Source of the DNA: an uncultured bacterium
GTDB lineage: Bacteria; Fidelibacterota; UBA2242
NCBI GenBank assembly: GCA_964605705.1
Contig: CAZSDW010000001.1
Coordinates: 70,007 to 134,006, forward strand
DNA length: 64,000 nucleotides
Direction of reading: 5' to 3'
A program made the position numbers and the translations under genes. The notes beneath the pieces are model-generated. The model saw nothing but the letters and a program-made list of their open reading frames with translations. It ran no database searches and had not been told where the DNA came from. Shown piece after piece: positions 1 to 64,000 of the stretch; positions within the stretch are counted from its first letter, which is position 1, and the number at the start of each line of letters is the position of its first letter.

Positions 1-162
1 GGTTCTATTCGCCCAATTGATGATGTACGAGACGAAATTCTTCAGAAATTGACACAATCAAAAATTCAGGATTATTACAACAGTTATGTTGATAGTATCA
101 TTTCTATCACTGACTATGAAATTAAAAATGAAAATATTTTAAACTGGAAAATTACTCCATGA
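1..162 (+). CDS. 3' end of an upstream CDS (C-terminal fragment, unknown function; possibly a chaperone/PPIase-type protein)
   Basis: Open frame from window edge (GSIRPIDDVRDEILQKL...NWKITP*) ending at TGA 160-162, overlapping the next ATG (ccATGAaa) - translational coupling. Confidence 0.4.
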   Translation, partial: GSIRPIDDVRDEILQKLTQSKIQDYYNSYVDSIISITDYEIKNENILNWKITP

Positions 163-1412
163 AAAAATCTTTTTTTATAATTTTTACACTTATCTTATCA
201 ATTATATATGCCCAGGAACTAATTGATGGAATTGCCGCGATTGTAGGTGATAATATAATTCTAAAAAGTGATATTGATCAATTTGCTCGAATGAGTGCCT
301 CACAAATGGGAATTGATCCGACACGGGATATTAAAGCTTATAACCAAATCGTTGGTCAATCACTCCAAGCTCTGATTGATGAGAATATTTTACTTGAGCA
401 GGCAAAAATAGAAACAATTGAAGTTAAAGACCGTGAAGTTGAATCCATGCTAAATCAGCAAATAGAAAATATGATTTACCAAGCTGGTTCAAAAGAAAAT
501 GCTGAAAAAATATTGGGTAATCCAATTAATCAAGTAAAACGTGACTATAGACCAATTATCAAAAATCGACTAATTGTTGAAAAATTAAAGAGTGAAAAGT
601 TTTCTCAAATAAATATTACAAGACGTGAAATTGAAGATTTTTATAAAACATATAAAGACAGTATTCCAGAAATACCTCTAACTGTAGATTTTAGTCAGAT
701 TTTATTTCAGATTAAACCAGGGGTTTATGAGGAAAATAAGGCAAAACATCTCGCAGATTCATTATTAATACTTTTAAAAAATGGGGAGGATTTTGGAAAT
801 CTCGCAAAGAATTTTTCTGATGATCCTGCCAGTGCAGCTTACAGTGGAGATCTTGGTTATATTGCGAGGGGCGGATTTATCAAAGAATTCGAAGAAGTTG
901 CTTTTGCTCTGTCAACCAACGAAATAAGTGACGTCGTAAAAACAAAATTTGGATATCATATTATTCAATTACTGGATAAAAAGGGAGAAAATATCAATGT
1001 TCGCCACATTTTAATAAAACCTGAAATATCCAACAATAATATTACCGCCATTAAAAGTAAATCAGACTCTGTTAGAAACTTGTTAATAACCAACAAACTT
1101 CCATTTGATTCTGCTGCAGTGTTATTCAGTGACGATCCCGACGTAAAATCAAATAGGGGAAAAATTCAACGTATTTCGTTAACCCAAATTCAACAACCAG
1201 AATTTGTTGCTATTTTAGACACAATCTCCATTGGAAAAATAAGTCCCTTATTTAAAACAGATTTAGGATATCATATTCTTAAATTGGATAATAAATATGA
1301 CGATTCATGGACAATAATTAAGCAGTGGGCACTGGAATATAAAAAATCAAATCTTTATAAAAAATGGGTTAACGACTTACGCTTAAAATTTAACATTGAG
1401 ATTAAAAATTAA
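159..1412 (+). CDS. SurA-like periplasmic peptidyl-prolyl cis-trans isomerase (SurA_N + two parvulin/PpiC domains), N-terminal signal peptide
   Basis: Signal peptide MKKSFFIIFTLILSIIYAQ. Two parvulin-like segments (…FSDDPASAAYSGDLGYIARGGFIKEFEEVAF…GYHIIQL and …FSDDPDVKSNRGKI…GYHILKL). Length 417 aa. Confidence 0.75.
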   Translation: MKKSFFIIFTLILSIIYAQELIDGIAAIVGDNIILKSDIDQFARMSASQMGIDPTRDIKAYNQIVGQSLQALIDENILLEQAKIETIEVKDREVESMLNQQIENMIYQAGSKENAEKILGNPINQVKRDYRPIIKNRLIVEKLKSEKFSQINITRREIEDFYKTYKDSIPEIPLTVDFSQILFQIKPGVYEENKAKHLADSLLILLKNGEDFGNLAKNFSDDPASAAYSGDLGYIARGGFIKEFEEVAFALSTNEISDVVKTKFGYHIIQLLDKKGENINVRHILIKPEISNNNITAIKSKSDSVRNLLITNKLPFDSAAVLFSDDPDVKSNRGKIQRISLTQIQQPEFVAILDTISIGKISPLFKTDLGYHILKLDNKYDDSWTIIKQWALEYKKSNLYKKWVNDLRLKFNIEIKN

Positions 1413-1426
1413 TCATTAATTCGTTA

Positions 1427-1568
1427 TTGATTTGTTAATAATCCTATAACTTTTTCAAAATATTTTTTCACATTCAAATTATCATTTTTTATTAACAAAT
1501 TCCAAACAGATATTTTATAATAAAAATTTATTTTTCAAGAAGATAAATAATCGTTATTAACAAATCAA
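1427..1568. promoter_or_regulatory. Three copies of a 12-15 bp box TTATTAACAAAT(CAA) in a ~300 bp, ~80% AT intergenic region upstream of dnaN (copies at 1489-1500 +, 1554-1568 +, 1427-1441 inverted)
   Basis: Direct reading: ttgatttgttaataa (1427-1441) is the exact reverse complement of ttattaacaaatcaa (1554-1568). A third copy ttattaacaaat sits at 1489-1500. Both outer copies are preceded by tcgttatt. Confidence 0.45.
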
Positions 1569-1644
1569 CATTTGTATAATTCTAAAAATATCTATTTATC
1601 TTTATGATACTATATTTTATGTATTTTATTGATATTTAAATATC

Positions 1645-1673
1645 TTGTAAATATTGCGATATTTTGGTAAAAT
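1645..1673 (+). promoter_or_regulatory. Candidate sigma70-type promoter for dnaN (TTGTAA-N17-TAAAAT)
   Basis: TTGTAA at 1645-1650, 17-nt spacer, TAAAAT at 1668-1673. AAGGAG RBS follows before the ATG at 1710. Confidence 0.3.
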
Positions 1674-1709
1674 TACCTGTTGTGATAGCAAAATAAAAGG
1701 AGTATAAAA

Positions 1710-2825
1710 ATGCAATTTAGTATCGATAAAAACATTCTCCTTTCACATATTCAAAAAGTTTCAAAAGTATCTCCAACACGTTCTACAATGCCAATTTTAA
1801 ACAGCATTCTTTTTGAAGTTAGTGATGAAAAATTAACTCTTCGTTCTTCGGATATTGAAATAACAATGAATACAACACTGGATATCCAAAATTCAGAGGA
1901 CGGTTCAGTTGCATTACCTACCAGAATTATATATGATATTATCAACGAAGCAGAAGATGGTGAAATTAATTTTTCATCCGGTGAAGAAGGAAATACAATC
2001 CTGAAATCAGGACAGGGTATTTTTGAAATTATGGGTCGTCCCGGTGAGGAATTTCCATCATTACCACAAATTTCAAACTTTAATAATGTCGAAATTGATA
2101 ATTCAATTTTAAAAAGAATGATTCAGAAAACACTGATTGCAGTCAGTCGCGATGAACTGAAACCGGCGTTAATGGGAGTACTTTTTCAAGTAAAACATAA
2201 TGAAATTCGTACAGTTGCAACTGATGGACATCGTCTTGTATGTCTGGTAAGACATGATTTTGTAAATGAGGATTATGAAGGTGAGGTAATTATTCCGGTG
2301 AAGTTTTTAAATCTTTTACTGGGATATCTTGATAGTGAAGGAAAAACCTTATTATCAATCAGTGAAAATCACGTAAAAGTTGAATTAGATTCGACAGTTA
2401 TTTTTTCAAGAATAATTGATGAACATTTTCCGGATTATCAAAGTGTGATTCCAAAAGATAATAATAAAATTGTTGTTACTAATGTGGATAGTATTCTATC
2501 AACATTGAGACGCGTTGTTATTTTTTCCAATAAAACCACTCACCAAATATCTTTATCTCTAAGCAAGGAATTATCAAAAATAACTACGGTTAATCAGGAA
2601 TCGCGAACATCTGCTGACGAAGAAATTAATATTGATTATGATGGTGATGAGATGGTGGTTGGCTATAATGCTGAATATTTTAAAGAAATATTAAGGAATA
2701 TTGATACGGAAAAAGTATTACTGAAATTTAAGTCTTCGATTAATGCCTGTTTAATTTTACCGGAGCATCAAATAGAGGATGAAGATTTTACAATGCTCCT
2801 AATGCCAATACGATTAAATGAATAA
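1710..2825 (+). CDS. dnaN: DNA polymerase III beta subunit (sliding clamp)
   Basis: 371 aa. N-terminus MQFSIDKNILLSHIQKVSKVSPTRSTMPILNSILFEV is typical of beta clamp. Followed by recF. RBS AAAAGGAG upstream. Confidence 0.9.
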   Translation: MQFSIDKNILLSHIQKVSKVSPTRSTMPILNSILFEVSDEKLTLRSSDIEITMNTTLDIQNSEDGSVALPTRIIYDIINEAEDGEINFSSGEEGNTILKSGQGIFEIMGRPGEEFPSLPQISNFNNVEIDNSILKRMIQKTLIAVSRDELKPALMGVLFQVKHNEIRTVATDGHRLVCLVRHDFVNEDYEGEVIIPVKFLNLLLGYLDSEGKTLLSISENHVKVELDSTVIFSRIIDEHFPDYQSVIPKDNNKIVVTNVDSILSTLRRVVIFSNKTTHQISLSLSKELSKITTVNQESRTSADEEINIDYDGDEMVVGYNAEYFKEILRNIDTEKVLLKFKSSINACLILPEHQIEDEDFTMLLMPIRLNE

Positions 2826-2887
2826 AAATCTTAATTATTATATTTTTGTTATATCTCTGAATTTGTTTCTAAAATTTTGTACTTTTA

Positions 2888-4002
2888 ATGAAACTCACGA
2901 AGCTCACACTGAATCATTTCAGAAACTATAATCACTGCGTTTTTGAATTCAATGACAATCTGAATATTATTATAGGAAATAATGGTACAGGTAAAACGAC
3001 ATTACTTGAAGCCATTCATTTTCTATCGCTTACAAAAAGTTTTCGTACGCATAATGACACCGATGCGATAAGTTTTAATAACGATTATTTTCAAATATTT
3101 GGAACCTTTAGGGATAATAATAAGAAAGAGAATTTAGTTAATCTCAATTATTCAAAAGGTGCAGAAAAAAAACTGTTTTTAAACAATTCCGAACTTAAGA
3201 AAAAAACGGATATTATTGGTAAGATACCTGTCATTATTTTATCACCCGGAATTCAGAAAATCACCGATGGAGGTCCATCTATCAGAAGGAATTTTATTGA
3301 TAGAATATTATCACAGGTCGATCGTGATTATCTTTGTTCGCTTATTGAGTACAGAAAAATGTTAAGCCAAAGAAATATTTTATTAGTGGATTTTAAAAAA
3401 AGAAATGTCAGAAAATATGATAAGTATATGGAAACAATTGATGATATTTTAATTAATCATGCTTTTTATATTCAAACAAATAGACAGATTTTTTTTGAAT
3501 TATATAATCCAATTTTTAAAAAGAGTTTTGACACTCTTGCATATATTAAAAAGCCAGTCGATCTGAAAATAAATCCAAATATTTCTGCTGATAAAGAAGA
3601 TTTTAAACAGCAATTTAAAGATAAACTTGTTGATCGCTTTGAGAGAGATATTATTTTAGGTAGAACAAGCGCCGGTCCTCATTTGGACCAAATTTCCTTT
3701 CTGTTCGGAGATAGAGACATTCGCTTTGTTGGATCTCAGGGAGAACAAAAAATATATTTAGTTGCTTTAAAACTCGCTGAAAGTATTTTTATTGAAAACA
3801 GAACAAAAGATAAAATCATCTTTTTACTCGATGATCTTTTTGCTTTTCTTGATGTCAAACACTGTATGAATATTATTAAAAAGATCGGAAAAAGGAACCA
3901 GACCTTTATTACCGCTACCGATATAATGATATTTAAAAAAAATAAATTTAATTTTGAAAATTACAATTCAACGATTTTCGACTTACCTAAAGGAATGTCC
4001 TA

Positions 4003-4003
<1 letters not shown>
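2888..4003 (+). CDS. recF: DNA replication/repair protein RecF
   Basis: MKLTKLTLNHFRNY…GNNGTGKTTLLEAI (Walker A). 371 aa. Sits in the dnaN-recF-gyrB context. Confidence 0.9.
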
Positions 4004-6206
<2,203 letters not shown>

Positions 6207-6209
6207 AAA

Positions 6210-8720
6210 ATGAGCAAACAGGTAAATATAGAATTTCAACGCAATAAAATTATCGCAGTAAATATTGATGAAGAAATGCGGGACGCTTATCTGGACTATT
6301 CAATGTCAGTGATTGTCGCGCGCGCGCTTCCGGATGTCCGGGACGGACTGAAACCGGTTCATCGTCGGATTCTTTTCGGGATGTCGGAGCTGGGTTTGTC
6401 ATTCAACCGACCGACAAAAAAATGTGCCCGAATTGTTGGTGAAGTCATGGGCAAATATCACCCCCATGGCGATTCTGCCGTATATGATTCGCTTGTCAGA
6501 ATGGCACAGGAATTCTCATTGCGCTACCCTCTTGTCGAAGGTCAGGGAAATTTTGGCTCTATTGATGGTGATAATGCTGCGGCGATGCGTTATACTGAAG
6601 CCCGAATGTCAAAAATATCAAGCGAACTGTTAAAAGATATTGAAAAAGACACCGTCCGTTTCACCCCAAATTTTGATGATTCGCTTAAAGAACCGACAAT
6701 TCTTCCAACAGGAATTCCATTAATTCTCGTTAATGGATCGAGCGGTATCGCTGTCGGTATGGCAACCAACATCCCGCCCCACAACCTGACTGAAGTGACA
6801 AATGCCATTATTCATCTGGTTGATAATCCCGATGCAAGTGTTCAGGATCTGATGCAATTCGTGACCGGACCCGATTTTCCGACAGGTGCATATATTTTAG
6901 GTCGCCAGGGCATAAAGAGCGCCTATGAAACCGGCAGGGGAATCATAAAAATCCGTGCGCTTGCTTTTATTGAAACGAATAAAAGTGGTAAAGACAGTAT
7001 TATTGTTACAGAAGTGCCCTACCAGGTCAATAAAGCCAACCTTATTGAAAAAATTGCGAACCTAGTTCGTGATAAAGTCGTTGAGGGAATCTCAGACATC
7101 CGCGACGAGTCCGATAAAGAAGGAATCCGAATTGTCATTGAAATAAAACGAGATGCAATTCCCGAAGTGGTCCTGAATCAATTATACAGTCATACCCAGC
7201 TTCAGGACAGTTTTGGCATTAATATGCTTGCGCTGGTGGACGGAATCCCGTGCCAGCTATCGCTGAAAGAAATTCTCAGTCACTATATTGAATTCAGACA
7301 TGAAATAATTGTCAAGAGAAACCAATATGATCTGAATGCGGCCGAAGAGAAAGCCCATATTCTGGAGGGCTTGAAAATTGCCCTCGATAATATTGATGAA
7401 GTTATTGCAATTATAAAAGCATCACCGTCGCCCGCTGATGCAAAAATAAACCTGATGGAAAGATTCGGTTTTTCCGATCGGCAAACCCAGGCAATTCTCG
7501 ATATGCGGCTCCAGAAACTCACCGGACTTGAAGTTGAAAAGATAGTAGAAGAGTATAAAGAGACCCTGAAATTAATTTCAAGACTGAAAGAAATTCTTGA
7601 AAGCAAACCGTTGCGATTGGAAATTCTGAAAAGTGAAATTTCCGAAGTTCGTGAAAAATATGGCGATGCGCGACGCACTGAAATCATTGAAGACGACGGT
7701 GAGTTTTCAATTGAAGATATGATCGCCGAAGAGGACATGGTTATTACCATTACCCACAATGGATATATCAAGCGGTTTCCGGTGGACATATCCCGTCGTC
7801 AAAACCGTGGTGGACGCGGCTCAACGGGCGCCCAGACAAAGGACGAAGATTTTGTGCGAAACCTGTTTATTGCAAGCACCCATAATTATATGATGTTTTT
7901 CACCAATCGCGGGAAGTGCTATTGGCTGAAGGTTCACGAAATTCCACGGGGTAGCAAAGCCTCACGCGGTCGGGCAATTGTCAATCTGATCCAGACAGAG
8001 AAGGACGAGTCCGTCCGCGCAGTCCTGAGTGTAAAAGAATTTGACGATGATCATTATGTTGTGATGGTTACCAAGCAGGGGACCATAAAAAAGACAACTC
8101 TTTCAGCTTTCGGAAATCCCCGAAAAACCGGAATACGCGCCATTAATGTCGGTGAAGATGACGACTTGATCGATGTGCGATTGACCGATGGAAACCAGGA
8201 TGTTATTTTGGGAACCTCCTATGGAAAATCCATTCGTTTTAAAGAATCCGATGTCAGACCGATGGGCAGAACCGCCGCCGGCGTGAAAGGAATTAAATTA
8301 CCGGGCAAAGATAATTTTGTTGTCGGAATGGTGATTGTAAAACGTGAAGGTGGTACCTTACTGGCAGTTTCAGAAAACGGTTACGGAAAACGGACCGATA
8401 TTTTCGATTATCCGATTATAAAACGTGGTGGCGTTGGTGTAATTACGTTGAAAACAACTGCGAGAAACGGATTAATGGTCGCCTTACGGGAAGTCGTGGA
8501 CACAGATGACCTGATGATCATTACGGAAAAAGGTGTATTGATACGTCTGCCGGTAACGACAATAAGAACGATAAGCCGTAATACTCAGGGCGTGAGATTG
8601 ATCAAGCTTGATGAGGGCGACTCTATATCAGCAGTTACCAGGGTGCTGGAATCGACTGAGGACAAAAATAACGACATAGATCAGGCAGACCTTCTTTCCC
8701 CGGAAACAGAAGGTGAATAG
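6210..8720 (+). CDS. gyrA: DNA gyrase subunit A
   Basis: 836 aa. [10 protein letters not shown] active-site Tyr motif, GyrA-box-like QRRGGRG, C-terminal beta-pinwheel repeats. Confidence 0.9.
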
Positions 8721-8745
8721 ATAGCTGCCAGATCCGATTATTATA

Positions 8746-9459
8746 ATGTCGGTAAACAGAATAAAAAGAATCTCACAAAATCTTTTAAGGGTCAGTCAAA
8801 ATATCCGTGATGCGGCTCTACGTTCAAATCGCGATCCCGACGAAATAACCCTGGTTGTCGTTACAAAAACCTGGTCATCTGAAATAATTCGTGTTGCCGC
8901 CGATCTTGGTCTCAGTCATTTTGGTGAAAATAGAATTCAGGAAGCTGCCCCTAAAATTGAGCAGATCAGGCAGGATTATGACAATTTAAGCTGGCATATG
9001 ATAGGACACCTGCAGTCCAATAAAGCGCGATCTGCGGTCGAATATTTTGATTTTGTCCAATCCATTGATTCGTTAAAAATTGCCCAGAAAATATCTAATC
9101 ATGCTACCGAATTGCAAAAGAACATTGACGTTTTATTAGAAATAAATATATCTGGTGAAAGCACAAAATTTGGAATCGATCCCGAGGACGTTTTCAAATT
9201 GGCGAAAGAGGTAAAAGGTTTACCATACTTAGATTTAAAGGGGCTGATGACAATCGGTCCAATGACTGATGATATCCGAGAGGTCAGAAAATCGTTTCGC
9301 CGGATGAAAAAAATTTTTGATATACTGAGACAGCAGCATTCCGAGCAAGAAATCAACGTATTATCGATGGGAATGAGCGACGATTACGAAATCGCTATTG
9401 AAGAAGGTTCGACAATGGTACGCTTGGGGCGAGCGATTTTTGGCTCCCGAGAACATTAA
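8746..9459 (+). CDS. yggS: YggS-family pyridoxal-phosphate homeostasis protein (PLPHP)
   Basis: 237 aa. LVVVTKTWSSEII…GENRIQEA…HMIGHLQSNKA is the classic YggS/YBL036c signature. Confidence 0.8.
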   Translation: MSVNRIKRISQNLLRVSQNIRDAALRSNRDPDEITLVVVTKTWSSEIIRVAADLGLSHFGENRIQEAAPKIEQIRQDYDNLSWHMIGHLQSNKARSAVEYFDFVQSIDSLKIAQKISNHATELQKNIDVLLEINISGESTKFGIDPEDVFKLAKEVKGLPYLDLKGLMTIGPMTDDIREVRKSFRRMKKIFDILRQQHSEQEINVLSMGMSDDYEIAIEEGSTMVRLGRAIFGSREH

Positions 9460-9473
9460 ATTGGGCGGTGAAA

Positions 9474-9902
9474 ATGATCCACAAAAAAGATATTTTAGAC
9501 CGAAAATTTAACAAGGCTTTCCGCGGTTATGATCCGGTTGAGGTGAACTACTTTTTAGAAATGGTTGCCGAGGAATTTGAAAAACTGGAGCATAGAATTC
9601 TCGAACTGGAACCAATCGAAAAACAATTTTCAGAAACGAATTTGAAAACCCCAAACGATATTATTGCGGATGCAGAAAGAACGGCAAAGAAGTTAATTGC
9701 CGATGCCGAAAAAATTTCATCAGATGTTCTGGATATGGCAAAGAGACAGAAAGAATCTGAGAAAGAAGAAATAATTCGTCTGACAAATAAAAAAAGCAAA
9801 TTGATTAAAACACTAAAAGATACCATATCTCAGCAGAGACAACTGATTAATTTTCTGGGCAATATTGAGGATACCCAGGAGGATTCTGATACGATAGAAT
9901 AA
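9474..9902 (+). CDS. divIVA: DivIVA-domain cell-division protein
   Basis: KAFRGYDPVEVNYFLEMVAEEFEKLE N-terminal DivIVA motif plus a coiled coil. The ORF track starts at GTG 9468; the ATG at 9474 has a better RBS. Confidence 0.7.
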   Translation: MIHKKDILDRKFNKAFRGYDPVEVNYFLEMVAEEFEKLEHRILELEPIEKQFSETNLKTPNDIIADAERTAKKLIADAEKISSDVLDMAKRQKESEKEEIIRLTNKKSKLIKTLKDTISQQRQLINFLGNIEDTQEDSDTIE

Positions 9903-9910
9903 ACGACGCC

Positions 9911-10591
9911 ATGCCCGTAATGACCTATCAATCAATATTGAAGGATTTTAAAAATCTCGGTTTTCCAGCCCCATCGATGGCAGTCATAACGACAATTTCA
10001 TTGACAAAGGAAAAAGAGAAACGATATTCATGTCGGCAATTCGATTATTATGATTTTCAGGGCAGGGATAACCGGATTGGCGCCTGGATTCTGGCTGATC
10101 ATTCTCCGGAAGTTATCAGGGAAATCACTCGCGCCGCGGCTCTATTGGGTGTAAAAAACATGATTTTTATCGGAGCAGGTAATTTTCCAGAAAACGAAAG
10201 TGATGCTACGATTCATCTGATCACAGACCATATTAATGTTTCCGGGAACAATCCGTTGATTGGTCCCAATGATGATAGCTGTGGCACTCGCTTTCCCGAT
10301 ATGACCGGTCTCTATGATGTTGAACTTGGCAAGAAAATCGAAAAGCTTCTGGTAAATGCCGGTTTAAATTATAGAAAATCTGTATGCCTTATTCCAAAGA
10401 AAAGTTCAAAGCTAAGTGTTTTGGAGAAAAAGATAATAGATACGCAGAAAGCGACAGTTATTTCTACGGAAATGGGTGCAGGATCGATAACCGCAAAACA
10501 CCTGTCGGTTAAGTCCACTGGGCTTATATTAAGCGGGCTCACAAAAGAACAGAAAAAGATGTTTTTTGATGAGATTCTTTTGAAAATATAG
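9911..10591 (+). CDS. Purine nucleoside phosphorylase family-I-like protein (divergent)
   Basis: DHINVSGNNPLIGPNDDSCGTRFPDMTGLYD matches the PNP-I core. The phosphate-binding GRxHxYEG region is degenerate (FQGRDNRIGAW). Confidence 0.5.
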   Translation: MPVMTYQSILKDFKNLGFPAPSMAVITTISLTKEKEKRYSCRQFDYYDFQGRDNRIGAWILADHSPEVIREITRAAALLGVKNMIFIGAGNFPENESDATIHLITDHINVSGNNPLIGPNDDSCGTRFPDMTGLYDVELGKKIEKLLVNAGLNYRKSVCLIPKKSSKLSVLEKKIIDTQKATVISTEMGAGSITAKHLSVKSTGLILSGLTKEQKKMFFDEILLKI

Positions 10592-10602
10592 TTTGTAAAG
10601 GT

Positions 10603-11352
10603 TTACAACTTTTTCTGGCGGCATAGCGAATAATAGGTATCATTTTCCGCATCGTACCACCGCGAGACAATTATAGCGCCCTCTATATTTTCGTCATAGG
10701 ACTGTTGCAATATTTTGGATTCAATAATGTATTTATTATCCCGCTCTATGGCGTGAATCGAATGAGCGTCGATCTTTATATTCTTTCCAAGATCAAACCG
10801 GGCATATTCATCAGCGTCATTCCACGCCCGAACCCAGGATGAATAATTGGATACGATTCCAACACCGTAATTAAAATTTTTGGATTTGGGTAGAGAAGTA
10901 GTCCATTTGGGTTTATTCTCATCCCAACCAGTATCGTCACTTGGGACGCGCGGGGCGCGCTGCAAGGAATTCAAAGAGATAAGAATGAAATACCCATCAT
11001 AAGTAATAGAGGAGTCTATCGTAGCGTATGTTGCCTCTATTCTGTTCAAGATTGACTCGTCATAAGAAAGCTCCAAGGACGGGTCCAGTAACCGCAGGCG
11101 ACCATCGGAATATTCCTCAATTTCGAAAACAAGCCGGGTGCGTTGTTGCTTAACCATGTTGTGCAGCGCTTTCTTTATCGCCGCCTGCCGAGCAATGGAC
11201 TGGTTGATATATTTTCCGGAATAGCCAACCGCGTACATGTTTCCGGCAGGCGCATCCGGTAAGTTTTCGAACCAGCCCGGAATAATAGTCTGAGCGTCTA
11301 AGCTGCCCCATGAAAAGGCAAGAAAGACCAATATTTTTAACCCAATTTTCAT
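10603..11352 (-). CDS. Secreted protein with two LPP20-like repeats (PxW…YGVG…A..A motif twice), signal peptide
   Basis: MKIGLKILVFLAFSWGSLDAQ signal. IIPGWFENLP…MYAVGYSG…ARQAAIKKAL and KPKWTTSL…NYGVGIVSNYSSWVRAW. Confidence 0.5.
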   Translation of the reverse strand: MKIGLKILVFLAFSWGSLDAQTIIPGWFENLPDAPAGNMYAVGYSGKYINQSIARQAAIKKALHNMVKQQRTRLVFEIEEYSDGRLRLLDPSLELSYDESILNRIEATYATIDSSITYDGYFILISLNSLQRAPRVPSDDTGWDENKPKWTTSLPKSKNFNYGVGIVSNYSSWVRAWNDADEYARFDLGKNIKIDAHSIHAIERDNKYIIESKILQQSYDENIEGAIIVSRWYDAENDTYYSLCRQKKL

Positions 11353-11403
11353 AAAGGAAAATAAAGCCCGCTACCCTATTAAAGAATGGCGGGCTTTTTG
11401 GTT

Positions 11404-11955
11404 TTAGTTACCGACAGCTTCGAGCTTTTGAATTTCGCCTTCTAAATCATCGAAACTGAGGTTGGCTTTTGCCTCGTTGTAGAGCGCCTTCTGCTTTTTG
11501 GCTTCATTGACGGTTTCCTGAATCAAACTATTCAGATTGTACTCTGCCAGTGAATAAGCATGATATTGGGAACCTTCGGTTTTCATTTCGCGCTTTACAA
11601 TTTGAACACCACGCAGAACCGTGTTTGCCACCTGTTTACTTACCGATGAGGTAAATTCCAGCGCTTCGGCGTCATCACCCATGCCGCTCTGCTGCATGAA
11701 GTTCTTCAGCATGTTTGATACTTTAACTTCCAGTGTTCGGGCAATCGCGTCGCGGGCGCGGGCGTCGGCAGATTCTTTTGCCAGGCTCATGCTCTGTTTG
11801 GCGGCGTCACCAGCTTCATAAAAGGCATCCTCTGCTTTCGGTGGATTCAGATACCATTCGGGAATGTCATTCATTTTCGCCTTTGGTTTTCCGCCACAGT
11901 TGACAAGCATTAGTGCCAGTGGAATCATTAATGCGATAATAATCAGTTTTTTCAT
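11404..11955 (-). CDS. LPP20-family lipoprotein
   Basis: Lipobox LMLVNCGG. IPEWYLNPP…FYEAGDA…ARARDAIARTLEVKV resembles the Helicobacter Lpp20 / FlgP-type domain. 183 aa. Confidence 0.6.
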   Translation of the reverse strand: MKKLIIIALMIPLALMLVNCGGKPKAKMNDIPEWYLNPPKAEDAFYEAGDAAKQSMSLAKESADARARDAIARTLEVKVSNMLKNFMQQSGMGDDAEALEFTSSVSKQVANTVLRGVQIVKREMKTEGSQYHAYSLAEYNLNSLIQETVNEAKKQKALYNEAKANLSFDDLEGEIQKLEAVGN

Positions 11956-11989
11956 GGTTGTCTCCTTTCGCGTTTAATTTAATTGGATT

Positions 11990-13348
11990 TTATGGTTGAA
12001 TTGCTGTCTGCAAAAACGCAGCAAATTTTGATTTTGTAACACTGATATTTTCACATGCTTTCTGAACGGCATTTTCACGTGAACCCAATGCCATCCCGTT
12101 TCCTTTTGCCACGACGGAAGCAAGCTGTGTATTGGCGTTGGTGTCATTCAGCGACAGGGGCAATTCCAATTCAATAAAATATTGTCTTCCGGCAGGAGAA
12201 TCGATGATTCTTTCGCTTTTTAGTATCGCTGTTCCCTGAATCTTTAGATTGGATGTCGGATCATTTCGATATCCATTATTGTTTACCCAGCCGCCGACAA
12301 GCGCCCCCATGTTTTTGTTCGTGTTATCATTTATATCTTTAATCTCAATGGAAAATGACAGATCCGCTGTTACGATAGAGTAATTTACCGTTGCCTGAAT
12401 CTTTGAAAGGTCATTTCGGAAAATATCCGGTAGGTTGCTAAGACCGAGCGTAAAGTTGACAGCTCCGGAGCCAGTTGCGCCACCGGTCGGGGTTGCAATA
12501 ATATTTACAGAAAGCGTACCCTTATCGGATGATCCGAGCTTGTTGATAGTTTCGCCGTTGGCGTATTTTACGATAACCGGATACCATTTGAGCCCGATAT
12601 CATTACCGAAACTATCTTTATAAAAAACCCTTGCAACCACCGGTTCCTTAAGCGGAACTCCCAGCGAAGAAGTTTGATTATTGCCGCTGATGATTTTTAC
12701 ATCAATTGCCGCCAGGATCGTTCGAATTTCCGACAGAATACTTGCCACCGATGCGGTATTTTGATCGCCATAAACAGTTCCGGTGAGTGCGGTATAAAGT
12801 CCGCGCTTGATATAGAAATCGGGAACGATTTTTTGAGCAGATATATAATTGTCGAGCGCGTTGAACAAATTACCTTTCTGGACGAGATCCCGGGCGCTTT
12901 GCAGATACTGGTTTGACTCGGCGATTATTTTATCCATTTCCTGCTGCAATCCAGCCAGGTAATTCTGTTTATTTAATACCGCCAGGACGTAATGCTTACC
13001 CTTAATGTTTTCGGATTCAACGATCTCGATTCCGGCGACAGTTTCCGATACAATGGACTTGGTTTTTGAGGTAACCTCGGAGTGAATGGTGCTGCGATCG
13101 CCAGAACCGATCTCCTGTTCCATGGTTTCCAGTTCGGATTCAATTTTGACCTGAATCTGTTTTGCCACATCAGCGCGCGCCAGCTCAACCGCTTTGGTTT
13201 TATCTTCGGCGATCCCAACACCGAGCAGATAATCCGAATTGGGATATTTTTTATGACTATTACTTTGTGCCCATTTGGGAATTTGAGCGAGAACAAAACC
13301 GCTGATTATAAGTAAGACGCAGAAAATATATGGGGCTTTTTTAAACAC
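11990..13348 (-). CDS. Secreted protein, N-terminal LPP20-like domain + uncharacterised beta-rich C-terminal region
   Basis: Signal peptide. QIPKWAQS…YLLGVGIAEDKTKAVELARADVAKQIQVKI motif. 452 aa. Confidence 0.45.
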   Translation of the reverse strand: MFKKAPYIFCVLLIISGFVLAQIPKWAQSNSHKKYPNSDYLLGVGIAEDKTKAVELARADVAKQIQVKIESELETMEQEIGSGDRSTIHSEVTSKTKSIVSETVAGIEIVESENIKGKHYVLAVLNKQNYLAGLQQEMDKIIAESNQYLQSARDLVQKGNLFNALDNYISAQKIVPDFYIKRGLYTALTGTVYGDQNTASVASILSEIRTILAAIDVKIISGNNQTSSLGVPLKEPVVARVFYKDSFGNDIGLKWYPVIVKYANGETINKLGSSDKGTLSVNIIATPTGGATGSGAVNFTLGLSNLPDIFRNDLSKIQATVNYSIVTADLSFSIEIKDINDNTNKNMGALVGGWVNNNGYRNDPTSNLKIQGTAILKSERIIDSPAGRQYFIELELPLSLNDTNANTQLASVVAKGNGMALGSRENAVQKACENISVTKSKFAAFLQTAIQP

Positions 13349-13357
13349 GGGTCCTCC

Positions 13358-14623
13358 CTATTCTTCTTCAACGGAGAGTAGTAGTAGTTTGCGAGAGATC
13401 GAAACGCGCTTGACGACGCCACTGCCCGGATAGGATTTTTTGATGGCGCGGTAAATATCACTGGCCGCCGCAAATTCGGCTGGATTTACCCAGATAGATA
13501 CATCATATGTATAATCGGCAACCACGTGTTCTTTTACTAGGCAGGGCAGCGCTTTCAGGGCATCTCCCATAGAAAAAATGATTGCTTCGGCTTGTTCGGC
13601 ATCGAAGGAATTGTCAACACTGAGAATAATTTTATATTGAATCCCCTGTTTTGTATCCGATTTCCAGTAATTTGTAATTCGGCTGATTACCTTGTCAACG
13701 GCGTCGTTCATTGCCTCTTCTATTAATACGGCGTTTGCTCCAATCCGTTCCTGGCTGTACCCGGTATCGGTTCCCAACAATCTTCCGGTTGTTGTCTCAT
13801 AGGCTCGGCAACCAACCACCGCTTTTTTGACGGTGGAGCTGCCCAGCGTGCGGGATTCAATGGTGACATTATAAGAAACGTAAACATCGCTTCCAATTGA
13901 AAGTGCCAATAAATAACTATAGTCATCGCCGGTGCCGCTGAGCGCGTATTGAGTTGCGCTGAGTTCCTGGAGGACTTGCTGTTGTTCGGGGACAATAACC
14001 GAATATTTTTTCGCTGTCAGATATGACTCAATGACTTCCGCGGCTTTTTTAATGTCAGCATTCTGCCGAAGCAGATCGAGCGGTGCAATATCACCGCTAG
14101 ATTCCGGTATCACCATTATAGTCGGCATACCAACCGATAGAGAAATTTTTGCGGCGGCAGTAATCACCGATTTTTTGACCAGATATTCTTCCAGCAGGGT
14201 CTTGTTAATTTTGAAAGTTTTTTCAATTTTCAGAGTTTTTCCGCCGTCGGTTTTCAGGCGCTTATCATAATAATCTGCCTCCCATGCTATGAACTGCCGG
14301 ATATTTTCGATTGTGTAAAAATCATTTTCCATTTTCTGAAAGGCGATTTTCTCTTCATCGGTTTGAATTAGGGGATCGCTGCCACCGAGCAGAACATACC
14401 AGACAGCTGTCTTCGCAGCATCTTCATTGGCGCTTTTATCAAGAACGCTGGCATTGGGCTTGCGGTGTTTTTCATCAATTCCCATTCCGGTGGCTCGTAT
14501 CAGCAGCTCTGACGGCGAACTACTTTCAATCAGGGTTGCTTCACGAGCCCGTGGAAGATTGGACGCAAGCACAACAGCTGAGAATAAAAACATAAGGACA
14601 AGAATGTATTTCAACGGTTTCAT
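13358..14623 (-). CDS. Secreted hypothetical protein (weakly LPP20-like N-terminus)
   Basis: Signal peptide MKPLKYILVLMFLFSAVVLA. 9-nt gap to downstream gene. 4-nt overlap with upstream gene, indicating an operon. Confidence 0.4.
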   Translation of the reverse strand: MKPLKYILVLMFLFSAVVLASNLPRAREATLIESSSPSELLIRATGMGIDEKHRKPNASVLDKSANEDAAKTAVWYVLLGGSDPLIQTDEEKIAFQKMENDFYTIENIRQFIAWEADYYDKRLKTDGGKTLKIEKTFKINKTLLEEYLVKKSVITAAAKISLSVGMPTIMVIPESSGDIAPLDLLRQNADIKKAAEVIESYLTAKKYSVIVPEQQQVLQELSATQYALSGTGDDYSYLLALSIGSDVYVSYNVTIESRTLGSSTVKKAVVGCRAYETTTGRLLGTDTGYSQERIGANAVLIEEAMNDAVDKVISRITNYWKSDTKQGIQYKIILSVDNSFDAEQAEAIIFSMGDALKALPCLVKEHVVADYTYDVSIWVNPAEFAAASDIYRAIKKSYPGSGVVKRVSISRKLLLLSVEEE

Positions 14624-16383
14624 TTGGGGACCTCTATGTTTTTCATCTGGTTCTGAACAATCGCCACGGGATTAAACGGCAGAGATGGCGGCGAAAAATG
14701 AATATAAATTCCAATTGTTGGACTGTAACTGTAAAACTTGGGTGCAACCCAGCCGGTTTCATTTTCAATATCGATTTCGTCGTCATCATATTTTACAGTC
14801 CAGATATCGAGGGGTGGAAACGCCTGAACCCCCGCGAAAACACCGACGTTCCAGTCGATATTTACGGCGTATTCAAGCCCAACATCCAGCTTGACACCAA
14901 AGGTGTAATTTGAAATTGTGACCTTTTCACCATTGTAATAATCATTCCCGCGATTTTTTGAAATATATGTAATTTGTGTTCCAAGCGATGCTTCGCCATG
15001 AATTGCAAAGGGACCGAGATAGTACCGTTTGAGATATCCAATATATCCATAATAAAGACCGGCGACCCAATTTTGGGTTGGTATAAGATCGCGCCAATGC
15101 CAATTTTCATCCCAATAAGCAAAATCAAAGATGGTACTTTTCACCGGCACGGCACTCGCGGTACCACCAAAGACCAGGAAGCTTTGGCGCTTTTTTGTCA
15201 GGTTTGCAATGTTCCACTGGAAGTTCATGTCAAGTCCGAGGGAACCTCCTTCGTAATTATCAAAATAAACAACAAAACCCTCGTCGGAGTTCATCATAAA
15301 TCCTTCTTCGACATTGATGTTAAACCAGCGCGGTCTGAAAGCAATATCGATTCCTAATCTGGGGTGTTCAATGACCATCATTCCTCGTGACCAATCGCCT
15401 TTTTTGATGGCGACAGCCTGCGATAGTTGTCCACCGGAATTGAGATTATCTGAGACTGTGCTTACGCGCACAAAACCGGATTTTTCAAACCGGATTTTGC
15501 CATGAACGTTTTCTGTCCATTCACCGACGAAAAACGGATCGTCCAGCCGTATCCCCTCCGCATTACCCAGTGGAAAACCAATTCTTCGGCGTTGAATTTC
15601 AGCAATCGGTGCGCTCAATTTGAACATGTCCAGCTCGCGGGTCTTGATCTCAAGGTTCATCGCCAGTGTATTAGCAGCGCCCCAGAAAGCATATTCTTTC
15701 GGGGAGGCTTTTTGTCCATCAATCTGATAATTTTCCTCGGTGTCGGCACTGGAATAGGCGTCGGACGTCAATTTTGTAATTTTTTCAACGATCGGTTCAT
15801 CTCCCGGTATAATATGGTACCAGAGCAGACCACCCGAAAGATTGACGGTGATTTCTTTACTGTCCTTTTCTTTCTTCGCGCTGAGGTTGCTGATAAATGG
15901 GATATACAGAAACGAGGAATTCATCACCTGTTCAAGCTGCTCGGCTGTGATGCCGGCGTCTTTTGCTTTAAGGGCGATAAAAGAATTTTTCTGTGTTTCG
16001 GTAACCAATTGCTGGGCACGCATTTCCTTTTGAATATCAAGGATCTTGATGATTTCCGGGACAATCGTTGAATTGATCAGTGATGTCAATTCGTCGTCGG
16101 AAATATTCCCGCTTTTCGCCAGGCGATTGGTGAAAGATGATTGGATCCGATCGGGCAGCGGATTATAGTCGAAGCGGGCGATTTGAATGCCCTGATTAAT
16201 AGCGCCGGTGTATAATTGCTGTTCTCTTGGGCTAGTTTTAAAATCACCGGTTGCCAGGAGGGCGGTTGTGTAAGAGATGGATTTGCGCGTGTATCCCTGA
16301 GTGCTTTGGGCGTGTCCGCTGATTGCGAAGAAACAGACCGGAAAAGCAATCAGTGCGAGATAGGATGTCTGCTTATACTTCAT
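14620..16383 (-). CDS. Secreted protein with beta-strand-rich C-terminal half (putative outer-membrane beta-barrel); first gene of the minus-strand LPP20 operon
   Basis: Start chosen at MKYKQTSYLALIAFPVCFFAISGHAQ, which gives a signal peptide and has an AAAGGTGA RBS. The ORF-track start at 16464 lacks a signal peptide. C-terminus has an alternating hydrophobic pattern. Confidence 0.45.
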   Translation of the reverse strand: MKYKQTSYLALIAFPVCFFAISGHAQSTQGYTRKSISYTTALLATGDFKTSPREQQLYTGAINQGIQIARFDYNPLPDRIQSSFTNRLAKSGNISDDELTSLINSTIVPEIIKILDIQKEMRAQQLVTETQKNSFIALKAKDAGITAEQLEQVMNSSFLYIPFISNLSAKKEKDSKEITVNLSGGLLWYHIIPGDEPIVEKITKLTSDAYSSADTEENYQIDGQKASPKEYAFWGAANTLAMNLEIKTRELDMFKLSAPIAEIQRRRIGFPLGNAEGIRLDDPFFVGEWTENVHGKIRFEKSGFVRVSTVSDNLNSGGQLSQAVAIKKGDWSRGMMVIEHPRLGIDIAFRPRWFNINVEEGFMMNSDEGFVVYFDNYEGGSLGLDMNFQWNIANLTKKRQSFLVFGGTASAVPVKSTIFDFAYWDENWHWRDLIPTQNWVAGLYYGYIGYLKRYYLGPFAIHGEASLGTQITYISKNRGNDYYNGEKVTISNYTFGVKLDVGLEYAVNIDWNVGVFAGVQAFPPLDIWTVKYDDDEIDIENETGWVAPKFYSYSPTIGIYIHFSPPSLPFNPVAIVQNQMKNIEVPK

Positions 16384-16500
16384 ATCACCTTTTGTACAAT
16401 TTTTCCTATATCCGTTATCGGTTATGTGTAGTCCAAATTTCGATATGCAGGTTTTAGATGTCAACCCTTTTCTTTTTGATGTCTCGACTGAATATAAATA

Positions 16501-16529
16501 TTGACATTATGTGATTTGGCGCATAATAT
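16501..16529 (+). promoter_or_regulatory. Sigma70-type promoter TTGACA-N17-TAATAT for the LTD-repeat gene; the inverted TGTCAA at 16460-16465 may be the divergent -35 for the minus operon
   Basis: TTGACA at 16501-16506, 17-nt spacer, TAATAT at 16524-16529. AGGT RBS at 16546-16549. Confidence 0.4.
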
Positions 16530-16554
16530 TCTATGGAAATATTATAGGTTTATA

Positions 16555-19500
16555 TTGTTGAAGTTTCTTAATCCCGACAAGCTCCTTCCTTTTTTCATTT
16601 TATTCGTCGCCAACGGTGTTATGTTCGCCCAATCCGTCACTATAAATGAGGTTATGTTTGATGCCATTGGAATTGATGATTATGATGAGTTTATCGAGAT
16701 AGTCAATATCGGAGATGCATCAATAGACCTGCAAGGTTTTTATCTGGAGATAAATGGTTATGTCGATTCGATTGATTTTAAAGATGATAGCACAAGCCTG
16801 GAATCCGGCGCCTATGCTTTGATCTTTGACCAGGGCTATCAACAATCAGGCACCTATGAGGGTCTCATACCCGCAACAGCATTGCGTTGTACAATTCATG
16901 ATAACTATTTTGGGACAAGTGGTTTGAAGAATTCTGTCCCCAATATAGTCCTGCTTTTAAATTCTGATGGTGATACGCTATCGGCTGCTACAACGAGTCC
17001 CGACCAGGACGCGGGTTATTCAGATGAAAAGATCGATGTTTTTGGCGATAACGATCAAACAAACTGGGGAAATGCAATTTCTTTATATGGTACACCGGGA
17101 TATGAAAACAGTATCGCAATGAAAGATTCTGACCTGGCAATTACCGATTTTCGAAGGCTCAATGAGGATATTTTCCCAATCCCCGGAACACCGGTTGAAT
17201 TTATATTAAAGATTCAAAACCTGGGGCGAAACATCATTGAAAACGCCGATGTCGTTTTTGGCATTGATCAGAACCAGGACTCAATGCTTCATTATAGCGA
17301 AATCCTATATAATGATATCTTGACAATCAGCCCGCTGGATTCGGTTGTGTTGTACCCGACCCTTCCGATGATTAGATCAGGCAGCCACGAAATAATGTCG
17401 GCAATTCTTTTAGAAGATGAAATGCCGGAAAATAATGATTTACGATATACTTTGTGGGTGCCGTATGAAAAGGGCGCGGTTCTAATCAATGAGTTTATGT
17501 ATGCACCAAAATCTGACCATGGCGGCGAATGGATCGAACTTCTGAATATTTCACCAGATACAATAGACCTTGCCCACTGGAAAATTTGTGATGAGGCATC
17601 AGGAATCGCCGGAGCCGTAATTACTTCGTCCAGAAGCCTGGTTGCCCCGAATTCGTTGGTTGTTTTGTCGTCGGACGCGACCTTGGAAAATTTCTGGGAA
17701 ATAGAGGACGTGCACATCGTTTGTGAAAAAAAACTCCCGTCGCTGAATGATACTGGAGATTCGATTATTGTACGGGACTTATGTGGAGTAGCAATAGATT
17801 CTTTAAAGTATTCGAGCGCTTGGGGCAAGCAGACGGGCGTGGCGTTGGAGCGAATTGACCCCCATGGGGACAGCAATCTTTCTGATAACTGGGCGCTTTC
17901 GGCTGACACTTCCGGCGGAACTCCGGGACGACAAAATAGCTGTAAGGTAAAAAGTTATGATATTTCTCTTGATGAACTGGAAATTTTGTCGGAAAACATT
18001 TTCAATGGCGATTACTTTGAAACATCTTTTAGATTAATGAATAAAGGCATTGAAAATGTAAGCACCTATTCTATCCGCTTCCGGATAGAAAATCAGGATT
18101 CGATAGAAAACAGCCCGGCAGTTTTGGATTCTGTGGTTAATTATTCCATAACTCTAATGCCGGGAGAATTTTCTATAAGGACGGTTGATTTTCATTCTGT
18201 CTCCGGTGGGGCTTATACCCTGTTTGCAACGGTTGTATTTGAGGAAGATGAAAACCTACAAAATAACAGTGATAGTTGTGATCTCGTAATTGGATACCCC
18301 GTCCACTCAATTATTATAAATGAAGTTATGAACATACCCGAGACAGGTGAATCCGAGTGGTTTGAGATATATAATCCGGTGGATTTCCCGGTTGACCTGA
18401 ATCGATGGCGGTTTCGGGACGCGAATGGGACTTGGAAGTATCTGATAACACAACCGAAAATTTTGGAACCCAATGATTTTTGTATCATTGCCGCCAGCCG
18501 GGATTTTCTACAGGCGTATCCGGCATTTGATGGTCCTATGATAATACCACAGAAATTTCCAATTTTGAATAACAGCTCCGATTCCCTGTTTTTAGTCGAT
18601 GCAACCGGGCACTCGATTGAAACGGTGTATTTTCGACAGGACTGGGGCGGGGGAACCGGCATTAGTATTGAGCGCAGAGATCCCAATGCTCCAGCACAGA
18701 CGGAGAATAACTGGGGCAGCTCGACAGATCCGGCGGGTGCAACTCCGGGAGCAATAAATTCCATTCTGAAATATCAGCGCGACCTTTCGATTATTCCCAC
18801 CAGCTTCAGGTTTGTCGATTCAACAGTGTCGTTAATTCGTCCGGTAAAGTTTATGATTGAGGTCAAAAATAATGGCAGCATCAAATCCGGAAAATTTTCG
18901 CTGGAAATATACTATGATCGTGATCGAAGCGAAAGCGTTACTCCGGATGAAATTGTCTGGAGCCTGCACAGTATTCCGGCACTTTTACCCGATTCTGTCA
19001 TTTTTCTTGATGGCGAATTCTATTCGGAGACATCGGGTCGATGTAGATATATCGCCATGGTGGCGATGACTGAAGATGAGAATATTTTTGATAATACCGC
19101 GTGCCGGGATTTACTGGTTGCGTATCCGAAAGGCTCGTTACTTTTCAATGAATTTCTGGCATATCCCAGGGCGGAACAGACGGAATTTTGTGAAATTGTC
19201 AATGTCAGCAGCGGAAATATCAATTTCGGCGAATGGCGATTTTCCAATAGCCGCAGCACAGCAATGATTTTACAAACTCGCGATTTGAATATTTCCCCGG
19301 GAGAATATATTGTTTTGGCAAAAGACAGCAGTTTTTTCGAGAAATTTCCCACGGTGACGGGCAAAACAATCATACCGGAAAAATGTCCCGGATTAAATAA
19401 TTCTATCGACAAAATTATTCTTAAAGATTTGACCGGTACGGTAATAGATTCTCTGGCTTTTGATGACAGCTGGAATGTAATGTCCGGAGTATCTCTCGAG

Positions 19501-20745
19501 AAAAAGCTGCCGGTTTACCAGAGCCATAATGTTTTTAACTGGTTTTTATCGACCGACCCGACTGGTGCAACACCGGGACGTAAAAACTCAGTAATGCCGC
19601 TCGCATATGATATTCAGCTGGATTCAGTGGTGGTATTTCCCGAAACCGGATCGTCCGCCACGGAATTTCAAGCCCGATGCTGGTTTACGAATGTCGGATT
19701 AAATAAAAGTTCACCCGCAGAACTGGCGATTATTCAAAAAAGTCTAAGCGGGTCCCAAACAATCAAATCTGTAGCAATAAAGTCTTTGGAAGTTGGTGAA
19801 AGCGATTCTATTCTAATTAATTTTGGCAAATTCAATTCTGGTTATTACCACCTGGCGCTTGTCGCTCTTTGGGAATATGATTCAAATAGAATGAATGACA
19901 CTCTTAATTTTTCAATTAGAGTTGCTTTTGAAAAAGGAGCCCTGCTCTTATCTGAGTTTATGGCGAGTCCATTGATCGTTAAAACAACGGGAGGTTCTAT
20001 CGCGGAGTATATCGAGATATACAATCCCAACGACGAAACATTACTGGAAGCCTGGTCGATCTGCGATGAAAACACCGGCGCTCCGGTGAAGATATTCACA
20101 GAGAAAGCCGTCGGTCAGGGCGGGTTTTTCGTGATTGCAAACGATTCCACAATATTTCAATATGATCAGGTTTTACCCGAAAATACAATTGTATTACCAC
20201 ACTTTCCTTCGTTGGGCAATACTGAGGACGGCATCTATTTAATCGGTCCCGCGGGCACCATTGTTGATAGTTTGAAATATGATTCCGGCTGGTCGATAAC
20301 GCAGAATAAATCAATGGAAAGGGTATATTATACGAATCCCAACCTGATGAATAATTGGCGACTGTCAACCGCGGCGGCGGGAGGAACGCCGGGATATAAG
20401 AACAGCGTTGCCATTACAGATGAATCTGTGAAACCCGGTATAAAAGTAACGCCCAATCCATTTTCGCCGAATGGTGATGGAATTGATGAACAGGTGGCAA
20501 TCCAGTTCCTTTTGCCCTTTCCCAGTGCAAATGTCAATATGCAGATTTACGATATGATGGGACGATTGATTTTTGAGCCAGCCAAAAACCTTCCGTCATC
20601 TTCCGAAGGAGCAGTCTATTGGGACGGATCGAGTATTCATGGCAACCGCGCCCGGATCGGGATGTATGTGGTACGTTGTTCGGCAACCGATGCGACAAGT
20701 GATAAAACTGTTGGCTATATCACAACCGTTGTTCTGGCACGATGA
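16555..20745 (+). CDS. Giant secreted surface protein: 5x (lamin-tail-domain + CARDB/Ig-like) modules and a C-terminal FlgD-Ig-like / T9SS type-A-like sorting domain
   Basis: TTG start gives the signal peptide MLKFLNPDKLLPFFILFVANGVMFAQ. Five INEVM/INEFM…EWIELYN…W LTD signatures, each ending GGTPG(R/Y)xNS. C-terminus TPNPFSPNGDGIDE…IYDMMGRLIF…VYWDG…GMYVV. Confidence 0.7.
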   Translation: MLKFLNPDKLLPFFILFVANGVMFAQSVTINEVMFDAIGIDDYDEFIEIVNIGDASIDLQGFYLEINGYVDSIDFKDDSTSLESGAYALIFDQGYQQSGTYEGLIPATALRCTIHDNYFGTSGLKNSVPNIVLLLNSDGDTLSAATTSPDQDAGYSDEKIDVFGDNDQTNWGNAISLYGTPGYENSIAMKDSDLAITDFRRLNEDIFPIPGTPVEFILKIQNLGRNIIENADVVFGIDQNQDSMLHYSEILYNDILTISPLDSVVLYPTLPMIRSGSHEIMSAILLEDEMPENNDLRYTLWVPYEKGAVLINEFMYAPKSDHGGEWIELLNISPDTIDLAHWKICDEASGIAGAVITSSRSLVAPNSLVVLSSDATLENFWEIEDVHIVCEKKLPSLNDTGDSIIVRDLCGVAIDSLKYSSAWGKQTGVALERIDPHGDSNLSDNWALSADTSGGTPGRQNSCKVKSYDISLDELEILSENIFNGDYFETSFRLMNKGIENVSTYSIRFRIENQDSIENSPAVLDSVVNYSITLMPGEFSIRTVDFHSVSGGAYTLFATVVFEEDENLQNNSDSCDLVIGYPVHSIIINEVMNIPETGESEWFEIYNPVDFPVDLNRWRFRDANGTWKYLITQPKILEPNDFCIIAASRDFLQAYPAFDGPMIIPQKFPILNNSSDSLFLVDATGHSIETVYFRQDWGGGTGISIERRDPNAPAQTENNWGSSTDPAGATPGAINSILKYQRDLSIIPTSFRFVDSTVSLIRPVKFMIEVKNNGSIKSGKFSLEIYYDRDRSESVTPDEIVWSLHSIPALLPDSVIFLDGEFYSETSGRCRYIAMVAMTEDENIFDNTACRDLLVAYPKGSLLFNEFLAYPRAEQTEFCEIVNVSSGNINFGEWRFSNSRSTAMILQTRDLNISPGEYIVLAKDSSFFEKFPTVTGKTIIPEKCPGLNNSIDKIILKDLTGTVIDSLAFDDSWNVMSGVSLEKKLPVYQSHNVFNWFLSTDPTGATPGRKNSVMPLAYDIQLDSVVVFPETGSSATEFQARCWFTNVGLNKSSPAELAIIQKSLSGSQTIKSVAIKSLEVGESDSILINFGKFNSGYYHLALVALWEYDSNRMNDTLNFSIRVAFEKGALLLSEFMASPLIVKTTGGSIAEYIEIYNPNDETLLEAWSICDENTGAPVKIFTEKAVGQGGFFVIANDSTIFQYDQVLPENTIVLPHFPSLGNTEDGIYLIGPAGTIVDSLKYDSGWSITQNKSMERVYYTNPNLMNNWRLSTAAAGGTPGYKNSVAITDESVKPGIKVTPNPFSPNGDGIDEQVAIQFLLPFPSANVNMQIYDMMGRLIFEPAKNLPSSSEGAVYWDGSSIHGNRARIGMYVVRCSATDATSDKTVGYITTVVLAR
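16636..20410 (+). repeat. Five diverged intragenic tandem repeats (~820 bp period) encoding the LTD+CARDB modules
   Basis: Recurring ggNggaac(t/g)ccggga… (GGTPG) at ~17090, 17921, 18733, 19565 and 20380. Protein-level periodicity ~275 aa. Confidence 0.6.
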
Positions 20746-20839
20746 ATATGCTAAAATGACTTGATTTTATTATTCTGCATGTGTAACATATTCGAAATGT
20801 TGTAATCTTAAAGAAAAACATCTTTTAAGGGAGGATAAA

Positions 20840-21961
20840 ATGACAAAGAAATTTACGGTTTTTGGGATCATTCTGCTGATTGCTTTCAATGGATTTTCGC
20901 AGGATATGTCGGAATTTTCGATGGATCAGGTTAAGCAATTGGTTGAATCCAACGGAAAAAGCTATTTGCAACCACTGGTTACGGGCTACGGTTCAGCCAT
21001 GAACGCGGGTCTGTATAATACCGCCAAAACCCACAAAATACTGGGATTTGACATCGGGCTAAAAATGGGATTTGGAATTGTGCCCACCGGTGAGAAATCG
21101 ACATACGATTTCGATCTTACGGCACTGGATAATATACCTGTTACAGTTGGGGATTATACTCTTGATTTAAATCCATCTGAGCTATTTTCAAATACAGAAA
21201 CGCCTACGATTTTAGGTGGCGCGGCAGAGCCATTTGAGGTTGATGAGACTTATATTACGGGTCTTGTATATAGTCAGGCGAGAGAAAACATAGTAACAAC
21301 ATTTCCTGGTCAAACAGATGAGTGGTATGATAACCAGGCACAAACAGCGGTTGACGCTTTAAGCAGTGATATTTCCGATGCCGCAGATGAAGTGGCAATT
21401 TCTTCAATTCCAGGTATTAAATCTATTTCAGGGCTTGAGGACATGGAAAATTTAATTTTCCCATTTCCGATTTTACAGGCAAGCGTAGGACTTCCAATGG
21501 GTATTGAGCCTTCCATTCGGATGATCCCGGCAATCTCTATTCCCGGCGATGTTGGTGATGCGCTTGGTGAAATATCTTCGTTTGGTGTTGGTCTGAAAGT
21601 TGACGTTGATCAGTTTATTCCCATTCCACTGTTTCCGGTTGATATTGCCGCCCAGGCATTCTATCAGAATTTTTCGATTGGGGATATTCTTTCTGCCAAT
21701 AATATGAATTTCAACGTTCACGTCAGTAAAAAGCTTCTGATGCTTACCCCCTATATTGGAATGGGCGTTGACAATACGACCTTTACCGCCAGCTATGAAA
21801 TGGGCGATGGTGTGAAACAGGATTTTACCATTAAGGGTGATAATAAATTAAGAACCACTTTCGGACTGAATATTAAACTGCTTATTTTGCAGGTCAATGC
21901 CGAATATTCCATGGGTGAATATAACTCTGCTGCCGTGGGACTTGCATTTACACTGCGCTAA
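20840..21961 (+). CDS. Secreted beta-rich protein, putative outer-membrane protein co-transcribed with the LTD protein
   Basis: Signal peptide MTKKFTVFGIILLIAFNGFSQD. 95-nt gap after the LTD gene. Followed by a strong terminator. Confidence 0.45.
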   Translation: MTKKFTVFGIILLIAFNGFSQDMSEFSMDQVKQLVESNGKSYLQPLVTGYGSAMNAGLYNTAKTHKILGFDIGLKMGFGIVPTGEKSTYDFDLTALDNIPVTVGDYTLDLNPSELFSNTETPTILGGAAEPFEVDETYITGLVYSQARENIVTTFPGQTDEWYDNQAQTAVDALSSDISDAADEVAISSIPGIKSISGLEDMENLIFPFPILQASVGLPMGIEPSIRMIPAISIPGDVGDALGEISSFGVGLKVDVDQFIPIPLFPVDIAAQAFYQNFSIGDILSANNMNFNVHVSKKLLMLTPYIGMGVDNTTFTASYEMGDGVKQDFTIKGDNKLRTTFGLNIKLLILQVNAEYSMGEYNSAAVGLAFTLR

Positions 21962-21982
21962 AATATTTTTAAAATCGCTTTA

Positions 21983-22008
21983 AAAGGGGGCATTCGCCCC
22001 CTTTTTCA
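21983..22008 (+). terminator. Rho-independent terminator (GGGGGCattcGCCCCCTTTTT)
   Basis: Perfect GC stem 21986-21991 / 21996-22001 followed by a T-tract. Confidence 0.8.
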
Positions 22009-22068
22009 TTATAGATATTGTTTCTAAATTAGATCACAGATTATCAGTTATTGAAAAGGTTAAAATAT

Positions 22069-22821
22069 ATGGGAAAATGGACAGGGACAATCATTGGTAG
22101 CGGCATCGGATGGGCGCTGTTTGGACCGCTGGGCGCGATCTTTGGTGCCTATATCGGAAGTATGTTCAGTGATCCGCAAAAGCAGGACGGATATTATCAA
22201 AGGACAATTCACAGTAGCGGCGGATCTCCCTATGGTGACACCCGGGCGGGCGATTTTGCCGTGGCGATGCTATCCCTGTTTGCGTATGTCAGCAAGTCAG
22301 ACCGAACCGTACGATCTTCAGAAGTGCAATATGTAAAAAAATATCTCATCAGTAAGTTTGGTCAAAGCAACGCCCAGGATCTTTTGTATTTATACAGGGA
22401 GATTCTGAAAAAGGACTTTAACATTCATGATATTGCCAGACAAATCAGTCAGCATATGGACTACTATTCGCGCCTGGAACTGGTGCATGTTTTGTATGGG
22501 ATTGCCGGTGCCGACAATGTGTTTCAAAAATCCGAATTACAGGCAATTCAGGATATTTGCAGCGGGCTGGGAATTTCTGCCAAGGACCACGATTCAATAA
22601 AGTCTATTTTCATTGGAACAAGTAATCAGTCCTATGGAATTCTGAATGTCAGACCGGAGGATGATACGGATACCATCAAAAAGGCGTATCGGGAGCTTGC
22701 GGTAAAGTATCACCCGGACAAGGTTGCAAGCCTGGGGCCTGAAATTCAGAAACTTGCCGAGGAAAAATTTAAATCAATCAATGATGCCTACCAGACGATC
22801 CGCAAGGAAAGAGGATTTTAA
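22069..22821 (+). CDS. djlA: DnaJ-like membrane protein DjlA homolog (TM + TerB-like + C-terminal J domain)
   Basis: N-terminal [28 protein letters not shown]-terminal [19 protein letters not shown]-domain with HPD. ATG at 22069 preferred over TTG at 22051. Confidence 0.6.
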
Positions 22822-22836
22822 TCCATTTGTCAGTAT

Positions 22837-23628
22837 ATGAAATCTGTCATATTTGAGCGTTTTACGATACCGGGGGAAATGAAAATTCTTCGGTCGGAGA
22901 TCCTATATATAAAAACAATAGATTCTACAAACGCTTGCCTGTTGGGTGAAGAATTTACTGAAAACGGGACGATATTGTTGGCAGATTATCAGACTGCGGG
23001 ACGGGGACGTTTTAGCCGGACATGGAAAAGCCCGGCGGCGGAGTCGCTGTTGTTTTCAGTGCTGTTGACCAACTTTATGTCAAACAAAAAGATTTATATT
23101 TATACTTTTCTGGCGGCGGTTGCCGCATTTTCTGCATTAAAGAAACATATTTCTGAAGATCACCACTTGTCTCTGAAATGGCCAAATGATGTCTTGCTGG
23201 ATGGGTACAAACTGTGCGGGATCCTGGTTCAGGGCAGAATGTCCGGTGCGGTCCAGGCGCGACTTGTTATCGGGATTGGCATCAATGTTAATCAGCCCCG
23301 GGAGTATTTTTCTGGAGATTTATCCAATGGGACCTCTCTGTTTGCCGCTACGGGACAGCGCTATAATCGGGAACTCATTCTCTCGACGGTTTTAAAACAA
23401 TTGGACAGACAATTGATTTTATTGCAGGATAATGGAGAATCGCTTATTTTAAGTCAATGGAGAATGGCTTGTGACTCAATCGGGAAAATGATAGCCGTGG
23501 ATGATGGACAAAAGATATACGGTGGTGTCTTTAAAGATATCAGCAGGGACGGCAGCCTGATCCTGGACACCGGTTCAAAAGAACTGTTTTTTCGTGCTGG
23601 TGACGTCACCATTTTAAAAGGAAAATAG
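22837..23628 (+). CDS. birA: Biotin--[acetyl-CoA-carboxylase] ligase (group I, no DNA-binding domain)
   Basis: LADYQTAGRGRFSRTWKSP signature. 263 aa. Adjacent to coaX as in many genomes. Confidence 0.8.
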   Translation: MKSVIFERFTIPGEMKILRSEILYIKTIDSTNACLLGEEFTENGTILLADYQTAGRGRFSRTWKSPAAESLLFSVLLTNFMSNKKIYIYTFLAAVAAFSALKKHISEDHHLSLKWPNDVLLDGYKLCGILVQGRMSGAVQARLVIGIGINVNQPREYFSGDLSNGTSLFAATGQRYNRELILSTVLKQLDRQLILLQDNGESLILSQWRMACDSIGKMIAVDDGQKIYGGVFKDISRDGSLILDTGSKELFFRAGDVTILKGK

Positions 23629-23629
23629 T

Positions 23630-24397
23630 ATGATTCTGGTTATCGATATTGGCAATACGAACACGGTGGTTGGTTTTTATAAAAATGGGAAAATACTGAA
23701 AAACTGGCGGCTCGTCAGCTCGCATACAAGGACAGTTGACGAATACTGGATAATGGTCAAACTTCTCTGCGATTCGGTCAATATTCACGCCGGCGATGTT
23801 CGTGGAATTATTATCAGCTCGGTAGTTCCCGAGCTGACCAATAGTTTCATTAAAATGAGTAAGGTTCACTTCAATATTGAGCCGATGGTGGTTACAAATG
23901 ATCTGAATTTAGGGCTGAAACTTTTAGTCCGGGAACCGAAACAGATTGGTGCGGACAGAATTTGCAACATTGTTGCCGCAAAAAAATTGTATTCCTTGCC
24001 CTTGATTGTTGTCGATCTGGGCACGGCGACAACATTTGATGTATTGAATAGCGCGGGAAATTATATCGGCGGTTCGATTTCACCGGGACTGGTGACCGGC
24101 GCATTGGAACTGATTCGCAAAGCCGCTCAGTTGCACGACATTGAACCCGTATATCCCCAGAATATTATTGGCAAAACCACCAAAGAGCACCTCCAGGGAG
24201 GAATCTTTGTTGGGCATATTGCGATGATCGAAGGTATGGTAGAGAGAATCAAAACGGAATTATCGACACAATCGGTTTATGTCATCGCCACCGGTGGTTT
24301 TTCAGAGGAACTTGCTGCCCATACGGATAAGATTGATACGACAAATATAAACCTGACCCTGGAAGGCTTACAGATTATTTATCATTTGAATAAATAA
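23630..24397 (+). CDS. coaX: Type III pantothenate kinase
   Basis: MILVIDIGNTNTVVGF…, GADRI and VVDLGTATTFD motifs. 255 aa. Confidence 0.85.
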   Translation: MILVIDIGNTNTVVGFYKNGKILKNWRLVSSHTRTVDEYWIMVKLLCDSVNIHAGDVRGIIISSVVPELTNSFIKMSKVHFNIEPMVVTNDLNLGLKLLVREPKQIGADRICNIVAAKKLYSLPLIVVDLGTATTFDVLNSAGNYIGGSISPGLVTGALELIRKAAQLHDIEPVYPQNIIGKTTKEHLQGGIFVGHIAMIEGMVERIKTELSTQSVYVIATGGFSEELAAHTDKIDTTNINLTLEGLQIIYHLNK

Positions 24398-24448
24398 CCA
24401 ATAGCGGGAATATTTTCAAAAAGATGTTATTTTTGATTCAGAGGGAAA

Positions 24449-24835
24449 ATGGAATTTTCAAGGAATATCTATTTCTTCTTATATCGTAACCGGCGATTTA
24501 TAATTACCTGGTTGATTATTATTTTCGCGATAATCATGGGGCTTTATCTGGGAGTTGATAAAGAGGCGATTGCCGTTGGCGTGGTTATTTTTGGAATACT
24601 TGCCAATGCCTTCGCAGGACTTGCCGGGCTGATTGCCATGGTTCCCTTTGTTGGACCGATCCTTATAAAAATCCTGTCGTTGCCGATTTTCTGGCTGCTT
24701 AATGCCATGGGATACTATGTGTCTGTCATTGCAATAAAAAGGGGCTACGGGCGCGACGTAGTCAGCTACCGGATGATTACAGTGATTTTTCTGGTCGGTT
24801 TTGCGGTCGGTTTTATAATTGCCAAATTAATTTGA
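24449..24835 (+). CDS. Small integral membrane protein (3-4 TM), unknown function
   Basis: Hydrophobic segments. No recognisable motif. Confidence 0.4.
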   Translation: MEFSRNIYFFLYRNRRFIITWLIIIFAIIMGLYLGVDKEAIAVGVVIFGILANAFAGLAGLIAMVPFVGPILIKILSLPIFWLLNAMGYYVSVIAIKRGYGRDVVSYRMITVIFLVGFAVGFIIAKLI

Positions 24836-26629
24836 TGATACAAGAACATCTGCTGTAATTATTTTATCACCTTTTTTAATTTTCAAAACAACATCCATTC
24901 CTTCAATTACTTCACCGAATCGCGAATAATTATAATCAAGGTGATATTGAGGGGAAGTCGTGATAAAAAATTGTGATCCCTCAGTATCCGGACCGGCATT
25001 TGCCATCCCAACCGATCCCGTGTCATATCCCAGCGGTGATTTTTCGGTTAAAAGATGATAACCGGGTCCACTCCAGCCATCGCCTCGCGGATCACCACCC
25101 TGAACAACAAAATTTGGAATTACCCGGTGAAATATCAAACCATTGTAAAATCCAGAATCCACCCGATTCAGAAAAGCATCGACAGTGAAAGGGGTAAAAT
25201 ATCCGTCACAGCGAATACTAAACGCCCCGCGATTTGTCATTATTCGGACAACCGGCTTGAGACCGTATTGTCTGATTTTTGAAAGATTGGAATATAAATA
25301 CGGATCATCGACATCAGTTGGTTTGGGAATATTCAGAGAATATGTTTCGGTCAAAATTCGGTATGCTTCGTCGCGCAACAGCTTCTGGTGGGATTTTAAA
25401 AGTGGATACAATTGAGTTGGTGCATCGGGCGGTGTCAATTTTTCTATTGCCCGAAGCACCATTGCGGTCGATTCCTGAAAACGGAACTCACGATTGTTGT
25501 CCAGGCATGAGTAGAGATGTGTTTTTAAAACGGATCCTTTTTGGGGAGATTCGAAAATGTGGTCAGCCGCTATATATATTTGCACGGGATCATGACTATT
25601 TAATCCATGAATAAGTACATTGATGTACTCGTTATCAGTAATCGTATTTGAAGAAATCAGGGAATCAAGCATTGATACTAATCCGATATATGCCGCCGAT
25701 GACACTGTCGGCAAACGATGATTAGACAGAAAAAGTAATTCTGAGAAGCTGTCTCTGCTTATCTGTGCAGATAATCCGGTCGCTTTAAAAGGCAATAGGA
25801 GATCGTCAATTGTAAGTGAATCACGCAGATCATTGAGAATTGAGTCCGGGCGTGAAAAAACTATCTGGACCATTGTGCTTCGCACCGAGACAGACCCGGA
25901 ATTGAACAGCGAATCCAGCAGAGCAATAGTCTGCTCATTAAATTGCATAATCTGAGGCGTGTTTTGTAATGCCGCCGCAACCACGTGGGGATTGACATCA
26001 CGTAGCGCATCGAGCCAGAGCGCATTACTTTCCGGTAAAGATTCCAGAATCAGGGCTGCTTCATAGCGAACGCGCCACTCGGTATCATTCATCAGCTGCC
26101 GATAGAGATCATCTTTTTCCGGGAAATCCACCTGCCGTAAAATTCTGGCTATTGATTGACGCACAAAAGGATCGGGATTACCAGCAAAATGTAGAAGCTT
26201 GTCAATATAAGGGACTAAGTTTTCATGAGATGGAATACGTTGCAATGCGATTGCAGCCATTTGGCGAGCAGTAGAATTTTTTGAGTCAAGGAAACCGATA
26301 CAGTCTTTTACCAGCTTATCGGAAACCACTCCTCTCGAGAAAAAATAAATATAGGAGTGAATCAGAGTTATGTCTAAAGATGTCGATTGAAAATGATCGT
26401 ATAGAAATAATGCTGTCTTCAAATCTCCGATTTTTCCGAGCGACAAAATCATTTGGCATTGAACTTCTTTATCATGTTCAACAAGCACCTGCCCGGAGAG
26501 AATTCCAATGGCGGAAGAACTTTGCAGCTGTCCCAGGGCAAATGCAGCGCCCTGCCGGACCAGCGGAGAAGGGTCATTTAAATAGCTTTTTAATTGTGGG
26601 ACTAGAGTAGTGTCCCGGCTATTTGCCAC
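24827..26629 (-). CDS. HEAT/PBS-lyase-repeat protein fused to a C-terminal cyclophilin-type peptidyl-prolyl isomerase
   Basis: C-terminus FHRVIPNFVVQGGDP…GYHLL…GSQFFIT is cyclophilin. N-terminal PSPLVRQGAAFALGQL-type HEAT repeats. Confidence 0.7.
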   Translation of the reverse strand: MANSRDTTLVPQLKSYLNDPSPLVRQGAAFALGQLQSSSAIGILSGQVLVEHDKEVQCQMILSLGKIGDLKTALFLYDHFQSTSLDITLIHSYIYFFSRGVVSDKLVKDCIGFLDSKNSTARQMAAIALQRIPSHENLVPYIDKLLHFAGNPDPFVRQSIARILRQVDFPEKDDLYRQLMNDTEWRVRYEAALILESLPESNALWLDALRDVNPHVVAAALQNTPQIMQFNEQTIALLDSLFNSGSVSVRSTMVQIVFSRPDSILNDLRDSLTIDDLLLPFKATGLSAQISRDSFSELLFLSNHRLPTVSSAAYIGLVSMLDSLISSNTITDNEYINVLIHGLNSHDPVQIYIAADHIFESPQKGSVLKTHLYSCLDNNREFRFQESTAMVLRAIEKLTPPDAPTQLYPLLKSHQKLLRDEAYRILTETYSLNIPKPTDVDDPYLYSNLSKIRQYGLKPVVRIMTNRGAFSIRCDGYFTPFTVDAFLNRVDSGFYNGLIFHRVIPNFVVQGGDPRGDGWSGPGYHLLTEKSPLGYDTGSVGMANAGPDTEGSQFFITTSPQYHLDYNYSRFGEVIEGMDVVLKIKKGDKIITADVLVSSN

Positions 26630-26824
26630 AGCCAGACAAAGACGGTAACGCTCTTTGGGTAATTGGTGTGGACCGGTATTTTCAAGGAGCGATTGGATTT
26701 GGTGACTATTTTGAAATTTGAGGATTGACCGCTCATTTGCGGGAAAGGGACTTTCAGTGCAAGAATTAAAAAGGGGAAACAGTGCTATCCAGAGAATAGC
26801 TACCAGAGAAAAATTTTTAATTAT

Positions 26825-29035
26825 TTATTCTCCCCAAAATGAAGATATATACATACCGGCACCAAGTCCGCATAACGGGACTGTTCCTGAATAATCAGAG
26901 CCGGACGAGTAATATTCCGGTATTAGCCCATAGTTGTTTAACGCTTGCCCGACGATCCAGTTTTGAAGATTTTTGGCTTTGTTAAAATTGGTCATATGTT
27001 GATTAAGCGAAGTGATGAGAATGTTTCCAAACAGCCATTCGCGGGCGGGTTTATTTTTGTTTTTGGGAAAGCGGCTGAAACCATTACCGGCAGCCAGATT
27101 TTTTTCAAATATAGCAAGCGTTCCCTTACTGATATAGTCCTGGGGTGTATATACCCATAATAAGCCAAGGGCGGTCACCGCATCTATGGCGATTTCATTG
27201 CCTTCAAGAAAGGATTTGATAGCGTTCAGATCCTCGTCGGAGAAACATGTTTCGATGTGCTGTCGTAAGGTAATGGCAATATTTTCATATGTTGATGCTC
27301 GCGCTTCGTCGTTGACCATACGAGCGAGCCAAACTGCATCAACCAAGCCCCGACAGGCACAAACCGAACTATAAAAATAATGTTTCGGAACCCCGGCATT
27401 AAAAAAACCATTATCAGCTCGGATTAATCCGGTTTTATCAATATTACCCACCAGAACATCTGCAATTTCTGTGGATATTTTAGGCCAGTAATATTCCAGA
27501 AACCGGACATCGCCGGTTGTTTCAATATACTGTTTCAGATTCCAGAGCGTGATACCGAAATTACCGAAGTAAATTACGGGACCAAATTCGTTTGTTTCGG
27601 TGGCTTCGGTTCCATCACCAAAATAGTAGTTACTGGTCACAGAATAATCTTGTCCGATTCCCTGTGCCTCGCCCGCACCGCTGTAGTGTTTTAAATAACC
27701 GCACCGTCCGTTAAAGATAAACTGAAGCGCGGCGAGGGCTTCTTCTTCGTGCCCGGATTTTAAAAAGGCGTCTATGGAAAATCCCATTCCCGCCAGTGTG
27801 GTTACCGCCATTTTATTGGGCGGGAAACTGTGAACGATTTGTCCGCGGGCAGGAAATCGCTCGCGACACTGCGCCATTTTTAATATAGCTAGAGACTGGA
27901 TATAAATGGTAGCTTCTGCGGTTGAGATATTGGGCGGAAGCACCGTGGTTTTCTGCCAGTTTTTCCACCATTCAATTTCGCTGATTAATGCCGAAAAACC
28001 GGGATTTTCATTTTTGTATTTAAGGATACTATTAAAGGATTTAGTTGGCGCTATTTCATCGTAGCTACATACGACTAGGAGCCATTTTCGATTGCCCTCC
28101 TGAAATGACCACTTGCCGACACTTAAAGAGGGATCGACATCATTAATGACAAAATTGAGCGAGTAATTTTCGAGAGAATTTCCACTGAGAACGGCATAAA
28201 ATATCCAGAACGGCTTGTCCAGCGTGAACGGCGCAAAGGCATACTGATCCAGGATAAAATCTTTCCCTGCCATGGAATGATGAACGATACCGGTTCCCTC
28301 GATATATCCGGCGGATTTTGTTTGCAGATTTGTAAGATCGATTTCGCGGCGGTTTTTAAACAGGATTGTGCGGGCGGAAGAAGCAATAATCGGGACACTC
28401 TCCCGTGCACTTATCTGGGAATAGATATGAGGCGAGAAGCCGGAAAACTCGCGAATCTTTGTATCATAAGTGGCAACCACCAAACCGTTACTGAACGGTA
28501 ATCTGGACCAGGATTGCTTGGGAGAATAATCATGTTTTTCGCTCTTTGGCAAAGGCGCGGTTGTTGATATTTTTACCGGTCCGCTTAATATGCCTCCCGG
28601 TCCATCGTGATTATTGAACTGAATTGCCAGAATATTGTTCGCCAGTAGAATATTTTTGGGAAATTTATAAAATACGGTTTTTGTTGAGTCAAAAGCACGG
28701 GGGCTTGGACATAGCGCCATGCCGTTAATAAAAGGCAAGATGGCATCATTTGTTTTTCCAAGATACAGAAACAGGGAATCGCCTGCGAGTTTGTTTATAT
28801 TGATTTTAAACTTGTGGCGATACCAGGCAATTCCGTCATAATTTGCAAATCCCTGATTTTCCCATGCCGCCGGAACAGTTATCGGATACCAGGCGGAATC
28901 GTTGAATTCAATGGACGCCCAGCTGCTGTCATCGCCGATATTAAACAACCAGGTGCCGTTAAGCAGGACATCGGCAAATCCAACGGTGAAAAGCGAGATA
29001 ATAACAATTGTCACGCGTAAATATTTCATTAGCAT
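26825..29035 (-). CDS. Secreted glycoside-hydrolase-like protein (N-terminal glycoside hydrolase family 2 (GH2)-type sugar-binding jelly roll + (alpha/alpha)6-barrel-like domain)
   Basis: Signal peptide. LNGTWLFNIGDD…WYPITVPAAWENQGF…YDGIAWYRHKF resembles the GH2 N-domain. Family assignment is uncertain. Confidence 0.4.
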   Translation of the reverse strand: MLMKYLRVTIVIISLFTVGFADVLLNGTWLFNIGDDSSWASIEFNDSAWYPITVPAAWENQGFANYDGIAWYRHKFKININKLAGDSLFLYLGKTNDAILPFINGMALCPSPRAFDSTKTVFYKFPKNILLANNILAIQFNNHDGPGGILSGPVKISTTAPLPKSEKHDYSPKQSWSRLPFSNGLVVATYDTKIREFSGFSPHIYSQISARESVPIIASSARTILFKNRREIDLTNLQTKSAGYIEGTGIVHHSMAGKDFILDQYAFAPFTLDKPFWIFYAVLSGNSLENYSLNFVINDVDPSLSVGKWSFQEGNRKWLLVVCSYDEIAPTKSFNSILKYKNENPGFSALISEIEWWKNWQKTTVLPPNISTAEATIYIQSLAILKMAQCRERFPARGQIVHSFPPNKMAVTTLAGMGFSIDAFLKSGHEEEALAALQFIFNGRCGYLKHYSGAGEAQGIGQDYSVTSNYYFGDGTEATETNEFGPVIYFGNFGITLWNLKQYIETTGDVRFLEYYWPKISTEIADVLVGNIDKTGLIRADNGFFNAGVPKHYFYSSVCACRGLVDAVWLARMVNDEARASTYENIAITLRQHIETCFSDEDLNAIKSFLEGNEIAIDAVTALGLLWVYTPQDYISKGTLAIFEKNLAAGNGFSRFPKNKNKPAREWLFGNILITSLNQHMTNFNKAKNLQNWIVGQALNNYGLIPEYYSSGSDYSGTVPLCGLGAGMYISSFWGE

Positions 29036-29324
29036 AAAATTACATTAATTTAGCGAAAACATCAAAAGTGTAATTTGGTTTTTTCATGTTTATTTTCTGT
29101 TGTCAAAACACCTTGATATTAGCACTGTTTCGTGATTAAACCAATCTACCTCAAGTTAGAAATATTTAGATTTCAATAGTAAAATACCAGACAGGTATCA
29201 AGATACAAAAAGAATTATTTTAAGGGAATGGTTTTTATTGCCAAATTTGTTTTAATATTCTACTTTGCCAATTGCAATGATGATGAGGTTTCAATAGATT
29301 TAAAGGTGAATTATCGGAGCGCAT

Positions 29325-30047
29325 GTGTCTGTTAGTATATTGGTAAAATTCGATCAGACCATTCTGGAGCTGGTCAATGCCGGGAATTATGAACAGGCAC
29401 TTTGGGTGGCAGAGGAATCTTATGCGTATTCGAGAGACGCATTTGGAGAGATTCATCTGGAAACCGCCAAAACCCTGAATAATCTTGCCTGGCTATATGA
29501 TCTGAATCAGCGGTACGATGTGGCGGAAGCGTTTTATCTGCGGTCAATCGGTTTAAAAAAAGCGATTTGTGGAAAACAAAGCGTTGAATTGGTTCCCTCG
29601 CTGGAAAACCTGTATGCGCTTTATGTGTCACAGGGTAATTATAAAAAAGCCCGGTTTTTGTTAGAGGATCTGATTGAAATCGTTCAGGTCCAGCCGGAAC
29701 CGTGGCTGTTTCGTAAAGCGGTGTATTTGTCACAGTTGGCGGATATAAAAATATATCAGGGCGAAATGAGCGCGGCTGAAATTTTATATCATAAGTGCGC
29801 AGCGTTTATCGAATCAACGATGCCGCTTGATCACCCCAATCTTGGAAGAATTTTTGTGAATATTGCCGATTTCTATGCGAGTGTCGAAAATTATCGACGG
29901 GCACAAATTTATTATCAACGGGCATATGCGATTTTAACGAAAAAATTATCAAAGAAACACTCTGACATCCGATATGTCATCGAAAAAATGGCTGAGATTC
30001 GGACGCTGGCACCGGAGCTGCTCATTAAAACAAAAGGAAAGAACTAA
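29325..30047 (+). CDS. Tetratricopeptide-repeat protein
   Basis: Repeated A..Y…LA.LY…G.Y..A helical pairs. 240 aa. Confidence 0.55.
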   Translation: MSVSILVKFDQTILELVNAGNYEQALWVAEESYAYSRDAFGEIHLETAKTLNNLAWLYDLNQRYDVAEAFYLRSIGLKKAICGKQSVELVPSLENLYALYVSQGNYKKARFLLEDLIEIVQVQPEPWLFRKAVYLSQLADIKIYQGEMSAAEILYHKCAAFIESTMPLDHPNLGRIFVNIADFYASVENYRRAQIYYQRAYAILTKKLSKKHSDIRYVIEKMAEIRTLAPELLIKTKGKN

Positions 30048-30065
30048 CCGGATTTTCTGGGTACA

Positions 30066-31001
30066 ATGTATTTACTTTATTTTGTCGCCGGGTTTATACT
30101 TCTCTATTATGGGGCGGATTTTCTTGTTCGGGGCAGCGCTTCAATCGCAGTATCGCTGGGTGTAAAAAAGATCGTGGTTGGCTTGACACTGGTGGCATTG
30201 GGTACTTCAATGCCGGAATTTGTAGTAAGTTTTTTCGCAGCTCTTGAAAAGGCAGATGGCGTCAGTATTGGCAATATCGTCGGCAGCAACCTGGCAAATA
30301 TTCTGCTGGTACTGGGACTGTCTTCGGTGATTCGACCCATTCAGGTAAAAAGAAGGGTGTTTCTGCTGGAACTTCCGGTGCTGTTGCTGATTACGGGTAT
30401 GTTTGTTGTTTTTTGCATAGATGGTGCGCTTAATGGGTTGGAAGGTATCGTAATGATGGCCGTATTTGTGGTCTATATGACTTTTATCATTATCAATCGC
30501 AAAGTGCGCGAAGGGTCTGATGTTGAACTTATACCAATGGAAAAAGGACATATGGTCAAAAATGTATTTCTGTCGGCAATCGGTTTGGTCGGGCTTGTGG
30601 TCGGCGGACAATTGACCGTGCGCGGCGCAATTGGTCTTGCTCAGGCATTCGGAATTTCAGAAGTGATTATCGGGCTGACCGTTGTCGCATTAGGAACATC
30701 TCTGCCGGAATTGTTTACCAGTGTTGTGGCAGTCATTAAAAACGAGGACGAAATTTCGATTGGTAACATTATCGGGAGTAATCTTTTCAATGTAGCGTTT
30801 GTTTTGGGAATTATCCCCATGATCCATACTTTGAAAGTTGATGCGGGGATTGTTCGTTTTGAAAACATATTTTTGTTTTTCGTGACTGTTTTACTGTCGG
30901 TGTTTTTATTTATCGGGCGCAGTTTATCGAGAATTGAAGGAATAATCCTTCTGGTCCTCTATGTTCTGTTTATTTTGAACCTTATCTACAATTTTATATA
31001 A
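30066..31001 (+). CDS. CaCA-family Ca2+/Na+ (cation) antiporter (YrbG-like)
   Basis: Two alpha-repeats GTSMPEFVVS… and GTSLPELFTS…GNIIGSNLFN. 311 aa. Confidence 0.8.
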   Translation: MYLLYFVAGFILLYYGADFLVRGSASIAVSLGVKKIVVGLTLVALGTSMPEFVVSFFAALEKADGVSIGNIVGSNLANILLVLGLSSVIRPIQVKRRVFLLELPVLLLITGMFVVFCIDGALNGLEGIVMMAVFVVYMTFIIINRKVREGSDVELIPMEKGHMVKNVFLSAIGLVGLVVGGQLTVRGAIGLAQAFGISEVIIGLTVVALGTSLPELFTSVVAVIKNEDEISIGNIIGSNLFNVAFVLGIIPMIHTLKVDAGIVRFENIFLFFVTVLLSVFLFIGRSLSRIEGIILLVLYVLFILNLIYNFI

Positions 31002-31007
31002 ATTTCG

Positions 31008-31805
31008 ATGAAGATTGCAATTTATCAATTTGCTCCGTTGCGGGGAAATGTTGCGGGCAATATCGGAAAAATTGAGGCAGTATTAAGACAATATTCGGAT
31101 ATTGACCTGTGGGTTTTACCGGAACTGTCAACAACGGGATATTTGTTTGAAAACCGGACGGAGCTGTTGCCTCAGGCGGAGCAATTTCCAGGCGGCAGAA
31201 CCGGGCAATGGCTTAGCAAAATTACCGACCAGCTGAAAACGTCGATTGTTATCGGGGTTGCGGAAAAATACAACGCTCATCTTTTCAACAGTGCTGTTGT
31301 TTTTTCCAATGGCGAACAGATTGGACGGTATCGAAAAATTCATTTGTTTAGTGATGAGAAAGTGCTGTTTAGCGCCGGTGACGAACCACCACCGGTTGTT
31401 GAAATTGCCGGCGCTAAAGTAGGAATTATGATCTGTTTCGACTGGATTTACCCGGAGATATCTCGCACACTCGCCTTGAAAGGCGCCCAGCTAATCGCGC
31501 ACCCGGCGAACCTGGTACTGCCCTATTGTCCCGATGCCATGATTACACGCAGTATTGAAAACCGAGTGTTTACAGCGACGGCAAACCGGATCGGCTCGGA
31601 ACAATTGCCGGGTGGGCAGGAAATGAATTTTATTGGAAACAGCCAGATTACGGACATTCAGGGAAATCGTCTAGGGCGGCTTTCCGGGTCAGAAGAAGCC
31701 GTGCTGGTTGTTGAAATTGATACAGAGCAGGCAAATAATAAGCAAATAACTAATAGGAACGATCTGTTCGGAGATCGAAAACCGCATTTATACTTTAAGA
31801 ATTAG
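31008..31805 (+). CDS. Carbon-nitrogen hydrolase (nitrilase superfamily) enzyme
   Basis: E-K-C triad context LPEL…YRKIHLF…GIMICFD. Confidence 0.8.
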   Translation: MKIAIYQFAPLRGNVAGNIGKIEAVLRQYSDIDLWVLPELSTTGYLFENRTELLPQAEQFPGGRTGQWLSKITDQLKTSIVIGVAEKYNAHLFNSAVVFSNGEQIGRYRKIHLFSDEKVLFSAGDEPPPVVEIAGAKVGIMICFDWIYPEISRTLALKGAQLIAHPANLVLPYCPDAMITRSIENRVFTATANRIGSEQLPGGQEMNFIGNSQITDIQGNRLGRLSGSEEAVLVVEIDTEQANNKQITNRNDLFGDRKPHLYFKN

Positions 31806-31815
31806 GGGAGAAAAC

Positions 31816-32946
31816 TTGAAAAAAATAGTCGTTTTTGGTTCCGGAATGGTAGGTAGCGCGATAGCTATCGATTTGAATAAGCAATATGATGTTACGGTAG
31901 CGGATATTTGTGAAACAAATTTTGAAAAACTCCAGCGCCAGCAGGGAATACAGCTTGTAAAAGCAGATGTGACAAATTCGACGGCTCTTTCGGCGGTCAT
32001 CAAAGCTGCCGATCTGGTTATTTCGGCGGTCCCCGGCTCCATCGGTTTTAACACGTTGAAAAATGTGATCGAAAACAAAAAGAATGTTGTTGATATTGCC
32101 TTCTTTCCGGAAGACGCATTCAAACTCGACAAACTGGCAAAAAAGATGGGAGTAACGGCAATTGTCGATTGCGGCGTCGCGCCGGGTATGAGTAATTTAC
32201 TGCTGGGGTATCACAATAAGCAGATGTCTGTGGAAACCTTTGAGTGTCTGGTGGGCGGATTGCCGGTGAAGAGAAGCTTGCCCTATGAATATAAAGCGCC
32301 CTTTTCACCATCTGATGTGATTGAGGAGTATATTCGCCCAGCTCGTTTTGTTGAAAACGGAAAAATTGTGACAAGAGCGGCGCTGTCTGATCCGGAACTG
32401 GTGGAGTTTGAATCGATCGGCACTCTTGAGGCATTTAATACTGATGGATTGAGAAGTTTGATAAAGACAATAAAAGTTCCGAACATGAAAGAAAAAACGC
32501 TCCGGTACCCGGGACATATTGATATTATTCAGGTGCTCCGGGAAACGGGATTTTTCAATAGTAATGCCATTGATGTCAATGGTCAAAAAGTCGTTCCGCG
32601 CGATTTGAGTTCACAGTTGCTGTTCAAGTTATGGCGGCTGGAACCCGATGATGAGGAGTTCACGGTAATGCGGATCAGGATCAGTGGTATGGAAAATGGA
32701 AAACCCAAATCCTATATCTATAGCATGCTGGATCGGTTTGATATGGAAACCCGGACTTCTTCGATGGCACGCACCACCGGCTATACCTGTACGGCTGCCG
32801 CGAATCTGTTTTTAGAAGGCAAATATCAACGCAAGGGAATTAATCCACCGGAATTTATAGGCGAAGATTCTGATTGTGTCGATTATGTTCTTCAATATTT
32901 AGCGCACCGCAATATTTTTTATAAACGTATTGAAAAAAATGACTGA
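31816..32946 (+). CDS. Saccharopine-dehydrogenase-family NAD(P)-binding oxidoreductase
   Basis: MKKIVVFGSGMVGSAIAIDL Rossmann N-terminus. 376 aa. Confidence 0.7.
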   Translation: MKKIVVFGSGMVGSAIAIDLNKQYDVTVADICETNFEKLQRQQGIQLVKADVTNSTALSAVIKAADLVISAVPGSIGFNTLKNVIENKKNVVDIAFFPEDAFKLDKLAKKMGVTAIVDCGVAPGMSNLLLGYHNKQMSVETFECLVGGLPVKRSLPYEYKAPFSPSDVIEEYIRPARFVENGKIVTRAALSDPELVEFESIGTLEAFNTDGLRSLIKTIKVPNMKEKTLRYPGHIDIIQVLRETGFFNSNAIDVNGQKVVPRDLSSQLLFKLWRLEPDDEEFTVMRIRISGMENGKPKSYIYSMLDRFDMETRTSSMARTTGYTCTAAANLFLEGKYQRKGINPPEFIGEDSDCVDYVLQYLAHRNIFYKRIEKND

Positions 32947-33199
32947 TTGTATGGAAGAACAACAGGCAATGAGTTGGCTGCGCCGATATACCGATGGGGT
33001 CTGTACAATCCTTCGTTATGTTGATTTAAATGAAAGTGATGCCGTTGAACTACTGCATGAAGCCAGAAATGCAGTGCTTCAACAATTCCCGGGAACCGAA
33101 AATCAGTATGCCATAATTTATGAGAGAAGGTATCGGAGAATTCTGGCGCGGCGGGGCATTTATCTGCCATTAAACGGTGAAGACACGCAGAGGAATTAA
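32939..33199 (+). CDS. Small hypothetical protein, translationally coupled on both sides
   Basis: ATG at 32939 lies within an ATGACTGA overlap with the upstream stop. Its TAA at 33197-33199 is 1 nt before the downstream ATG at 33201. Confidence 0.4.
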   Translation: MTDCMEEQQAMSWLRRYTDGVCTILRYVDLNESDAVELLHEARNAVLQQFPGTENQYAIIYERRYRRILARRGIYLPLNGEDTQRN

Positions 33200-33200
33200 T

Positions 33201-33776
33201 ATGATAAACAACAGAGAAAAAGCCTGGCGATTGCTAACGTCTTATACTAAAACGGACTCTCTAATCAGACACGCCTTGGCAGTTGAGGCGGCGATGCGGT
33301 ACTACGCGGGATATTTTCATGAAGATGTGGAGTACTGGGGAATTGTCGGACTGTTGCATGATTTTGATTATGAGCGTTTCCCGAATGAAGAAAATCATCC
33401 TTTCCGCGGCAGTGAAATTCTGGAAAAAGAGGGTTATCCTGAAGAGATGCGGAGAGCAATCATGGGACACGCCAGCTATACCGGCGTTCCCCGGGATACA
33501 CTTCTGGCAAAGACACTCTTCGCAGTGGATGAACTTGCGGGATTCATTATGGCGGTTGCCCTGGTTCGTCCCTCAAAGAGTATTCTTGATGTCAGCCCAA
33601 AATCGGTGAAGAAAAAATTCAAAACCAGAGCCTTTGCCGCCAAAGTCAATCGGGAAGAAATTCAGCTGGGCATCCAGGAATTGGAGGTTGATGAAACGGA
33701 GCACATCCAACGGGTAATCGATGCCCTTAAGCCGATAGCAAAAGAGATTGGGCTAGAAGGAATTGATATTTCATAG
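33201..33776 (+). CDS. HD-domain phosphohydrolase
   Basis: …IVGLLHDFDY… H-D motif region. AGAGGA RBS 7 nt upstream of ATG 33201. Confidence 0.65.
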   Translation: MINNREKAWRLLTSYTKTDSLIRHALAVEAAMRYYAGYFHEDVEYWGIVGLLHDFDYERFPNEENHPFRGSEILEKEGYPEEMRRAIMGHASYTGVPRDTLLAKTLFAVDELAGFIMAVALVRPSKSILDVSPKSVKKKFKTRAFAAKVNREEIQLGIQELEVDETEHIQRVIDALKPIAKEIGLEGIDIS

Positions 33777-33918
33777 TCTCTGGATTTGTTAAACCCATTT
33801 ATTTTGGTTAATATAGCACCGGAAATTACCCTGTTCAGATAAATTTAGAGAACGGTGAACAGGTTAATATAAATTTTTTCTCTAGTTAGGAGAGAAACTG
33901 AAATTTCAAGAGCAGGCT

Positions 33919-36432
33919 GTGGACTGCTACTCATTTATTGAGCGGGAAATATTACCCGTTGTTGAAAAGCCGGGTCGCTATACGGGTAACGAGATCAATG
34001 TTCATAACAAAGATTTCGACGGTGCCGATGCCAGGATTGCATTAATATATCCCGATTTATATGATGTTGGCATGTCCTATTACGGTTTTCAGATTTTATA
34101 TCATCTGTTAAACCGGGAACATGAGATTGTCGCCGATCGGGCTTATGCGCCCTGGACGGATTTTGAACAACAACTTCGTAAAAATTCGATACCGCTTTAC
34201 GGCTTAGAAACCAAAACCCCGCTGAATAAATATGATGTTCTGGGGTTCACGCTGCCCTATGAACTGACCTATACTAATATCCTTAATATACTCGATCTTT
34301 CGCATGTGCCGGTTTTCTCAAAAGATCGCAGCGAGGCGGACCCAATCGTGATAGCCGGGGGCAGTAACGCCTACAATCCCGAACCGTTGGCAGATTTCAT
34401 CGATATTTTTCTGGCGGGAGATGGCGAAGAAATCATTGCACCGCTGGTTAGGTATATCGGAAAACTGAAAAGAGAAAACTGTCAGAGGGACGATCTACTT
34501 AAAAAATTGATTGCTGAATTTGAAGGATTGTACATACCCCGATTTTACAAGCACAAACCGCAGTCAGCCGATGGAATGATGGTGGCAATACCAACCGAGG
34601 ATGGAATACCGAAAAAAATAAAAGCCTTGCGTATTTCAAGCCTGAAGCCCGAATATTTTCCGGAAAAACCAATTATTCCGCTGATTGAAATTACCCAGGA
34701 TCGGCTGGTGGCAGAAGTCATGCGTGGTTGCACCCAGGGCTGCCGTTTTTGTCAGGCGGGTATGATTTATCGCCCGGTTCGGGAGCGATTGCCTCAGGAC
34801 CTATGCGAACAAATTGAAAAATCGCTTGAGGTGACGGGCTACGAAAATGTCTCCTTACTGTCATTGTCATCTTCGGATTATTGTGGAATAGGAGAATTGA
34901 TTGCCGGGATTTCACAATTCCTGGATGATAATAGTATTGGGCTGTCACTTCCCTCCATGCGCTTGGATAGTTTTTCAGAGTCAATTGCCTATATCGCTCA
35001 AAGAACCAGAAAGTCAGGACTGACGTTTGCCCCGGAAGCCGGATCTGAACGTCTGCGTCGGTCAATTAATAAAAATATTACTGATGAAGACCTGATGAAA
35101 TCCGTCGATATTGCCCTGAAATACGGCTGGCGCTCTATAAAGCTTTATTTTATGCTGGGACTGCCGACCGAAACCGATGAGGATATTGAAGGAATTGCCC
35201 GTCTCACAAAGGCTGTTTTAGAGAGAAGCAAGAAACGGTTGTCGATCAATATTACTTTGTCCACGTTTGTGCCGAAGCCCTTTACACCGTTTCAGTGGGA
35301 AGCCCAGAATCAGCCACAAGATATCCAGCGAAAACTGGATTTAATCAAGAGTGAATTGCGCAAGTTTAAGCAGGTAAAGATTATGGCACGGGACCCGTAT
35401 TATTCGCAATTTGAAGGGTTCATTTCAAGGGGTGATCGGGCTGTGTCGCAGGTGATTTATGATGCATGGAAAAACGGGGCTAAATTTGATTCATGGCGGG
35501 AACTGCTTAACCGCGATGCTTGGGATCGGGCATTTGAGAAAAATGGCTTGAATGTCGAACATTATACGGGAAAAAGAGATGTTGAAACGGCGTTAGCCTG
35601 GGAGCACATTGATGCGCGGATTACAAAAAAATTTTTATTGAGTGAACGGGAAAAAGCCTATCGAGATCAAAGCACGATAGATTGCCGGGCTTATTGTATT
35701 GCTTGTGGCGTGTGTGGTCCGGATGATCTGTTTATGAATCTGGTAGAGATAAAGGAGCCCGTTTTTCCTAATCCTGTTGAAAAGCAGGACGGGACAAATG
35801 TTCCGGAAATAAAATATCGGCTCAGATACAGCAAATTGAATGGGACCCGGTTTATATCCCATTTGGATACGCTGCATGTATTCCGGCAGGCAATGCGGCG
35901 AGCCAAACTGAGCTTATCCTTTACGCGGGGATTTAATCGTCGTCCGAAAATATCTGCCGGCTACCCGCTTCCTCTCGGATATAGCTCTCTTGATGAATAT
36001 ATCGACATTGTATTGAACGCTGAGGCGGAAAACATTGTTGAGCGCCTGAACAGTGAATTGCCCAAGGGTATTCAAATAATCAGTGCCGAAACCGTACCCC
36101 TGAAATCACAATCCCTGTTTTCACAGGCAACCGGATTTGATTATGAAGTCCAGTTTTCGCAAATATTGCCGGACACGATTGCGCCACGGATTGATGCGAT
36201 TTTAGCACAGGAAGAGTTGCCAGTTGAATGTAATCGAAAAGGTCACTCGAAATTGGTGAATATTCGGGAATTCATCCGGAACATTAAAAAAACAGGCGAT
36301 CATACGCTTCTTCTGTCATTGAGCGTGCTGGCGGGACAAACCGCTCGTCCCGGTGAAGTATTATCGCATTTGAAATTAGATACTGCGTGGACTATTTGTC
36401 GCAGTAAGACATATTTAAAACCAATGAATTAG
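33919..36432 (+). CDS. B12-binding radical SAM protein (TIGR03960-type) fused to a DUF2344 C-terminal domain
   Basis: CTQGCRFCQAGM CxxxCxxC. N-terminal cobalamin-binding-like region. 837 aa. Classic neighbour of rng-rplU-rpmA. Confidence 0.75.
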   Translation: MDCYSFIEREILPVVEKPGRYTGNEINVHNKDFDGADARIALIYPDLYDVGMSYYGFQILYHLLNREHEIVADRAYAPWTDFEQQLRKNSIPLYGLETKTPLNKYDVLGFTLPYELTYTNILNILDLSHVPVFSKDRSEADPIVIAGGSNAYNPEPLADFIDIFLAGDGEEIIAPLVRYIGKLKRENCQRDDLLKKLIAEFEGLYIPRFYKHKPQSADGMMVAIPTEDGIPKKIKALRISSLKPEYFPEKPIIPLIEITQDRLVAEVMRGCTQGCRFCQAGMIYRPVRERLPQDLCEQIEKSLEVTGYENVSLLSLSSSDYCGIGELIAGISQFLDDNSIGLSLPSMRLDSFSESIAYIAQRTRKSGLTFAPEAGSERLRRSINKNITDEDLMKSVDIALKYGWRSIKLYFMLGLPTETDEDIEGIARLTKAVLERSKKRLSINITLSTFVPKPFTPFQWEAQNQPQDIQRKLDLIKSELRKFKQVKIMARDPYYSQFEGFISRGDRAVSQVIYDAWKNGAKFDSWRELLNRDAWDRAFEKNGLNVEHYTGKRDVETALAWEHIDARITKKFLLSEREKAYRDQSTIDCRAYCIACGVCGPDDLFMNLVEIKEPVFPNPVEKQDGTNVPEIKYRLRYSKLNGTRFISHLDTLHVFRQAMRRAKLSLSFTRGFNRRPKISAGYPLPLGYSSLDEYIDIVLNAEAENIVERLNSELPKGIQIISAETVPLKSQSLFSQATGFDYEVQFSQILPDTIAPRIDAILAQEELPVECNRKGHSKLVNIREFIRNIKKTGDHTLLLSLSVLAGQTARPGEVLSHLKLDTAWTICRSKTYLKPMN

Positions 36433-36446
36433 ATTGGAAAGATTTC

Positions 36447-37988
36447 ATGGAAAAACAGATTTTAATTAGTGAAACAGCTAAAGAGACCCGCATTGCCATT
36501 CTTGAAGATGGCGACCTGGTTGAGTTCTTTGTTGAAAAGCCCGAACGCAATCGCATGATGGGGAGTATTTATAAAGGAAAAGTAGAAAACGTCATTGATG
36601 CGATCCAAGCTGCTTTTGTGGATATTGGATTCCAGCAGAATGCGTTTTTGCCTTTTTCGGAAATGGATAATCACGCTGGTGTCGCTTCAATGATCGAGAG
36701 TATGGTCAGGGAGAGCGACACCCAAAGTGAGTCCCGGGGTCGGCGCGAAAAATCGCGTGTAAGTTCTCCCGCGGGCTTAAAAACAGGGCAGGATATTCTG
36801 GTTCAGGTCATCAAGGAGCCCTTTGCCCAGAAGGGTCCGAGAGTCACAACGGATCTTTCGATTCCGGGCAGATTTCTGGTGCTGGTTCCGAATGTTGATT
36901 ATGTCGGAATATCGAAAAAGATAACGACCAGAAGTGAAAAAAGCCGCCTGCGTAAAATCGCGTATGATTTAAAGCCCAAGAACTTTGGTTTAATCATTCG
37001 AACGGTTGCCGAGGGACAGGACGAAAAGGTTCTGAAAAATGATTTAAATAATCTGATTCAGAGTTGGTCTGACCTGGAAGCTTCCGTCAAAATTAATCCG
37101 GCACCGGTTTGTGTGTATAAAGATATGGAGATTACTGCAACAGTCATCCGTGATCTGTTATCCCCGGATATTGATAGGATTATCGTTGATTCGAAGTCAT
37201 TATATCGGGTCTTACACGCCTATATTAAAAGTGTCTCTCCACAGTTTGTTAAAAAAATTAGTTATCACAGTGCCCGGAATCCCCTCTTTAATGAATATAA
37301 TGTGGAAAAAGAGTTTGAAAAATCGTTGAATAAAAAGATCTGGCTGAAAAGCGGCGGCTTTATTGTCATTGAACATACCGAGGCAATGGCGACAATTGAT
37401 GTGAATAGTGGAAAGTTTATTGGAAAAAAGGATCACGAGAAAAATTCCCTGAAAATAAATTTACAGGCAGCCAAAGAAATTGCCCGGCAGCTGAGATTAA
37501 GAGATATCGGTGGGCTGATCGTGATTGATTTTATCGACATGGAAGAACAGGAAAACAAAAAGAAAGTTTTCCAGGATTTGAAACGCGCCCTGTATGCCGA
37601 TCGGGCAAAAGTGGCGCTTTCTCCGATTTCAGATTTTGGACTGCTTGAAATGACCCGCCAAAGAACTCGTGTAAATCTCTTACATAGTGTCAGCGAAGAA
37701 TGTCCCCTTTGTCATGGTTCCGGTAGAATATCATCCAAAGAATCGGTAGTAACCAAGATTGAAGGATGGATTAGGCGCTTCAAAGTCAATTCGCGATCCA
37801 AGCGCCTGACAATTCACCTGCACCCCGATATGATCGAATATCTGCGGGTATCGACCAATAACCTGATGCGTAAAATCCAGTGGAAGAATTTTCTGCGAAT
37901 AAAAATTGTCGAAGATAATTCTATACCAGTTGATGATTTTAAGGTGTTTCTGGCGAAGACCGAGAAAGAAATCACGGACCAATATTAA
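36447..37988 (+). CDS. rng: Ribonuclease G/E family endoribonuclease
   Basis: S1-domain N-terminus GSIYKGKVENVIDAIQAAFVDIG. DNase-I-like core. CPLCHGSG zinc-link. 513 aa. Confidence 0.85.
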   Translation: MEKQILISETAKETRIAILEDGDLVEFFVEKPERNRMMGSIYKGKVENVIDAIQAAFVDIGFQQNAFLPFSEMDNHAGVASMIESMVRESDTQSESRGRREKSRVSSPAGLKTGQDILVQVIKEPFAQKGPRVTTDLSIPGRFLVLVPNVDYVGISKKITTRSEKSRLRKIAYDLKPKNFGLIIRTVAEGQDEKVLKNDLNNLIQSWSDLEASVKINPAPVCVYKDMEITATVIRDLLSPDIDRIIVDSKSLYRVLHAYIKSVSPQFVKKISYHSARNPLFNEYNVEKEFEKSLNKKIWLKSGGFIVIEHTEAMATIDVNSGKFIGKKDHEKNSLKINLQAAKEIARQLRLRDIGGLIVIDFIDMEEQENKKKVFQDLKRALYADRAKVALSPISDFGLLEMTRQRTRVNLLHSVSEECPLCHGSGRISSKESVVTKIEGWIRRFKVNSRSKRLTIHLHPDMIEYLRVSTNNLMRKIQWKNFLRIKIVEDNSIPVDDFKVFLAKTEKEITDQY

Positions 37989-37990
37989 AC

Positions 37991-38019
37991 TTGACAAATC
38001 TTATGGGATTATCTAAATT
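37991..38019 (+). promoter_or_regulatory. Sigma70-type promoter TTGACA-N17-TAAATT upstream of rplU
   Basis: TTGACA at 37991-37996. -10-like TAAATT at 38014-38019. Confidence 0.4.
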
Positions 38020-38055
38020 TGCAAGCCATATTGAAATTCAACTTTAGAGAGATAT

Positions 38056-38448
38056 ATGAACACTGAAATGTATGCAATCGCCGATGTTGCCGGCGATCAG
38101 GTGGTTCTGGAAACAGGAAAAAAAGTAGCAGTACCCAAATTGGATATTGAAGCGGGCAAGAAATTTATGGTTGATTCCGTGCTTTATCTTAGAACCGGAG
38201 ACACTGTAAAAATTGGCAATCCGACTGTCAAAGACATTCAGATTGAGACAGTTGTCGTTGAGCAAAAACGTCTGCCAAAGGTTATTGTATTCAAAAAGAA
38301 ACGCCGCAAGGGTTATAAGGTTAAAAAGGGTCATCGCCAACCATATACGCTGCTGGAAGTAAAGGGCATTCAGACAACCAAGAAAGCTAAATCCAAGACC
38401 AAAACAGCGATAAAAACAGCCGAGCCGGAAGCAGCAGAGAAAGAATAG
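38056..38448 (+). CDS. rplU: 50S ribosomal protein L21 (with Lys/Ala-rich C-terminal extension)
   Basis: MYAIADVAGDQ…LEVK L21 core. 130 aa. Confidence 0.9.
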   Translation: MNTEMYAIADVAGDQVVLETGKKVAVPKLDIEAGKKFMVDSVLYLRTGDTVKIGNPTVKDIQIETVVVEQKRLPKVIVFKKKRRKGYKVKKGHRQPYTLLEVKGIQTTKKAKSKTKTAIKTAEPEAAEKE

Positions 38449-38460
38449 GAGCGACTAACA

Positions 38461-38712
38461 ATGGCACATAAAAAAGGTGTAGGTAGTTCTAAAAACGGGC
38501 GCGATAGCAACGCAAAGCGTCTGGGGGTGAAACGTTATGGTGGAGAACAGGTAACCGCAGGATCGATTATTGTTCGTCAGCGCGGAACCCGTATTCATCC
38601 CGGCAGCAATGTTGGTAAAGGCAACGATGATACGTTGTTTGCGCTGGTTGATGGCGTTGTCTCTTTTGAGAGAAAAGGTCGCGACAAAAAAATAGTCAGC
38701 ATATTGAATTAA
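38461..38712 (+). CDS. rpmA: 50S ribosomal protein L27
   Basis: [24 protein letters not shown]… canonical L27. Confidence 0.9.
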
Positions 38713-38714
38713 GC

Positions 38715-38775
38715 AAATCCCGCAATTTTTATATAGGGGAAACCCACTTTCCCCCTTTCGGTTGCGGGATTTTTA
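38715..38775 (+). terminator. Nested-hairpin rho-independent terminator (bidirectional)
   Basis: aaatcccgcaa (38715-25) pairs with ttgcgggattt (38762-72). Inner ggggaaa…tccccc hairpin. T-tract follows. Confidence 0.8.
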
Positions 38776-38896
38776 TCTTCTGACAAATATATTCTCCAAT
38801 AAGTTCCGAAATAATCCTGTCAATAAACAGGAACGGTTTAGCCGGTAAGGAAATCTAGTGAAGCAAATATTGGGGAATTACCTGATATCAATTGAG

Positions 38897-39664
38897 TCAT
38901 AAAGAATTAAGCCAAATCAAAGTTTTATTCAATTCGTTTGCGTTTCTCAGGTAATATTGAGCGGCAGTCTTTCTGCCGATGTTTTCTCTCAGTAAAATGG
39001 AATAGCCATGCAGATTTGCCTCACGGAATGCCGGCTCATCACTAAGCTCTGCTCCAAAGTAACATACAACCGGTGCCTGACCACTAACTCCGGGCAGCAG
39101 TTCAATAATTTTGTGAACTGCCATTTGTTTGTTGAATTGGGTTTTCGGATAGACACAAATGCTGTTCTGGTGCCAGGTGGCGCGCAGCAGGGTTTCTTGC
39201 AATGCCTGTCGTAGCAGTTGTTGTATTTGACGGGATATTAAAAGATTTTCCGGATTGACGGTAATGTTTAATTCAACCCCCAATAATTCGGCATTTTTTT
39301 GAGTCCAGGCTGGTCCGATTTCCATTTTAATTAATTGGAAGATATTTTCAATATGCTGTTGAATCGTACTGATCTGGGGGAGTGTCCAGGAAAATTGCAA
39401 ACTGTCAATTTCACAGCCACCACTGCCGGCTAAAATCAGTAAGCGCTGTGTAAATAATTTTTTTAATTGATTGAGCGGACGGCGGCTGATAATACCGGCA
39501 TATGCGCCAGCCACTTTGGATAAACCGGAAATTTTGTCGATCATGTTCATATAATTGTCGCCGGAGCCGTGAACAATATCGTCAAAATTAAAAAGAAAAC
39601 AGTGTTGTCTTTTCTTGGAAATTGTTTTTGTGAGTTGGGGGATTAATTTGAGGAATGGTAACAA
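38897..39664 (-). CDS. Haloacid dehalogenase, subclass IIB (HAD-IIB) (trehalose-phosphatase family)-like protein, divergent catalytic motifs
   Basis: …LILAGSGGCEID… and C-terminal …YFGAELSDEPAF…AAQYYL resemble OtsB motifs III/IV, but DxDGT is degenerate (NFDDIV). Confidence 0.4.
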   Translation of the reverse strand: MLPFLKLIPQLTKTISKKRQHCFLFNFDDIVHGSGDNYMNMIDKISGLSKVAGAYAGIISRRPLNQLKKLFTQRLLILAGSGGCEIDSLQFSWTLPQISTIQQHIENIFQLIKMEIGPAWTQKNAELLGVELNITVNPENLLISRQIQQLLRQALQETLLRATWHQNSICVYPKTQFNKQMAVHKIIELLPGVSGQAPVVCYFGAELSDEPAFREANLHGYSILLRENIGRKTAAQYYLRNANELNKTLIWLNSL

Positions 39665-39802
39665 AATGTTTTTATACGATGGATAATTTTATGTAAAGCA
39701 CATTTTAAGACAATAATTGTGACAAATATAATAAATGTGGATTACAGGCTTGTCTCTAAAAGCGGAAGCCCGACCAGCGAACTGATCGGGCATTCGAATT
39801 CG

Positions 39803-40018
<216 letters not shown>

Positions 40019-40132
40019 TCATAAACTTGAGGATAGACAACAGTCCCGAGACATTACTTTTTATAAATTAACTTGAATTCCGTAGATTACAGACGATTTT
40101 TTAAACTAAACTAATTTGGAACAGGAATTGAG

Positions 40133-41530
40133 ATGACAGACAAGATCAATGAAACACTGAGAGACAAAAAGGGTGCTCGATGGGGCGCTTTGGCGATTGT
40201 TGCTTTTACCATGTTCGCGGGCTACTTCTTAGCGGATGTGATGGCACCGCTTCAGGGAATGCTTGAAAAGCAGTTACACTGGAGCAGCACTGATTATGGT
40301 TGGTATACAGGCGCATATGGCTGGTTTAATGTTTTCCTGTTTTTTCTGATCTTTGGGGGGATTATTCTTGATAAAATGGGCGTCCGTTTTACGGGACTGA
40401 CGGCTGCATGTGTTATGGTGGGAGGTACGGCAGTTAAATTCTGGGCGATCAGCACTCATGCTCTCGACGGTATTAGCTGGCGCATTCTCTTCTGGACTTT
40501 TCCGGCACAGGTTTGGTTTGCTGCTCTGGGATTTGCTATCTTTGGAGTTGGCGTTGAGGTAGCGGGCATTACGGTATCTAAAATAATTGTAAAATGGTTT
40601 AAAGGTCATGAATTGGCGTTGGCAATGGGCTTACAACTGGCAATTGCCCGGCTTGGCACCGCCCTAGCACTTTCAACATCTTTGCCGGTTGCCAAGGCTT
40701 TTAATAATGTGTCGGCGCCAGTGTTAATTTGCTTAATTATGTTATGTATCGGAGTGCTGGCATTCTTTGTCTATACTGTTAATGATAAAAAGCTTGATAA
40801 ATCTGTTGCTATTTTCAATGAGCAAAATCAGTCACATGCCGAAGATGAATTCCATCTCAAAGATATTGTCAGTATCGTTAAAAATAAGGGATGGTGGTAT
40901 ATTACTATTCTTTGTGCGTTGTTTTACTCAGCTGTCTTTCCGTTTCTGAAGTATGCAACCTATTTTATGGTCAATAAATTTGGGGTGGCAGAAAGCTGGG
41001 CTGGAGTCATTCCCGGATTATTACCTTTCGGGACGATTTTATTGACGCCCTTTTTTGGAAATCTGTACGACCGCAAGGGCAAAGGCGCAACAATTATGAT
41101 TATCGGTTCCCTTTTAATTATTTTGGTTCATTTTCTTTTCGCTGTTCCAATCCTGAATCACTGGCTGATTGCGATTTTTCTGATGATTGTTTTGGGAATT
41201 GGTTTTTCGCTGGTCCCGTCAGCAATGTGGCCTTCGGTTCCTAAAATTATTCCGGAACGCCAATTGGGATCCGCTTATGCCCTTATTTTCTGGGTTCAGA
41301 ATGCTTGGGCGCTGATGTTTGTTCCGGCATTAATTGGCTGGGTACTTGATAAATACTGTGTAACCGGCACGATAGTGTTAGATGGTCAGTCGCTTACGAC
41401 GTATAATTATACGTTGCCGATGATTCTTTTCATGACCTTTGGAATAACAGCCCTGATTTTTGCTTTTTTACTCAGAATTGAAGACAAGAAAAAAGGTTAC
41501 GGTCTGGAACAGCCGAATATCGCCAAATAG
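40133..41530 (+). CDS. Major facilitator superfamily transporter
   Basis: 12 predicted TM segments. 465 aa. Confidence 0.7.
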   Translation: MTDKINETLRDKKGARWGALAIVAFTMFAGYFLADVMAPLQGMLEKQLHWSSTDYGWYTGAYGWFNVFLFFLIFGGIILDKMGVRFTGLTAACVMVGGTAVKFWAISTHALDGISWRILFWTFPAQVWFAALGFAIFGVGVEVAGITVSKIIVKWFKGHELALAMGLQLAIARLGTALALSTSLPVAKAFNNVSAPVLICLIMLCIGVLAFFVYTVNDKKLDKSVAIFNEQNQSHAEDEFHLKDIVSIVKNKGWWYITILCALFYSAVFPFLKYATYFMVNKFGVAESWAGVIPGLLPFGTILLTPFFGNLYDRKGKGATIMIIGSLLIILVHFLFAVPILNHWLIAIFLMIVLGIGFSLVPSAMWPSVPKIIPERQLGSAYALIFWVQNAWALMFVPALIGWVLDKYCVTGTIVLDGQSLTTYNYTLPMILFMTFGITALIFAFLLRIEDKKKGYGLEQPNIAK

Positions 41531-41584
41531 ACCATTTTTCTCAATATATAAACACCTTCCGATGGCAAATAATTGGGTGCGTTT

Positions 41585-43957
41585 TTATGTGGGTGTACTG
41601 AGGATTTGGAAAAATTCCCGGGCATCATTTGCCGGTTGAAATTCTACATCCGCATCCCGCCAGGCACCCAAAACAATTTCCATATGTTGTCGGGCATTAT
41701 CGAGATCTTTTTCGGCAAAGTAAATCCGTGCTAATTCGAAATGAGCTTCCGGACACATCGGTAAGATAGCGATGGTCTTTTCAAGCAGTTTTTTGGATTT
41801 GGAATATTCATCCAGCATCCGATAGCAGCGGGCTATTCTGGTCAGGACGGTTGCGTCGGTGGGGAGAAGGCAGGATTCCTTTTGATATTCTATAATAGCG
41901 TTGAGGTAGTCTTCCTGCATCTCGAACAGGCGCCCCCGGGCATTATAGACAATGTTCTGTTTTGCGCCTTCATCAAAAATCCGGAGAGCTTCTGCTACCT
42001 TATCAATTGTCATTATAATGTTATCAACATCTTTCGTCTCGAGAAATATCTGTAAATACCCCAGAGAAAGCATCCGTGACCACGGGGTTGGGATTTTTTT
42101 CTCACAGGTTTGCAGATGTCGCAGCCCTTCGTTCTTTTTACCCAGGATTGGGTAGAGGTCAAAAATCTGTTCGTTCATCTGATGAATAATAACATCCATT
42201 GGTTGCATGAATTTCCGGTTTTCAGCATTTTCCTTGTTCATGTATTCAAAAGCTTTTTTAATCATTCCCCGCTCGCGAAAATATTCTTGAAAGGCAATGA
42301 AAACCAATTGTTTTTCTTCAGGAGTTTTCGCCAGGAGTTCAGTATCCCGCAGTTGCCCAAGTGCCTGTGAGTAATTACCGGTTCTGAGCTTGATTTCTGC
42401 CAATACGACATGAATATAAATGTCATTGGGCTCCAACATGAGAGCGTCTGTATAATAATCCTGGGCTTTATCATATTGTCCCATTGTCAGATAAAGATCG
42501 CCAAAGGAAACAAATGCCCGGTAGTCCTTCGGAAAAGCTTTCTGGTACTGGTTAAAATAGTTGAGGGCATTTCTAAAATCACCTTTTACCAGATAGGCGT
42601 TACCAATATAGCGCAGATAGTACTGTCGGGCAGGATCGATTTTCAGGATTTTATTATATTCGGAAATGGCTTTATCAATTTCAAACGATTTGAAATATTC
42701 GTCTGCCAGTCGAAAGCGACCGCGAATGTCATCAGGGTAGAGTTTTACCCACATGTCAATAACCGCCAGTCGTTTTTCCGGCTCTTCAGAAATCAGGTAA
42801 TACTCTTCTTTCAAGGCGAATTGTACAGATTCGGGTAATTTATAGATATACTGCATGGCGGTATTAATTGCGCTGACAGCCTGTTCATACTTATTCAGAT
42901 TGATGTAAAGATGATATAGAGAAAGATAAGCCATTGCGAACGCAGGATCAATGGAGATAGCCTTTTCGAGATATTCTTGTGCAGCGAGATAATCGTTTTT
43001 CAGGTTGATAAGATTGGACGCGGTGATATAATATTGATAGGCTGCCTGAGAATTGGTCAGGATTTCGCTTGCGGGGAGGTCCTGAACACTTTCAATGTGC
43101 CACCCGGGAACATCGAGATCGGTTTTTAGCTGAAGATTGATTTCATCTATTATGTTGAAAATATTCAGATTTTGAAACTCATGTTTTGCGATCAATCGAC
43201 CCCGGTTTGTCTCATACAGCCAGGTATTGACAATTAATGTATCGTTTGATATCGTGAAGCTGCCATCGAGAAAATATTCGCGCTCTATCTCCCGTGCGAT
43301 TTTCTGTTCGAGAGACATGGGCATACCGGCATTGTCGCCTAAATCTGCTCTTGAAATCTGCTGGTAAATAATATTATCATAGCCTGAATAAACAGAGAAG
43401 ATAGGGTCCTGGTTCAGGTCGTAATGACAACCCGCCATCAATCCGTACTGCAACCAGTCAAGGGTTTTATCGGCGGATTCGTTCTCGAAAAAGAATATCG
43501 CCAGGCGTTTCATCTGTGAAGTGTTGGGGATTTGGCGGCTGATATTTTTTCCGGATTCATTGACAATATTTATTTCAGTAGTTGCGGAGCCCAATTCCTT
43601 TCCACCAAGAAAGTAAAAGATAATGATAACCGTTAAAATAATATTGATCGGGATGCCGATCTTTTCGGTTTTGGTCCATTGATCCCGCCCGGGTCTGCCA
43701 TGAAAAAACGCCAGCATTCCGACGGTCGGTAGCATTGAGATCAGGGTAATAAAACTGAGATCTGTTACATATGGTGAAATTGTGTAGTGCTCAACGATCC
43801 AGCTGACAAATTCGAGGATTGTCCAGCAAACCCCCATGTAGATGAAGACGATTTGAGGAAATCGGCGGTCCAGAAGATCGCGTAAAAAACCGGGTCTTTT
43901 TATCTGATCGGAATTATCACCCATCTGTCTTTTTTCTCCAACCGTAGAGACTATCAA
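41585..43957 (-). CDS. Membrane-anchored tetratricopeptide-repeat protein
   Basis: N-terminal TM helices, then many TPR units (…AL.YF…A….Y..AL…P…). Confidence 0.6.
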   Translation of the reverse strand: MIVSTVGEKRQMGDNSDQIKRPGFLRDLLDRRFPQIVFIYMGVCWTILEFVSWIVEHYTISPYVTDLSFITLISMLPTVGMLAFFHGRPGRDQWTKTEKIGIPINIILTVIIIFYFLGGKELGSATTEINIVNESGKNISRQIPNTSQMKRLAIFFFENESADKTLDWLQYGLMAGCHYDLNQDPIFSVYSGYDNIIYQQISRADLGDNAGMPMSLEQKIAREIEREYFLDGSFTISNDTLIVNTWLYETNRGRLIAKHEFQNLNIFNIIDEINLQLKTDLDVPGWHIESVQDLPASEILTNSQAAYQYYITASNLINLKNDYLAAQEYLEKAISIDPAFAMAYLSLYHLYINLNKYEQAVSAINTAMQYIYKLPESVQFALKEEYYLISEEPEKRLAVIDMWVKLYPDDIRGRFRLADEYFKSFEIDKAISEYNKILKIDPARQYYLRYIGNAYLVKGDFRNALNYFNQYQKAFPKDYRAFVSFGDLYLTMGQYDKAQDYYTDALMLEPNDIYIHVVLAEIKLRTGNYSQALGQLRDTELLAKTPEEKQLVFIAFQEYFRERGMIKKAFEYMNKENAENRKFMQPMDVIIHQMNEQIFDLYPILGKKNEGLRHLQTCEKKIPTPWSRMLSLGYLQIFLETKDVDNIIMTIDKVAEALRIFDEGAKQNIVYNARGRLFEMQEDYLNAIIEYQKESCLLPTDATVLTRIARCYRMLDEYSKSKKLLEKTIAILPMCPEAHFELARIYFAEKDLDNARQHMEIVLGAWRDADVEFQPANDAREFFQILSTPT

Positions 43958-44025
43958 AAGCCGTTATTCGTTGTCGAAAAATATATGAATTGCCCTTTTT
44001 CTCAAATATCCTCAGTAGCTCCGGA

Positions 44026-44448
44026 TTATTGATCTTCAAGAATCATGAGGTAGTGATCGATATCCGCTTCCTGGAAAAGATCACCGGCGATTTTAAAGCC
44101 GTGTTTTGCGTAATAATCGCTGAGATGTGCCTGTGCGTGCATTTTAAATTTGTGAAAGCCTCTTTCTCTGGCAGTTTTTATCATATACTCGACAATATCA
44201 TGCCCATAACCTCGGTTGCGATATTTCTTGCGAACAGCGATCCGTTCAAGTTTTGCCCAATTTCCGATAAAACGCAAACGCCCGGCGGCGATCGGCTCAC
44301 CGTCAATTTCGCCTAAAATATGCATTGCACTGTATTCGTGTTCGTCCATTTCAATATTATAGGGAACTTTCTGTTCATCCACAAACACGATTCCCCGAAC
44401 GATAAAGACCTTTATTAATTCATCCAGGCTTGTGACAATTTTAAACAC
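44026..44448 (-). CDS. GNAT-family N-acetyltransferase
   Basis: …RLRFIGNWAKLERIAVRKKYRNRGYGHDIV… acetyl-CoA-binding R/Q-x-x-G-x-G/A motif. Confidence 0.75.
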   Translation of the reverse strand: MFKIVTSLDELIKVFIVRGIVFVDEQKVPYNIEMDEHEYSAMHILGEIDGEPIAAGRLRFIGNWAKLERIAVRKKYRNRGYGHDIVEYMIKTARERGFHKFKMHAQAHLSDYYAKHGFKIAGDLFQEADIDHYLMILEDQ

Positions 44449-44462
44449 GGCGGGCAGCTCCG

Positions 44463-44657
44463 TTAGCTTTCATCGTGATAATGATTATAATTGGGTAGCT
44501 TTGATTTCATTGCTTCAATTAGTTCTTCAACTTCATTGATCCGGGATCGGATTTTATTGACAATGTCTTCATCTCTGTTTTTATCAGGGGCATTCTCAGA
44601 AAAGTCCATGTAGGTAGGGTTCCTTCTACTGTATAGGCGTTTATCGGTTTGGGGCAA
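44463..44657 (-). CDS. Small charged hypothetical protein (64 aa) immediately upstream of the GNAT gene
   Basis: 14-nt gap to the GNAT start. No recognisable fold. Could be spurious. Confidence 0.25.
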   Translation of the reverse strand: MPQTDKRLYSRRNPTYMDFSENAPDKNRDEDIVNKIRSRINEVEELIEAMKSKLPNYNHYHDES

Positions 44658-44808
44658 ATTAAATGTATTTTCATCACCGATAATCTAAACAATTTTAAAT
44701 TGAGAAAACAGATCGAAGCACATTTGAACTGCGGCGGCGATCGGATTTCATTCCATTTATGAATGCTGTTTTGTAAATTGATATCAGCCAAGTTGTACAG
44801 AGGTATAG

Positions 44809-45561
44809 ATGAAACGTAATGAGCTGTCAGATTTTTTGAATCAAGTCCTGAATGTGGCATCCTTTTCGGATTATGGCCCCAATGGATTACAGGTCGAAGG
44901 TCGTGCAGAAATTAACAAAATTGTTACGGCTGTCAGCGCGTCAGTCGAGCTGTTTGAAAAGGCAATAGAGTGTCACGCCGATGCGATTATTGTCCATCAT
45001 GGTATTATCTGGAATTTCGAGCGACCGGTATATAAAGGGGGCTATAAACAACGTGTCAAAAGACTGCTTGAGAATGATCTGAATCTGTTTGCCTACCACC
45101 TGCCGTTGGATGCGCATATTGAATTGGGAAATGCGGCTCAGCTTGCCAGGGTGCTGGGTTTTAAAAATACCGAACCTTTTGGTGAATATAAGGGCAGTAA
45201 CATTGGAGTCAAAGGGACAAGATCACCGATAACGATGGATAAATTTTTCAGCCTGGTAAAAGAAACCATCAATCCGGAAGCACTGTGTTTTCCTTATGGG
45301 CCGGAGAAAATCCGGACGGTCGGTATTATCACCGGTGGCGCCCAGAAAGAGGTTCGTCAGGCAATTGACAGCGGACTGGATTTATACCTGACCGGAGAGG
45401 CGTCAGAGTATATTCTTCATTTTGTCAAAGAAGAACACATTCACTATATTGCTGCCGGTCATTATGCCACCGAAAAATTTGGTATCATTGCCCTTGGAAA
45501 ATATATCCACAAGCAATTTGGTATAGAGGTCGATTTTATTGATATCCCCAATCCGGTTTAG
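44809..45561 (+). CDS. Nif3-family dinuclear-metal-centre protein (YqfO/YbgI)
   Basis: …DYGPNGLQVEG… and HHG motif. 250 aa. Confidence 0.8.
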   Translation: MKRNELSDFLNQVLNVASFSDYGPNGLQVEGRAEINKIVTAVSASVELFEKAIECHADAIIVHHGIIWNFERPVYKGGYKQRVKRLLENDLNLFAYHLPLDAHIELGNAAQLARVLGFKNTEPFGEYKGSNIGVKGTRSPITMDKFFSLVKETINPEALCFPYGPEKIRTVGIITGGAQKEVRQAIDSGLDLYLTGEASEYILHFVKEEHIHYIAAGHYATEKFGIIALGKYIHKQFGIEVDFIDIPNPV

Positions 45562-45616
45562 GGTTGTACTGCGATGAGTTTAATAAAAAATCGAAATATT
45601 AAGAAAAGGAAAAGCA

Positions 45617-46414
45617 ATGCAATTAATTTCTAAAAACCTGATCAGAAACGTTTTTTGGATTGGTGTTTTTGGATTAGCAATGGGATTCCTGGAGGCAATC
45701 GTGGTGGTTTACCTGCGGGATATTTATTATCCCCATGGATTTGGCTTTCCACTCAGTCCGGTGTCGCCACAGATGTATTATGCCGAGCTGGTTCGGGAAT
45801 TTTCCACCCTACTAATGTTAATCGCTCTCGCCTGTTTAGTTGGCAGAACCGATGTTCAGAAACTTGCCTGTTTTCTGATTAGCTTCGCTATCTGGGATAT
45901 TTTTTATTATATCGCACTCAAGCTGTTCTTGAATTGGCCCAGATCTTTATTGACGTGGGATGTATTGTTTTTAATTCCCCTGCCCTGGTTGGGACCGGTC
46001 ATTGCGCCGGTGCTTGTATCTTTGACGATGATCTGGGTTGGTGGCTGGTTGCTGTTGTTTCAGGATTGGAAGCCGCAAATTACTCTAAAGACCGGAGAGA
46101 TACTGTTCTTGATTTTAGGATCAGTTTTGATTTTTCTAAGTTTTATATGGAATTATTCCACCTTAATTGTCAATAGTGGCTTTCTGTCAAATTTCTGGAC
46201 CTTGGCTCATAACAAAGACTTTCTGAATATGATTTATGAATATGCACCGAAGAAATTCAACTGGTTTTTATTTACTGTCGGAGAGTTGGCGATATTCGCG
46301 ACAACCGTCAATATACTGATTCGATACCAGCAGTTTTTCCATCAAAAGACAAATGAGTTTCAGCATTTTTTTAATGACGTTCGAAAACAGATATTTAAGA
46401 CCTACATACATTAA
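45617..46414 (+). CDS. Integral membrane protein, unknown function
   Basis: Multiple hydrophobic helices. 265 aa. Confidence 0.4.
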   Translation: MQLISKNLIRNVFWIGVFGLAMGFLEAIVVVYLRDIYYPHGFGFPLSPVSPQMYYAELVREFSTLLMLIALACLVGRTDVQKLACFLISFAIWDIFYYIALKLFLNWPRSLLTWDVLFLIPLPWLGPVIAPVLVSLTMIWVGGWLLLFQDWKPQITLKTGEILFLILGSVLIFLSFIWNYSTLIVNSGFLSNFWTLAHNKDFLNMIYEYAPKKFNWFLFTVGELAIFATTVNILIRYQQFFHQKTNEFQHFFNDVRKQIFKTYIH

Positions 46415-46429
46415 AATACGGGAGCCTGT

Positions 46430-47077
46430 ATGAAACGATTTACACGGTTTGTCTTCGCGATATCGGTCATTATCAAAGTATCAAATGTTTTCATAATTGC
46501 TCAGCCCGCAGAAAATATCCAATTATTGGCACCGCAGTTTGAAAAAGGAAGCACCCTGTTTGATGCTCTGAAAAACCGGAAAACAGATCGAGCTTTTTCT
46601 GACAGAGAACTCAGTCTGCAGCAGCTGTCAGATTTGCTCTGGGCTGCTGCCGGGATCAACCGCCAGGAGAGCGGGAAGCGAACAGCTCCGACCGCCCACA
46701 ATGATCAGGAGATCGACGTGTATGTCGCCATGCAATCAGGATTGTACCTGTATAATGCTAAAGATCATATTCTGGATCTGGTTCTGAATGAGGATATCCG
46801 TTCGGCTACCGGAAGTCAGAAATTTGTCAGTAAAGCGGCACTGAATTTGGTCTATGTTGCCGACTACAGCAAAGCTAAAGGTGATGACGATTCAAAAAAG
46901 TTTTATTCGGCGACCGATACCGGCTTTATCAGCCAGAATGTCTATTTATACTGTGCAGCGGAAGGCTTGGCGACGGTAGTACGTGGCTGGGTTGACAGGG
47001 AGGCTCTGGCAGAAAAAATGCGATTGCGCCCGGAACAACACGTGGTACTGGCTCAAACCGTTGGACTTCCCGAGTAA
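46430..47077 (+). CDS. Nitroreductase-family protein (SagB/ThcOx-like fold) with N-terminal signal-like segment
   Basis: RKTDRAFSDRELSLQQLSDLLWAAAG (R-x-S-x-R-x-F nitroreductase motif). Hydrophobic N-terminus. Confidence 0.65.
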   Translation: MKRFTRFVFAISVIIKVSNVFIIAQPAENIQLLAPQFEKGSTLFDALKNRKTDRAFSDRELSLQQLSDLLWAAAGINRQESGKRTAPTAHNDQEIDVYVAMQSGLYLYNAKDHILDLVLNEDIRSATGSQKFVSKAALNLVYVADYSKAKGDDDSKKFYSATDTGFISQNVYLYCAAEGLATVVRGWVDREALAEKMRLRPEQHVVLAQTVGLPE

Positions 47078-47082
47078 GCTCA

Positions 47083-47742
47083 ATGGACAAGCCAGATAAG
47101 CGCATCCTGGATCTGAGCCATGAAGTAAAAACCGGAATGCCGATTTATCCCGGTGATAAACCCAGCCCTGCGATAGAACAAACCGGCAGCGATTTAAGTG
47201 AAGATATTACCCTTTCCTCTTTTCATCTGGGCTCACATTTTGGGACTCACATGGATGCACCGCGACACTTTTTCCGGGACGGGAAAACACTGCTGGATTT
47301 TTCTGTTGAGCAATTTGTAGGTTCGGCACTCTGCATTCAAAAACAGAGGGATTCAATAAAACCGATCAGTCTTTTGAAATCCGAAGAGCAATCAATCATC
47401 CAAAGAAAACCGGACTGGTTGCTGATTTGTACCGGCTTTGATCAATACTGGGAAAAGGAAAGATATTTCGCTAACCATCCCAATTTATCGATGTCTTTGA
47501 TAGAGTTTTTACTGGTGAATAATATTGTTGGGATTGGCTGTGATTTTCCGAGTATTGATGTGGCGGATGCAGAGAAGAATAACTTTCCGATACACCATCG
47601 ATGGCTTGGAGCCGATCGACTGGTGATTGAAAACCTGTGTAATTTAATCCAATTACCAACAGCGGAGATTTTTCAATTATGTGCCCTCCCGCTTAAAATG
47701 GCAACAGATGGTTCGCCAGCCCGAGTGGTGGCAATCGTATAA
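47083..47742 (+). CDS. Putative cyclase / kynurenine-formamidase-like metal hydrolase
   Basis: HLGSHFGTHMDAPRHF (HxGTHxDxPxH cyclase motif). Confidence 0.75.
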   Translation: MDKPDKRILDLSHEVKTGMPIYPGDKPSPAIEQTGSDLSEDITLSSFHLGSHFGTHMDAPRHFFRDGKTLLDFSVEQFVGSALCIQKQRDSIKPISLLKSEEQSIIQRKPDWLLICTGFDQYWEKERYFANHPNLSMSLIEFLLVNNIVGIGCDFPSIDVADAEKNNFPIHHRWLGADRLVIENLCNLIQLPTAEIFQLCALPLKMATDGSPARVVAIV

Positions 47743-48276
47743 TTACCTCCGTAGAATATTGACTATTTTGCTGCGCATTTCTAACAGGAACCGGCGGTTT
47801 TTTTCATCATAATAATCATCATAAGTCCATGGCAGGCGGATATAATCTCCGTGTGCAAATGACATGGTTACTTCGGCAAATATTCCCGATCCGCAATAGA
47901 TCCGATGCGAGAAATTTTTTGTGGAAAACAGAATCAGTTTGGATGGTTTGAGGTAGCCCGGGTCGATATTTACCGTTCGGGATTCGGTACCGGAAGGTTC
48001 AAGTTCGGTTTCGAGTAAATTTGACCAGATTTTAATTTTGTAAAATTCTTCCAGATCGACTGGTTCCTGAAACACGAAGAATTGTTTTTTCAGGTCACGC
48101 CCAAATTCCTTGACGTAATAATCCGTAAAATTCGTCACGCGATACGGAATTCCTTTTCCTATTAATTTGCCCAGCTTGTTGATGAGCTGTTTTTCGATCA
48201 TTTGCAGCTGCGCCGGATTATTATACATGACTGCGCAAAAAGGAAAACCTTTCGGATGGTTTTTGATAATTCCCAT
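47743..48276 (-). CDS. Hypothetical protein (177 aa) downstream of and co-directional with the B12-rSAM gene
   Basis: 3-nt gap to the rSAM gene. No motif recognised. Confidence 0.4.
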   Translation of the reverse strand: MGIIKNHPKGFPFCAVMYNNPAQLQMIEKQLINKLGKLIGKGIPYRVTNFTDYYVKEFGRDLKKQFFVFQEPVDLEEFYKIKIWSNLLETELEPSGTESRTVNIDPGYLKPSKLILFSTKNFSHRIYCGSGIFAEVTMSFAHGDYIRLPWTYDDYYDEKNRRFLLEMRSKIVNILRR

Positions 48277-48279
48277 AAT

Positions 48280-49644
48280 CTATCTCTCCGGAGAAGCGTT
48301 GCGTAGTTTGTCGTTCATAATATTGGAAATCTGGCGTAATTCAATAAATTTTTCAACAGGAAAATCAGGATTAGCACAGGGACAAAGAGTATTATTAGTC
48401 AGCAAGGGATCGATAGAGTCGTGAATATATCCCATCTCTTTTGATATTTCCCAAAAGCGGGTGTGTGGTATGGGCGTATAAGACGCTAACCGGGAAACGG
48501 CTCCTTGTTCGGCGATATATTTTAGCGTCTGTTCCACGTCGATAAATCGTTGTTCCGGTAGCCCCATAAGGAGATAGACTTCGATATTATTCCGTTGAAA
48601 ACCGGCAGCATCTAAACAGAACAAAGCCTTTTCGAAATTGATCACGGATACTTTATTGCTGGACGACTTTTGAAATTTGGGAATAATGGACTCGAGGCTC
48701 AGGCGAATGGTTTTGAACCCGGATGCGAACATCAGTTCAGCCAGCTCGGCATTAATATCCCGGGCAAATAGCCCATTCGGTGTGTGAAACCGCATAGAGA
48801 TATTTTTCGAGACAATATTTTTCAGGATCGGAATAATGTGCTTTTCTTTATTGGTCAGCAGGGCATCATCGTAAAAAGCGACATTTTTCACTTTAAAATC
48901 ATCATACAGAACAGATATTTCTGATACAATGTCAGAAACAGATCGCTGGCAGAATTGAGCGTTTAGAAATTTTGTGGCGCAGTAATCACAATTCAGGGGA
49001 CACCCCCGGGATGTCAAAATACCGGCAGTCTGAAGTTCGGGATACAGGTCCCAGGGTAGCATGCCAACGTCATCGAAATCCGGAATCTTCTGATAATCCC
49101 GTCGAATACTGGCGATTTTGTCTAACAATACCAATGCCTGTTTCTCGCCATAACCGACGATCAGATGGTCTGGTTTTATAACAGATTTTGCATGTTCTGG
49201 GAAAAGGGTTGCGTAGATACCCCCCAGTATAATTTTGCTTTGCGGGAAATATGTTTTGAGAATTTTAACTGTTTCAACGATTCCGGGGTACCAGTAGCTC
49301 ATATGGGAGGTCATTAAAATCACGGCAGGTTGGCGGGCTTTTTCCAGTGACACTTTCAACTGTTGCGGTGTTGCCCCATAGAGTCCAAAGCGCCTTGGAA
49401 CGTGGGCAAGGATCTCGGGTTTTGGAATAATGGTTTTATGATATTTGCCTCGTCCCGTGAGATTATTTTTTGAGTCAAACGGTCCCCATCTCAGCCGGTC
49501 GGTCAAATCCAGCAGCTCAATATCGTATCCGTATTTACGTAGAAATTTACCGATATATAATAAGCCAAGCGGTTTTGTCCAGAGGTCATAAGCGGCAAAA
49601 TCAGCGATCCAGGGATTAACAAGTAAAATGTGACGTTTTTCCAT
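48280..49644 (-). CDS. B12-binding-domain radical SAM protein
   Basis: N-terminal Rossmann-like B12 domain (HILLVNPW…). SRGCPLNCDYCA radical-SAM cluster motif. 454 aa. Confidence 0.8.
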   Translation of the reverse strand: MEKRHILLVNPWIADFAAYDLWTKPLGLLYIGKFLRKYGYDIELLDLTDRLRWGPFDSKNNLTGRGKYHKTIIPKPEILAHVPRRFGLYGATPQQLKVSLEKARQPAVILMTSHMSYWYPGIVETVKILKTYFPQSKIILGGIYATLFPEHAKSVIKPDHLIVGYGEKQALVLLDKIASIRRDYQKIPDFDDVGMLPWDLYPELQTAGILTSRGCPLNCDYCATKFLNAQFCQRSVSDIVSEISVLYDDFKVKNVAFYDDALLTNKEKHIIPILKNIVSKNISMRFHTPNGLFARDINAELAELMFASGFKTIRLSLESIIPKFQKSSSNKVSVINFEKALFCLDAAGFQRNNIEVYLLMGLPEQRFIDVEQTLKYIAEQGAVSRLASYTPIPHTRFWEISKEMGYIHDSIDPLLTNNTLCPCANPDFPVEKFIELRQISNIMNDKLRNASPER

Positions 49645-49773
49645 TGACGAAAGCTACAACTCATCATGGGTTCTTCCAATGCCATAGTTATTAAATCGGT
49701 TTGTGAAGAAGCCTAAATAATGCTAACTTTGCCGGTCAAGCTGGCTGATGAAAAAAAGCAAAAGAAATAATTT

Positions 49774-50883
49774 GTGAACAAAAATCTAAAAGCTCTGAAA
49801 AATAAACGTATTCTTTATACCGTTTTAAACTGGGGTTTGGGGCACGCCTGCGAATCGGTTCCACAGATCAGATTATTGAAAACCAACAACACTGTTTTTC
49901 TAGCGGCGGCTGGGCGAGCAGCGGTGTTTCTAAAGTCTGAATTCCCGGCTTTGCCATTTTATAATCTGCCGGATCATACCGTTAATTATGCCCGCAATCG
50001 TATCCTGGTGATTCCGAAATTAATCGTACATGTTCCGGGATTACTGCTTGGTCTGTGGCGGGAGCACCGTCGGGTTGAACAACTGGTTGAAGAGTTGAAG
50101 ATCGATGCTGTGATATCAGCCAACCGGTATGGCGCCTATTCAATCCGGGTTCCGAGCTATTTTGTGACCCATCAATTGCGGTTTAAACTACCCGGGATTT
50201 TTTCTGTTTTTGAAATCATTTCGGAATGGTTTAACCGCTGGTATTTTAGAAAGTACACCCGGATTCTTATTCTGGATGAAAAAGGTTCCGAAAATCTTTC
50301 CGGAGACCTGAGCCATTCGGGGAGAATCATCCGGCATCCAAAATTACATTATATCGGTATCTGGACATCGATTGAAAAACAGGCGATTCTGGAAGATATT
50401 GATATATTGGCAATCATTTCCGGACCCGAACCACAGCGGGAATTTTTTGCCGAGAAAATAATCGAACAATTAAGAACAATTCCGGGTAAAAGAATTGTTG
50501 TATTGGGTAAACCGGAAGCAGGGCAAGCAGAATATGTTGTGGACGGTATCGAAGTGTCGAACTTTAGAAGCAGGTCAGAAATCAATGAATTGTTAAATCG
50601 GGCAAAATTGGTTATTTGCCGTTCGGGTTATGCGTCACTGGCGGAATTTGTTGCGCTTAGAAAACCGGCGCTGATTATCCCGACTCCGGGTCAGACCGAA
50701 CAGGAATATTTAGCAAGTTACCTCATGAAGAAGGGCTATTTTTATTCGACAAAGCAGAGCAAGTTGAATTTGTCGGATAGCATCCCGATTGTCTGGGAAT
50801 TCTGCCGGATACACGACATTGATTTTACGGTTAATCAGGAACGTTTGTTCTGGAATGCGTTGGAGGTTGATGCTAATGATTGA
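49774..50883 (+). CDS. GT-B glycosyltransferase (MurG/UDP-glycosyltransferase, glycosyltransferase family 28 (GT28)-like)
   Basis: NWGLGHA N-terminal motif. C-terminal nucleotide-sugar-binding-like region. 369 aa. Confidence 0.6.
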   Translation: MNKNLKALKNKRILYTVLNWGLGHACESVPQIRLLKTNNTVFLAAAGRAAVFLKSEFPALPFYNLPDHTVNYARNRILVIPKLIVHVPGLLLGLWREHRRVEQLVEELKIDAVISANRYGAYSIRVPSYFVTHQLRFKLPGIFSVFEIISEWFNRWYFRKYTRILILDEKGSENLSGDLSHSGRIIRHPKLHYIGIWTSIEKQAILEDIDILAIISGPEPQREFFAEKIIEQLRTIPGKRIVVLGKPEAGQAEYVVDGIEVSNFRSRSEINELLNRAKLVICRSGYASLAEFVALRKPALIIPTPGQTEQEYLASYLMKKGYFYSTKQSKLNLSDSIPIVWEFCRIHDIDFTVNQERLFWNALEVDAND

Positions 50884-52030
50884 TTTTTTAAACATCCTGT
50901 TTTTAGCAACTGCCGCGATATATGCCGGTTTCATCGTCTATTTTTTTGCAGGACTGAAGAAACTGGAAAATGATCCGCACACCGACTCACATAAAAGCCC
51001 GGGCTTTTCCGTTATTATTGCTGCGCGAAATGAAGAGGCGCATATCGAAAAAACGGTTCTGTCATTAGGCTCACAGAATTATCCTAAAAGCAGTTATGAA
51101 ATTATTGTTGTTAACGATCGTTCGACGGATAAGACAGCCGAGATATTAGAGAAGTTATCGATAAGAATTGAAAATCTACGTGTTTTGACAGTTGACCGTG
51201 TTCCGGATGGAATTTCTCCAAAGAAACACGCCTTGCGGTTAGCGGTGAAATACAGTCAATTTGATTGGATAATAACCACGGACGCCGACTGTCTCCTGAT
51301 GTCCGACTTCCTGAAAAGCTACAGCTCTTTAGTAACCGACAATCTCGGTGTCGCCAGCGGATTGACTCTTTTCCATCTGGATCAGTATCGCAACGGTTTT
51401 GAGGAACGCTGGCAGAAAATGCAAAATATCGAATTCATTTCCGAGCAGCTGGTATCTGCCGGAGCGATAGGGCACAATGTGGGATTTTCGGCGAATGGCG
51501 CCAATCTGATGTTTCGCAAAGGGCTGTATCACCGGCGCGAGGAAGATTCCCTGAAATCGAATGTTGTTTCCGGAGATGATTTTTTTCTGATTCAAACAGC
51601 TCATCGCCTGGGATATCAGTTAAAATTCAATTTTCACCCTGCATCGGTAGTTAAAACACTGCCGGTCAGGACCTTACGGGAATTGATAAATCAGCGGGCG
51701 CGTTGGGGATCGAAAGTTGGAATGGCATCCCGACCAGTGCTGATGTTTTCAATTAATACATTCGTTTATTATCTCGCCCTGAGCATTTATGGCGCCTTGA
51801 TGTTTTTTATCCCACGACTGGTCCCGGTGTTTCTTGTTTTATTGGGAGTAAAATTAATCTCAGATACCATCTATCTGATCCATGGGTACAAAAAACTAAA
51901 CCTGAAATTATCACCAACCTCCTATGTTTTAATGGCAATTTTACACGCGCCGTTTATTGTATTTTGTGTGTTGGTTGGAAATCTGTTTGGGTTTAGCTGG
52001 AAAGGGGAGCGGTACAAGTCCGCTTCCTGA
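50876..52030 (+). CDS. Family-2 glycosyltransferase, membrane-bound (ceramide-glucosyltransferase/HpnI-like, DxD + QxxRW)
   Basis: ATG at 50876 lies within an ATGATTGA overlap with the upstream stop. FSVIIAARNEE…DADC…QRARW. C-terminal TM helices. Confidence 0.7.
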   Translation: MIDFLNILFLATAAIYAGFIVYFFAGLKKLENDPHTDSHKSPGFSVIIAARNEEAHIEKTVLSLGSQNYPKSSYEIIVVNDRSTDKTAEILEKLSIRIENLRVLTVDRVPDGISPKKHALRLAVKYSQFDWIITTDADCLLMSDFLKSYSSLVTDNLGVASGLTLFHLDQYRNGFEERWQKMQNIEFISEQLVSAGAIGHNVGFSANGANLMFRKGLYHRREEDSLKSNVVSGDDFFLIQTAHRLGYQLKFNFHPASVVKTLPVRTLRELINQRARWGSKVGMASRPVLMFSINTFVYYLALSIYGALMFFIPRLVPVFLVLLGVKLISDTIYLIHGYKKLNLKLSPTSYVLMAILHAPFIVFCVLVGNLFGFSWKGERYKSAS

Positions 52031-52107
52031 CGCTCAACAATCGTTGGAAAAAATTAGTGCCGTTCTTTGGTTGACTTAATTTCCTGCGGGAAATCAGGCA
52101 GTTGCTT

Positions 52108-53475
52108 TTATAGAAGTATGATTGTTGCAATTGAAAAGTAAACAAGCATTCCGGTAATATCCAGTGAGGTTGTCACAATAGGACTGGTTGCAACTGCCGG
52201 ATCGACATTCAACCGTTGTAAAAGCATCGGCACCAGCGTTCCGAGAGTCGCGGCAACGAATAGCTCACAACATAAAGATACTCCGATGACCATTCCAATT
52301 AACAGGATGTTATGGGTGGCAGAATAAAAGACATTTGAAAATAGCGCCAGCAGCAGACCGAATGTGATCCCGAGAATAATACCGATCAGCATCTGCCTGA
52401 AAAGCACCCGAAATATTTGTTGAAAATTGACTCTGCCGGTTGCGAGCCCCCGTACAATGATGGTAGAAGATTGTGATCCCACATTTCCACCCATACCAGC
52501 CACAATCGGCATGAATGCCGCCAGGATTACAAATTTATCTAGAAGACCGTGAAAACTGACGACAATTGCCGAGACGATTAAACCCCCTACAAAGGTGGCA
52601 AAGAGCCAGGGGAACCTGATTCTGGCAGCTTGAATCGGAGTTTTCAGTAAAATATCGCGATCTTTACCAACGCCTGCCATCTGGAGAAAGTCTTCGGTGG
52701 CTTCTTCCCGGATGACATCGATAATATCATCCACGGTAACGATTCCCAGCAATTGGCGATCCCGATCGATGACCGGAATGGCGAGAAAATTGTAACGACT
52801 GATAATCCGCGCGACTTCTTCCTGATCCGTATCCGGCTGAACCGTGATCAGCTTTGTAATCATGACATTTTTAAGAATGGTTTCCGGAGGCACCATTAAA
52901 AGCTGTCGAAGAGAAATAACGCCGGACAGTTTATCATTTTCATCGACCACATAGATATAGAATACCATCTCTACATCTTTTTGTTCATGAATGGCGTCAA
53001 TGGCTTCCTGAACCGTATCCTGTTCATTCATCTTATATGGCAAGGGAACCATGATACCACCTGCGGTATCAGGCTGATACTTCAGCAGCTCTTCGATATC
53101 TTCTGAATCGGCACTGCTCATTAGATTGAGTACCTCTTTGCCGAGCGCTTCGGGGAGTTGCGCCAGGAGATCTGCCTGATCATCGGGCGCCATTTCGCTG
53201 AGCAGCTCCGCGATATGTTTCGGGGTCATTCCTTCAAGTAATCCGATCAGGATGGATGGATCCAATTCCGGCAGGAATTCGGCTTTATAAGCTCGATCGG
53301 AGATGAGATCAAATACGGTCTCTCGCTCAATTTCCGTGAAAGATCTGAAAAGGGCAGCCAAGTCTGCCGGGTGAGTTTTCACGATCATTTTTAATGTGTT
53401 TGAGCGGGCATTTCGGCGTATTAATCGCCGGAATGCGTCCAGCAGGATAATAAATTCGCGATCCATCATAAACAC
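52108..53475 (-). CDS. mgtE: Magnesium transporter MgtE
   Basis: MgtE_N, tandem CBS and C-terminal TM domain with GNVGSQS. Confidence 0.85.
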   Translation of the reverse strand: MFMMDREFIILLDAFRRLIRRNARSNTLKMIVKTHPADLAALFRSFTEIERETVFDLISDRAYKAEFLPELDPSILIGLLEGMTPKHIAELLSEMAPDDQADLLAQLPEALGKEVLNLMSSADSEDIEELLKYQPDTAGGIMVPLPYKMNEQDTVQEAIDAIHEQKDVEMVFYIYVVDENDKLSGVISLRQLLMVPPETILKNVMITKLITVQPDTDQEEVARIISRYNFLAIPVIDRDRQLLGIVTVDDIIDVIREEATEDFLQMAGVGKDRDILLKTPIQAARIRFPWLFATFVGGLIVSAIVVSFHGLLDKFVILAAFMPIVAGMGGNVGSQSSTIIVRGLATGRVNFQQIFRVLFRQMLIGIILGITFGLLLALFSNVFYSATHNILLIGMVIGVSLCCELFVAATLGTLVPMLLQRLNVDPAVATSPIVTTSLDITGMLVYFSIATIILL

Positions 53476-53490
53476 CTCCGGATCAAAGAA

Positions 53491-54342
53491 TTAGCTATCT
53501 GAGTTCGGTGGACTGCCGTATAAATCTTCGATAAATACAGCGTCCCTATTATTCACAATCGGGGTTATGCGAATAAACCAGCGTAACCCCCAAATGAGTA
53601 AGACAAGCCCAAGTATCAGAACGATTGGGGAAACGTGTCCTTTGAATTCATACCATTGCAAGCTGCCCTCCGGCTGGTGTGTAAACCAGACGGCGACGCC
53701 GTTATTAATCGCATGGATGACAAATGAAATCCAGATAGAATTGGTGCGCCAGGCAACATATCCCATGAAAACACCGATGATGTAAATCTGTACGACCCAC
53801 CACGGATTAAAGTGAATAATGGCAAAAGTCAAAGCCGAATAGAGAACCGATTTTGTTATATCATTAAGCCGATATTCGAGAATACGCTGGAAAAATCCGC
53901 GGAATATCAGTTCTTCCACAAAGGGTGCGACCAGCACGACGACACCAATAATAAAGATAGCTGATAGTGGTCCGGTAATGGTCATCATTTCCTGGATTTT
54001 TGTAAATTGATCCGGGGTGCTAATGATCATCTGGGCAATTCGATCCATTTCATCGGTCAGGATTGTCAAACCCAGCGCGATTGGAATAGCGGCTAAAATA
54101 GTATGGATCGAAACCGGGCGGATTCTGAACATTTCTCGCAAATCGTTTTGAGCCCGGCGCGCCCAGAGGAAAATGGGGATTGGCAAAAAGAGCTCGCCAA
54201 TGAGCAACCCAATTTGCGCAATGGTCAGTTCATTGACAGTTGGAAACGATATTATTATGAAAACGGTAGCAATAGAGGCTAATAAAAGTCCATAAACCAT
54301 TAATACTATAGCGGTTTTAATTTGTGGAATTATATTAAACAT
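53491..54342 (-). CDS. CPBP-family intramembrane metalloprotease (CAAX protease-like)
   Basis: EELIFRGF…FAIIHF…H motifs. Confidence 0.75.
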   Translation of the reverse strand: MFNIIPQIKTAIVLMVYGLLLASIATVFIIISFPTVNELTIAQIGLLIGELFLPIPIFLWARRAQNDLREMFRIRPVSIHTILAAIPIALGLTILTDEMDRIAQMIISTPDQFTKIQEMMTITGPLSAIFIIGVVVLVAPFVEELIFRGFFQRILEYRLNDITKSVLYSALTFAIIHFNPWWVVQIYIIGVFMGYVAWRTNSIWISFVIHAINNGVAVWFTHQPEGSLQWYEFKGHVSPIVLILGLVLLIWGLRWFIRITPIVNNRDAVFIEDLYGSPPNSDS

Positions 54343-54447
54343 TATAAGGTTTTATCGTGTTAAAAGGCGAGAGAATTTAGAGAGATGGCTCGCTAAAGTC
54401 AAGGTATTCGGAAGCTAAATAGCGCGCGTTATTCCGGATTATTGGTC

Positions 54448-54972
54448 TTATTTCCCCGATAATTTTTTGAAGATATTTCGGATGATTTCGTTGTCGGTTT
54501 CTTTATAACCACTCTTATAAAGTTCTACGTTGCCGTCGGGATTTATGGCAACCAGTGTAGGGGTCACACGGGCAAAATAATTTTCAGAAATTTTTCCATA
54601 GCGATCCAGCAGCACCGGGAGCGTGTATCCCTTGGCTTCCACGAATTTTTTGACGGTTTCATTGTCCTCCCCGACATCTACGAGGAATATACTCAGGTCA
54701 GGATATTCTTTGCTAAGAGAATGTAAAAAGGGGATTTCTTTACGGCACGGGATACAGGAAGTGGAGAAAAACGATAAAATGACCGGGCCCTTCAGCTGGG
54801 AACGTGCCCGGTTGCCAGTGTAGCGACTCAGGAAAAAATCGTCTCCGTCCAGGGTTTTGGCATAGCAGCCCGGTGCCGCTGAGCCGACCTCTAAACCCGG
54901 CATATCTACTGAAGTGGAATCTGCAAACAGAATAACCGATGACAGCATTAAAAAAAGACAAAGTTTACGCAT
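54448..54972 (-). CDS. TlpA-like thioredoxin-fold thiol:disulfide oxidoreductase, secreted
   Basis: Signal peptide. CIPC active site (FSTSCIPCRKE). Confidence 0.7.
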   Translation of the reverse strand: MRKLCLFLMLSSVILFADSTSVDMPGLEVGSAAPGCYAKTLDGDDFFLSRYTGNRARSQLKGPVILSFFSTSCIPCRKEIPFLHSLSKEYPDLSIFLVDVGEDNETVKKFVEAKGYTLPVLLDRYGKISENYFARVTPTLVAINPDGNVELYKSGYKETDNEIIRNIFKKLSGK

Positions 54973-54973
54973 T

Positions 54974-55795
54974 CTAATGACTCCTTTTTATACGATGTAA
55001 TTCATGAATTAAAATTCCTGCCGATACAGCGAGGTTCAGTGATTCACCGGATCCAATCCGTGGAATTCCGACCGTGAAATTTGATTTATTGAGAATAGAA
55101 TTCGAAAGCCCGTGACTTTCGCTGCCTAAAACGAGCAGCCAGCGTGTCGTGGCGATTTTATCTGGCGGCTCGCCGCGGGTATCCGCCGTTATCAGATCGA
55201 TGTGATTATTTGCCGCAATTGTCTGAATAAAATCAAATGGTATTTCTTGCCAGATTGCCATTCGAAACAGAGCGCCCATTGATCCCCGAACGACTTTAGG
55301 AGAAAACGGATCGACACAGCCGGGTGATAAAAAGATGTTTTGAATTCCAAACCAATCGGCGGTTCTGAGAATTGTACCCAGGTTTCCCGGATCATTGATT
55401 TCCCAGAGATATATCGCTGAAGAAAAATCTGTGATAATTTCTGTGGATTGCATTTCCGGTATAATCCCGGTGGCAATTATACCTTCCGGATTTTTAAGTG
55501 ATGAAACAAAGTTAATATCCGACGGTGAAACGGATTTTAATACGCATTCCGGTCTCAAGGCAGATTGGACATATGACAAGGTATGGTCAGAAATAGTATC
55601 GCTGTAGAAGATGCTTTCGAGGGGGAATTGGCTGTCGACAGCTTCTTTGACGAGTTTTTCGCCCTCAAGCAGGAAGCGTTTGTGCGAATAACGGTACTTT
55701 TTCTGATGAAGGGATTTTAGAAACTGGCGTTCTGCTTTTGTCATTGTCCGGAGCATTGATTGCGTCATATCTTCAAAATAATTACAGTGGATCAT
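54974..55795 (-). CDS. TrmH/SpoU-family rRNA 2'-O-methyltransferase (RlmB-like)
   Basis: SpoU substrate-binding N-domain plus …WLLVLGSESHGLS… C-terminal motif. True start may lie a few codons downstream. Confidence 0.7.
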   Translation of the reverse strand: MIHCNYFEDMTQSMLRTMTKAERQFLKSLHQKKYRYSHKRFLLEGEKLVKEAVDSQFPLESIFYSDTISDHTLSYVQSALRPECVLKSVSPSDINFVSSLKNPEGIIATGIIPEMQSTEIITDFSSAIYLWEINDPGNLGTILRTADWFGIQNIFLSPGCVDPFSPKVVRGSMGALFRMAIWQEIPFDFIQTIAANNHIDLITADTRGEPPDKIATTRWLLVLGSESHGLSNSILNKSNFTVGIPRIGSGESLNLAVSAGILIHELHRIKRSH

Positions 55796-55896
55796 TTACC
55801 CAGTGGTTAAGTTATTCAACCACGGCAAATGTTACAAGGATCGACTTTATACTCTTGGAAAAAATTGGCGGAATATTTGAAAAAGCGATAGGCTGA

Positions 55897-55927
55897 TATA
55901 AAAACGCCCCCGTTTGAAAGGAGCGTT
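55897..55927 (-). terminator. Hairpin terminator after the TPR gene (AACGCTCC…GGGGGCGTT + T-tract on minus strand)
   Basis: Read from sequence: aaaaacgcccccgtttgaaaggagcgtttt. Confidence 0.5.
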
Positions 55928-55973
55928 TTGTCGATAATTGGTAATTGAAAAAATTTAAAGCTGTCAGTCCGGT

Positions 55974-57632
55974 TTATTTTGCTTTTTCCAGTTTCTTCAG
56001 CAATTTCAAGGCGCGACTTTCACCCTTGGTTCCCGGAAAATTATTGATGATCAGATTAAGTGTTTCTATGGTTTTATCCTGATCACTCAATTGGTCGTTA
56101 TAAATTTTTACGGTTTGTTCAAGTGCCGCAAGAGCGTTTTCGGCATCAGGGTATTTTTCGAAAATGCTCATGTATTGCGTAATTGCAGCAGTGTACTGTT
56201 TCTGGCGGTAGTATAAATCACCGGCTGACATGATTGCTTTGTGGGCTCCGGGATTGCCGGGAAAATGTTCATCGATCGACAGGTATGTTTCGACAGCAGG
56301 ATCGGTTTGATTCATTTGGTCTGCGAGGATCTCTGCCCGGCGCACTAAAGCGGAAATACATAACTTCGATTTGCCATTCGCGCGGAAAAGATCGGCACAT
56401 ACCTGATATTCTGCGCTGGCTTTCTCCCAGTTTTTCAGCTTTTCATCAGCAATTTTTGCAATATGCATATGAGCGTAGGCGGTCAGGGTATCTTCAGGAA
56501 ATTTTTCAATGAATTTGTAGAATGTCTCAATTGCCAGGTTGTGTTCAACAAACTCCTGCTCCTGTAACAGGGCGGTTCTGTATAAAGCGGTTACCATTTC
56601 GGGGCTTTTGGGATAGAAGATCATGAGCCGGTGATAGGTGATGTAGGCGCTTTGGGGACGGCCTTGTTCTGTGTATGTTTCGGCGATCCACTGGCATACT
56701 TTGGATGCCTGGCTTGAAAATGGATAAAGTTCCAAATATTTATCGGCTTCCAGAGTAAACTTAGCCTTGATGGCGGGATCGGGAAATTCTTTGATAAGTT
56801 CGATAAATTTGAAATATCGGACGTCAATTTTGGGATATGCCGGGGTAGTATTGACTATATTTAATAAAAATTCCGAATAATTTTTATAGGCTTTTTCCGT
56901 CTCAAAAATCTTGGCGCGGATGGTCCGAATCTCTTCGAGCATTGGTGAATCTTGATATAAGAAGATGAATTTTATTATGGATAACTCAGCATTTGTCCAA
57001 TCCTTTTGACGAAGATAAAGCTGGGTCAAATAATCCTGGATGGAATCACAACGCGCTTCCGGGTAAAAACGATCAAGATACTTTTCCAGTTTCTTTACCT
57101 GGAACGGATGAATGTCCTCAATTTCAGAAGATAAGAGGAATCCTTCTTTGGTTTTGGCTTCCTGGCGTTTCAGAAATTTTTCATAGTTAAAGTACTTTGC
57201 CTCCAGAATAAGATCGTAACCATGTCCGATATCCTCCAGGATTGGTGAGCGTACACTCAGCTCGTCAAGACGGACATTTAAAATCCGGAGACTGTCTTCC
57301 AGCGCCTGCTTTTCAACGGCACTTTGATTCAGTATGTCGACGATTTGATTGTTAAAGAGAGTCGCAAGGGAATCTTTCTGCTCCATAAAAGATTCTTCAT
57401 AGATCAATTGGAGAGAATCGATGATAAACTGACGAAGCGTTGGTGTGTCACCCAGCGCTTGCTTTTCAACCGATTGCTGAAGTTCAATGTCGGGTTTTCC
57501 CGCGAGCGTGTCGATCATGCTGTCAAGACTATCCGTTTGTCCGCCGGCAGATATTATAAAAAGAAAAATTAAAAGCGACAGAAAGAATGATCTGATTGGT
57601 ACATGTTTATCTTTGAGCATTTTCATAAACAA
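55974..57632 (-). CDS. Tetratricopeptide-repeat protein with N-terminal signal/anchor
   Basis: Hydrophobic N-terminus FFLSLLIFLFIISAGG. Multiple TPR units. Confidence 0.6.
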   Translation of the reverse strand: MFMKMLKDKHVPIRSFFLSLLIFLFIISAGGQTDSLDSMIDTLAGKPDIELQQSVEKQALGDTPTLRQFIIDSLQLIYEESFMEQKDSLATLFNNQIVDILNQSAVEKQALEDSLRILNVRLDELSVRSPILEDIGHGYDLILEAKYFNYEKFLKRQEAKTKEGFLLSSEIEDIHPFQVKKLEKYLDRFYPEARCDSIQDYLTQLYLRQKDWTNAELSIIKFIFLYQDSPMLEEIRTIRAKIFETEKAYKNYSEFLLNIVNTTPAYPKIDVRYFKFIELIKEFPDPAIKAKFTLEADKYLELYPFSSQASKVCQWIAETYTEQGRPQSAYITYHRLMIFYPKSPEMVTALYRTALLQEQEFVEHNLAIETFYKFIEKFPEDTLTAYAHMHIAKIADEKLKNWEKASAEYQVCADLFRANGKSKLCISALVRRAEILADQMNQTDPAVETYLSIDEHFPGNPGAHKAIMSAGDLYYRQKQYTAAITQYMSIFEKYPDAENALAALEQTVKIYNDQLSDQDKTIETLNLIINNFPGTKGESRALKLLKKLEKAK

Positions 57633-57883
57633 CCTCTTTTTATGTGTCTATATATTATATAAAATTCCCATTTTAAAAAGCAGTTAAAAACTCGGACGAA
57701 ACCTCTAAACCGAAACCTAAGTTAAAAAAAATAATAAAAAAAAACACTATTTGTTGTACGGTTCATGCAAATAAACAACCTAAAAATTGGATAATCGGTG
57801 AAATCAGATAGTTGTTTGATAAAAACCTTTAATTTTTTAAATAGTATCTGCAACTTAAGCATTGATGATTTTAAGGAATTGCT

Positions 57884-58813
57884 ATGCCTCAATTTCCTGA
57901 GCCGCTGGTTCCGGGTGCCACGATCGGCGTTATTGCGCCCTCCAGTGCCGCCGGGCGTAATCCGGTGAAAAAGGGAATCGCCTACCTTGAACAACAGGGG
58001 TATCGTGTGGTCGTCGCGCCCAACCTGACCCGCGGTAAATATTATTTGGCTGGTGATGATTCGCTGCGGCTTCACTGGCTTGAATGCTTTCTTCAGGACA
58101 GGGAAATTGATGGAATCATAGCGGTCCGAGGTGGCTATGGGCTTTTGCGGATAATTGATAAAATCGACTTTAGAAAACTTGAGGGAAAAGCGCCAAAAGT
58201 GATTATCGGCTATTCAGATCTAACAGCACTCCAACTGGCATTACTAAAGAAACTTGACTGGATTAGCTATTCAGGTCCTATGCTGGCTGCTGATATGGGG
58301 CAGGATTTTTCCGGTTTTTCGGAGCAATGGTTGTGGAAGGTGATCAAAGAGCACCCATATCCGCTGGTCCTTAAAAACCCGCCGAATGAAAAAATGATTG
58401 TTTATCGACATGGGACTGCCTCGGGTCCTTTAATTGGCGCTTGTCTGTCTCTGCTGGCGCCTCTTCTGGGCACTGACTACATGCCGGTGCTTGATGGTGC
58501 GATCCTGGTTCTTGAAGATATAGGCGAAAAGACCTATCGCCTGGACCGGCTTTTTCAAACGCTGAAATTACATGGCGTTTTTGAAAAAATATCGGGACTG
58601 ATTCTCGGACATTTTGTGAAATGCTTTCCGAAAAATCCGGCGTGGTCCTTCATGCTTCCGGATCTGTTGGATGATTTAATCGGTGCTTACAGATTTCCGG
58701 TGATTATGAATTTTGCCTATGGGCATATTACCCACCGGCTGACGCTGCCAATTGGTGCCCCGGTTCAAATGACAACCACTCCCCCGAAGGTCACGATTTT
58801 AAAACCCGTATAA
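57884..58813 (+). CDS. ldcA: LD-carboxypeptidase (S66 family, muramoyltetrapeptide carboxypeptidase)
   Basis: …GYSDLTAL… Ser nucleophile context and C-terminal His/Glu region. 309 aa. Confidence 0.75.
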   Translation: MPQFPEPLVPGATIGVIAPSSAAGRNPVKKGIAYLEQQGYRVVVAPNLTRGKYYLAGDDSLRLHWLECFLQDREIDGIIAVRGGYGLLRIIDKIDFRKLEGKAPKVIIGYSDLTALQLALLKKLDWISYSGPMLAADMGQDFSGFSEQWLWKVIKEHPYPLVLKNPPNEKMIVYRHGTASGPLIGACLSLLAPLLGTDYMPVLDGAILVLEDIGEKTYRLDRLFQTLKLHGVFEKISGLILGHFVKCFPKNPAWSFMLPDLLDDLIGAYRFPVIMNFAYGHITHRLTLPIGAPVQMTTTPPKVTILKPV

Positions 58814-58941
58814 TTGTTGGCATAATACTTGATAAAACTTAGCATGATTTTTCATAAATAGTTAACTATCAAAAGAGCACCGTCTTATTGTCTAAAACAT
58901 TTGGCTGATATTTCTCATTAAATAAAAAATGGTATTCAGTT

Positions 58942-59157
58942 ATGGTAAAAATTTCTGAAATAACAATAAATGAGCAGTGGTGTAAGAGCTGTGAAATCTG
59001 TGTCAATTTTTGTCCCAAAAAAGTCTATGACATGGGGCGATTTTACCCGGTTGTTGCCAGACCGGATGACTGTATAGCATGTAAACTCTGCGAGAAGCTG
59101 TGTCCGGATTTTGCCATTAAAGTCGAGCTACTGGAACAACCCGGTGATAAGAAATAG
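58942..59157 (+). CDS. korD: 2-oxoacid:ferredoxin oxidoreductase delta subunit (2x[4Fe-4S] ferredoxin)
   Basis: CKSCEICVNFCP…CIACKLCEKLCP. Confidence 0.8.
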   Translation: MVKISEITINEQWCKSCEICVNFCPKKVYDMGRFYPVVARPDDCIACKLCEKLCPDFAIKVELLEQPGDKK

Positions 59158-59171
59158 AATTGGGAGTATAG

Positions 59172-60314
59172 GTGAAAGAGGCTAATTCAACCGTTCGAAT
59201 GTTACAGGGGAATGTTGCCTGTGCCGAAGGTGCGATTGCAGCGGGGTGTCGTTTTTTTGCCGGATATCCCATTACACCATCATCAGAAATAGCCGAAGTA
59301 CTGGCGCAACGGCTGCCCGCAGAGGATGGCGCATTCATCCAGATGGAGGATGAGATTTCCGCGATGGGTGCGATCATTGGTGCTTCCCTGGCAGGAGCAA
59401 AAAGTATGACCGCCACCAGTGGTCCCGGGTTTTCGCTTAAACAGGAAAACATCGGTTTTGCGGCAATGGCGGAAGTGCCCTGTGTGATTGTGGATGTTCA
59501 ACGCGGCGGTCCCAGTACCGGGTTACCGACGAACTCTGCCCAGGGCGATATTATGCAGGCGCGCTGGGGCACCCATGGTGACCACCCCATTATTGCGCTG
59601 ACCCCAAGTTCAGTCCGGGAAACCTACGATATGACTATCCGGGCGTTTAACCTGGCGGAGAAATTACGAACGCCGGTGATTCTTTTAACTGATGAAATCA
59701 TTGGGCACCTGACAGAAAAGGTTGAAATCCCGGATCATTCCTCGATTGAGATTATAAACCGGAAAAAACCGGATGTTGCTCCGGAAAAGTACCTGCCCTA
59801 TGAAATTAATGCAACGAAAATACCCGCTATGGCAAATTTTGGTGACGGGTACCGTTATCATGTGACCGGGCTGGTGCATGATGAAACCGGTTTTCCGACG
59901 AATAATCCCGATAAGATTCAGATGCAGCTGGAACGACTGAACCAGAAGATAGACTTTTATCGGGACGAGATTGTGGATATTGAAACGGTATTTACTGATG
60001 AAATGGATATTCTGGTTATTTCTTTTGGCTCGACAGCCCGCTCGGCAAGACGCGCGGTTATTAATGCTCGGGAAAATGGAATTAAAGCCGGATTGATGCG
60101 ATTGAAAACGATCTGGCCATTTCCCGATAAGGAAATCGAGGCTATCTATAAAACCGCAAAGAAAATTATTGTTGCGGAAATGAATCTTGGACAACTGGCA
60201 CATGAGGTTGAATGGGCGACCAGACGAGAAAAGCCGGTGATCCGGGTGAATAAAATTAATGGGGAAGCCATTACGCCAAGCGATATTTATAAAGCAATTC
60301 TCGCAGAGGATTAA
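59172..60314 (+). CDS. korA: 2-oxoacid (2-oxoglutarate/pyruvate/2-ketoisovalerate):ferredoxin oxidoreductase alpha subunit
   Basis: …GNVACAEGAIAAGCRFFAGYPITPSSEI… canonical alpha N-terminus. Confidence 0.85.
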   Translation: MKEANSTVRMLQGNVACAEGAIAAGCRFFAGYPITPSSEIAEVLAQRLPAEDGAFIQMEDEISAMGAIIGASLAGAKSMTATSGPGFSLKQENIGFAAMAEVPCVIVDVQRGGPSTGLPTNSAQGDIMQARWGTHGDHPIIALTPSSVRETYDMTIRAFNLAEKLRTPVILLTDEIIGHLTEKVEIPDHSSIEIINRKKPDVAPEKYLPYEINATKIPAMANFGDGYRYHVTGLVHDETGFPTNNPDKIQMQLERLNQKIDFYRDEIVDIETVFTDEMDILVISFGSTARSARRAVINARENGIKAGLMRLKTIWPFPDKEIEAIYKTAKKIIVAEMNLGQLAHEVEWATRREKPVIRVNKINGEAITPSDIYKAILAED

Positions 60315-60316
60315 TA

Positions 60317-61123
60317 ATGGATTATTTGGATTATCTTCGCCAGGATAAAATGCCTCACATCTGGTGTGACGGCTGTGGTAACGGAATTATTTTAAAATCG
60401 ATACTAAGAGTAATTGATAAACTTGGCTGGAAAAAGGATGATATTGCCCTGGTTTCCGGGATAGGCTGCTCCAGCCGCACGCCGGGTTATGTGGATTTTA
60501 ATACATTACACACCACGCATGGCAGGGCGCTAGCATTTGCGACGGGTATAAAAATAGCGAAGCCGAAACTGCATGTAATAGTTGTCAGTGGCGATGGGGA
60601 TGCAACTGCCATTGGGGGCAATCATTTTATTCATGCCGCCCGAAGGAATATTGATATAACCATGATCATATTTAATAATTTTATTTATGGCATGACCGGG
60701 GGACAGGTGTCCCCCACAACACCGACAGAAAAGATGGCGTCCACAACCCCCTATGGGAATCCCGATGCGCCTTTTGATATCAGCCGTCTGGCGCAATCCG
60801 CCGGTGCTGTTTATGTCGCGCGCACGACCGTCTATCATGTCGGCAAGATGGACAGATATATTGAGCAGGCGATGTGTAAGACCGGATTTTCTGTCGTCGA
60901 GGTTTTGACACCGTGCCCGACATCCTACGGGCGTCGCAATAAAGAGGGACGCGGTGTTGATATGCTGATGTACCAAAAACACAATGCAGTTGATCTGGAA
61001 CGTGCGCGAAAGATGACGCCTGCCGATTTATCCGGAAAATTGATTACGGGAGTATTTGTAGATAAGGAGCAAGATAGTTATCTTCAGCGGTATGGTGACG
61101 TCATTATTAAAGCTAAAAATTAG
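60317..61123 (+). CDS. korB: 2-oxoacid:ferredoxin oxidoreductase beta subunit (TPP-binding)
   Basis: WCDGCGNG…GIGCS…GDGD TPP-binding motifs. Confidence 0.85.
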   Translation: MDYLDYLRQDKMPHIWCDGCGNGIILKSILRVIDKLGWKKDDIALVSGIGCSSRTPGYVDFNTLHTTHGRALAFATGIKIAKPKLHVIVVSGDGDATAIGGNHFIHAARRNIDITMIIFNNFIYGMTGGQVSPTTPTEKMASTTPYGNPDAPFDISRLAQSAGAVYVARTTVYHVGKMDRYIEQAMCKTGFSVVEVLTPCPTSYGRRNKEGRGVDMLMYQKHNAVDLERARKMTPADLSGKLITGVFVDKEQDSYLQRYGDVIIKAKN

Positions 61124-61147
61124 TAAGTAATAAGGATTGGAGATAAG

Positions 61148-61717
61148 ATGGCATTTCGATATGAGATACGATTAAGCGGTTCCGGTGGTCAGGGATTGAT
61201 CCTGATTGGTAAGGTTCTGGCGGAAGCGGCGGCGATATATGACGGTTTGAATGCCACCCAAAGCCAATCTTATGGACCGGAAGCCCGTGGCGGCGCCAGT
61301 CGCTCGGAGGTCATTATTTCCGATGGGGATATTGATTATCCCAAAGCTGAAAACATTGATATTCTACTGGCATTAACCCAGGAAGCCTGTGATAAATACC
61401 TCGCTGATCTTAAAGCCGGCGGAATCCTGTTAATCGATTCACAGATGGTTACGAATATTCCGAAAGGTAATTATCAGATAGTCTCAATTCCGATCATTCA
61501 ATCGGCGGTTGAGCGGTTGGGAAAATTTCTTGTTTCGAATATTATTGCTCTAGGGATTATAACAATTCTGACTGGAGTCGTTTCGGAGGATTCTGTCAAG
61601 CACGCCATCCGGGCGCGGGTTCCCAAAGGCACCGAAGAGATCAATATCAAAGCTTTTTATACCGGCATCGAGCTGGCGCGTAACTGGCAAAAAGAAAATG
61701 CTTCGGTGAATAAATAA
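61148..61717 (+). CDS. korC: 2-oxoacid:ferredoxin oxidoreductase gamma subunit
   Basis: …RLSGSGGQG…SYGPEARGG… gamma-subunit signature. Confidence 0.8.
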   Translation: MAFRYEIRLSGSGGQGLILIGKVLAEAAAIYDGLNATQSQSYGPEARGGASRSEVIISDGDIDYPKAENIDILLALTQEACDKYLADLKAGGILLIDSQMVTNIPKGNYQIVSIPIIQSAVERLGKFLVSNIIALGIITILTGVVSEDSVKHAIRARVPKGTEEINIKAFYTGIELARNWQKENASVNK

Positions 61718-61735
61718 TCAAATGTTCAAATAATT

Positions 61736-64000
61736 TTGATCCACAACATCGACTTTTCGACGATTGATCTTTTCGGGCGCGTTGACGCTCTGGGGAATCA
61801 TCACAAAAAGCATCTCTATAATATTGAAAAAAATTTTGATGCACTGGTTTCGTTAATTGACGAAAAACATCTGTTTGATCAATTTCGTCTGTTGCGTTTT
61901 TCCTCTCAGCCGGTGAAGGAAATGAAGCTGATCACGGACTTTATCAAAGATCGTGAGACCTTATTGGAAATGCTGGGCTGCTACTACTCACTGCAATTTT
62001 TGCTGATGAATATCAAAGCCCTCGATGTTTTGCGGATGAATCTCTCGACACCCACCGATCGCTATGAAAATTTCCACCGGTTTTTGCTAAGAACGGGATC
62101 TGATTTCAGGCTTTTAAGCGGCGCTTATATGTCAGTGTTATTGGACATTTTCATGTCTAAAGTCAATCGTCCGGAATTTGTTGTTTGCTGTGTCGGGACG
62201 AGAGTTGACCAGGATGATATTGATCTGGGGGTGATTGATCGGGGACAGAAAGACCGCGACATTATTACGAAAGCTTTTGGCTTGCTGAATAATGAGATGC
62301 TGAAAAATGCGAGCGCGCTGCATTTTCATCTGTCCGAACACGTGGGCAAAAGTGGCTATTCAGCCTCAATCCGGGAATATCATGAACTGCTGGATGACGA
62401 GATCCAGGATTTTGTGATTCTCAGCGAAATGTTGAACGCTGTTCCGATGATTGGGCGACTGAAGCTCTTTCAGCATTTTAAAGAAGATGTTATGAATCGC
62501 TACTACTACCATCCCGTTCAGGACAATCGTTATCATGAGGGATGCTTACGGGGGCTGCTGGGTGAAATTCGTGACCTGGTCATGAATGAACCCGCCGAGA
62601 ATATTCTGATTCCCAAACGAGATGCACTGCGGATGCTGAAAGCGACGGTTTTTGCATTGAAAACATGGAAAGGGATTGACCGTAATACAACCCTGGAAGT
62701 GCTGGAGGTGTTGATAAAAACTGATCTGGCGAACCGGGAGGACTATCTTCGGATTCATAGTGCGCATACATTTTTTGAGACATTCCGCTTCTTGTATCAT
62801 CTGTTTGTCGTGCAGGAAGAGGAGATTTATCTGGATAATGATTTTGTGTCGGACAGTCTTCAGCAGGTCGCTTTGGCAATGGGCTATGAAGATAAAAATT
62901 ATGCCCCGGCATATACCCAATTACTGATTCAGTATCAGGACATGCAGAAGACGGCAAAACAGGGCGCCGAGCGACTGATTCAGCAGATCAATAAGCATCT
63001 CAGTAATATCACGATGTTTAGCTCTATTACCCAATCCTCTGTCCAGGACGAACAATCCTTGGATACGCGGATAAATATTGCCACGGAGTTTATTAAGAAA
63101 TCTGTCTTTTTCCGGGGAACCCGGTTTTGGGACGATGTGTTTACCATACTTGATCGGGACGACGAGGTTTTGCTAACCCGTTTCCTGGATGATTTCCTGT
63201 CGCTGCCGGATCAACAGATGAGATCACTTGTCAAAACCTATATACGCTGGGGACGTCAGTCGCCGTATTCATTAATATGTCTGATTACGATTATTGTAAA
63301 GCATCGCCCGGCTCTGGCAGAATCCGGTTTCATTCGGCAGTTTCTTGATGAATTTATCAACAATATTGAAGGGACTCATGAAAATATCAGCCGCCTGTGC
63401 TATGTCCTGAATTTTGCCCCGCGGATGATGAACAATTTTCTGGCGCTCCTGACCGAGAACCACCTGCGGCAGCTGATTAAAATCCTCGATTATCCTATCT
63501 GGCGCCCGGATATAGAAATTGTTTTGAATAATCTGATCAGGCTTTGCAAGCTGTATAAAAACAGCAGCTATTATTTTCAGCGTTTTGTACAGCGGGTTTT
63601 CAATTCCTATGCCGCCTATATTTCATCGCTGAATAATGAACCAAAGTTTGCCCAGATAGCTGATGGATTACTGCGAAATCTTGACAATTTTGAAACGCTT
63701 CAGACCAAGATAGAAAAACTTGGTGATTATTACGATTTTGAATTTTTACGGCTCGGAATCAGGGCGGTTAATGGCGGTAATTTTGAAAGTATCAATAAGC
63801 AATTCACGATATTTTCTGACAATTATATCCAGATTCTTTTTGACCTGTGTCGCGAGGAAGTGTCAAAGGAAAGAGAGTATGGCATACCTGAAACCAAAGA
63901 TTTACTGGCGGTTTTCGCCGCGGGCGGTCATGCCAGAAGCCAGTCTTTTGATGATGACTATGATCTGATTATTTTACTGAATTCCGATGATGAGAATATG
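61736..64000 (+). CDS. GlnE/GlnD-like tandem nucleotidyltransferase-domain protein, 5' portion (runs off window; start uncertain, TTG 61736 or later)
   Basis: Stop-free frame from 61718 to the window end, >750 codons. Two NTase-like motifs VVCCVGTRVDQDDIDLGVI and LAVFAAGGHARSQSFDDDYDLIILL resemble the GlnE G-x-x-G-R-x-E…SD-x-DL motifs. Confidence 0.45.
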   Translation, partial: MIHNIDFSTIDLFGRVDALGNHHKKHLYNIEKNFDALVSLIDEKHLFDQFRLLRFSSQPVKEMKLITDFIKDRETLLEMLGCYYSLQFLLMNIKALDVLRMNLSTPTDRYENFHRFLLRTGSDFRLLSGAYMSVLLDIFMSKVNRPEFVVCCVGTRVDQDDIDLGVIDRGQKDRDIITKAFGLLNNEMLKNASALHFHLSEHVGKSGYSASIREYHELLDDEIQDFVILSEMLNAVPMIGRLKLFQHFKEDVMNRYYYHPVQDNRYHEGCLRGLLGEIRDLVMNEPAENILIPKRDALRMLKATVFALKTWKGIDRNTTLEVLEVLIKTDLANREDYLRIHSAHTFFETFRFLYHLFVVQEEEIYLDNDFVSDSLQQVALAMGYEDKNYAPAYTQLLIQYQDMQKTAKQGAERLIQQINKHLSNITMFSSITQSSVQDEQSLDTRINIATEFIKKSVFFRGTRFWDDVFTILDRDDEVLLTRFLDDFLSLPDQQMRSLVKTYIRWGRQSPYSLICLITIIVKHRPALAESGFIRQFLDEFINNIEGTHENISRLCYVLNFAPRMMNNFLALLTENHLRQLIKILDYPIWRPDIEIVLNNLIRLCKLYKNSSYYFQRFVQRVFNSYAAYISSLNNEPKFAQIADGLLRNLDNFETLQTKIEKLGDYYDFEFLRLGIRAVNGGNFESINKQFTIFSDNYIQILFDLCREEVSKEREYGIPETKDLLAVFAAGGHARSQSFDDDYDLIILLNSDDENM

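Follow-up and report, generated by a model that had tools for sequence, protein, structure and literature searches.

The 64-kb stretch of DNA that we analysed (the window) belongs to the Marinimicrobia (SAR406), and the DnaN homologues of named source are labelled Candidatus Marinimicrobia; an exact look-up of the window's own DnaN returned no record. Close to the start of the window, a short intergenic spacer separates a surA-like gene from dnaN (Table 1). The original prediction had named these two neighbours, which Pfam analysis supported, and had described 297 bp of about 80% AT; the length is as described and the AT content slightly higher. Downstream of the spacer the gene order is dnaN-recF-dciA-gyrB-gyrA, while rpmH-rnpA-yidC-mnmE-mnmG and dnaA are found within 14 kb upstream in relatives. 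The spacer is thus flanked by replication indicator genes, of which dnaA, dnaN, gidA and others are used by Ori-Finder (PMC10225481).

Table 1. Features of the surA-dnaN region, in window positions unless a relative is named.
Feature	Position	Strand	Evidence and remarks
SurA-like PPIase	159..1412	+	Pfam; last gene of the upstream block with lagging-strand composition
surA-like/dnaN intergenic spacer	1413..1709		297 nt, 17% GC (83% AT); candidate oriC
Box R	1433..1441	-	TTATTAACA; 12-mer 1430-1441; in left inverted-repeat arm 1427-1441
Box 2a	1489..1497	+	TTATTAACA; 12-mer 1489-1500
Box 2b, degenerate	1500..1508	+	TTCCAAACA; starts 11 nt after the start of box 2a
Box 3a	1554..1562	+	TTATTAACA; 12-mer 1554-1565; in right inverted-repeat arm 1554-1568
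Box 3b, half-degenerate	1562..1570	+	AAATCAACA; tandem pair with box 3a
Candidate DNA-unwinding element (least stable duplex)	1571..1644	.	Nearest-neighbour free energy; tentative
Putative dnaN promoter	1645..1673	+	-35 TTGTAA, 17-nt spacer, TG-extended -10 TAAAAT; consensus scan
Shine-Dalgarno AAGGAG of dnaN	1697..1702	+	Columns A293-G298 invariant in the spacer alignment
dnaN (beta sliding clamp)	1710..2825	+	Pfam DNA_pol3_beta, three domains
recF	2888..4003	+	Pfam SMC_N / AAA_23; synteny
dciA (helicase-loading factor)	4003..4281	+	Pfam DciA, E = 1.3e-17
dnaA and its upstream spacer (relatives)	L056 4434-6238; L057 4427-6284; L058 4202-6176		Placed by synteny some 11.5 kb ahead of window position 1

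The spacer contains three copies of a 12-mer, two of them direct (TTATTAACAAAT at 1489-1500 and 1554-1565, plus strand) and one inverted (ATTTGTTAATAA, the exact reverse complement, at 1430-1441), and the 64-kb window has no further exact copy. The first direct copy had been placed correctly by the original prediction, whereas the second had been given as 1554-1566, one base too long. The outer copies belong to a 15-nt inverted repeat (arms 1427-1441 and 1554-1568), as originally described, whose arms are 100% complementary. They had also been described as each preceded by TCGTTATT. This motif is present at both, at 1421-1428 and 1551-1558, but the description holds only loosely for the right copy, where the last five bases of the motif are the start of the box.

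Each 12-mer includes the 9-mer TTATTAACA, which matches the DnaA box TTATCCACA at 7 of 9 positions, the degree of resemblance originally claimed. The stringent E. coli consensus TT[A/T]TNCACA (Schaper and Messer, as quoted in 10.1101/866236) is not matched by the window boxes, in which position 6 is A. Counting the 9-mer family TTAT[TC][AC]ACA, a comparison that the original prediction had proposed, gave 3 members in the 297-nt spacer against 6 in the other 63.7 kb, so that the spacer is about 100-fold denser and no similar density occurs elsewhere in the window. When the spacer was shuffled 2000 times with dinucleotides preserved, no shuffle had three or more family copies (mean 0.08). Two degenerate boxes complete the set, one of which (2b) is assigned in the window by alignment alone and has 2 mismatches to TTATCAACA. 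With three exact and two degenerate boxes in 297 non-coding nt, the spacer has the multi-box character of an oriC. A candidate second cluster at 62.7-63.4 kb was dismissed, since its sites are scattered within a long coding region.

Directly behind boxes 3a and 3b lies the least stable duplex, with a nearest-neighbour free energy of about -37.5 kcal/mol per 40 bp over 1570-1649 versus -44.6 on average in the region. In 6 of 9 loci, one of the two least stable 40-mers begins 18-49 nt behind box 3a. AT-richness extends over the whole spacer, however, and several loci have a second unstable patch between box R and box 2, so that more than one stretch could be the unwinding element. The order of 3a/3b and AT-rich stretch agrees with the basal unwinding system, in which box, spacer and trios follow one another (PMC8287927). 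In that system a box with at most 2 mismatches, optionally a second with at most 4, and a spacer of at most 16 bp are followed by at least 3 consecutive trios with a conserved middle base (PMC8287927); in the window, boxes 3a and 3b differ from TTATCCACA at 2 and 3 positions, and the spacer measures 13 nt. DnaA-trios (ATA ATT CTA) do follow this 13-nt spacer, but likewise in 81% of shuffles, and none of the runs of 1-6 trios in the relatives was significant. For this search, the strand and orientation of the trios rest on how we read the E. coli origin rather than on PMC8287927.

The predicted dnaN promoter forms a block, CTTGTAAA...TTTTGGTAAAAT, that is kept in L001, L019, L049, L050, L052 and L053 (L numbers denote the loci of relatives). 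Another, strong promoter-like sequence, TTAACA-18-TATAAT at 1492-1521, overlaps box 2a and was dropped, since its -10 is not conserved in the spacer alignment. Between the -10 of dnaN and the Shine-Dalgarno sequence, at 1676-1688, most relatives share the motif (GAC)GTGATA (TGTTGTGATAGC in the window), which could be a transcript-start mark or a leader element. An Rfam scan of positions 1200-1900 found no family; its only match, to a snoRNA and below threshold, was taken as chance.

The loci of relatives were collected from genome and metagenome scans plus look-ups of DnaN homologues. One contig (L015) is nearly identical to the window, with 99% DnaN identity. Eight relatives with 40-80% DnaN identity are syntenic (L019, L049, L050, L052, L051, L053, L055 and L007), and all eight show (yidC)-mnmE-mnmG-mfd-ppiC-(ppiC)-surA, a spacer of 290-320 nt and dnaN-recF-dciA-gyrB-gyrA on one strand. 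Two further loci, L002 (43% DnaN identity) and L054 (48%), are non-syntenic upstream and without boxes, and were set aside as uninformative.

The spacers of the relatives have diverged to a mean column identity of 56%, but the positions and orientations of the boxes are kept. An inverted box follows just past the surA stop, 276-302 nt before the dnaN ATG, in L019, L052, L051, L053 and L007. Eight of the nine loci, counting the window, have a box on the plus strand 221-228 nt ahead of the ATG; L052 has its first plus box, ATATTAACA, at 234 nt and the second at 223 nt. The degenerate box 2b of the window aligns with TTATCAACA or TTATTCACA in L050, L052, L055 and L053 (TTATTCACA in L055), and the 11-nt spacing of this pair is kept across relatives. 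Nearer to dnaN, at about 151-167 nt from the ATG, begins another pair on the plus strand. The distance from 2a to 3a is 65-68 nt, extended to 77 nt in L007, the most distant locus.

In box 3a, columns T150-T153 and A156-A158 (numbering of the first sequence) are invariant in the spacer alignment. The orthologous box is TTATCAACA in L049, L052 and L053 and a perfect TTATCCACA in L019 and L058. That the third box turns into TTATCCACA in relatives ties the motif to DnaA far better than a resemblance at 7 of 9 positions. The 3a/3b pattern TTATNNACA-AA(T/C)-(T/C)(A/C)AC is kept in close relatives and looser in L055 and L007. Overall the box cores vary only among TTATTAACA, TTATCAACA, TTATCCACA and TTATTCACA, and the orthologous boxes with TTATCCACA (L019, L058) or TTATTCACA (L055) match the stringent TT[A/T]TNCACA. 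What is kept is the 9-mer cores alone; the 15-nt arms are not retained as an inverted repeat in the relatives.

Since the leading strand is usually rich in G, an origin is recognised by a switch from negative to positive GC skew. The window covers 1.4 kb upstream of the spacer, and the switch is seen in the relatives, where GC skew is -0.03 to -0.07 over the 10 kb upstream of dnaN and +0.07 to +0.23 downstream in 7 of the 8 syntenic loci; L007 shows a step without a change of sign. The upstream skew is negative despite all genes being on the plus strand. At third codon positions, skew is at or below zero in every upstream gene and its sign flips from surA to dnaN in 8/8 genomes: surA is at -0.077 in the window and negative in 7/7 relatives, and dnaN is positive in 8/8 genomes including the window. 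The minimum of the raw cumulative skew is not exactly on the spacer but 1.3-3.0 kb before the ATG, within ppiC and surA, which are tightly packed. In most syntenic loci the spacer is the sole sizeable non-coding stretch near the switch; close to the skew minimum, L053 and L055 have two more spacers, of 114 and 221 nt, in which boxes are absent. In the relatives the skew is negative from -19 kb to about -1.5 kb and positive downstream, and the spacer lies at this switch, where an oriC is expected.

Downstream, the whole-sequence skew of the window stays positive to 64 kb, an arm of 62 kb. Pooled GC3 skew is +0.11 for plus-strand genes and -0.11 for minus-strand genes. These mirrored values imply a coding effect near 0 and a replication effect of about 0.11, the plus strand being the leading strand over 62 kb. 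The GC3 skew of recF, gyrB and gyrA in the window is slightly negative. Of the coding length downstream, 63% is on the plus strand, which fits the origin reading.

The original prediction had held that dnaA is not next to dnaN, and tblastn with E. coli DnaA found it neither in the window nor within 10 kb of dnaN in Marinimicrobia loci. This query was validated by strong matches in unrelated loci, many with dnaA beside dnaN. Ignavibacteria DnaA as a query for Marinimicrobia DnaA retrieved Zixibacteria-like proteins only. By walking upstream of mnmG, we found dnaA in relatives on the strand opposite to dnaN and 13-14.4 kb upstream of it, divergent from rpmH-rnpA-yidD-yidC-mnmE-mnmG-mfd-ppiC-ppiC-surA.

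The dnaA-rpmH spacer of L056, L057 and L058 carries three boxes each of the same family, TTATCAACA or TTATTAACA, one about 25 nt from the dnaA start and the other two in tandem, 11 nt apart. The comparison with the region upstream of dnaA, which had been recommended as a check, thus returned the same box family. Autoregulatory DnaA boxes are expected just before the dnaA start. This shared family marks the motif as very probably the DnaA box of the lineage and at the same time makes the dnaA-rpmH spacer a serious rival origin site. Its GC content is 34-41%, versus 17-23% for the surA-dnaN spacer in most loci. At dnaA-rpmH the skew of L056, L057 and L058 does not change, staying negative out to -19 kb; the nine plus-strand genes between the two box clusters all have lagging-strand-type composition.

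The Marinimicrobia encode a cognate DnaA with Bac_DnaA and Bac_DnaA_C domains and an intact DNA-binding domain IV. Compared with E. coli, R399, D433, H434 and H439 are conserved in L056, L057 and L058, while T435 is replaced by S and P423 by K, two positions that we take to be base-contacting. Domain IV reads RDHSTVVHA and SLK(T/S)IG in Marinimicrobia, for RDHTTVLHA and SLPEIG in E. coli. Ignavibacteria DnaA carries the same two changes, which therefore may not explain the A at position 6 of the box.

Taken together, the sequences of the window and its relatives indicate that the surA-dnaN spacer is probably the chromosomal oriC, or at least the part of it at which DnaA assembles and opens the DNA. 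The boxes themselves are very probably DnaA boxes, as the original prediction had proposed: their position and orientation are kept, they become perfect TTATCCACA in L019 and L058, and their family recurs before dnaA. DnaA binding, the unwinding site, helicase loading, origin firing and the inversion are steps that we infer. DnaA would fill five lineage-typical boxes, the inverted R, the tandem 2a/2b, one helical turn apart on the plus strand, and the tandem 3a/3b. The last pair, oriented like the E. coli R1 box toward its unwinding element, would direct opening at the least stable AT-rich stretch around 1571-1644. Helicase loading may then be aided by DciA, encoded two genes downstream, and forks would depart in both directions. 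The predicted dnaN promoter abuts the unstable stretch, so that DnaA occupancy may also tune dnaN-recF-dciA-gyrBA. The layout corresponds to a single inversion from the common rpmH<-|dnaA->|dnaN-> arrangement, and an old inversion is its likely cause. Such an inversion of the block running from dnaA through the dnaA-box cluster and rpmH to mnmG would have put dnaA 13-14 kb away and left the unwinding half of an ancestral dnaA-flanking origin beside dnaN.

Several of the results above count against an oriC in the spacer: the skew minimum off the spacer, the unchanged sign of the skew in L007, the slightly negative GC3 skew of recF, gyrB and gyrA, the A at box position 6, the trios at chance level and the second unstable patch. 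So does the gene layout. About 13 kb of genes (rpmH, yidC, mnmE and others) would run head-on to the leftward fork, which is unusual, and the box cluster between the divergent dnaA and rpmH genes occupies the classical position of an origin. The boxes upstream of dnaN might then be operators through which DnaA regulates dnaN-recF-dciA-gyrBA and nothing else, with replication starting at another site such as the dnaA-rpmH spacer, where gene orientation would suit an origin. DnaA is a known transcription factor with boxes upstream of replication genes (PMC4447404, PMC11317965), and a conserved promoter does lie inside the spacer. Yet we regard this explanation as unlikely, since GC and GC3 skew keep their sign at dnaA-rpmH and switch at surA/dnaN in 7/8 genomes, the boxes lie 80-220 nt upstream of the -35, too far for simple promoter occlusion, and the surA-dnaN spacer is far more AT-rich than the dnaA-rpmH spacer. 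The original prediction had offered oriC and a dnaN operator array side by side, and had named a skew switch elsewhere with a dnaA-linked box cluster as evidence against an origin here; the cluster does exist in relatives, 13-14 kb upstream, but the switch is not there. The sign switch at surA-dnaN favours oriC over a pure operator array, secondary regulation of dnaN being possible.

The two clusters could also cooperate as a split (bipartite) origin across 13 kb, with unwinding on the dnaN side. Both spacers share the box family and the tandem 11-nt spacing, and the layout resembles an ancestral dnaA-flanking origin pulled apart by inversion. We think this improbable: autoregulation explains the boxes on the dnaA side well enough, and in the bipartite origins known to us (Bacillus subtilis, Helicobacter pylori type) nothing but dnaA, about 1.4 kb, lies between the two parts. 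That the repeats belong to another lineage-specific regulator or to a small mobile element (142 nt, 1427-1568), or arose by chance, is very unlikely. An exact 15-nt inverted repeat with 112 nt between its arms does resemble a miniature inverted-repeat element, but the 64 kb contain no other copy, orthologous loci occur throughout the phylum, and conservation is confined to the 9-mer cores and does not include the arms. Low-complexity matches are common in a spacer of 83% AT, but chance is excluded by the shuffles. Against all three, locus, position and orientation are kept down to 40% DnaN identity while the flanks are not, the box becomes canonical TTATCCACA in L019 and L058, and no Rfam family was found.

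The proposed Marinimicrobia oriC can be compared with several known systems. Like the dnaA-dnaN (incC) half of the B. subtilis-type oriC with its boxes 6/7 (PMC6669920, PMC8287927), it lies directly upstream of dnaN, has a same-orientation tandem pair pointing toward an AT-rich, easily melted stretch, and is accompanied by a second cluster at the dnaA promoter. Unlike in B. subtilis, dnaA is not adjacent but 13-14 kb away on the other strand, a GC-rich spacer is missing, trios are not above chance, and the core is TTAT(T/C)AACA instead of TTATCCACA. In Synechococcus elongatus PCC 7942, oriC is located near dnaN and dnaA is separate (Watanabe et al. 2012, as cited in PMC7198777). The two share an origin at the GC-skew shift next to dnaN with dnaA elsewhere; they differ in phylum, in the box, which is TTTTCCACA in cyanobacteria (PMC10225481), and in that Marinimicrobia dnaA is about 13 kb off with boxes of its own. 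The S. elongatus origin was mapped by experiment, whereas that of the Marinimicrobia is predicted from sequence.

The AT-shifted box has precedents. The annotation of Mycoplasma hominis, M. mobile and M. arthritidis includes TTATTAACA as a putative DnaA box (PMC2751442), and both TTATCAACA and TTATTAACA are listed as variant DnaA boxes of T5-like phages (bioRxiv 10.1101/866236). These 9-mers are identical to those of the window and its relatives, AT-shifted and matching TTATCCACA at 7/9 positions; the mycoplasma boxes, putative there too, lie upstream of dnaA, with none before dnaN. E. coli oriC (R1-R4) likewise has a 9-mer cluster in both orientations beside an AT-rich element, with mnmG (gidA) nearby. 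It differs from the Marinimicrobia spacer in having C, not A, at position 6 and in its other flanking genes, and no GATC or 13-mer repeats were noted in the latter.

The biology proposed here is conventional, an ordinary kind of element in a little-studied phylum, although the separation from dnaA is unusual and the box is AT-shifted. For the Marinimicrobia/SAR406, an abundant ocean phylum with almost no genetics, it provides a testable origin and a DnaA-box definition, TTAT(T/C)(A/C)ACA. An origin position is needed for metagenomic peak-to-trough growth-rate estimates, and it can serve as start coordinate and for assembly checks of closed genomes. It may also help to tune origin predictors whose default is TTATCCACA next to dnaA, for which a dnaA-linked box cluster with divergent genes can act as a decoy. 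More speculatively, the Marinimicrobia may throughout have an origin split by inversion, with the essential block rpmH-rnpA-yidC-mnmE-mnmG-mfd-ppiC-surA permanently head-on to the leftward fork phylum-wide, an AT-shifted box TTAT(T/C)AACA and an origin placed in a conserved 5-6 kb AT-rich trough; we consider this combination possible but doubtful. If true, a trough that reaches the synonymous sites of surA, dnaN and recF would hint that mutation or selection centred on the origin acts on coding DNA.

The trough is conserved. The first 4.3 kb of the window have 29% GC versus 43% for the rest. A chimeric contig with a GC jump near 4300 was rejected as the cause, because L001, L019 and all syntenic loci share both the gene order and the gradient. 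GC falls to 28-35% in a trough centred on the spacer, versus about 43-47% on both sides (window 1-4300 versus 4400-64000; roughly from -4 kb to +2.5 kb relative to dnaN in L019, L049-L053, L055 and L007). Synonymous sites share it, with a GC3 of 0.20-0.25 in surA, dnaN and recF versus 0.40-0.43 in gyrB and gyrA. Origin-proximal mutational bias or selection for easy melting could be the cause. Two independent assemblies, L001 (JAHJGX010000037.1) and L016, have their position 1 in the AT-rich spacer, 81-88 nt upstream of dnaN, and these contig breaks suggest that the origin region is hard to assemble or of low coverage.

A further TTATTAACA (12-mer TTATTAACAAGT) lies at 1081-1089 on the minus strand, within the surA-like gene about 330 nt before its stop, and a box of the same family is found at the matching place of surA in L019, L049, L050, L056 and L058. 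This site may act as an outlying DnaA box, or may just be conserved Leu-Leu-Ile coding sequence. At the 5' end of gyrB (4284-4371), homology to the GyrB N-terminus reaches 84 nt upstream of the first ATG (4371), and between the stop at 4260 and this ATG the frame has no ATG, GTG or TTG. The ATT at 4287 corresponds to ATT or ATA in the alignment of L049, L050, L052 and L058. The gyrB call of L058 (640 residues) begins at that ATT/ATA, while several relatives' calls are truncated to 611; the start at 4287 looks like a conserved non-canonical start codon.

Follow-up and report, generated by a model that had tools for sequence, protein, structure and literature searches.

Several bacterial proteins form rings under or within the outer membrane, including the PelC 12-mer, CsgG, the TraT 10-mer, and FlgT. 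In Vibrio, Campylobacter, and Helicobacter, the flagellar motor has acquired torque-related discs composed of FlgT and proteins of the LPP20/SHS2 type. FlgP, Lpp20, and FlgT have the SHS2 fold in common; FlgP is arranged in concentric rings, and FlgQ resembles a repeat of two FlgP units (PMC12222027). The H-rings are built from FlgT, FlgP, and FlgO, and lipid anchors tether them to the outer membrane (bioRxiv 10.64898/2025.12.02.691832). In Helicobacter, FlgP and FapH are interaction partners of HP1456 and HP1454 (PMC11756786).

Here we report the analysis of a five-gene cluster, E-D-C-B-A, found in a 64,000-nucleotide stretch of DNA (the window) from an uncultured marine bacterium of the Marinimicrobia (Fidelibacterota). 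It combines three LPP20 proteins with a FlgT-like protein and an outer-membrane anchor of its own, in a conserved and apparently flagellum-independent set that bears on the origin of the motor discs. With moderate confidence, we propose that it specifies an outer-membrane-anchored periplasmic scaffold that is kin to parts of the flagellar H-ring and basal disk and likely acts independently of the flagellum. In addition, DUF6175 gains its first structural and contextual annotation, and E defines an unclassified outer-membrane protein family. As at least one cultured bacterium (Pleomorphochaeta sp. DL1XJH-081) carries the cluster, the question is experimentally testable.

Results and Discussion

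Organization of the locus

The following features are discussed below:
10603-11352, minus strand: gene A, 249 aa, signal peptide and two tandem LPP20-like modules
11363-11397, with T-rich tract 11353-11362, minus strand: terminator-like hairpin, from RNA folding and orthologous loci
11404-11955, minus strand: gene B, 183 aa, small LPP20 lipoprotein with lipobox Cys20
11990-13348, minus strand: gene C, 452 aa, signal peptide and N-terminal LPP20 domain
13358-14623, minus strand: gene D, 421 aa, signal peptide and three FlgT-like periplasmic domains, DUF6175
14620-16383, minus strand: gene E, 587 aa, signal peptide, periplasmic half, outer-membrane beta-barrel, and tail
16436-16464, minus strand: candidate E-D-C-B promoter, from conserved boxes in aligned Marinimicrobia intergenic regions
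16501-20745, plus strand: gene G, giant surface protein and divergent neighbor of E, from Pfam domains

Read from A towards E, the five minus-strand open reading frames are separated by gaps of 51, 34, and 9 nt and then joined by a 4-nt ATGA overlap, in which the start codon region of D overlaps the stop of E. Both coordinates and spacing agree with the original prediction. The start codon of C is GTG, with GGGAGG in front. E starts at ATG 16383; a longer frame from TTG 16464 was ruled out, as the conserved -35 box described below begins at this position. Each of the five proteins has an N-terminal signal sequence, which is kept in the orthologs, in accordance with the earlier assignment of a signal peptide or lipobox to all of them. 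Within the window cluster, only B has a lipobox cysteine (Cys20, invariant in 23 orthologs), and A and C carry ordinary signal peptides; C orthologs from Spirochaetes have a Cys-containing N-terminus (LIGC or FLGC). A search of NCBIfam returned no real match for any of the five proteins.

Transcription signals

The candidate promoter of E-D-C-B, as judged from sequence, combines TTGACA (16464-16459) and GAAATT(TGG) (16441-16436) with a 17-nt spacer. Both boxes, together with an upstream AAGAAAA block, are kept in 13 aligned intergenic regions from Marinimicrobia.

Between B and A, RNA folding gives a hairpin followed by a T-run (-21 kcal/mol, z -3.98), and none of 200 shuffled sequences was equally stable. 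Its T-rich tract leads directly into the ATG of A. A GC-rich hairpin of differing stem sequence is located directly 3' of the B stop codon in 20/20 orthologous loci, most of which also have the T-rich tail. The five genes had been regarded as one operon; this holds for E-D-C-B, whereas the hairpin, kept in position, splits off A, so that the unit is better described as four genes plus one. Read-through or attenuation at this hairpin is possible.

LPP20 domains in A, B, and C

When compared with the Pfam LPP20 model (PF02169, curated gathering threshold 25.9 bits), C and B scored above the threshold (55.9 and 32.6 bits, respectively), and A remained below it (22.8 bits, residues 148-243). A was rescued by profile-profile comparison using hhalign, in which both of its halves match the B and C profiles with 91-96% probability. 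The two modules of A, A_N (residues ~21-135) and A_C (~140-249), match each other at 96.3% and B at 96.1% and 95.7%, respectively, and B matches the N-terminal domain of C at 98.7%. In total, A (two), B, and C contain four LPP20 modules with mutual probabilities of 91-98.7%, and the double LPP20 domain anticipated in one of the proteins is that of A.

The N-terminal domain of D matches LPP20 at only 1.6% and D has no PF02169 match, and E has no LPP20 signal in either Pfam or hhalign. Full-length and domain-level hhalign comparisons detected no relationship between D and E and no LPP20 module in either, ruling out that all five are sequence paralogs. The proposed array of five LPP20 paralogs, with the motif in at least four, is thus reduced to three proteins; D belongs to DUF6175 and E to an unclassified family.

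Within Marinimicrobia, none of the cluster proteins is better conserved than B (66-91% identity); the B profile retrieved nothing meaningful from the PDB, and no Lpp20 or FlgP sequence. In C, the LPP20 domain (residues 24-125) is followed by ~320 residues in which a helical hairpin, then a beta-rich region, and finally an alpha/beta region can be distinguished by eye; neither Pfam nor the PDB gave a sequence match to this C-terminal part. Over residues 24-149, the C profile matches PDB entry 4kzs, 'LPP20 lipofamily protein' (E 1e-8), which we take to be HP1454. Homologs of C are annotated as LPP20 family lipoprotein.

Domain architecture of D and E

D scores 34.6 bits against DUF6175 (PF19672, curated threshold 23 bits) over residues 166-343, and 44/44 D homologs pass the same threshold. 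The match spans profile positions 2-201 of 293 only, and the FlgT_N-like N-terminal domain of D falls outside the model. In the library searched, no paper names DUF6175. The AlphaFold model of D aligns over its full length to FlgT, the H-ring protein of the Vibrio flagellum (Foldseek E 2.6e-9), and has the fold and the three-domain N-M-C architecture of that protein, with a central domain of the PelC/CsgG/TolB-N fold. FlgT was top-ranked by Foldseek over the full length, ahead of CsgG, with low TM-scores (0.21-0.30) that are due to differing domain orientations. [quoted passage not shown] Similarity of D and E to FlgT, CsgG, or PelC was not found at the sequence level.

For E, the predicted fold comprises a PelC/CsgG/FlgT-like periplasmic half (residues ~30-340) and a small outer-membrane beta-barrel (~345-565), followed by a conserved SPPxLPFNP tail and a helix. 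The barrel is closed and transmembrane with ~8 strands, as in the OmpA/OprF-N/NspA type, and it matches the 8-stranded anchors OprF-N, NspA, OmpA, and PagL. The E profile gave nothing meaningful against the PDB, and E represents an outer-membrane protein family that is unclassified and has an OmpA-like barrel.

Conservation and genomic context

Among 56 assessable loci, E and D are adjacent in 48/56 and E-D-C in 42/56, and E occurs without its partners in eight. Loci with E-D-C were found in Marinimicrobia, Calditrichota, Cloacimonadota, Fibrobacterota, Bacteroidota, and Spirochaetes, and the gene order is kept across at least six phyla at 27-46% identity. B often accompanies the trio, and A and G are almost confined to Marinimicrobia-type loci. 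In Spirochaetes and Bacteroidota, E-D-C is flanked by unrelated housekeeping genes. The gene array is therefore conserved in related genomes, and the two outcomes that would have spoken against the original prediction, a lack of LPP20 matches and a lack of array conservation, did not occur. Its description of the array as unusual does not hold within this lineage, since the five genes with G are the norm in Marinimicrobia, and E-D-C is spread over the FCB group and Spirochaetes.

One locus, L061, encodes E, D, and C of a divergent type (33, 44, and 33% identity) next to G, B, and A that are still close (47, 86, and 57%). This pattern indicates that E-D-C is one exchangeable module with a fixed position. 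In another locus, L043, a separate 379-aa protein encoded upstream of E matches FlgT_N (37.3 bits).

The five products could also be independent secreted or lipid-anchored envelope proteins, such as antigens, adhesins, or LpoB- or TolB-N-like regulators, that are co-located by descent and form no common machine. The loci with a solitary E would fit this explanation, as would the undefined role of LPP20 outside flagella and the bacitracin resistance of an hp1456 mutant, which equals that of the wild type (PMC11756786). We nevertheless consider it decidedly improbable in view of the 4-nt overlap of E and D, the short gaps between the other genes, the E-D-C order retained at low identity across phyla, the joint exchange of the trio in L061, and the conserved promoter and terminator.

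Comparison with flagellar and secretion systems

The Vibrio H-ring, consisting of FlgT and the lipoproteins FlgP and FlgO, resembles the cluster in several respects: the D model matches the three-domain FlgT end to end, B is a small LPP20/SHS2 lipoprotein, as is FlgP, and the components of both are exported proteins that associate with the outer membrane. None of the cluster proteins gave a FlgO match, and the integral barrel E and the 452-aa multidomain C have no H-ring counterpart. The Helicobacter lpp20 operon (HP1456 Lpp20, HP1454, HP1457) and the Campylobacter/Helicobacter basal disk (FlgP, FlgQ) have the PF02169 family in common with the cluster. C is similar to HP1454 in being secreted and multidomain with an Lpp20-like first domain (PMC11756786), and A has a tandem LPP20 repeat, as does FlgQ. 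However, the epsilonproteobacterial operons lack D and E, and the context of the cluster is non-flagellar.

The parallels of D with FlgT, B with FlgP/Lpp20, and A with the FlgQ tandem would suit a true accessory of the flagellar motor that takes the place of an H-ring or basal disk in flagellated Marinimicrobia. Flagellar assembly genes are indeed encoded by some Marinimicrobia MAGs, which counts against flagellum independence of the proposed scaffold. Yet no flagellar gene was found around the cluster, either in the annotated part of the window (8.7-29 kb) or in the inspected neighborhoods, and D is matched by none of the Pfam FlgT models. Moreover, the E-D-C core is present in Bacteroidota, in Chitinophagales and Flavobacteriales MAGs, in Cloacimonadota and Fibrobacterota, and in Pleomorphochaeta, a member of the Sphaerochaetaceae, a family described as mostly non-motile. 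A motor accessory thus appears highly improbable, and since mostly non-motile lineages also carry the cluster, it is probably an uncharacterized envelope scaffold.

The lpp20 operon and the GNA1162 cluster had been suggested as comparators, aptly in that C matches 4kzs and the D and E models match the CsgG, PelC, and GNA1162 fold. The suggested searches with DUF799, DUF4810, and CsgG models gave no Pfam match for the cluster proteins, and DUF799 and DUF4810 members, which belong to the GNA1162 cluster, are not encoded here. D and E resemble CsgG in the periplasmic fold only, having neither its Pfam match nor its lipobox. In contrast to the PelC, CsgG, and GNA1162 lipoprotein rings, D and E are not lipoproteins, and E has an OmpA-like barrel of its own, whereas CsgG-type rings contribute hairpins to a composite pore.

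These similarities raise the alternative that the cluster is a machine secreting or exporting a polymer, for instance exopolysaccharide, amyloid, or another surface fiber, with D and the periplasmic half of E as a PelC/CsgG-like funnel or channel ring and the LPP20 proteins as CsgE/F-like accessories. The fold matches extend to GNA1162 and 3bf2 from the CsgG-like lipoprotein cluster, and in LCP-89/Zixibacteria-type loci E-D comes after genes for a protein with an SLBB domain and for a FadL/UPF0164-like barrel. The SLBB domain is known from polysaccharide-export proteins, and this neighborhood hints at polymer export rather than a scaffold. Nonetheless, an 8-stranded barrel is too narrow for a polymer, the best full-length Foldseek match is not CsgG, and no substrate, glycosyltransferase, polymerase, or other biosynthesis genes were found beside E-D-C in the window or in L001-L004, L064, and L070; we regard polymer export as improbable. 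A DUF6588 neighbor was also compared with the barrel heading the LCP-89 array; the two proved unrelated, and a cross-phylum link via this barrel was dropped. No PDB relative of DUF6588 was found.

Proposed periplasmic scaffold

The periplasmic scaffold is supported by the export signals, the four LPP20 modules, the match of C to 4kzs, best fold matches to the ring formers PelC, CsgG, TraT, and FlgT, the E-D-C synteny, and the L061 exchange. Counting against it are the low TM-scores to FlgT, the loci with E alone, and the PelC/LptE/TolB-N fold, which a great many envelope proteins have and which does not in itself point to rings. The original prediction mentions neither the connection with FlgT and the H-ring of flagella nor the terminator that precedes A, nor that E-D-C is replaced as a module.

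We take the scaffold to be related to the discs and rings that LPP20/SHS2 proteins (FlgP, FlgQ, Lpp20/HP1454) and FlgT form beneath the outer membrane in Vibrio, Campylobacter, and Helicobacter motors. The data show the export signals, the lipobox, the families and folds of the domains, the conserved gene order, and the terminator and promoter blocks; we infer the physical interactions, oligomerization, stoichiometry, and physiological role of A-E as follows. E would insert into the outer membrane by its OmpA/OprF-like barrel, with its PelC/CsgG/FlgT-like module hanging into the periplasm. D, whose translation is coupled to that of E and whose gene nearly always adjoins E, would be a soluble three-domain FlgT-like protein docking onto E. 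C would be secreted, with an N-terminal LPP20 and further domains, as in HP1454, B would be lipid-anchored, similar to Lpp20 or FlgP, and A, with the FlgQ-like tandem, may be made in smaller amounts owing to the preceding terminator. C, B, and A would contribute SHS2-type subunits, which could oligomerize to form a ring or lattice attached to the outer membrane on its inner face. For the T9SS-secreted lamin-tail-domain giant G of Marinimicrobia, such a scaffold may be a platform or a partner.

A bolder version, which we consider doubtful, is that E-D-C(-B-A) makes a previously unseen ring or disc beneath the outer membrane in Spirochaetes and FCB-group bacteria that are mostly non-motile, represents the non-flagellar stock that gave rise, by recruitment, to the H-ring and basal-disk components FlgT, FlgP, and FlgQ, and in Marinimicrobia also anchors or organizes G.

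The giant neighbor G

The neighboring gene had been described as encoding a giant surface protein, and domain searches bear this out: G contains five lamin-tail domains (LTD, 192 bits over five stretches), a CARDB domain, and a T9SS C-terminal sorting domain (CHU_C, 34.6 bits). G homologs are divergent from and adjoin E in ~30 loci, and this adjacency suggests that G may be functionally linked to the cluster. It points to a possible envelope platform tied to the abundant giant surface proteins of uncultured marine Marinimicrobia. G has its own conserved promoter (TTGACA, 16501-16506; TAATAT, 16524-16529), which is located inside the mechanically called open reading frame; translation of G therefore probably starts near 16555-16558.

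Gene layout and transcription signals

The five genes are transcribed from the minus strand in the order E to A, divergently from G, which encodes a giant surface protein (16501-20745, plus strand). Hydrophobic N-terminal signal sequences are present on all five products and kept in their orthologues, and the lipobox cysteine of B (Cys20) is unchanged in 23 of 23 orthologues. The nearest relatives in the databases place the organism in the Marinimicrobia/Fidelibacterota.

Genes of the cluster and the candidate promoter blocks of E and G
10603-11352, minus strand, A, 249 aa
11404-11955, minus strand, B, 183 aa
11990-13348, minus strand, C, 452 aa, GTG start with GGGAGG ahead of it
13358-14623, minus strand, D, 421 aa
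14620-16383, minus strand, E, 587 aa
16464-16459, minus strand, TTGACA of the E promoter block (then 17 nt and GAAATT), conserved in 13 aligned loci
16501-16506, plus strand, TTGACA of the G promoter block (then 17 nt and TAATAT), conserved in 13 aligned loci

Successive gaps from A to D measure 51, 34 and 9 nt, and D and E overlap by 4 nt (ATGA), in full agreement with the original prediction, which had read the cluster as one five-gene operon. That reading fits the E-D-C-B unit but probably does not extend to A, because a hairpin with a T-rich tract lies between B and A. The hairpin (-21 kcal/mol, z -3.98; 0 of 200 shuffles equally stable) stands right 3' of the B stop codon, and the tract behind it reaches the ATG of A. 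A GC-rich hairpin occupies the equivalent position in 20 of 20 orthologous loci, with differing stem sequences and, in most, T-rich tails, features that suggest a conserved intrinsic terminator or attenuator. The cluster is thus best described as a predicted E-D-C-B unit with a downstream gene A, which would be expressed through read-through or independently.

The intergenic region between E and G spans 117 nt and contains two blocks conserved over 13 aligned loci, each with a promoter-like arrangement. The TTG at which a longer mechanical ORF of E begins marks the start of the -35 box, and thus the ATG at 16383 is the true E start. The mechanically called TTG start of G at 16501 likewise coincides with the -35 box of G's own conserved promoter, and translation of G therefore probably begins at about 16555-16558; a start at TTG 16555 or 16558 is more likely and would yield M(L)KFLNPDKLLPFFILFVANGVMFAQS as signal peptide.

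LPP20 modules and protein families

Pfam assigns LPP20 (PF02169) to C (55.9 bits) and B (32.6 bits), with a sub-threshold match in the C-terminal half of A (22.8 bits; cut-off 25.9), and places D in DUF6175 (34.6 bits); E has no Pfam match, and an NCBIfam search of the five proteins gave no further assignment. In hhalign comparisons of profiles built from orthologues in 82 fetched loci, both halves of A, B and the N-terminal domain of C matched one another with probabilities of 91-98.7%. The N-terminal domain of D reached only 1.6% against LPP20, and E was related to none of the other modules of the cluster. At the sequence level there are therefore three LPP20 proteins with four LPP20 modules, fewer than the "at least four" proteins proposed originally. 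The C profile also matches PDB 4kzs, deposited as "LPP20 lipofamily protein" (E 1e-8, residues 24-149), which we take to be H. pylori HP1454. HP1454 is a secreted protein of three domains, the first of them Lpp20-like (PMC11756786). The domain boundaries of C past residue 130 were read from sequence alone.

Predicted structures of D and E

PDB sequence-profile searches with D and with E found no detectable relatives. The AlphaFold2 model of D (pLDDT 84.1) has three domains, and FlgT ranked first in its Foldseek search (8z5n_0, E 2.6e-9; 3w1e, E 3.1e-9), with an alignment of about 405 columns that covers both proteins in full; we attribute the low TM-scores to differing inter-domain orientations. 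The E model (pLDDT 83.7) combines a periplasmic N-terminal half with a C-terminal beta-barrel. After the last strand, a near-invariant (H/Y)(F/Y)SPPxLPFNP motif, followed by a short helix, is found family-wide (residues ~563-587; 14620-14700) and might be a periplasmic docking element. The E family is real but rare, with 888 clusters at 50% identity (E<=1e-3; 304 at E<=1e-30) among 1.84 billion representatives. It is absent from Pfam, and 7 of 33 homologues match OMP_b-brl weakly.

Conservation and modularity across phyla

Searching genomes with the E profile gave 78 loci, spread over Marinimicrobia, Calditrichota, LCP-89, Zixibacteria, Cloacimonadota, Fibrobacterota, Bacteroidota (Chitinophagales and Flavobacteriales MAGs among them) and Spirochaetes. 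A single cultured isolate, Pleomorphochaeta sp. DL1XJH-081, is represented. Among the 56 distinct loci whose downstream sequence is long enough, D lies immediately 3' of E in 48, the order E-D-C is kept in 42, B is present in 29 and A in 24. Spirochaetes and Bacteroidota carry E-D-C alone, flanked by unrelated housekeeping genes; B varies in position, being upstream of E in some loci, and A and G are nearly confined to Marinimicrobia-type loci. D is the best-conserved module protein across phyla, and B is the best conserved within Marinimicrobia (66-91% identity). Eight loci have E without D directly after it, and L042, the one examined in detail, has E alone. A few loci hold two E copies, in tandem in L033 (9935-13297) and L059 (10001-13626) and flanking D-C in L057.

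In locus L061 (2119-8767), E, D and C belong to a divergent type, sharing 33, 44 and 33% identity with their counterparts in the window, while G, B and A stay close (47, 86 and 57%); E-D-C has therefore been exchanged as one block without a change of position. The same divergent "type 2" E-D-C (E 27-35% identity), beside B, A and G nearly the same as in the window's close relatives, occurs in L061, L077 and L075; such loci indicate an in situ swap of the three-gene module.

LCP-89/Zixibacteria-type loci (L043 6184-13041, also L045-L047 and L049-L052) have a distinct conserved six-gene array without C, B and A: a FadL/UPF0164-like barrel, a 260-aa protein, an SLBB-domain protein, a 379-aa FlgT_N protein (PF16548, 37 bits), E and D. 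The SLBB neighbour in this one clade, together with PelC/CsgG fold matches, would fit a PelC/CsgG-like export apparatus, but the barrel of E is narrow and substrate genes are absent.

A candidate envelope scaffold

Of the encoded parts, E is an integral outer-membrane anchor and D a FlgT-like periplasmic protein, and the LPP20 proteins comprise a lipid-anchored one (B), a secreted one with several domains (C) and one with tandem modules (A). This parts list parallels the components that make up discs and rings under the outer membrane in certain flagellar motors. The SHS2 fold is common to FlgP, Lpp20 and FlgT, FlgP assembles into concentric rings, and FlgQ looks like a repeat of two FlgP units (PMC12222027); the Vibrio H-ring contains 26 copies of FlgT and 58 of the lipoproteins FlgP and FlgO (bioRxiv 10.64898/2025.12.02.691832), and H. 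pylori Lpp20 and HP1454 have FlgP and FapH as interaction partners (PMC11756786). A true flagellar accessory would agree with this parallel and with the flagellar genes of some Marinimicrobia MAGs, but no flagellar genes lie near the cluster in any inspected neighbourhood. The cluster also occurs in Bacteroidota, which are generally non-flagellated, and in Sphaerochaetaceae. The latter family is mostly non-motile (PMC7179689). Taken together, the parallel parts list, the mostly non-motile carriers and the lack of adjacent flagellar genes lead us to favour, by a modest degree, a flagellum-independent periplasmic scaffold tethered to the outer membrane, whose proteins are predicted to form a complex, over an export apparatus, a flagellar accessory or envelope proteins that are unrelated and simply lie together.

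Neighbouring genes

G contains five lamin-tail domains, one CARDB domain and a type IX secretion C-terminal domain. In about 30 loci, the module-swapped L061 included, a G homologue is the divergent neighbour of E; this adjacency is conserved in the lineage and may reflect a functional link between G and the cluster. A DUF6588 protein (20840-21961, 180 bits), with no relative in the PDB by sequence, directly follows G, as it does in L001 and L002. Immediately on the upstream side of the cluster (8746-9459 and 9468-9902) are a YggS-type PLP-binding protein (Ala_racemase_N), a short DivIVA-domain protein and a PNP_UDP_1 phosphorylase-family protein, ordinary housekeeping genes whose synteny with the cluster is absent in other loci.

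The start of the window (1-4400) differs in composition, with a G+C content of ~29% over about the first 4 kb vs ~43% elsewhere, and the rise falls in the 367-nt gap ahead of gyrB. This stretch may be an AT-rich region near the origin, or the step may mark a chimeric join in the assembly.

Genes at the start of the window
159-1412, SurA-like PPIase, low-G+C region
1710-2825, dnaN, low-G+C region
2888-4003, recF, low-G+C region
4371-6206, gyrB, HATPase domain beginning unusually near the N-terminus

Follow-up and report, generated by a model that had tools for sequence, protein, structure and literature searches.

Among the closest described counterparts of the locus analysed here are the pairs SprB–SprF from Flavobacterium johnsoniae and PG1035–PorP from Porphyromonas gingivalis, in which a large repetitive surface protein bears a type B sorting tail for a type IX secretion system (T9SS). 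Type B cargo proteins bind adjacent PorP-like barrels, and the cognate PorP/SprF gene usually adjoins that of the cargo (PMC9143113). The type A C-terminal domains (CTDs), described by the models TIGR04183 and PF18962 and exemplified by the tails of RgpB, PorZ and PorU, consist of a β-sandwich with seven strands that closes the protein. Marinimicrobia are not among the phyla listed as possible holders of a T9SS (PMC11285876), many Por-CTD proteins have been reported in SAR406 bins (PMC5596340), and no paper was found on T9SS core genes in Marinimicrobia.

Bacterial proteins with lamin tail domains (LTDs), which an earlier note on this DNA had called functionally uncharacterised, are not wholly so. 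The LTD of ExeM from Shewanella oneidensis, an extracellular nuclease composed of an LTD, an OB-fold and an EEP nuclease domain, has been deleted and tested; it is dispensable for the degradation of extracellular DNA in vivo, and its deletion lowers the activity in vitro (PMC6085458). Among bacterial LTD proteins, deletion data were found in the literature for this kind alone. Closer in architecture is a family annotated by NCBI as "lamin tail domain-containing protein", with 262 homologues at E <= 1e-10 holding four to nine LTDs each (mode six), distributed among Marinimicrobia, Ignavibacteria/Ignavibacteriota and Bacteroidetes/Bacteroidota MAGs. According to precomputed annotations, the majority of its members end in a domain assigned to PF13585 and/or PF13860. 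Since none of them has been experimentally studied, the family provides a name rather than a function.

The window, a stretch of 64,000 nucleotides (64 kb) from a relative of the Marinimicrobia (Fidelibacterota), holds a gene for a five-LTD member of this family. Like the other family members (those of Ignavibacterium album and Rosettibacter firmus, for example), with which it shares 28–52% identity over about 90% of the length, the protein combines a signal peptide with repeated modules of about 275 residues (LTD plus CARDB-like domain) and the conserved tail PNPFSPD(N/G)DG...GRL...ARK(L). It is a further member of an already annotated family, and no new mechanism is seen here. As in the SprB–SprF and PG1035–PorP pairs, the next gene on the same strand encodes an outer-membrane β-barrel, here a predicted one (Table 1). 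The sequence features on which the earlier note was built are real and lie where it had placed them, with four corrections noted in this text, and its interpretation is partly supported.

Table 1. Features of the LTD gene, the DUF6588 gene and their flanks (positions within the window; residue numbers of the 1396-residue product).
Feature	Position	Strand	Basis
LTD-gene σ70-type promoter (-35 TTGACA 16501–16506, 17-nt spacer, -10 TAATAT 16524–16529)	16501–16529	+	consensus scan 10/12; conservation in relatives
LTD protein, 1396 aa, coding sequence	16555–20745	+	ORF list; Pfam; homologues down to E = 0
Type I signal peptide, aa 1–25, predicted cleavage between MLKFLNPDKLLPFFILFVANGVMFA and QS	16555–16629	+	inferred from translation
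Module 1 (LTD1 + CARDB-like Ig), aa 27–296	16633–17442	+	self-profile search; module alignment
Module 2 (LTD2 + CARDB-like Ig), aa 297–573	17443–18273	+	LTD envelope 297–428, 178 bits
Module 3 (LTD3 + CARDB-like Ig), aa 574–848	18274–19098	+	LTD envelope 574–702, 209 bits
Module 4 (LTD4 + CARDB-like Ig), aa 849–1117	19099–19905	+	LTD envelope 849–978, 184 bits
LTD5 without a following CARDB-like domain, aa 1118–1286	19906–20412	+	LTD envelope 1118–1251, 156 bits
C-terminal sorting-type β-sandwich, aa 1287–1396	20413–20742	+	profile scores; alignments; AF2; Foldseek
Stop codon of the LTD gene	20743–20745	+	
DUF6588 promoter (-35 TTGATT 20761–20766, 17-nt spacer, -10 TAACAT 20784–20789)	20761–20789	+	conservation in all 11 relatives compared
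Shine–Dalgarno GGAGG of the DUF6588 gene	20830–20834	+	5 nt ahead of ATG
DUF6588 protein, 373 aa, coding sequence	20840–21961	+	PF20230, 180.5 bits; 103 homologues; AF2 model
Intrinsic terminator, AAAAGGGGGC-ATTC-GCCCCCTTTT followed by T	21982–22005	+	fold -17.3 kcal/mol, z = -3.5

The longest open reading frame of the LTD gene runs from 16501 to 20745 (+) and would encode 1414 residues. The in-frame TTG listed as the start yields a 1396-residue product that is already present, without any difference, in a public collection (P0104), while an alignment with relatives points to a second possible start, the adjacent TTG at 16558. The promoter proposed for this gene is indeed found, and its pattern, TTGAC(A/T)-N17-(C/T)ATAA(A/T)AT, is kept in six relatives (including locus L053) despite their diverged flanks. 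In translation, the N-terminus has a basic n-region and a hydrophobic core, with small residues at positions -1 and -3, and the mature protein is predicted to begin with Gln.

Beyond the signal peptide, the protein consists of four repeats of an LTD and a CARDB-like Ig domain, a fifth LTD and the C-terminal β-sandwich. The Pfam LTD model (PF00932) scores 192.3 bits, against a gathering score of 34.3, over five separate stretches, and a self-profile places the starts of the LTDs at residues 20, 297, 574, 849 and 1118, that is, five copies with a period of about 275 residues; identity among the modules is 25–35%. For CARDB (PF07705), the whole protein reaches 27.4 bits (gathering score 22.7) with no single significant stretch; the best one spans profile positions 7–52 of 101 and lies in module 3, which also holds the top LTD stretch. 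The four segments between LTDs, of about 110 residues each, align with one another as β-rich units, and in this alignment the CTD occupies the slot of the Ig domain behind LTD5. Pfam and the module alignment bear out the architecture described earlier—five LTDs, Ig-like spacers and a sorting-type tail—except that the CARDB-like domain, attributed to all five modules, is present in only four. Both ExeM and, by prediction, the window protein are secreted; however, ExeM has one LTD plus catalytic domains, whereas the Pfam scan of the window protein shows five LTDs and nothing catalytic.

The 373-residue neighbour had been considered a possible distinct family, but it belongs to a described Pfam domain family, DUF6588 (PF20230; gathering score 27), matching profile positions 3–318 of 319 with residues 3–371; the same domain is found in 103 of its 103 homologues. 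The β-barrel for which a structure prediction had been proposed does appear in the AF2 model (pLDDT 81), where a predicted signal peptide and a long N-terminal helix precede an outer-membrane barrel with a helical insert. The absence of a PorP motif is also confirmed: the PorP/SprF model (PF11751) gives no match at E <= 1 for this protein and 24 relatives, the PorV/PorQ model (NF033709) gives none for 25 members of the family, and the predicted fold does not specifically resemble that of PorP/SprF or of PorV. Foldseek retrieves small and medium outer-membrane β-barrels that have helices, namely the autotransporter β-domains of NalP, EstA and EspP, together with FapF, OmpT and OpcA, at low TM-scores (0.15–0.33), 5–14% identity and no sequence similarity, and DUF6588 proteins, unlike autotransporters, have no passenger domain. 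They differ from PorP/SprF in several respects: they have no sequence similarity to them, seem to be single-copy rather than present as one paralogue per cargo, are preceded by a promoter of their own and usually lie away from cargo genes.

This promoter is located in the 94-nt spacer between both genes. Because it matches the consensus at 8 of 12 positions, under the threshold of the consensus scan, its identification comes from conservation: the pattern cTTGATTTT-N17-TAACAT/TAATGT/TAAAGT is kept in 11 of 11 relatives. The ribosome-binding site is found at the same position in relatives (AGGAGG or GGAGG), and the strong terminator reported behind the gene is confirmed, with hairpins of differing sequence and T-runs at that position in 10 of 11 relatives. 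DUF6588 genes located in SpoU contexts likewise have their own promoter. The co-transcription of both genes assumed by the earlier note is, therefore, unsupported, although read-through would still be possible because there is no terminator between them.

The genomic contexts of DUF6588 bear on what this barrel does. It might be a common porin, or an outer-membrane protein with a structural role, unconnected to CTD proteins, whose adjacencies reflect chance or inherited gene order, and this explanation has somewhat less than an even chance of being correct. It agrees with the presence of both a promoter and a terminator belonging to the gene itself, and with the housekeeping genes that adjoin DUF6588 in most loci (SpoU, CBS, Lon, GlyRS, BipA, RsgA and Fur). 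Nevertheless, a CTD-cargo gene is the immediate neighbour in 5 of 15 context classes, which are hand-defined and few, versus about 5–6% expected per class from a background of about 2–3% of genes, and in a sixth class the same strand encodes a CHU_C protein two genes upstream. A rough binomial calculation gives P values of 0.001–0.02 for a tally of 16 classes, and for the final set of 15 classes the value calculated by hand is about 0.0014, rising to 0.008 when classes A and B are merged. The adjacent cargo belong to four unrelated kinds (LTD, M6-protease, HExxH-protease and β-helix proteins) and occur in Marinimicrobia, KSB1 and Cloacimonetes.

The recurrence of DUF6588 beside unrelated CTD cargo across FCB lineages was unexpected, and provides partial support for a T9SS link.

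A second explanation is that the LTD protein and DUF6588 constitute a two-gene cargo–partner unit, in which the barrel, without being homologous to PorP/SprF, would do the same work by receiving this one CTD protein and anchoring it on the outer membrane, as in SprF–SprB and PorP–PG1035. Both genes are in tandem in all members of the clade, with spacers of 47–97 nt and without an intervening terminator; the pair survives in L053, where the upstream synteny has been lost; and a second Marinimicrobia clade (L011 and three further loci) has LTD orthologues convergent to DUF6588 and no other shared neighbours. In addition, DUF6588, a predicted outer-membrane barrel, adjoins other CTD-cargo genes as well, and the tail of the LTD protein passes the CHU_C model of type B cargo, the kind known to bind adjacent barrels. 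However, in the lineage of the window DUF6588 sits between the LTD gene and djlA, and the adjacency to djlA is equally conserved, so that plain synteny accounts for the pattern within the clade. In most Marinimicrobia, a lone DUF6588 gene adjoins SpoU/CBS or Lon/GlyRS genes, and the 10 kb around it are free of LTD genes; Bacteroidota also have it without a nearby LTD gene. Conversely, the neighbours of LTD-CTD genes are mixed, both across 80 metagenome loci and among Ignavibacteria; in the 75 metagenome loci with a called LTD gene, DUF6588 is located downstream only in close relatives. No barrel gene adjoins the LTD gene of Rosettibacter, and that of I. album is adjoined instead by a gene for an unrelated 367-residue protein. 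Moreover, the other cargo adjacent to DUF6588 have type A tails, which leaves no type-B specificity. Given its own promoter and its mostly housekeeping contexts devoid of LTD genes, DUF6588 is not supported as the dedicated, co-transcribed partner proposed earlier, and such a unit is unlikely.

The CTD of the LTD protein ends at the final residue of this signal-peptide-bearing chain and contains, in order, PNPFSPNGDGIDE, IYDMMGRLIF, VYWDG, GMYVV and TTVVLAR. Its earlier description as a sorting-type tail is supported, since its scores go beyond those of a generic Ig domain. The domain passes CHU_C (PF13585), the type B T9SS sorting domain of Pfam, with 34.6 bits against a gathering score of 27 (residues 1318–1408 of the 1414-residue frame; profile 4–85 of 86). 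However, it stays below the gathering score of 27 for FlgD_ig (PF13860; 20.9 bits), its second Pfam match, and below the cut-off of 35 for the type B model TIGR04131 (17.3 bits, with half of the profile covered); the latter, together with a host outside Bacteroidota, sets it apart from known type B cargo. Unlike type A CTDs, it gives no match to TIGR04183 (cut-off 23 bits) or PF18962 at E <= 0.01; the L011 orthologue is borderline for TIGR04183 (23.2 bits). The tail can nonetheless be aligned with TIGR04183-positive CTDs from other Marinimicrobia proteins, sharing with type A domains the motifs PNPF, IYDxxGR and GxY and a basic-hydrophobic last strand (K/T-x-V-V-L-x-R/K), and differing from them in a 7-residue insert after PNPF (SPNGDGxDD), typical of CHU_C/FlgD_ig. 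Among PDB sequences, the best match is FlgD (3c12, E = 2e-4), and the PorU CTD is found at E = 0.019. The AF2 model (seven strands, pLDDT 79) has PorZ, a CTD-bearing T9SS protein, as its top PDB match in Foldseek, in a list that also includes the translocon-bound NucA CTD and PorU, and in which streptococcal Fn3-like domains score level with T9SS CTDs. The same kind of domain ends unrelated Marinimicrobia/FCB proteins, including a C25 peptidase and M6 and HExxH metalloproteases, which pass TIGR04183. Neither T9SS core genes (sprA/sov, porV, porU, gldK/L/M/N, porK/L/M/N; Pfam and NCBIfam models) nor a PorP/SprF gene were found within the 64-kb window.

A purely structural FlgD/Fn3-like Ig domain that is no secretion signal, on a protein that is periplasmic or exported otherwise in a phylum without T9SS, would fit the kinship to FlgD, the unmet NCBIfam cut-offs, the Fn3-like structural matches, the window free of core genes and the missing publications, but it is very improbable, since the domain passes CHU_C and aligns with TIGR04183-positive CTDs, has PorZ as its top structural match, shares the terminal K/T-x-hydrophobic-hydrophobic-x-R/K strand of type A CTDs and, in these lineages, invariably comes last in the many otherwise unrelated secreted proteins that have it, a hallmark of sorting modules.

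The LTD gene probably encodes a secreted surface fibre or adhesin of a Marinimicrobia bacterium, and DUF6588 would be an autonomous outer-membrane β-barrel gene, not an operon partner for one specific cargo. Transcription of the LTD gene would start at its conserved σ70-type promoter, and the sequence of the product suggests export through Sec, with signal peptidase I cleaving behind Ala25. In the periplasm, it is expected to fold into about ten β-sandwich domains (the tail, five LTDs and four Ig domains of the CARDB-like kind); the domains themselves were observed in the searches, and a rod-like shape is presumed. The last 110 residues or so belong, by Pfam membership and structural similarity, to the kind of CTD recognised by the type IX translocon, which would imply type IX secretion of the protein and the presence of the machinery in the host. 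Once outside the cell, the LTD/Ig array would most likely bind polymers or particles, or act as a spacer for them, because bacterial LTDs are associated with extracellular hydrolases and nucleases. DUF6588 would be expressed between its own conserved promoter and terminator, and its place between the LTD gene and djlA would be happenstance. This barrel may, though less likely than not, have a general outer-membrane role connected to CTD proteins, as suggested by CTD-cargo neighbours that are commoner than expected across FCB lineages. It is doubtful that DUF6588 goes as far as being an unrecognised outer-membrane component of CTD-dependent (type IX-like) secretion or anchoring in Marinimicrobia, KSB1 and Cloacimonadota, functionally analogous to PorP/SprF; a barrel that receives or holds CTDs would explain its adjacency to genes for LTD, M6-protease, HExxH-protease and β-helix cargo.

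To our knowledge, very little has been learnt about the cell surface of Marinimicrobia, which abound in oceans and sediments poor in oxygen. If the favoured reading is true, the LTD gene, with its strong conserved promoter and the ten β-sandwich domains of its product, would encode one of the major surface fibres of these bacteria, and would be a clear case of a T9SS-type sorting tail beyond the Bacteroidota, from a phylum without described machinery. The gain is modest, and consists of a cleaner annotation: a member of the LTD family, an outer-membrane barrel of the DUF6588 type, and a separate promoter for each gene. A single lead comes out of it, namely that DUF6588 genes adjoin CTD-cargo genes above expectation, which may reflect a looser link of this barrel to the T9SS.

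The lamin-tail-domain (LTD) gene lies in a longest open reading frame of 16501–20745 (+) and starts at an in-frame TTG at 16555, from which the exact 1396-aa product is publicly recorded (P0104); alignment with ATG-starting relatives makes the adjoining TTG at 16558 an equally good start. Pfam detects LTDs with 192.3 bits (gathering score, 34.3) in five stretches, which a self-profile places at residues 20, 297, 574, 849, and 1118, with a period of ~275 aa, the modules being mutually 25–35% identical. CARDB also exceeds its gathering score (27.4 versus 22.7 bits), with no single stretch being significant. A CARDB-like unit of ~110 aa follows four of the LTDs, and the sorting tail takes that place after the fifth, so that the protein holds the architecture SP-[LTD-Ig]x4-LTD-CTD (SP, signal peptide; CTD, C-terminal domain). 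Of the five LTD+CARDB modules read from the sequence in an earlier note on this DNA, the five LTDs stand, but the fifth lacks its CARDB-like unit.

The predicted type I signal peptide, read from the translation, leaves Gln as the mature N-terminus, as does that of the 373-aa protein encoded downstream, and relatives show FAQ at the cleavage site (alignment A1). These termini resemble the Bacteroidetes "Q-rule", which has been described as not general across the FCB group (PMC5837995).

A total of 262 homologues of the LTD protein are found at E ≤ 1e-10. The matches listed contain four to nine LTDs (mode, six) with the same ~275-aa period, together with a strongly conserved tail (PNPFSPD(N/G)DG ... 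GRL ... RIGIY ... VV.AR). The family ranges over Marinimicrobia, Ignavibacteriota (including Ignavibacterium album, Rosettibacter firmus, and Melioribacteraceae), and Bacteroidetes MAGs, where NCBI already names its members "lamin tail domain-containing protein"; for both genes, the homologues carry the labels Candidatus Marinimicrobia, Neomarinimicrobiota, or Fidelibacterota. That secreted bacterial proteins may carry tandem LTD repeats is an old observation (Mans et al. 2004, as cited in PMC6085458). As for function, the only data on bacterial LTDs found in the literature come from the nuclease ExeM, whose single LTD is dispensable in vivo and aids activity in vitro (PMC6085458). The LTD gene is, then, an additional member of a known and annotated, although uncharacterised, family.

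The C-terminal tail (residues 1287–1396) had been read as a type IX secretion system (T9SS) sorting domain, a reading that is upheld in part. The tail passes the Pfam threshold of CHU_C, the type B sorting domain (34.6 bits versus 27, over nearly the whole profile), and occupies the position of a sorting module. However, all NCBIfam matches of the protein are sub-threshold (PorZ tail, PorU tail, and TIGR04131, the latter with 17.3 versus 35), TIGR04183 gives no match in the same scan, and FlgD_ig stays below its Pfam threshold (20.9 bits versus 27). A domain of this kind also closes many secreted proteins that are otherwise unrelated, among them a C25 peptidase, M6 and HExxH metalloproteases, and a 374-aa protein, in the Marinimicrobia/FCB loci fetched; these proteins do pass TIGR04183, the type A model. 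In a joint alignment, LTD tails and type A tails share PNPF, IYDxxGR, GxY, and a final K/T-x-V-V-L-x-R/K strand, the main difference being SPNGDGxDD, a 7-residue insertion characteristic of CHU_C/FlgD_ig.

AF2 models the final 130 residues as a seven-strand sandwich (pLDDT 79). Compared with the PDB by Foldseek, this model has PorZ as its top match (E = 3e-5), with the translocon-bound NucA CTD (8glk_D) and PorU also listed. Against a T9SS signal, streptococcal Fn3-like domains reach scores as good as those of T9SS tails in this search, the NCBIfam cut-offs are missed, and among solved structures the best match by sequence is FlgD (3c12, E = 2e-4), followed by the PorU tail (E = 0.019). The tail is a member of the T9SS-CTD/FlgD_ig superfamily that, by its position, behaves like a sorting module and that falls between types A and B.

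No T9SS core gene is found within the 64-kb window, where ~50 ORFs were searched by Pfam, and the unannotated and TPR proteins also by NCBIfam. Candidates for PorW/SprE (24.9 bits versus 250) and PorE exhibit generic TPR similarity only. Elsewhere, a 1297-aa Peptidase_C25 protein with a Por_Secre_tail in locus L049 fails to match the PorU model and is C25 cargo rather than the sortase. The T9SS translocon of F. johnsoniae includes a peptidyl-prolyl isomerase subunit; the window encodes a HEAT-cyclophilin fusion conserved in relatives, and no link between the two is found in the window data. Many Por-CTD proteins have been reported in SAR406 bins (PMC5596340), and BLAST gives hints of T9SS in Chlorobi, Fibrobacteres, and Ignavibacteriae (PMC5837995). 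For several FCB phyla other than Bacteroidota, the system is said to be one that "may also be present", in a list from which Marinimicrobia are absent (PMC11285876). No report of T9SS core genes of Marinimicrobia was found in the literature, and the description of Fidelibacter is silent on secretion.

Features of the LTD–DUF6588 region, the rest of the window, and compared loci
Feature	Sequence	Coordinates	Strand	Remarks
Low-GC start and GC step	window	1–4400		first ~4 kb (SurA-like PPIase, dnaN, recF) 21–35% GC; rest ~43%
LPP20-domain lipoprotein	window	10603–11352	-	
LPP20-domain lipoprotein	window	11404–11955	-	
LPP20-domain lipoprotein	window	11990–13348	-	
DUF6175 protein	window	13358–14623	-	
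614-aa signal-peptide protein	window	14620–16464	-	β-rich C-terminal half; no Pfam/NCBIfam match
LTD gene promoter	window	16501–16529	+	TTGACA-N17-TAATAT; consensus scan
LTD gene	window	16555–20745	+	1396 aa
LTD signal peptide (predicted)	window	16555–16635	+	MLKFLNPDKLLPFFILFVANGVMFA before QS; ..VMFA/QS
DUF6588 gene promoter	window	20761–20789	+	cTTGATTTT-N17-TAACAT
GGAGG of DUF6588 gene	window	20830–20834	+	
DUF6588 gene	window	20840–21961	+	373 aa
DUF6588 signal peptide (predicted)	window	20840–20905	+	..NGFS/QD
Terminator	window	21982–22005	+	AAAAGGGGGC-ATTC-GCCCCCTTTT; fold -17.3 kcal/mol, z = -3.5
HEAT-cyclophilin fusion	window	24827–26629	-	600 aa; HEAT repeats + cyclophilin-type peptidyl-prolyl isomerase
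PorV/PorQ-like candidate	L014	8729–9865	+	378-aa signal-peptide protein
Three genes after DUF6588	L009	11144–14928	+	
367-aa gene after I. album LTD gene	L052	11808–12911	+	127 nt after LTD gene

The promoter proposed in the earlier note upstream of the LTD gene is present, and the motif TTGAC(A/T)-N17-(C/T)ATAA(A/T)AT recurs in six relatives despite diverged flanks, a conservation that argues for a promoter more strongly than the consensus match alone. Co-transcription with the downstream gene, however, is not borne out. The spacer of 94 nt between both genes contains no hairpin and holds a second promoter-like motif, conserved in 11/11 relatives compared. Since DUF6588 genes in quite different contexts are also preceded by such a motif (TTGAAC-N17-TATATT), this gene has its own promoter, and read-through from the LTD gene may occur but is not needed. 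The strong terminator expected after the DUF6588 gene was missed by a consensus terminator scan, likely because its A/T-extended stem consumes the T-run, and was confirmed by direct folding; hairpins of differing sequence followed by T-runs occupy its place in 10/11 relatives.

The 373-aa protein matches Pfam DUF6588 (PF20230) over its full length with 180.5 bits, so the suggestion that it may form a distinct family is not right, this family being already described; no mention of DUF6588 was found in the literature. Its AF2 model (pLDDT 81) supports the expected β-barrel, comprising, after the signal peptide, a long helix at residues 28–55, a first long strand, a three-helix insert (136–185), and ten further long strands up to the end ...GLAFTLR. 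The barrels named for it are OpcA, the autotransporter β-domains of NalP, EstA, BrkA, Hbp, and AIDA, and FapF, and Foldseek against the PDB returns generic barrels only, with low TM-scores. For this protein and 24 relatives, no match to PorP/SprF, PorV, or another Pfam family is obtained, with the exception of one weak OMP_b-brl match, in agreement with a barrel that is not PorP-like.

A role of this barrel as a dedicated partner of the LTD protein is unlikely. The window clade shares a long synteny (LPP20 genes, DUF6175, the 614-aa protein, LTD, DUF6588, djlA, birA, and coaX), which alone says little on a partnership. In locus L053 the upstream genes differ, yet LTD-DUF6588-djlA is retained, and in a second Marinimicrobia clade (L011, L017, L021, and L075) LTD orthologues are convergent to DUF6588, with other neighbours not shared. 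Elsewhere, most Marinimicrobia loci have DUF6588 flanked by SpoU and CBS genes or by lon and glyS, and in Bacteroidota (Ekhidna) it adjoins fur, without any LTD gene within 10 kb in these loci. MAGs with two DUF6588 loci repeat the same context, which is why the gene looks single-copy. Of the 80 metagenome loci retrieved with the LTD tail, four close relatives and L075 alone have DUF6588 nearby, the remaining downstream neighbours being heterogeneous, and no barrel gene lies beside the LTD gene in Rosettibacter.

On an I. album metagenome contig (L052), the LTD gene is followed by a gene for a 367-aa protein that has CIDCH, a haem-type CxxCH motif, close to its N-terminus and a barrel-like, aromatic C-terminus (...FVLQFHFWY). 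This protein was rejected as a distant DUF6588 (hhalign probability 1.3%, no Pfam match).

In a looser form of the earlier idea, DUF6588 may be an outer-membrane protein with a general connection to CTD cargo. When DUF6588 loci are hand-sorted into 15 context classes, 5 hold an immediate CTD-cargo neighbour: LTD-CTD cargo in tandem in the window clade (class A) and convergent in the second Marinimicrobia clade (class B); an M6 metalloprotease with a type A tail, divergent, in L016, L039, and L024 (class C; in L024 the C-terminus is cut by the locus end and the M6 domain alone is visible); an HExxH metalloprotease with a type A tail, in tandem, in the KSB1 MAG locus L009 (class D); and a NosD/β-helix protein with FlgD_ig/Por_Secre_tail, in tandem, in the Cloacimonetes MAG locus L136 (class Q). 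In a sixth class (L137), a CHU_C protein is encoded on the same strand, two genes upstream. CTD genes make up ~2–3% of the other genes in these loci, giving ~5–6% expected per class. The binomial tail was ~0.001–0.02, depending on the assumptions, in an earlier tally of 16 hand-defined classes; by hand calculation it is ~0.0014 for the 15 classes obtained by merging L024 into class C, and 0.008 with A and B combined as well. As the classes are few and hand-defined, this adjacency is a lead, not a result.

Other neighbours of DUF6588 were also noted. The protein directly upstream in L014 was too weak as a PorV/PorQ-like candidate (23.9 bits over 28 residues; TraF_2, 24.8 versus 25). Three genes after DUF6588 in L009 encode N-termini that appear to resemble a GldA/GldF/GldG-type ABC transporter. 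A second recurrent neighbourhood is lon-DUF6588, with lon (± rsgA) directly before DUF6588 in several unrelated lineages (L012, L019, L044, L049, and L135; also L048) and Marinimicrobia spacers of ~30–50 nt with no obvious promoter.

With regard to the rest of the window, it begins with dnaN-recF-gyrB-gyrA, and no tRNA gene or Rfam family is found in its 64 kb. The GC step at ~4.0–4.4 kb directly precedes a gyrB ORF, the ATPase domain of which begins at residue 9; a chimeric join in the assembly could account for the step, as could an origin region unusually rich in AT. Divergent from the LTD gene, with ~90 nt between start codons, a conserved operon (10603–16464, syntenic in L002, L004, and L006) may encode an uncharacterised envelope complex.

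According to the proposed mechanism, the LTD protein would be exported by Sec and cleaved after Ala25, exposing Gln as in the Q-rule of Bacteroidetes (PMC5837995). A T9SS translocon would then recognise the tail and the protein would be displayed on the surface, as a rod of ~ten β-sandwich domains tens of nanometres long. The tail might either be cleaved and lipid-linked, by the type A route, or be retained on a barrel such as DUF6588, by a type B-like route. The rod might bind polymers or particles, given that bacterial LTDs are associated with extracellular nucleases and hydrolases (PMC6085458, PMC8289736). Overall, what the earlier note observed is confirmed, and its interpretation is supported in part. 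For this known family, the value added lies in the corrected transcription layout of the LTD–DUF6588 region, the exclusion of a cargo-specific partner, and a modest comparative hint that may tie DUF6588 to CTD cargo.
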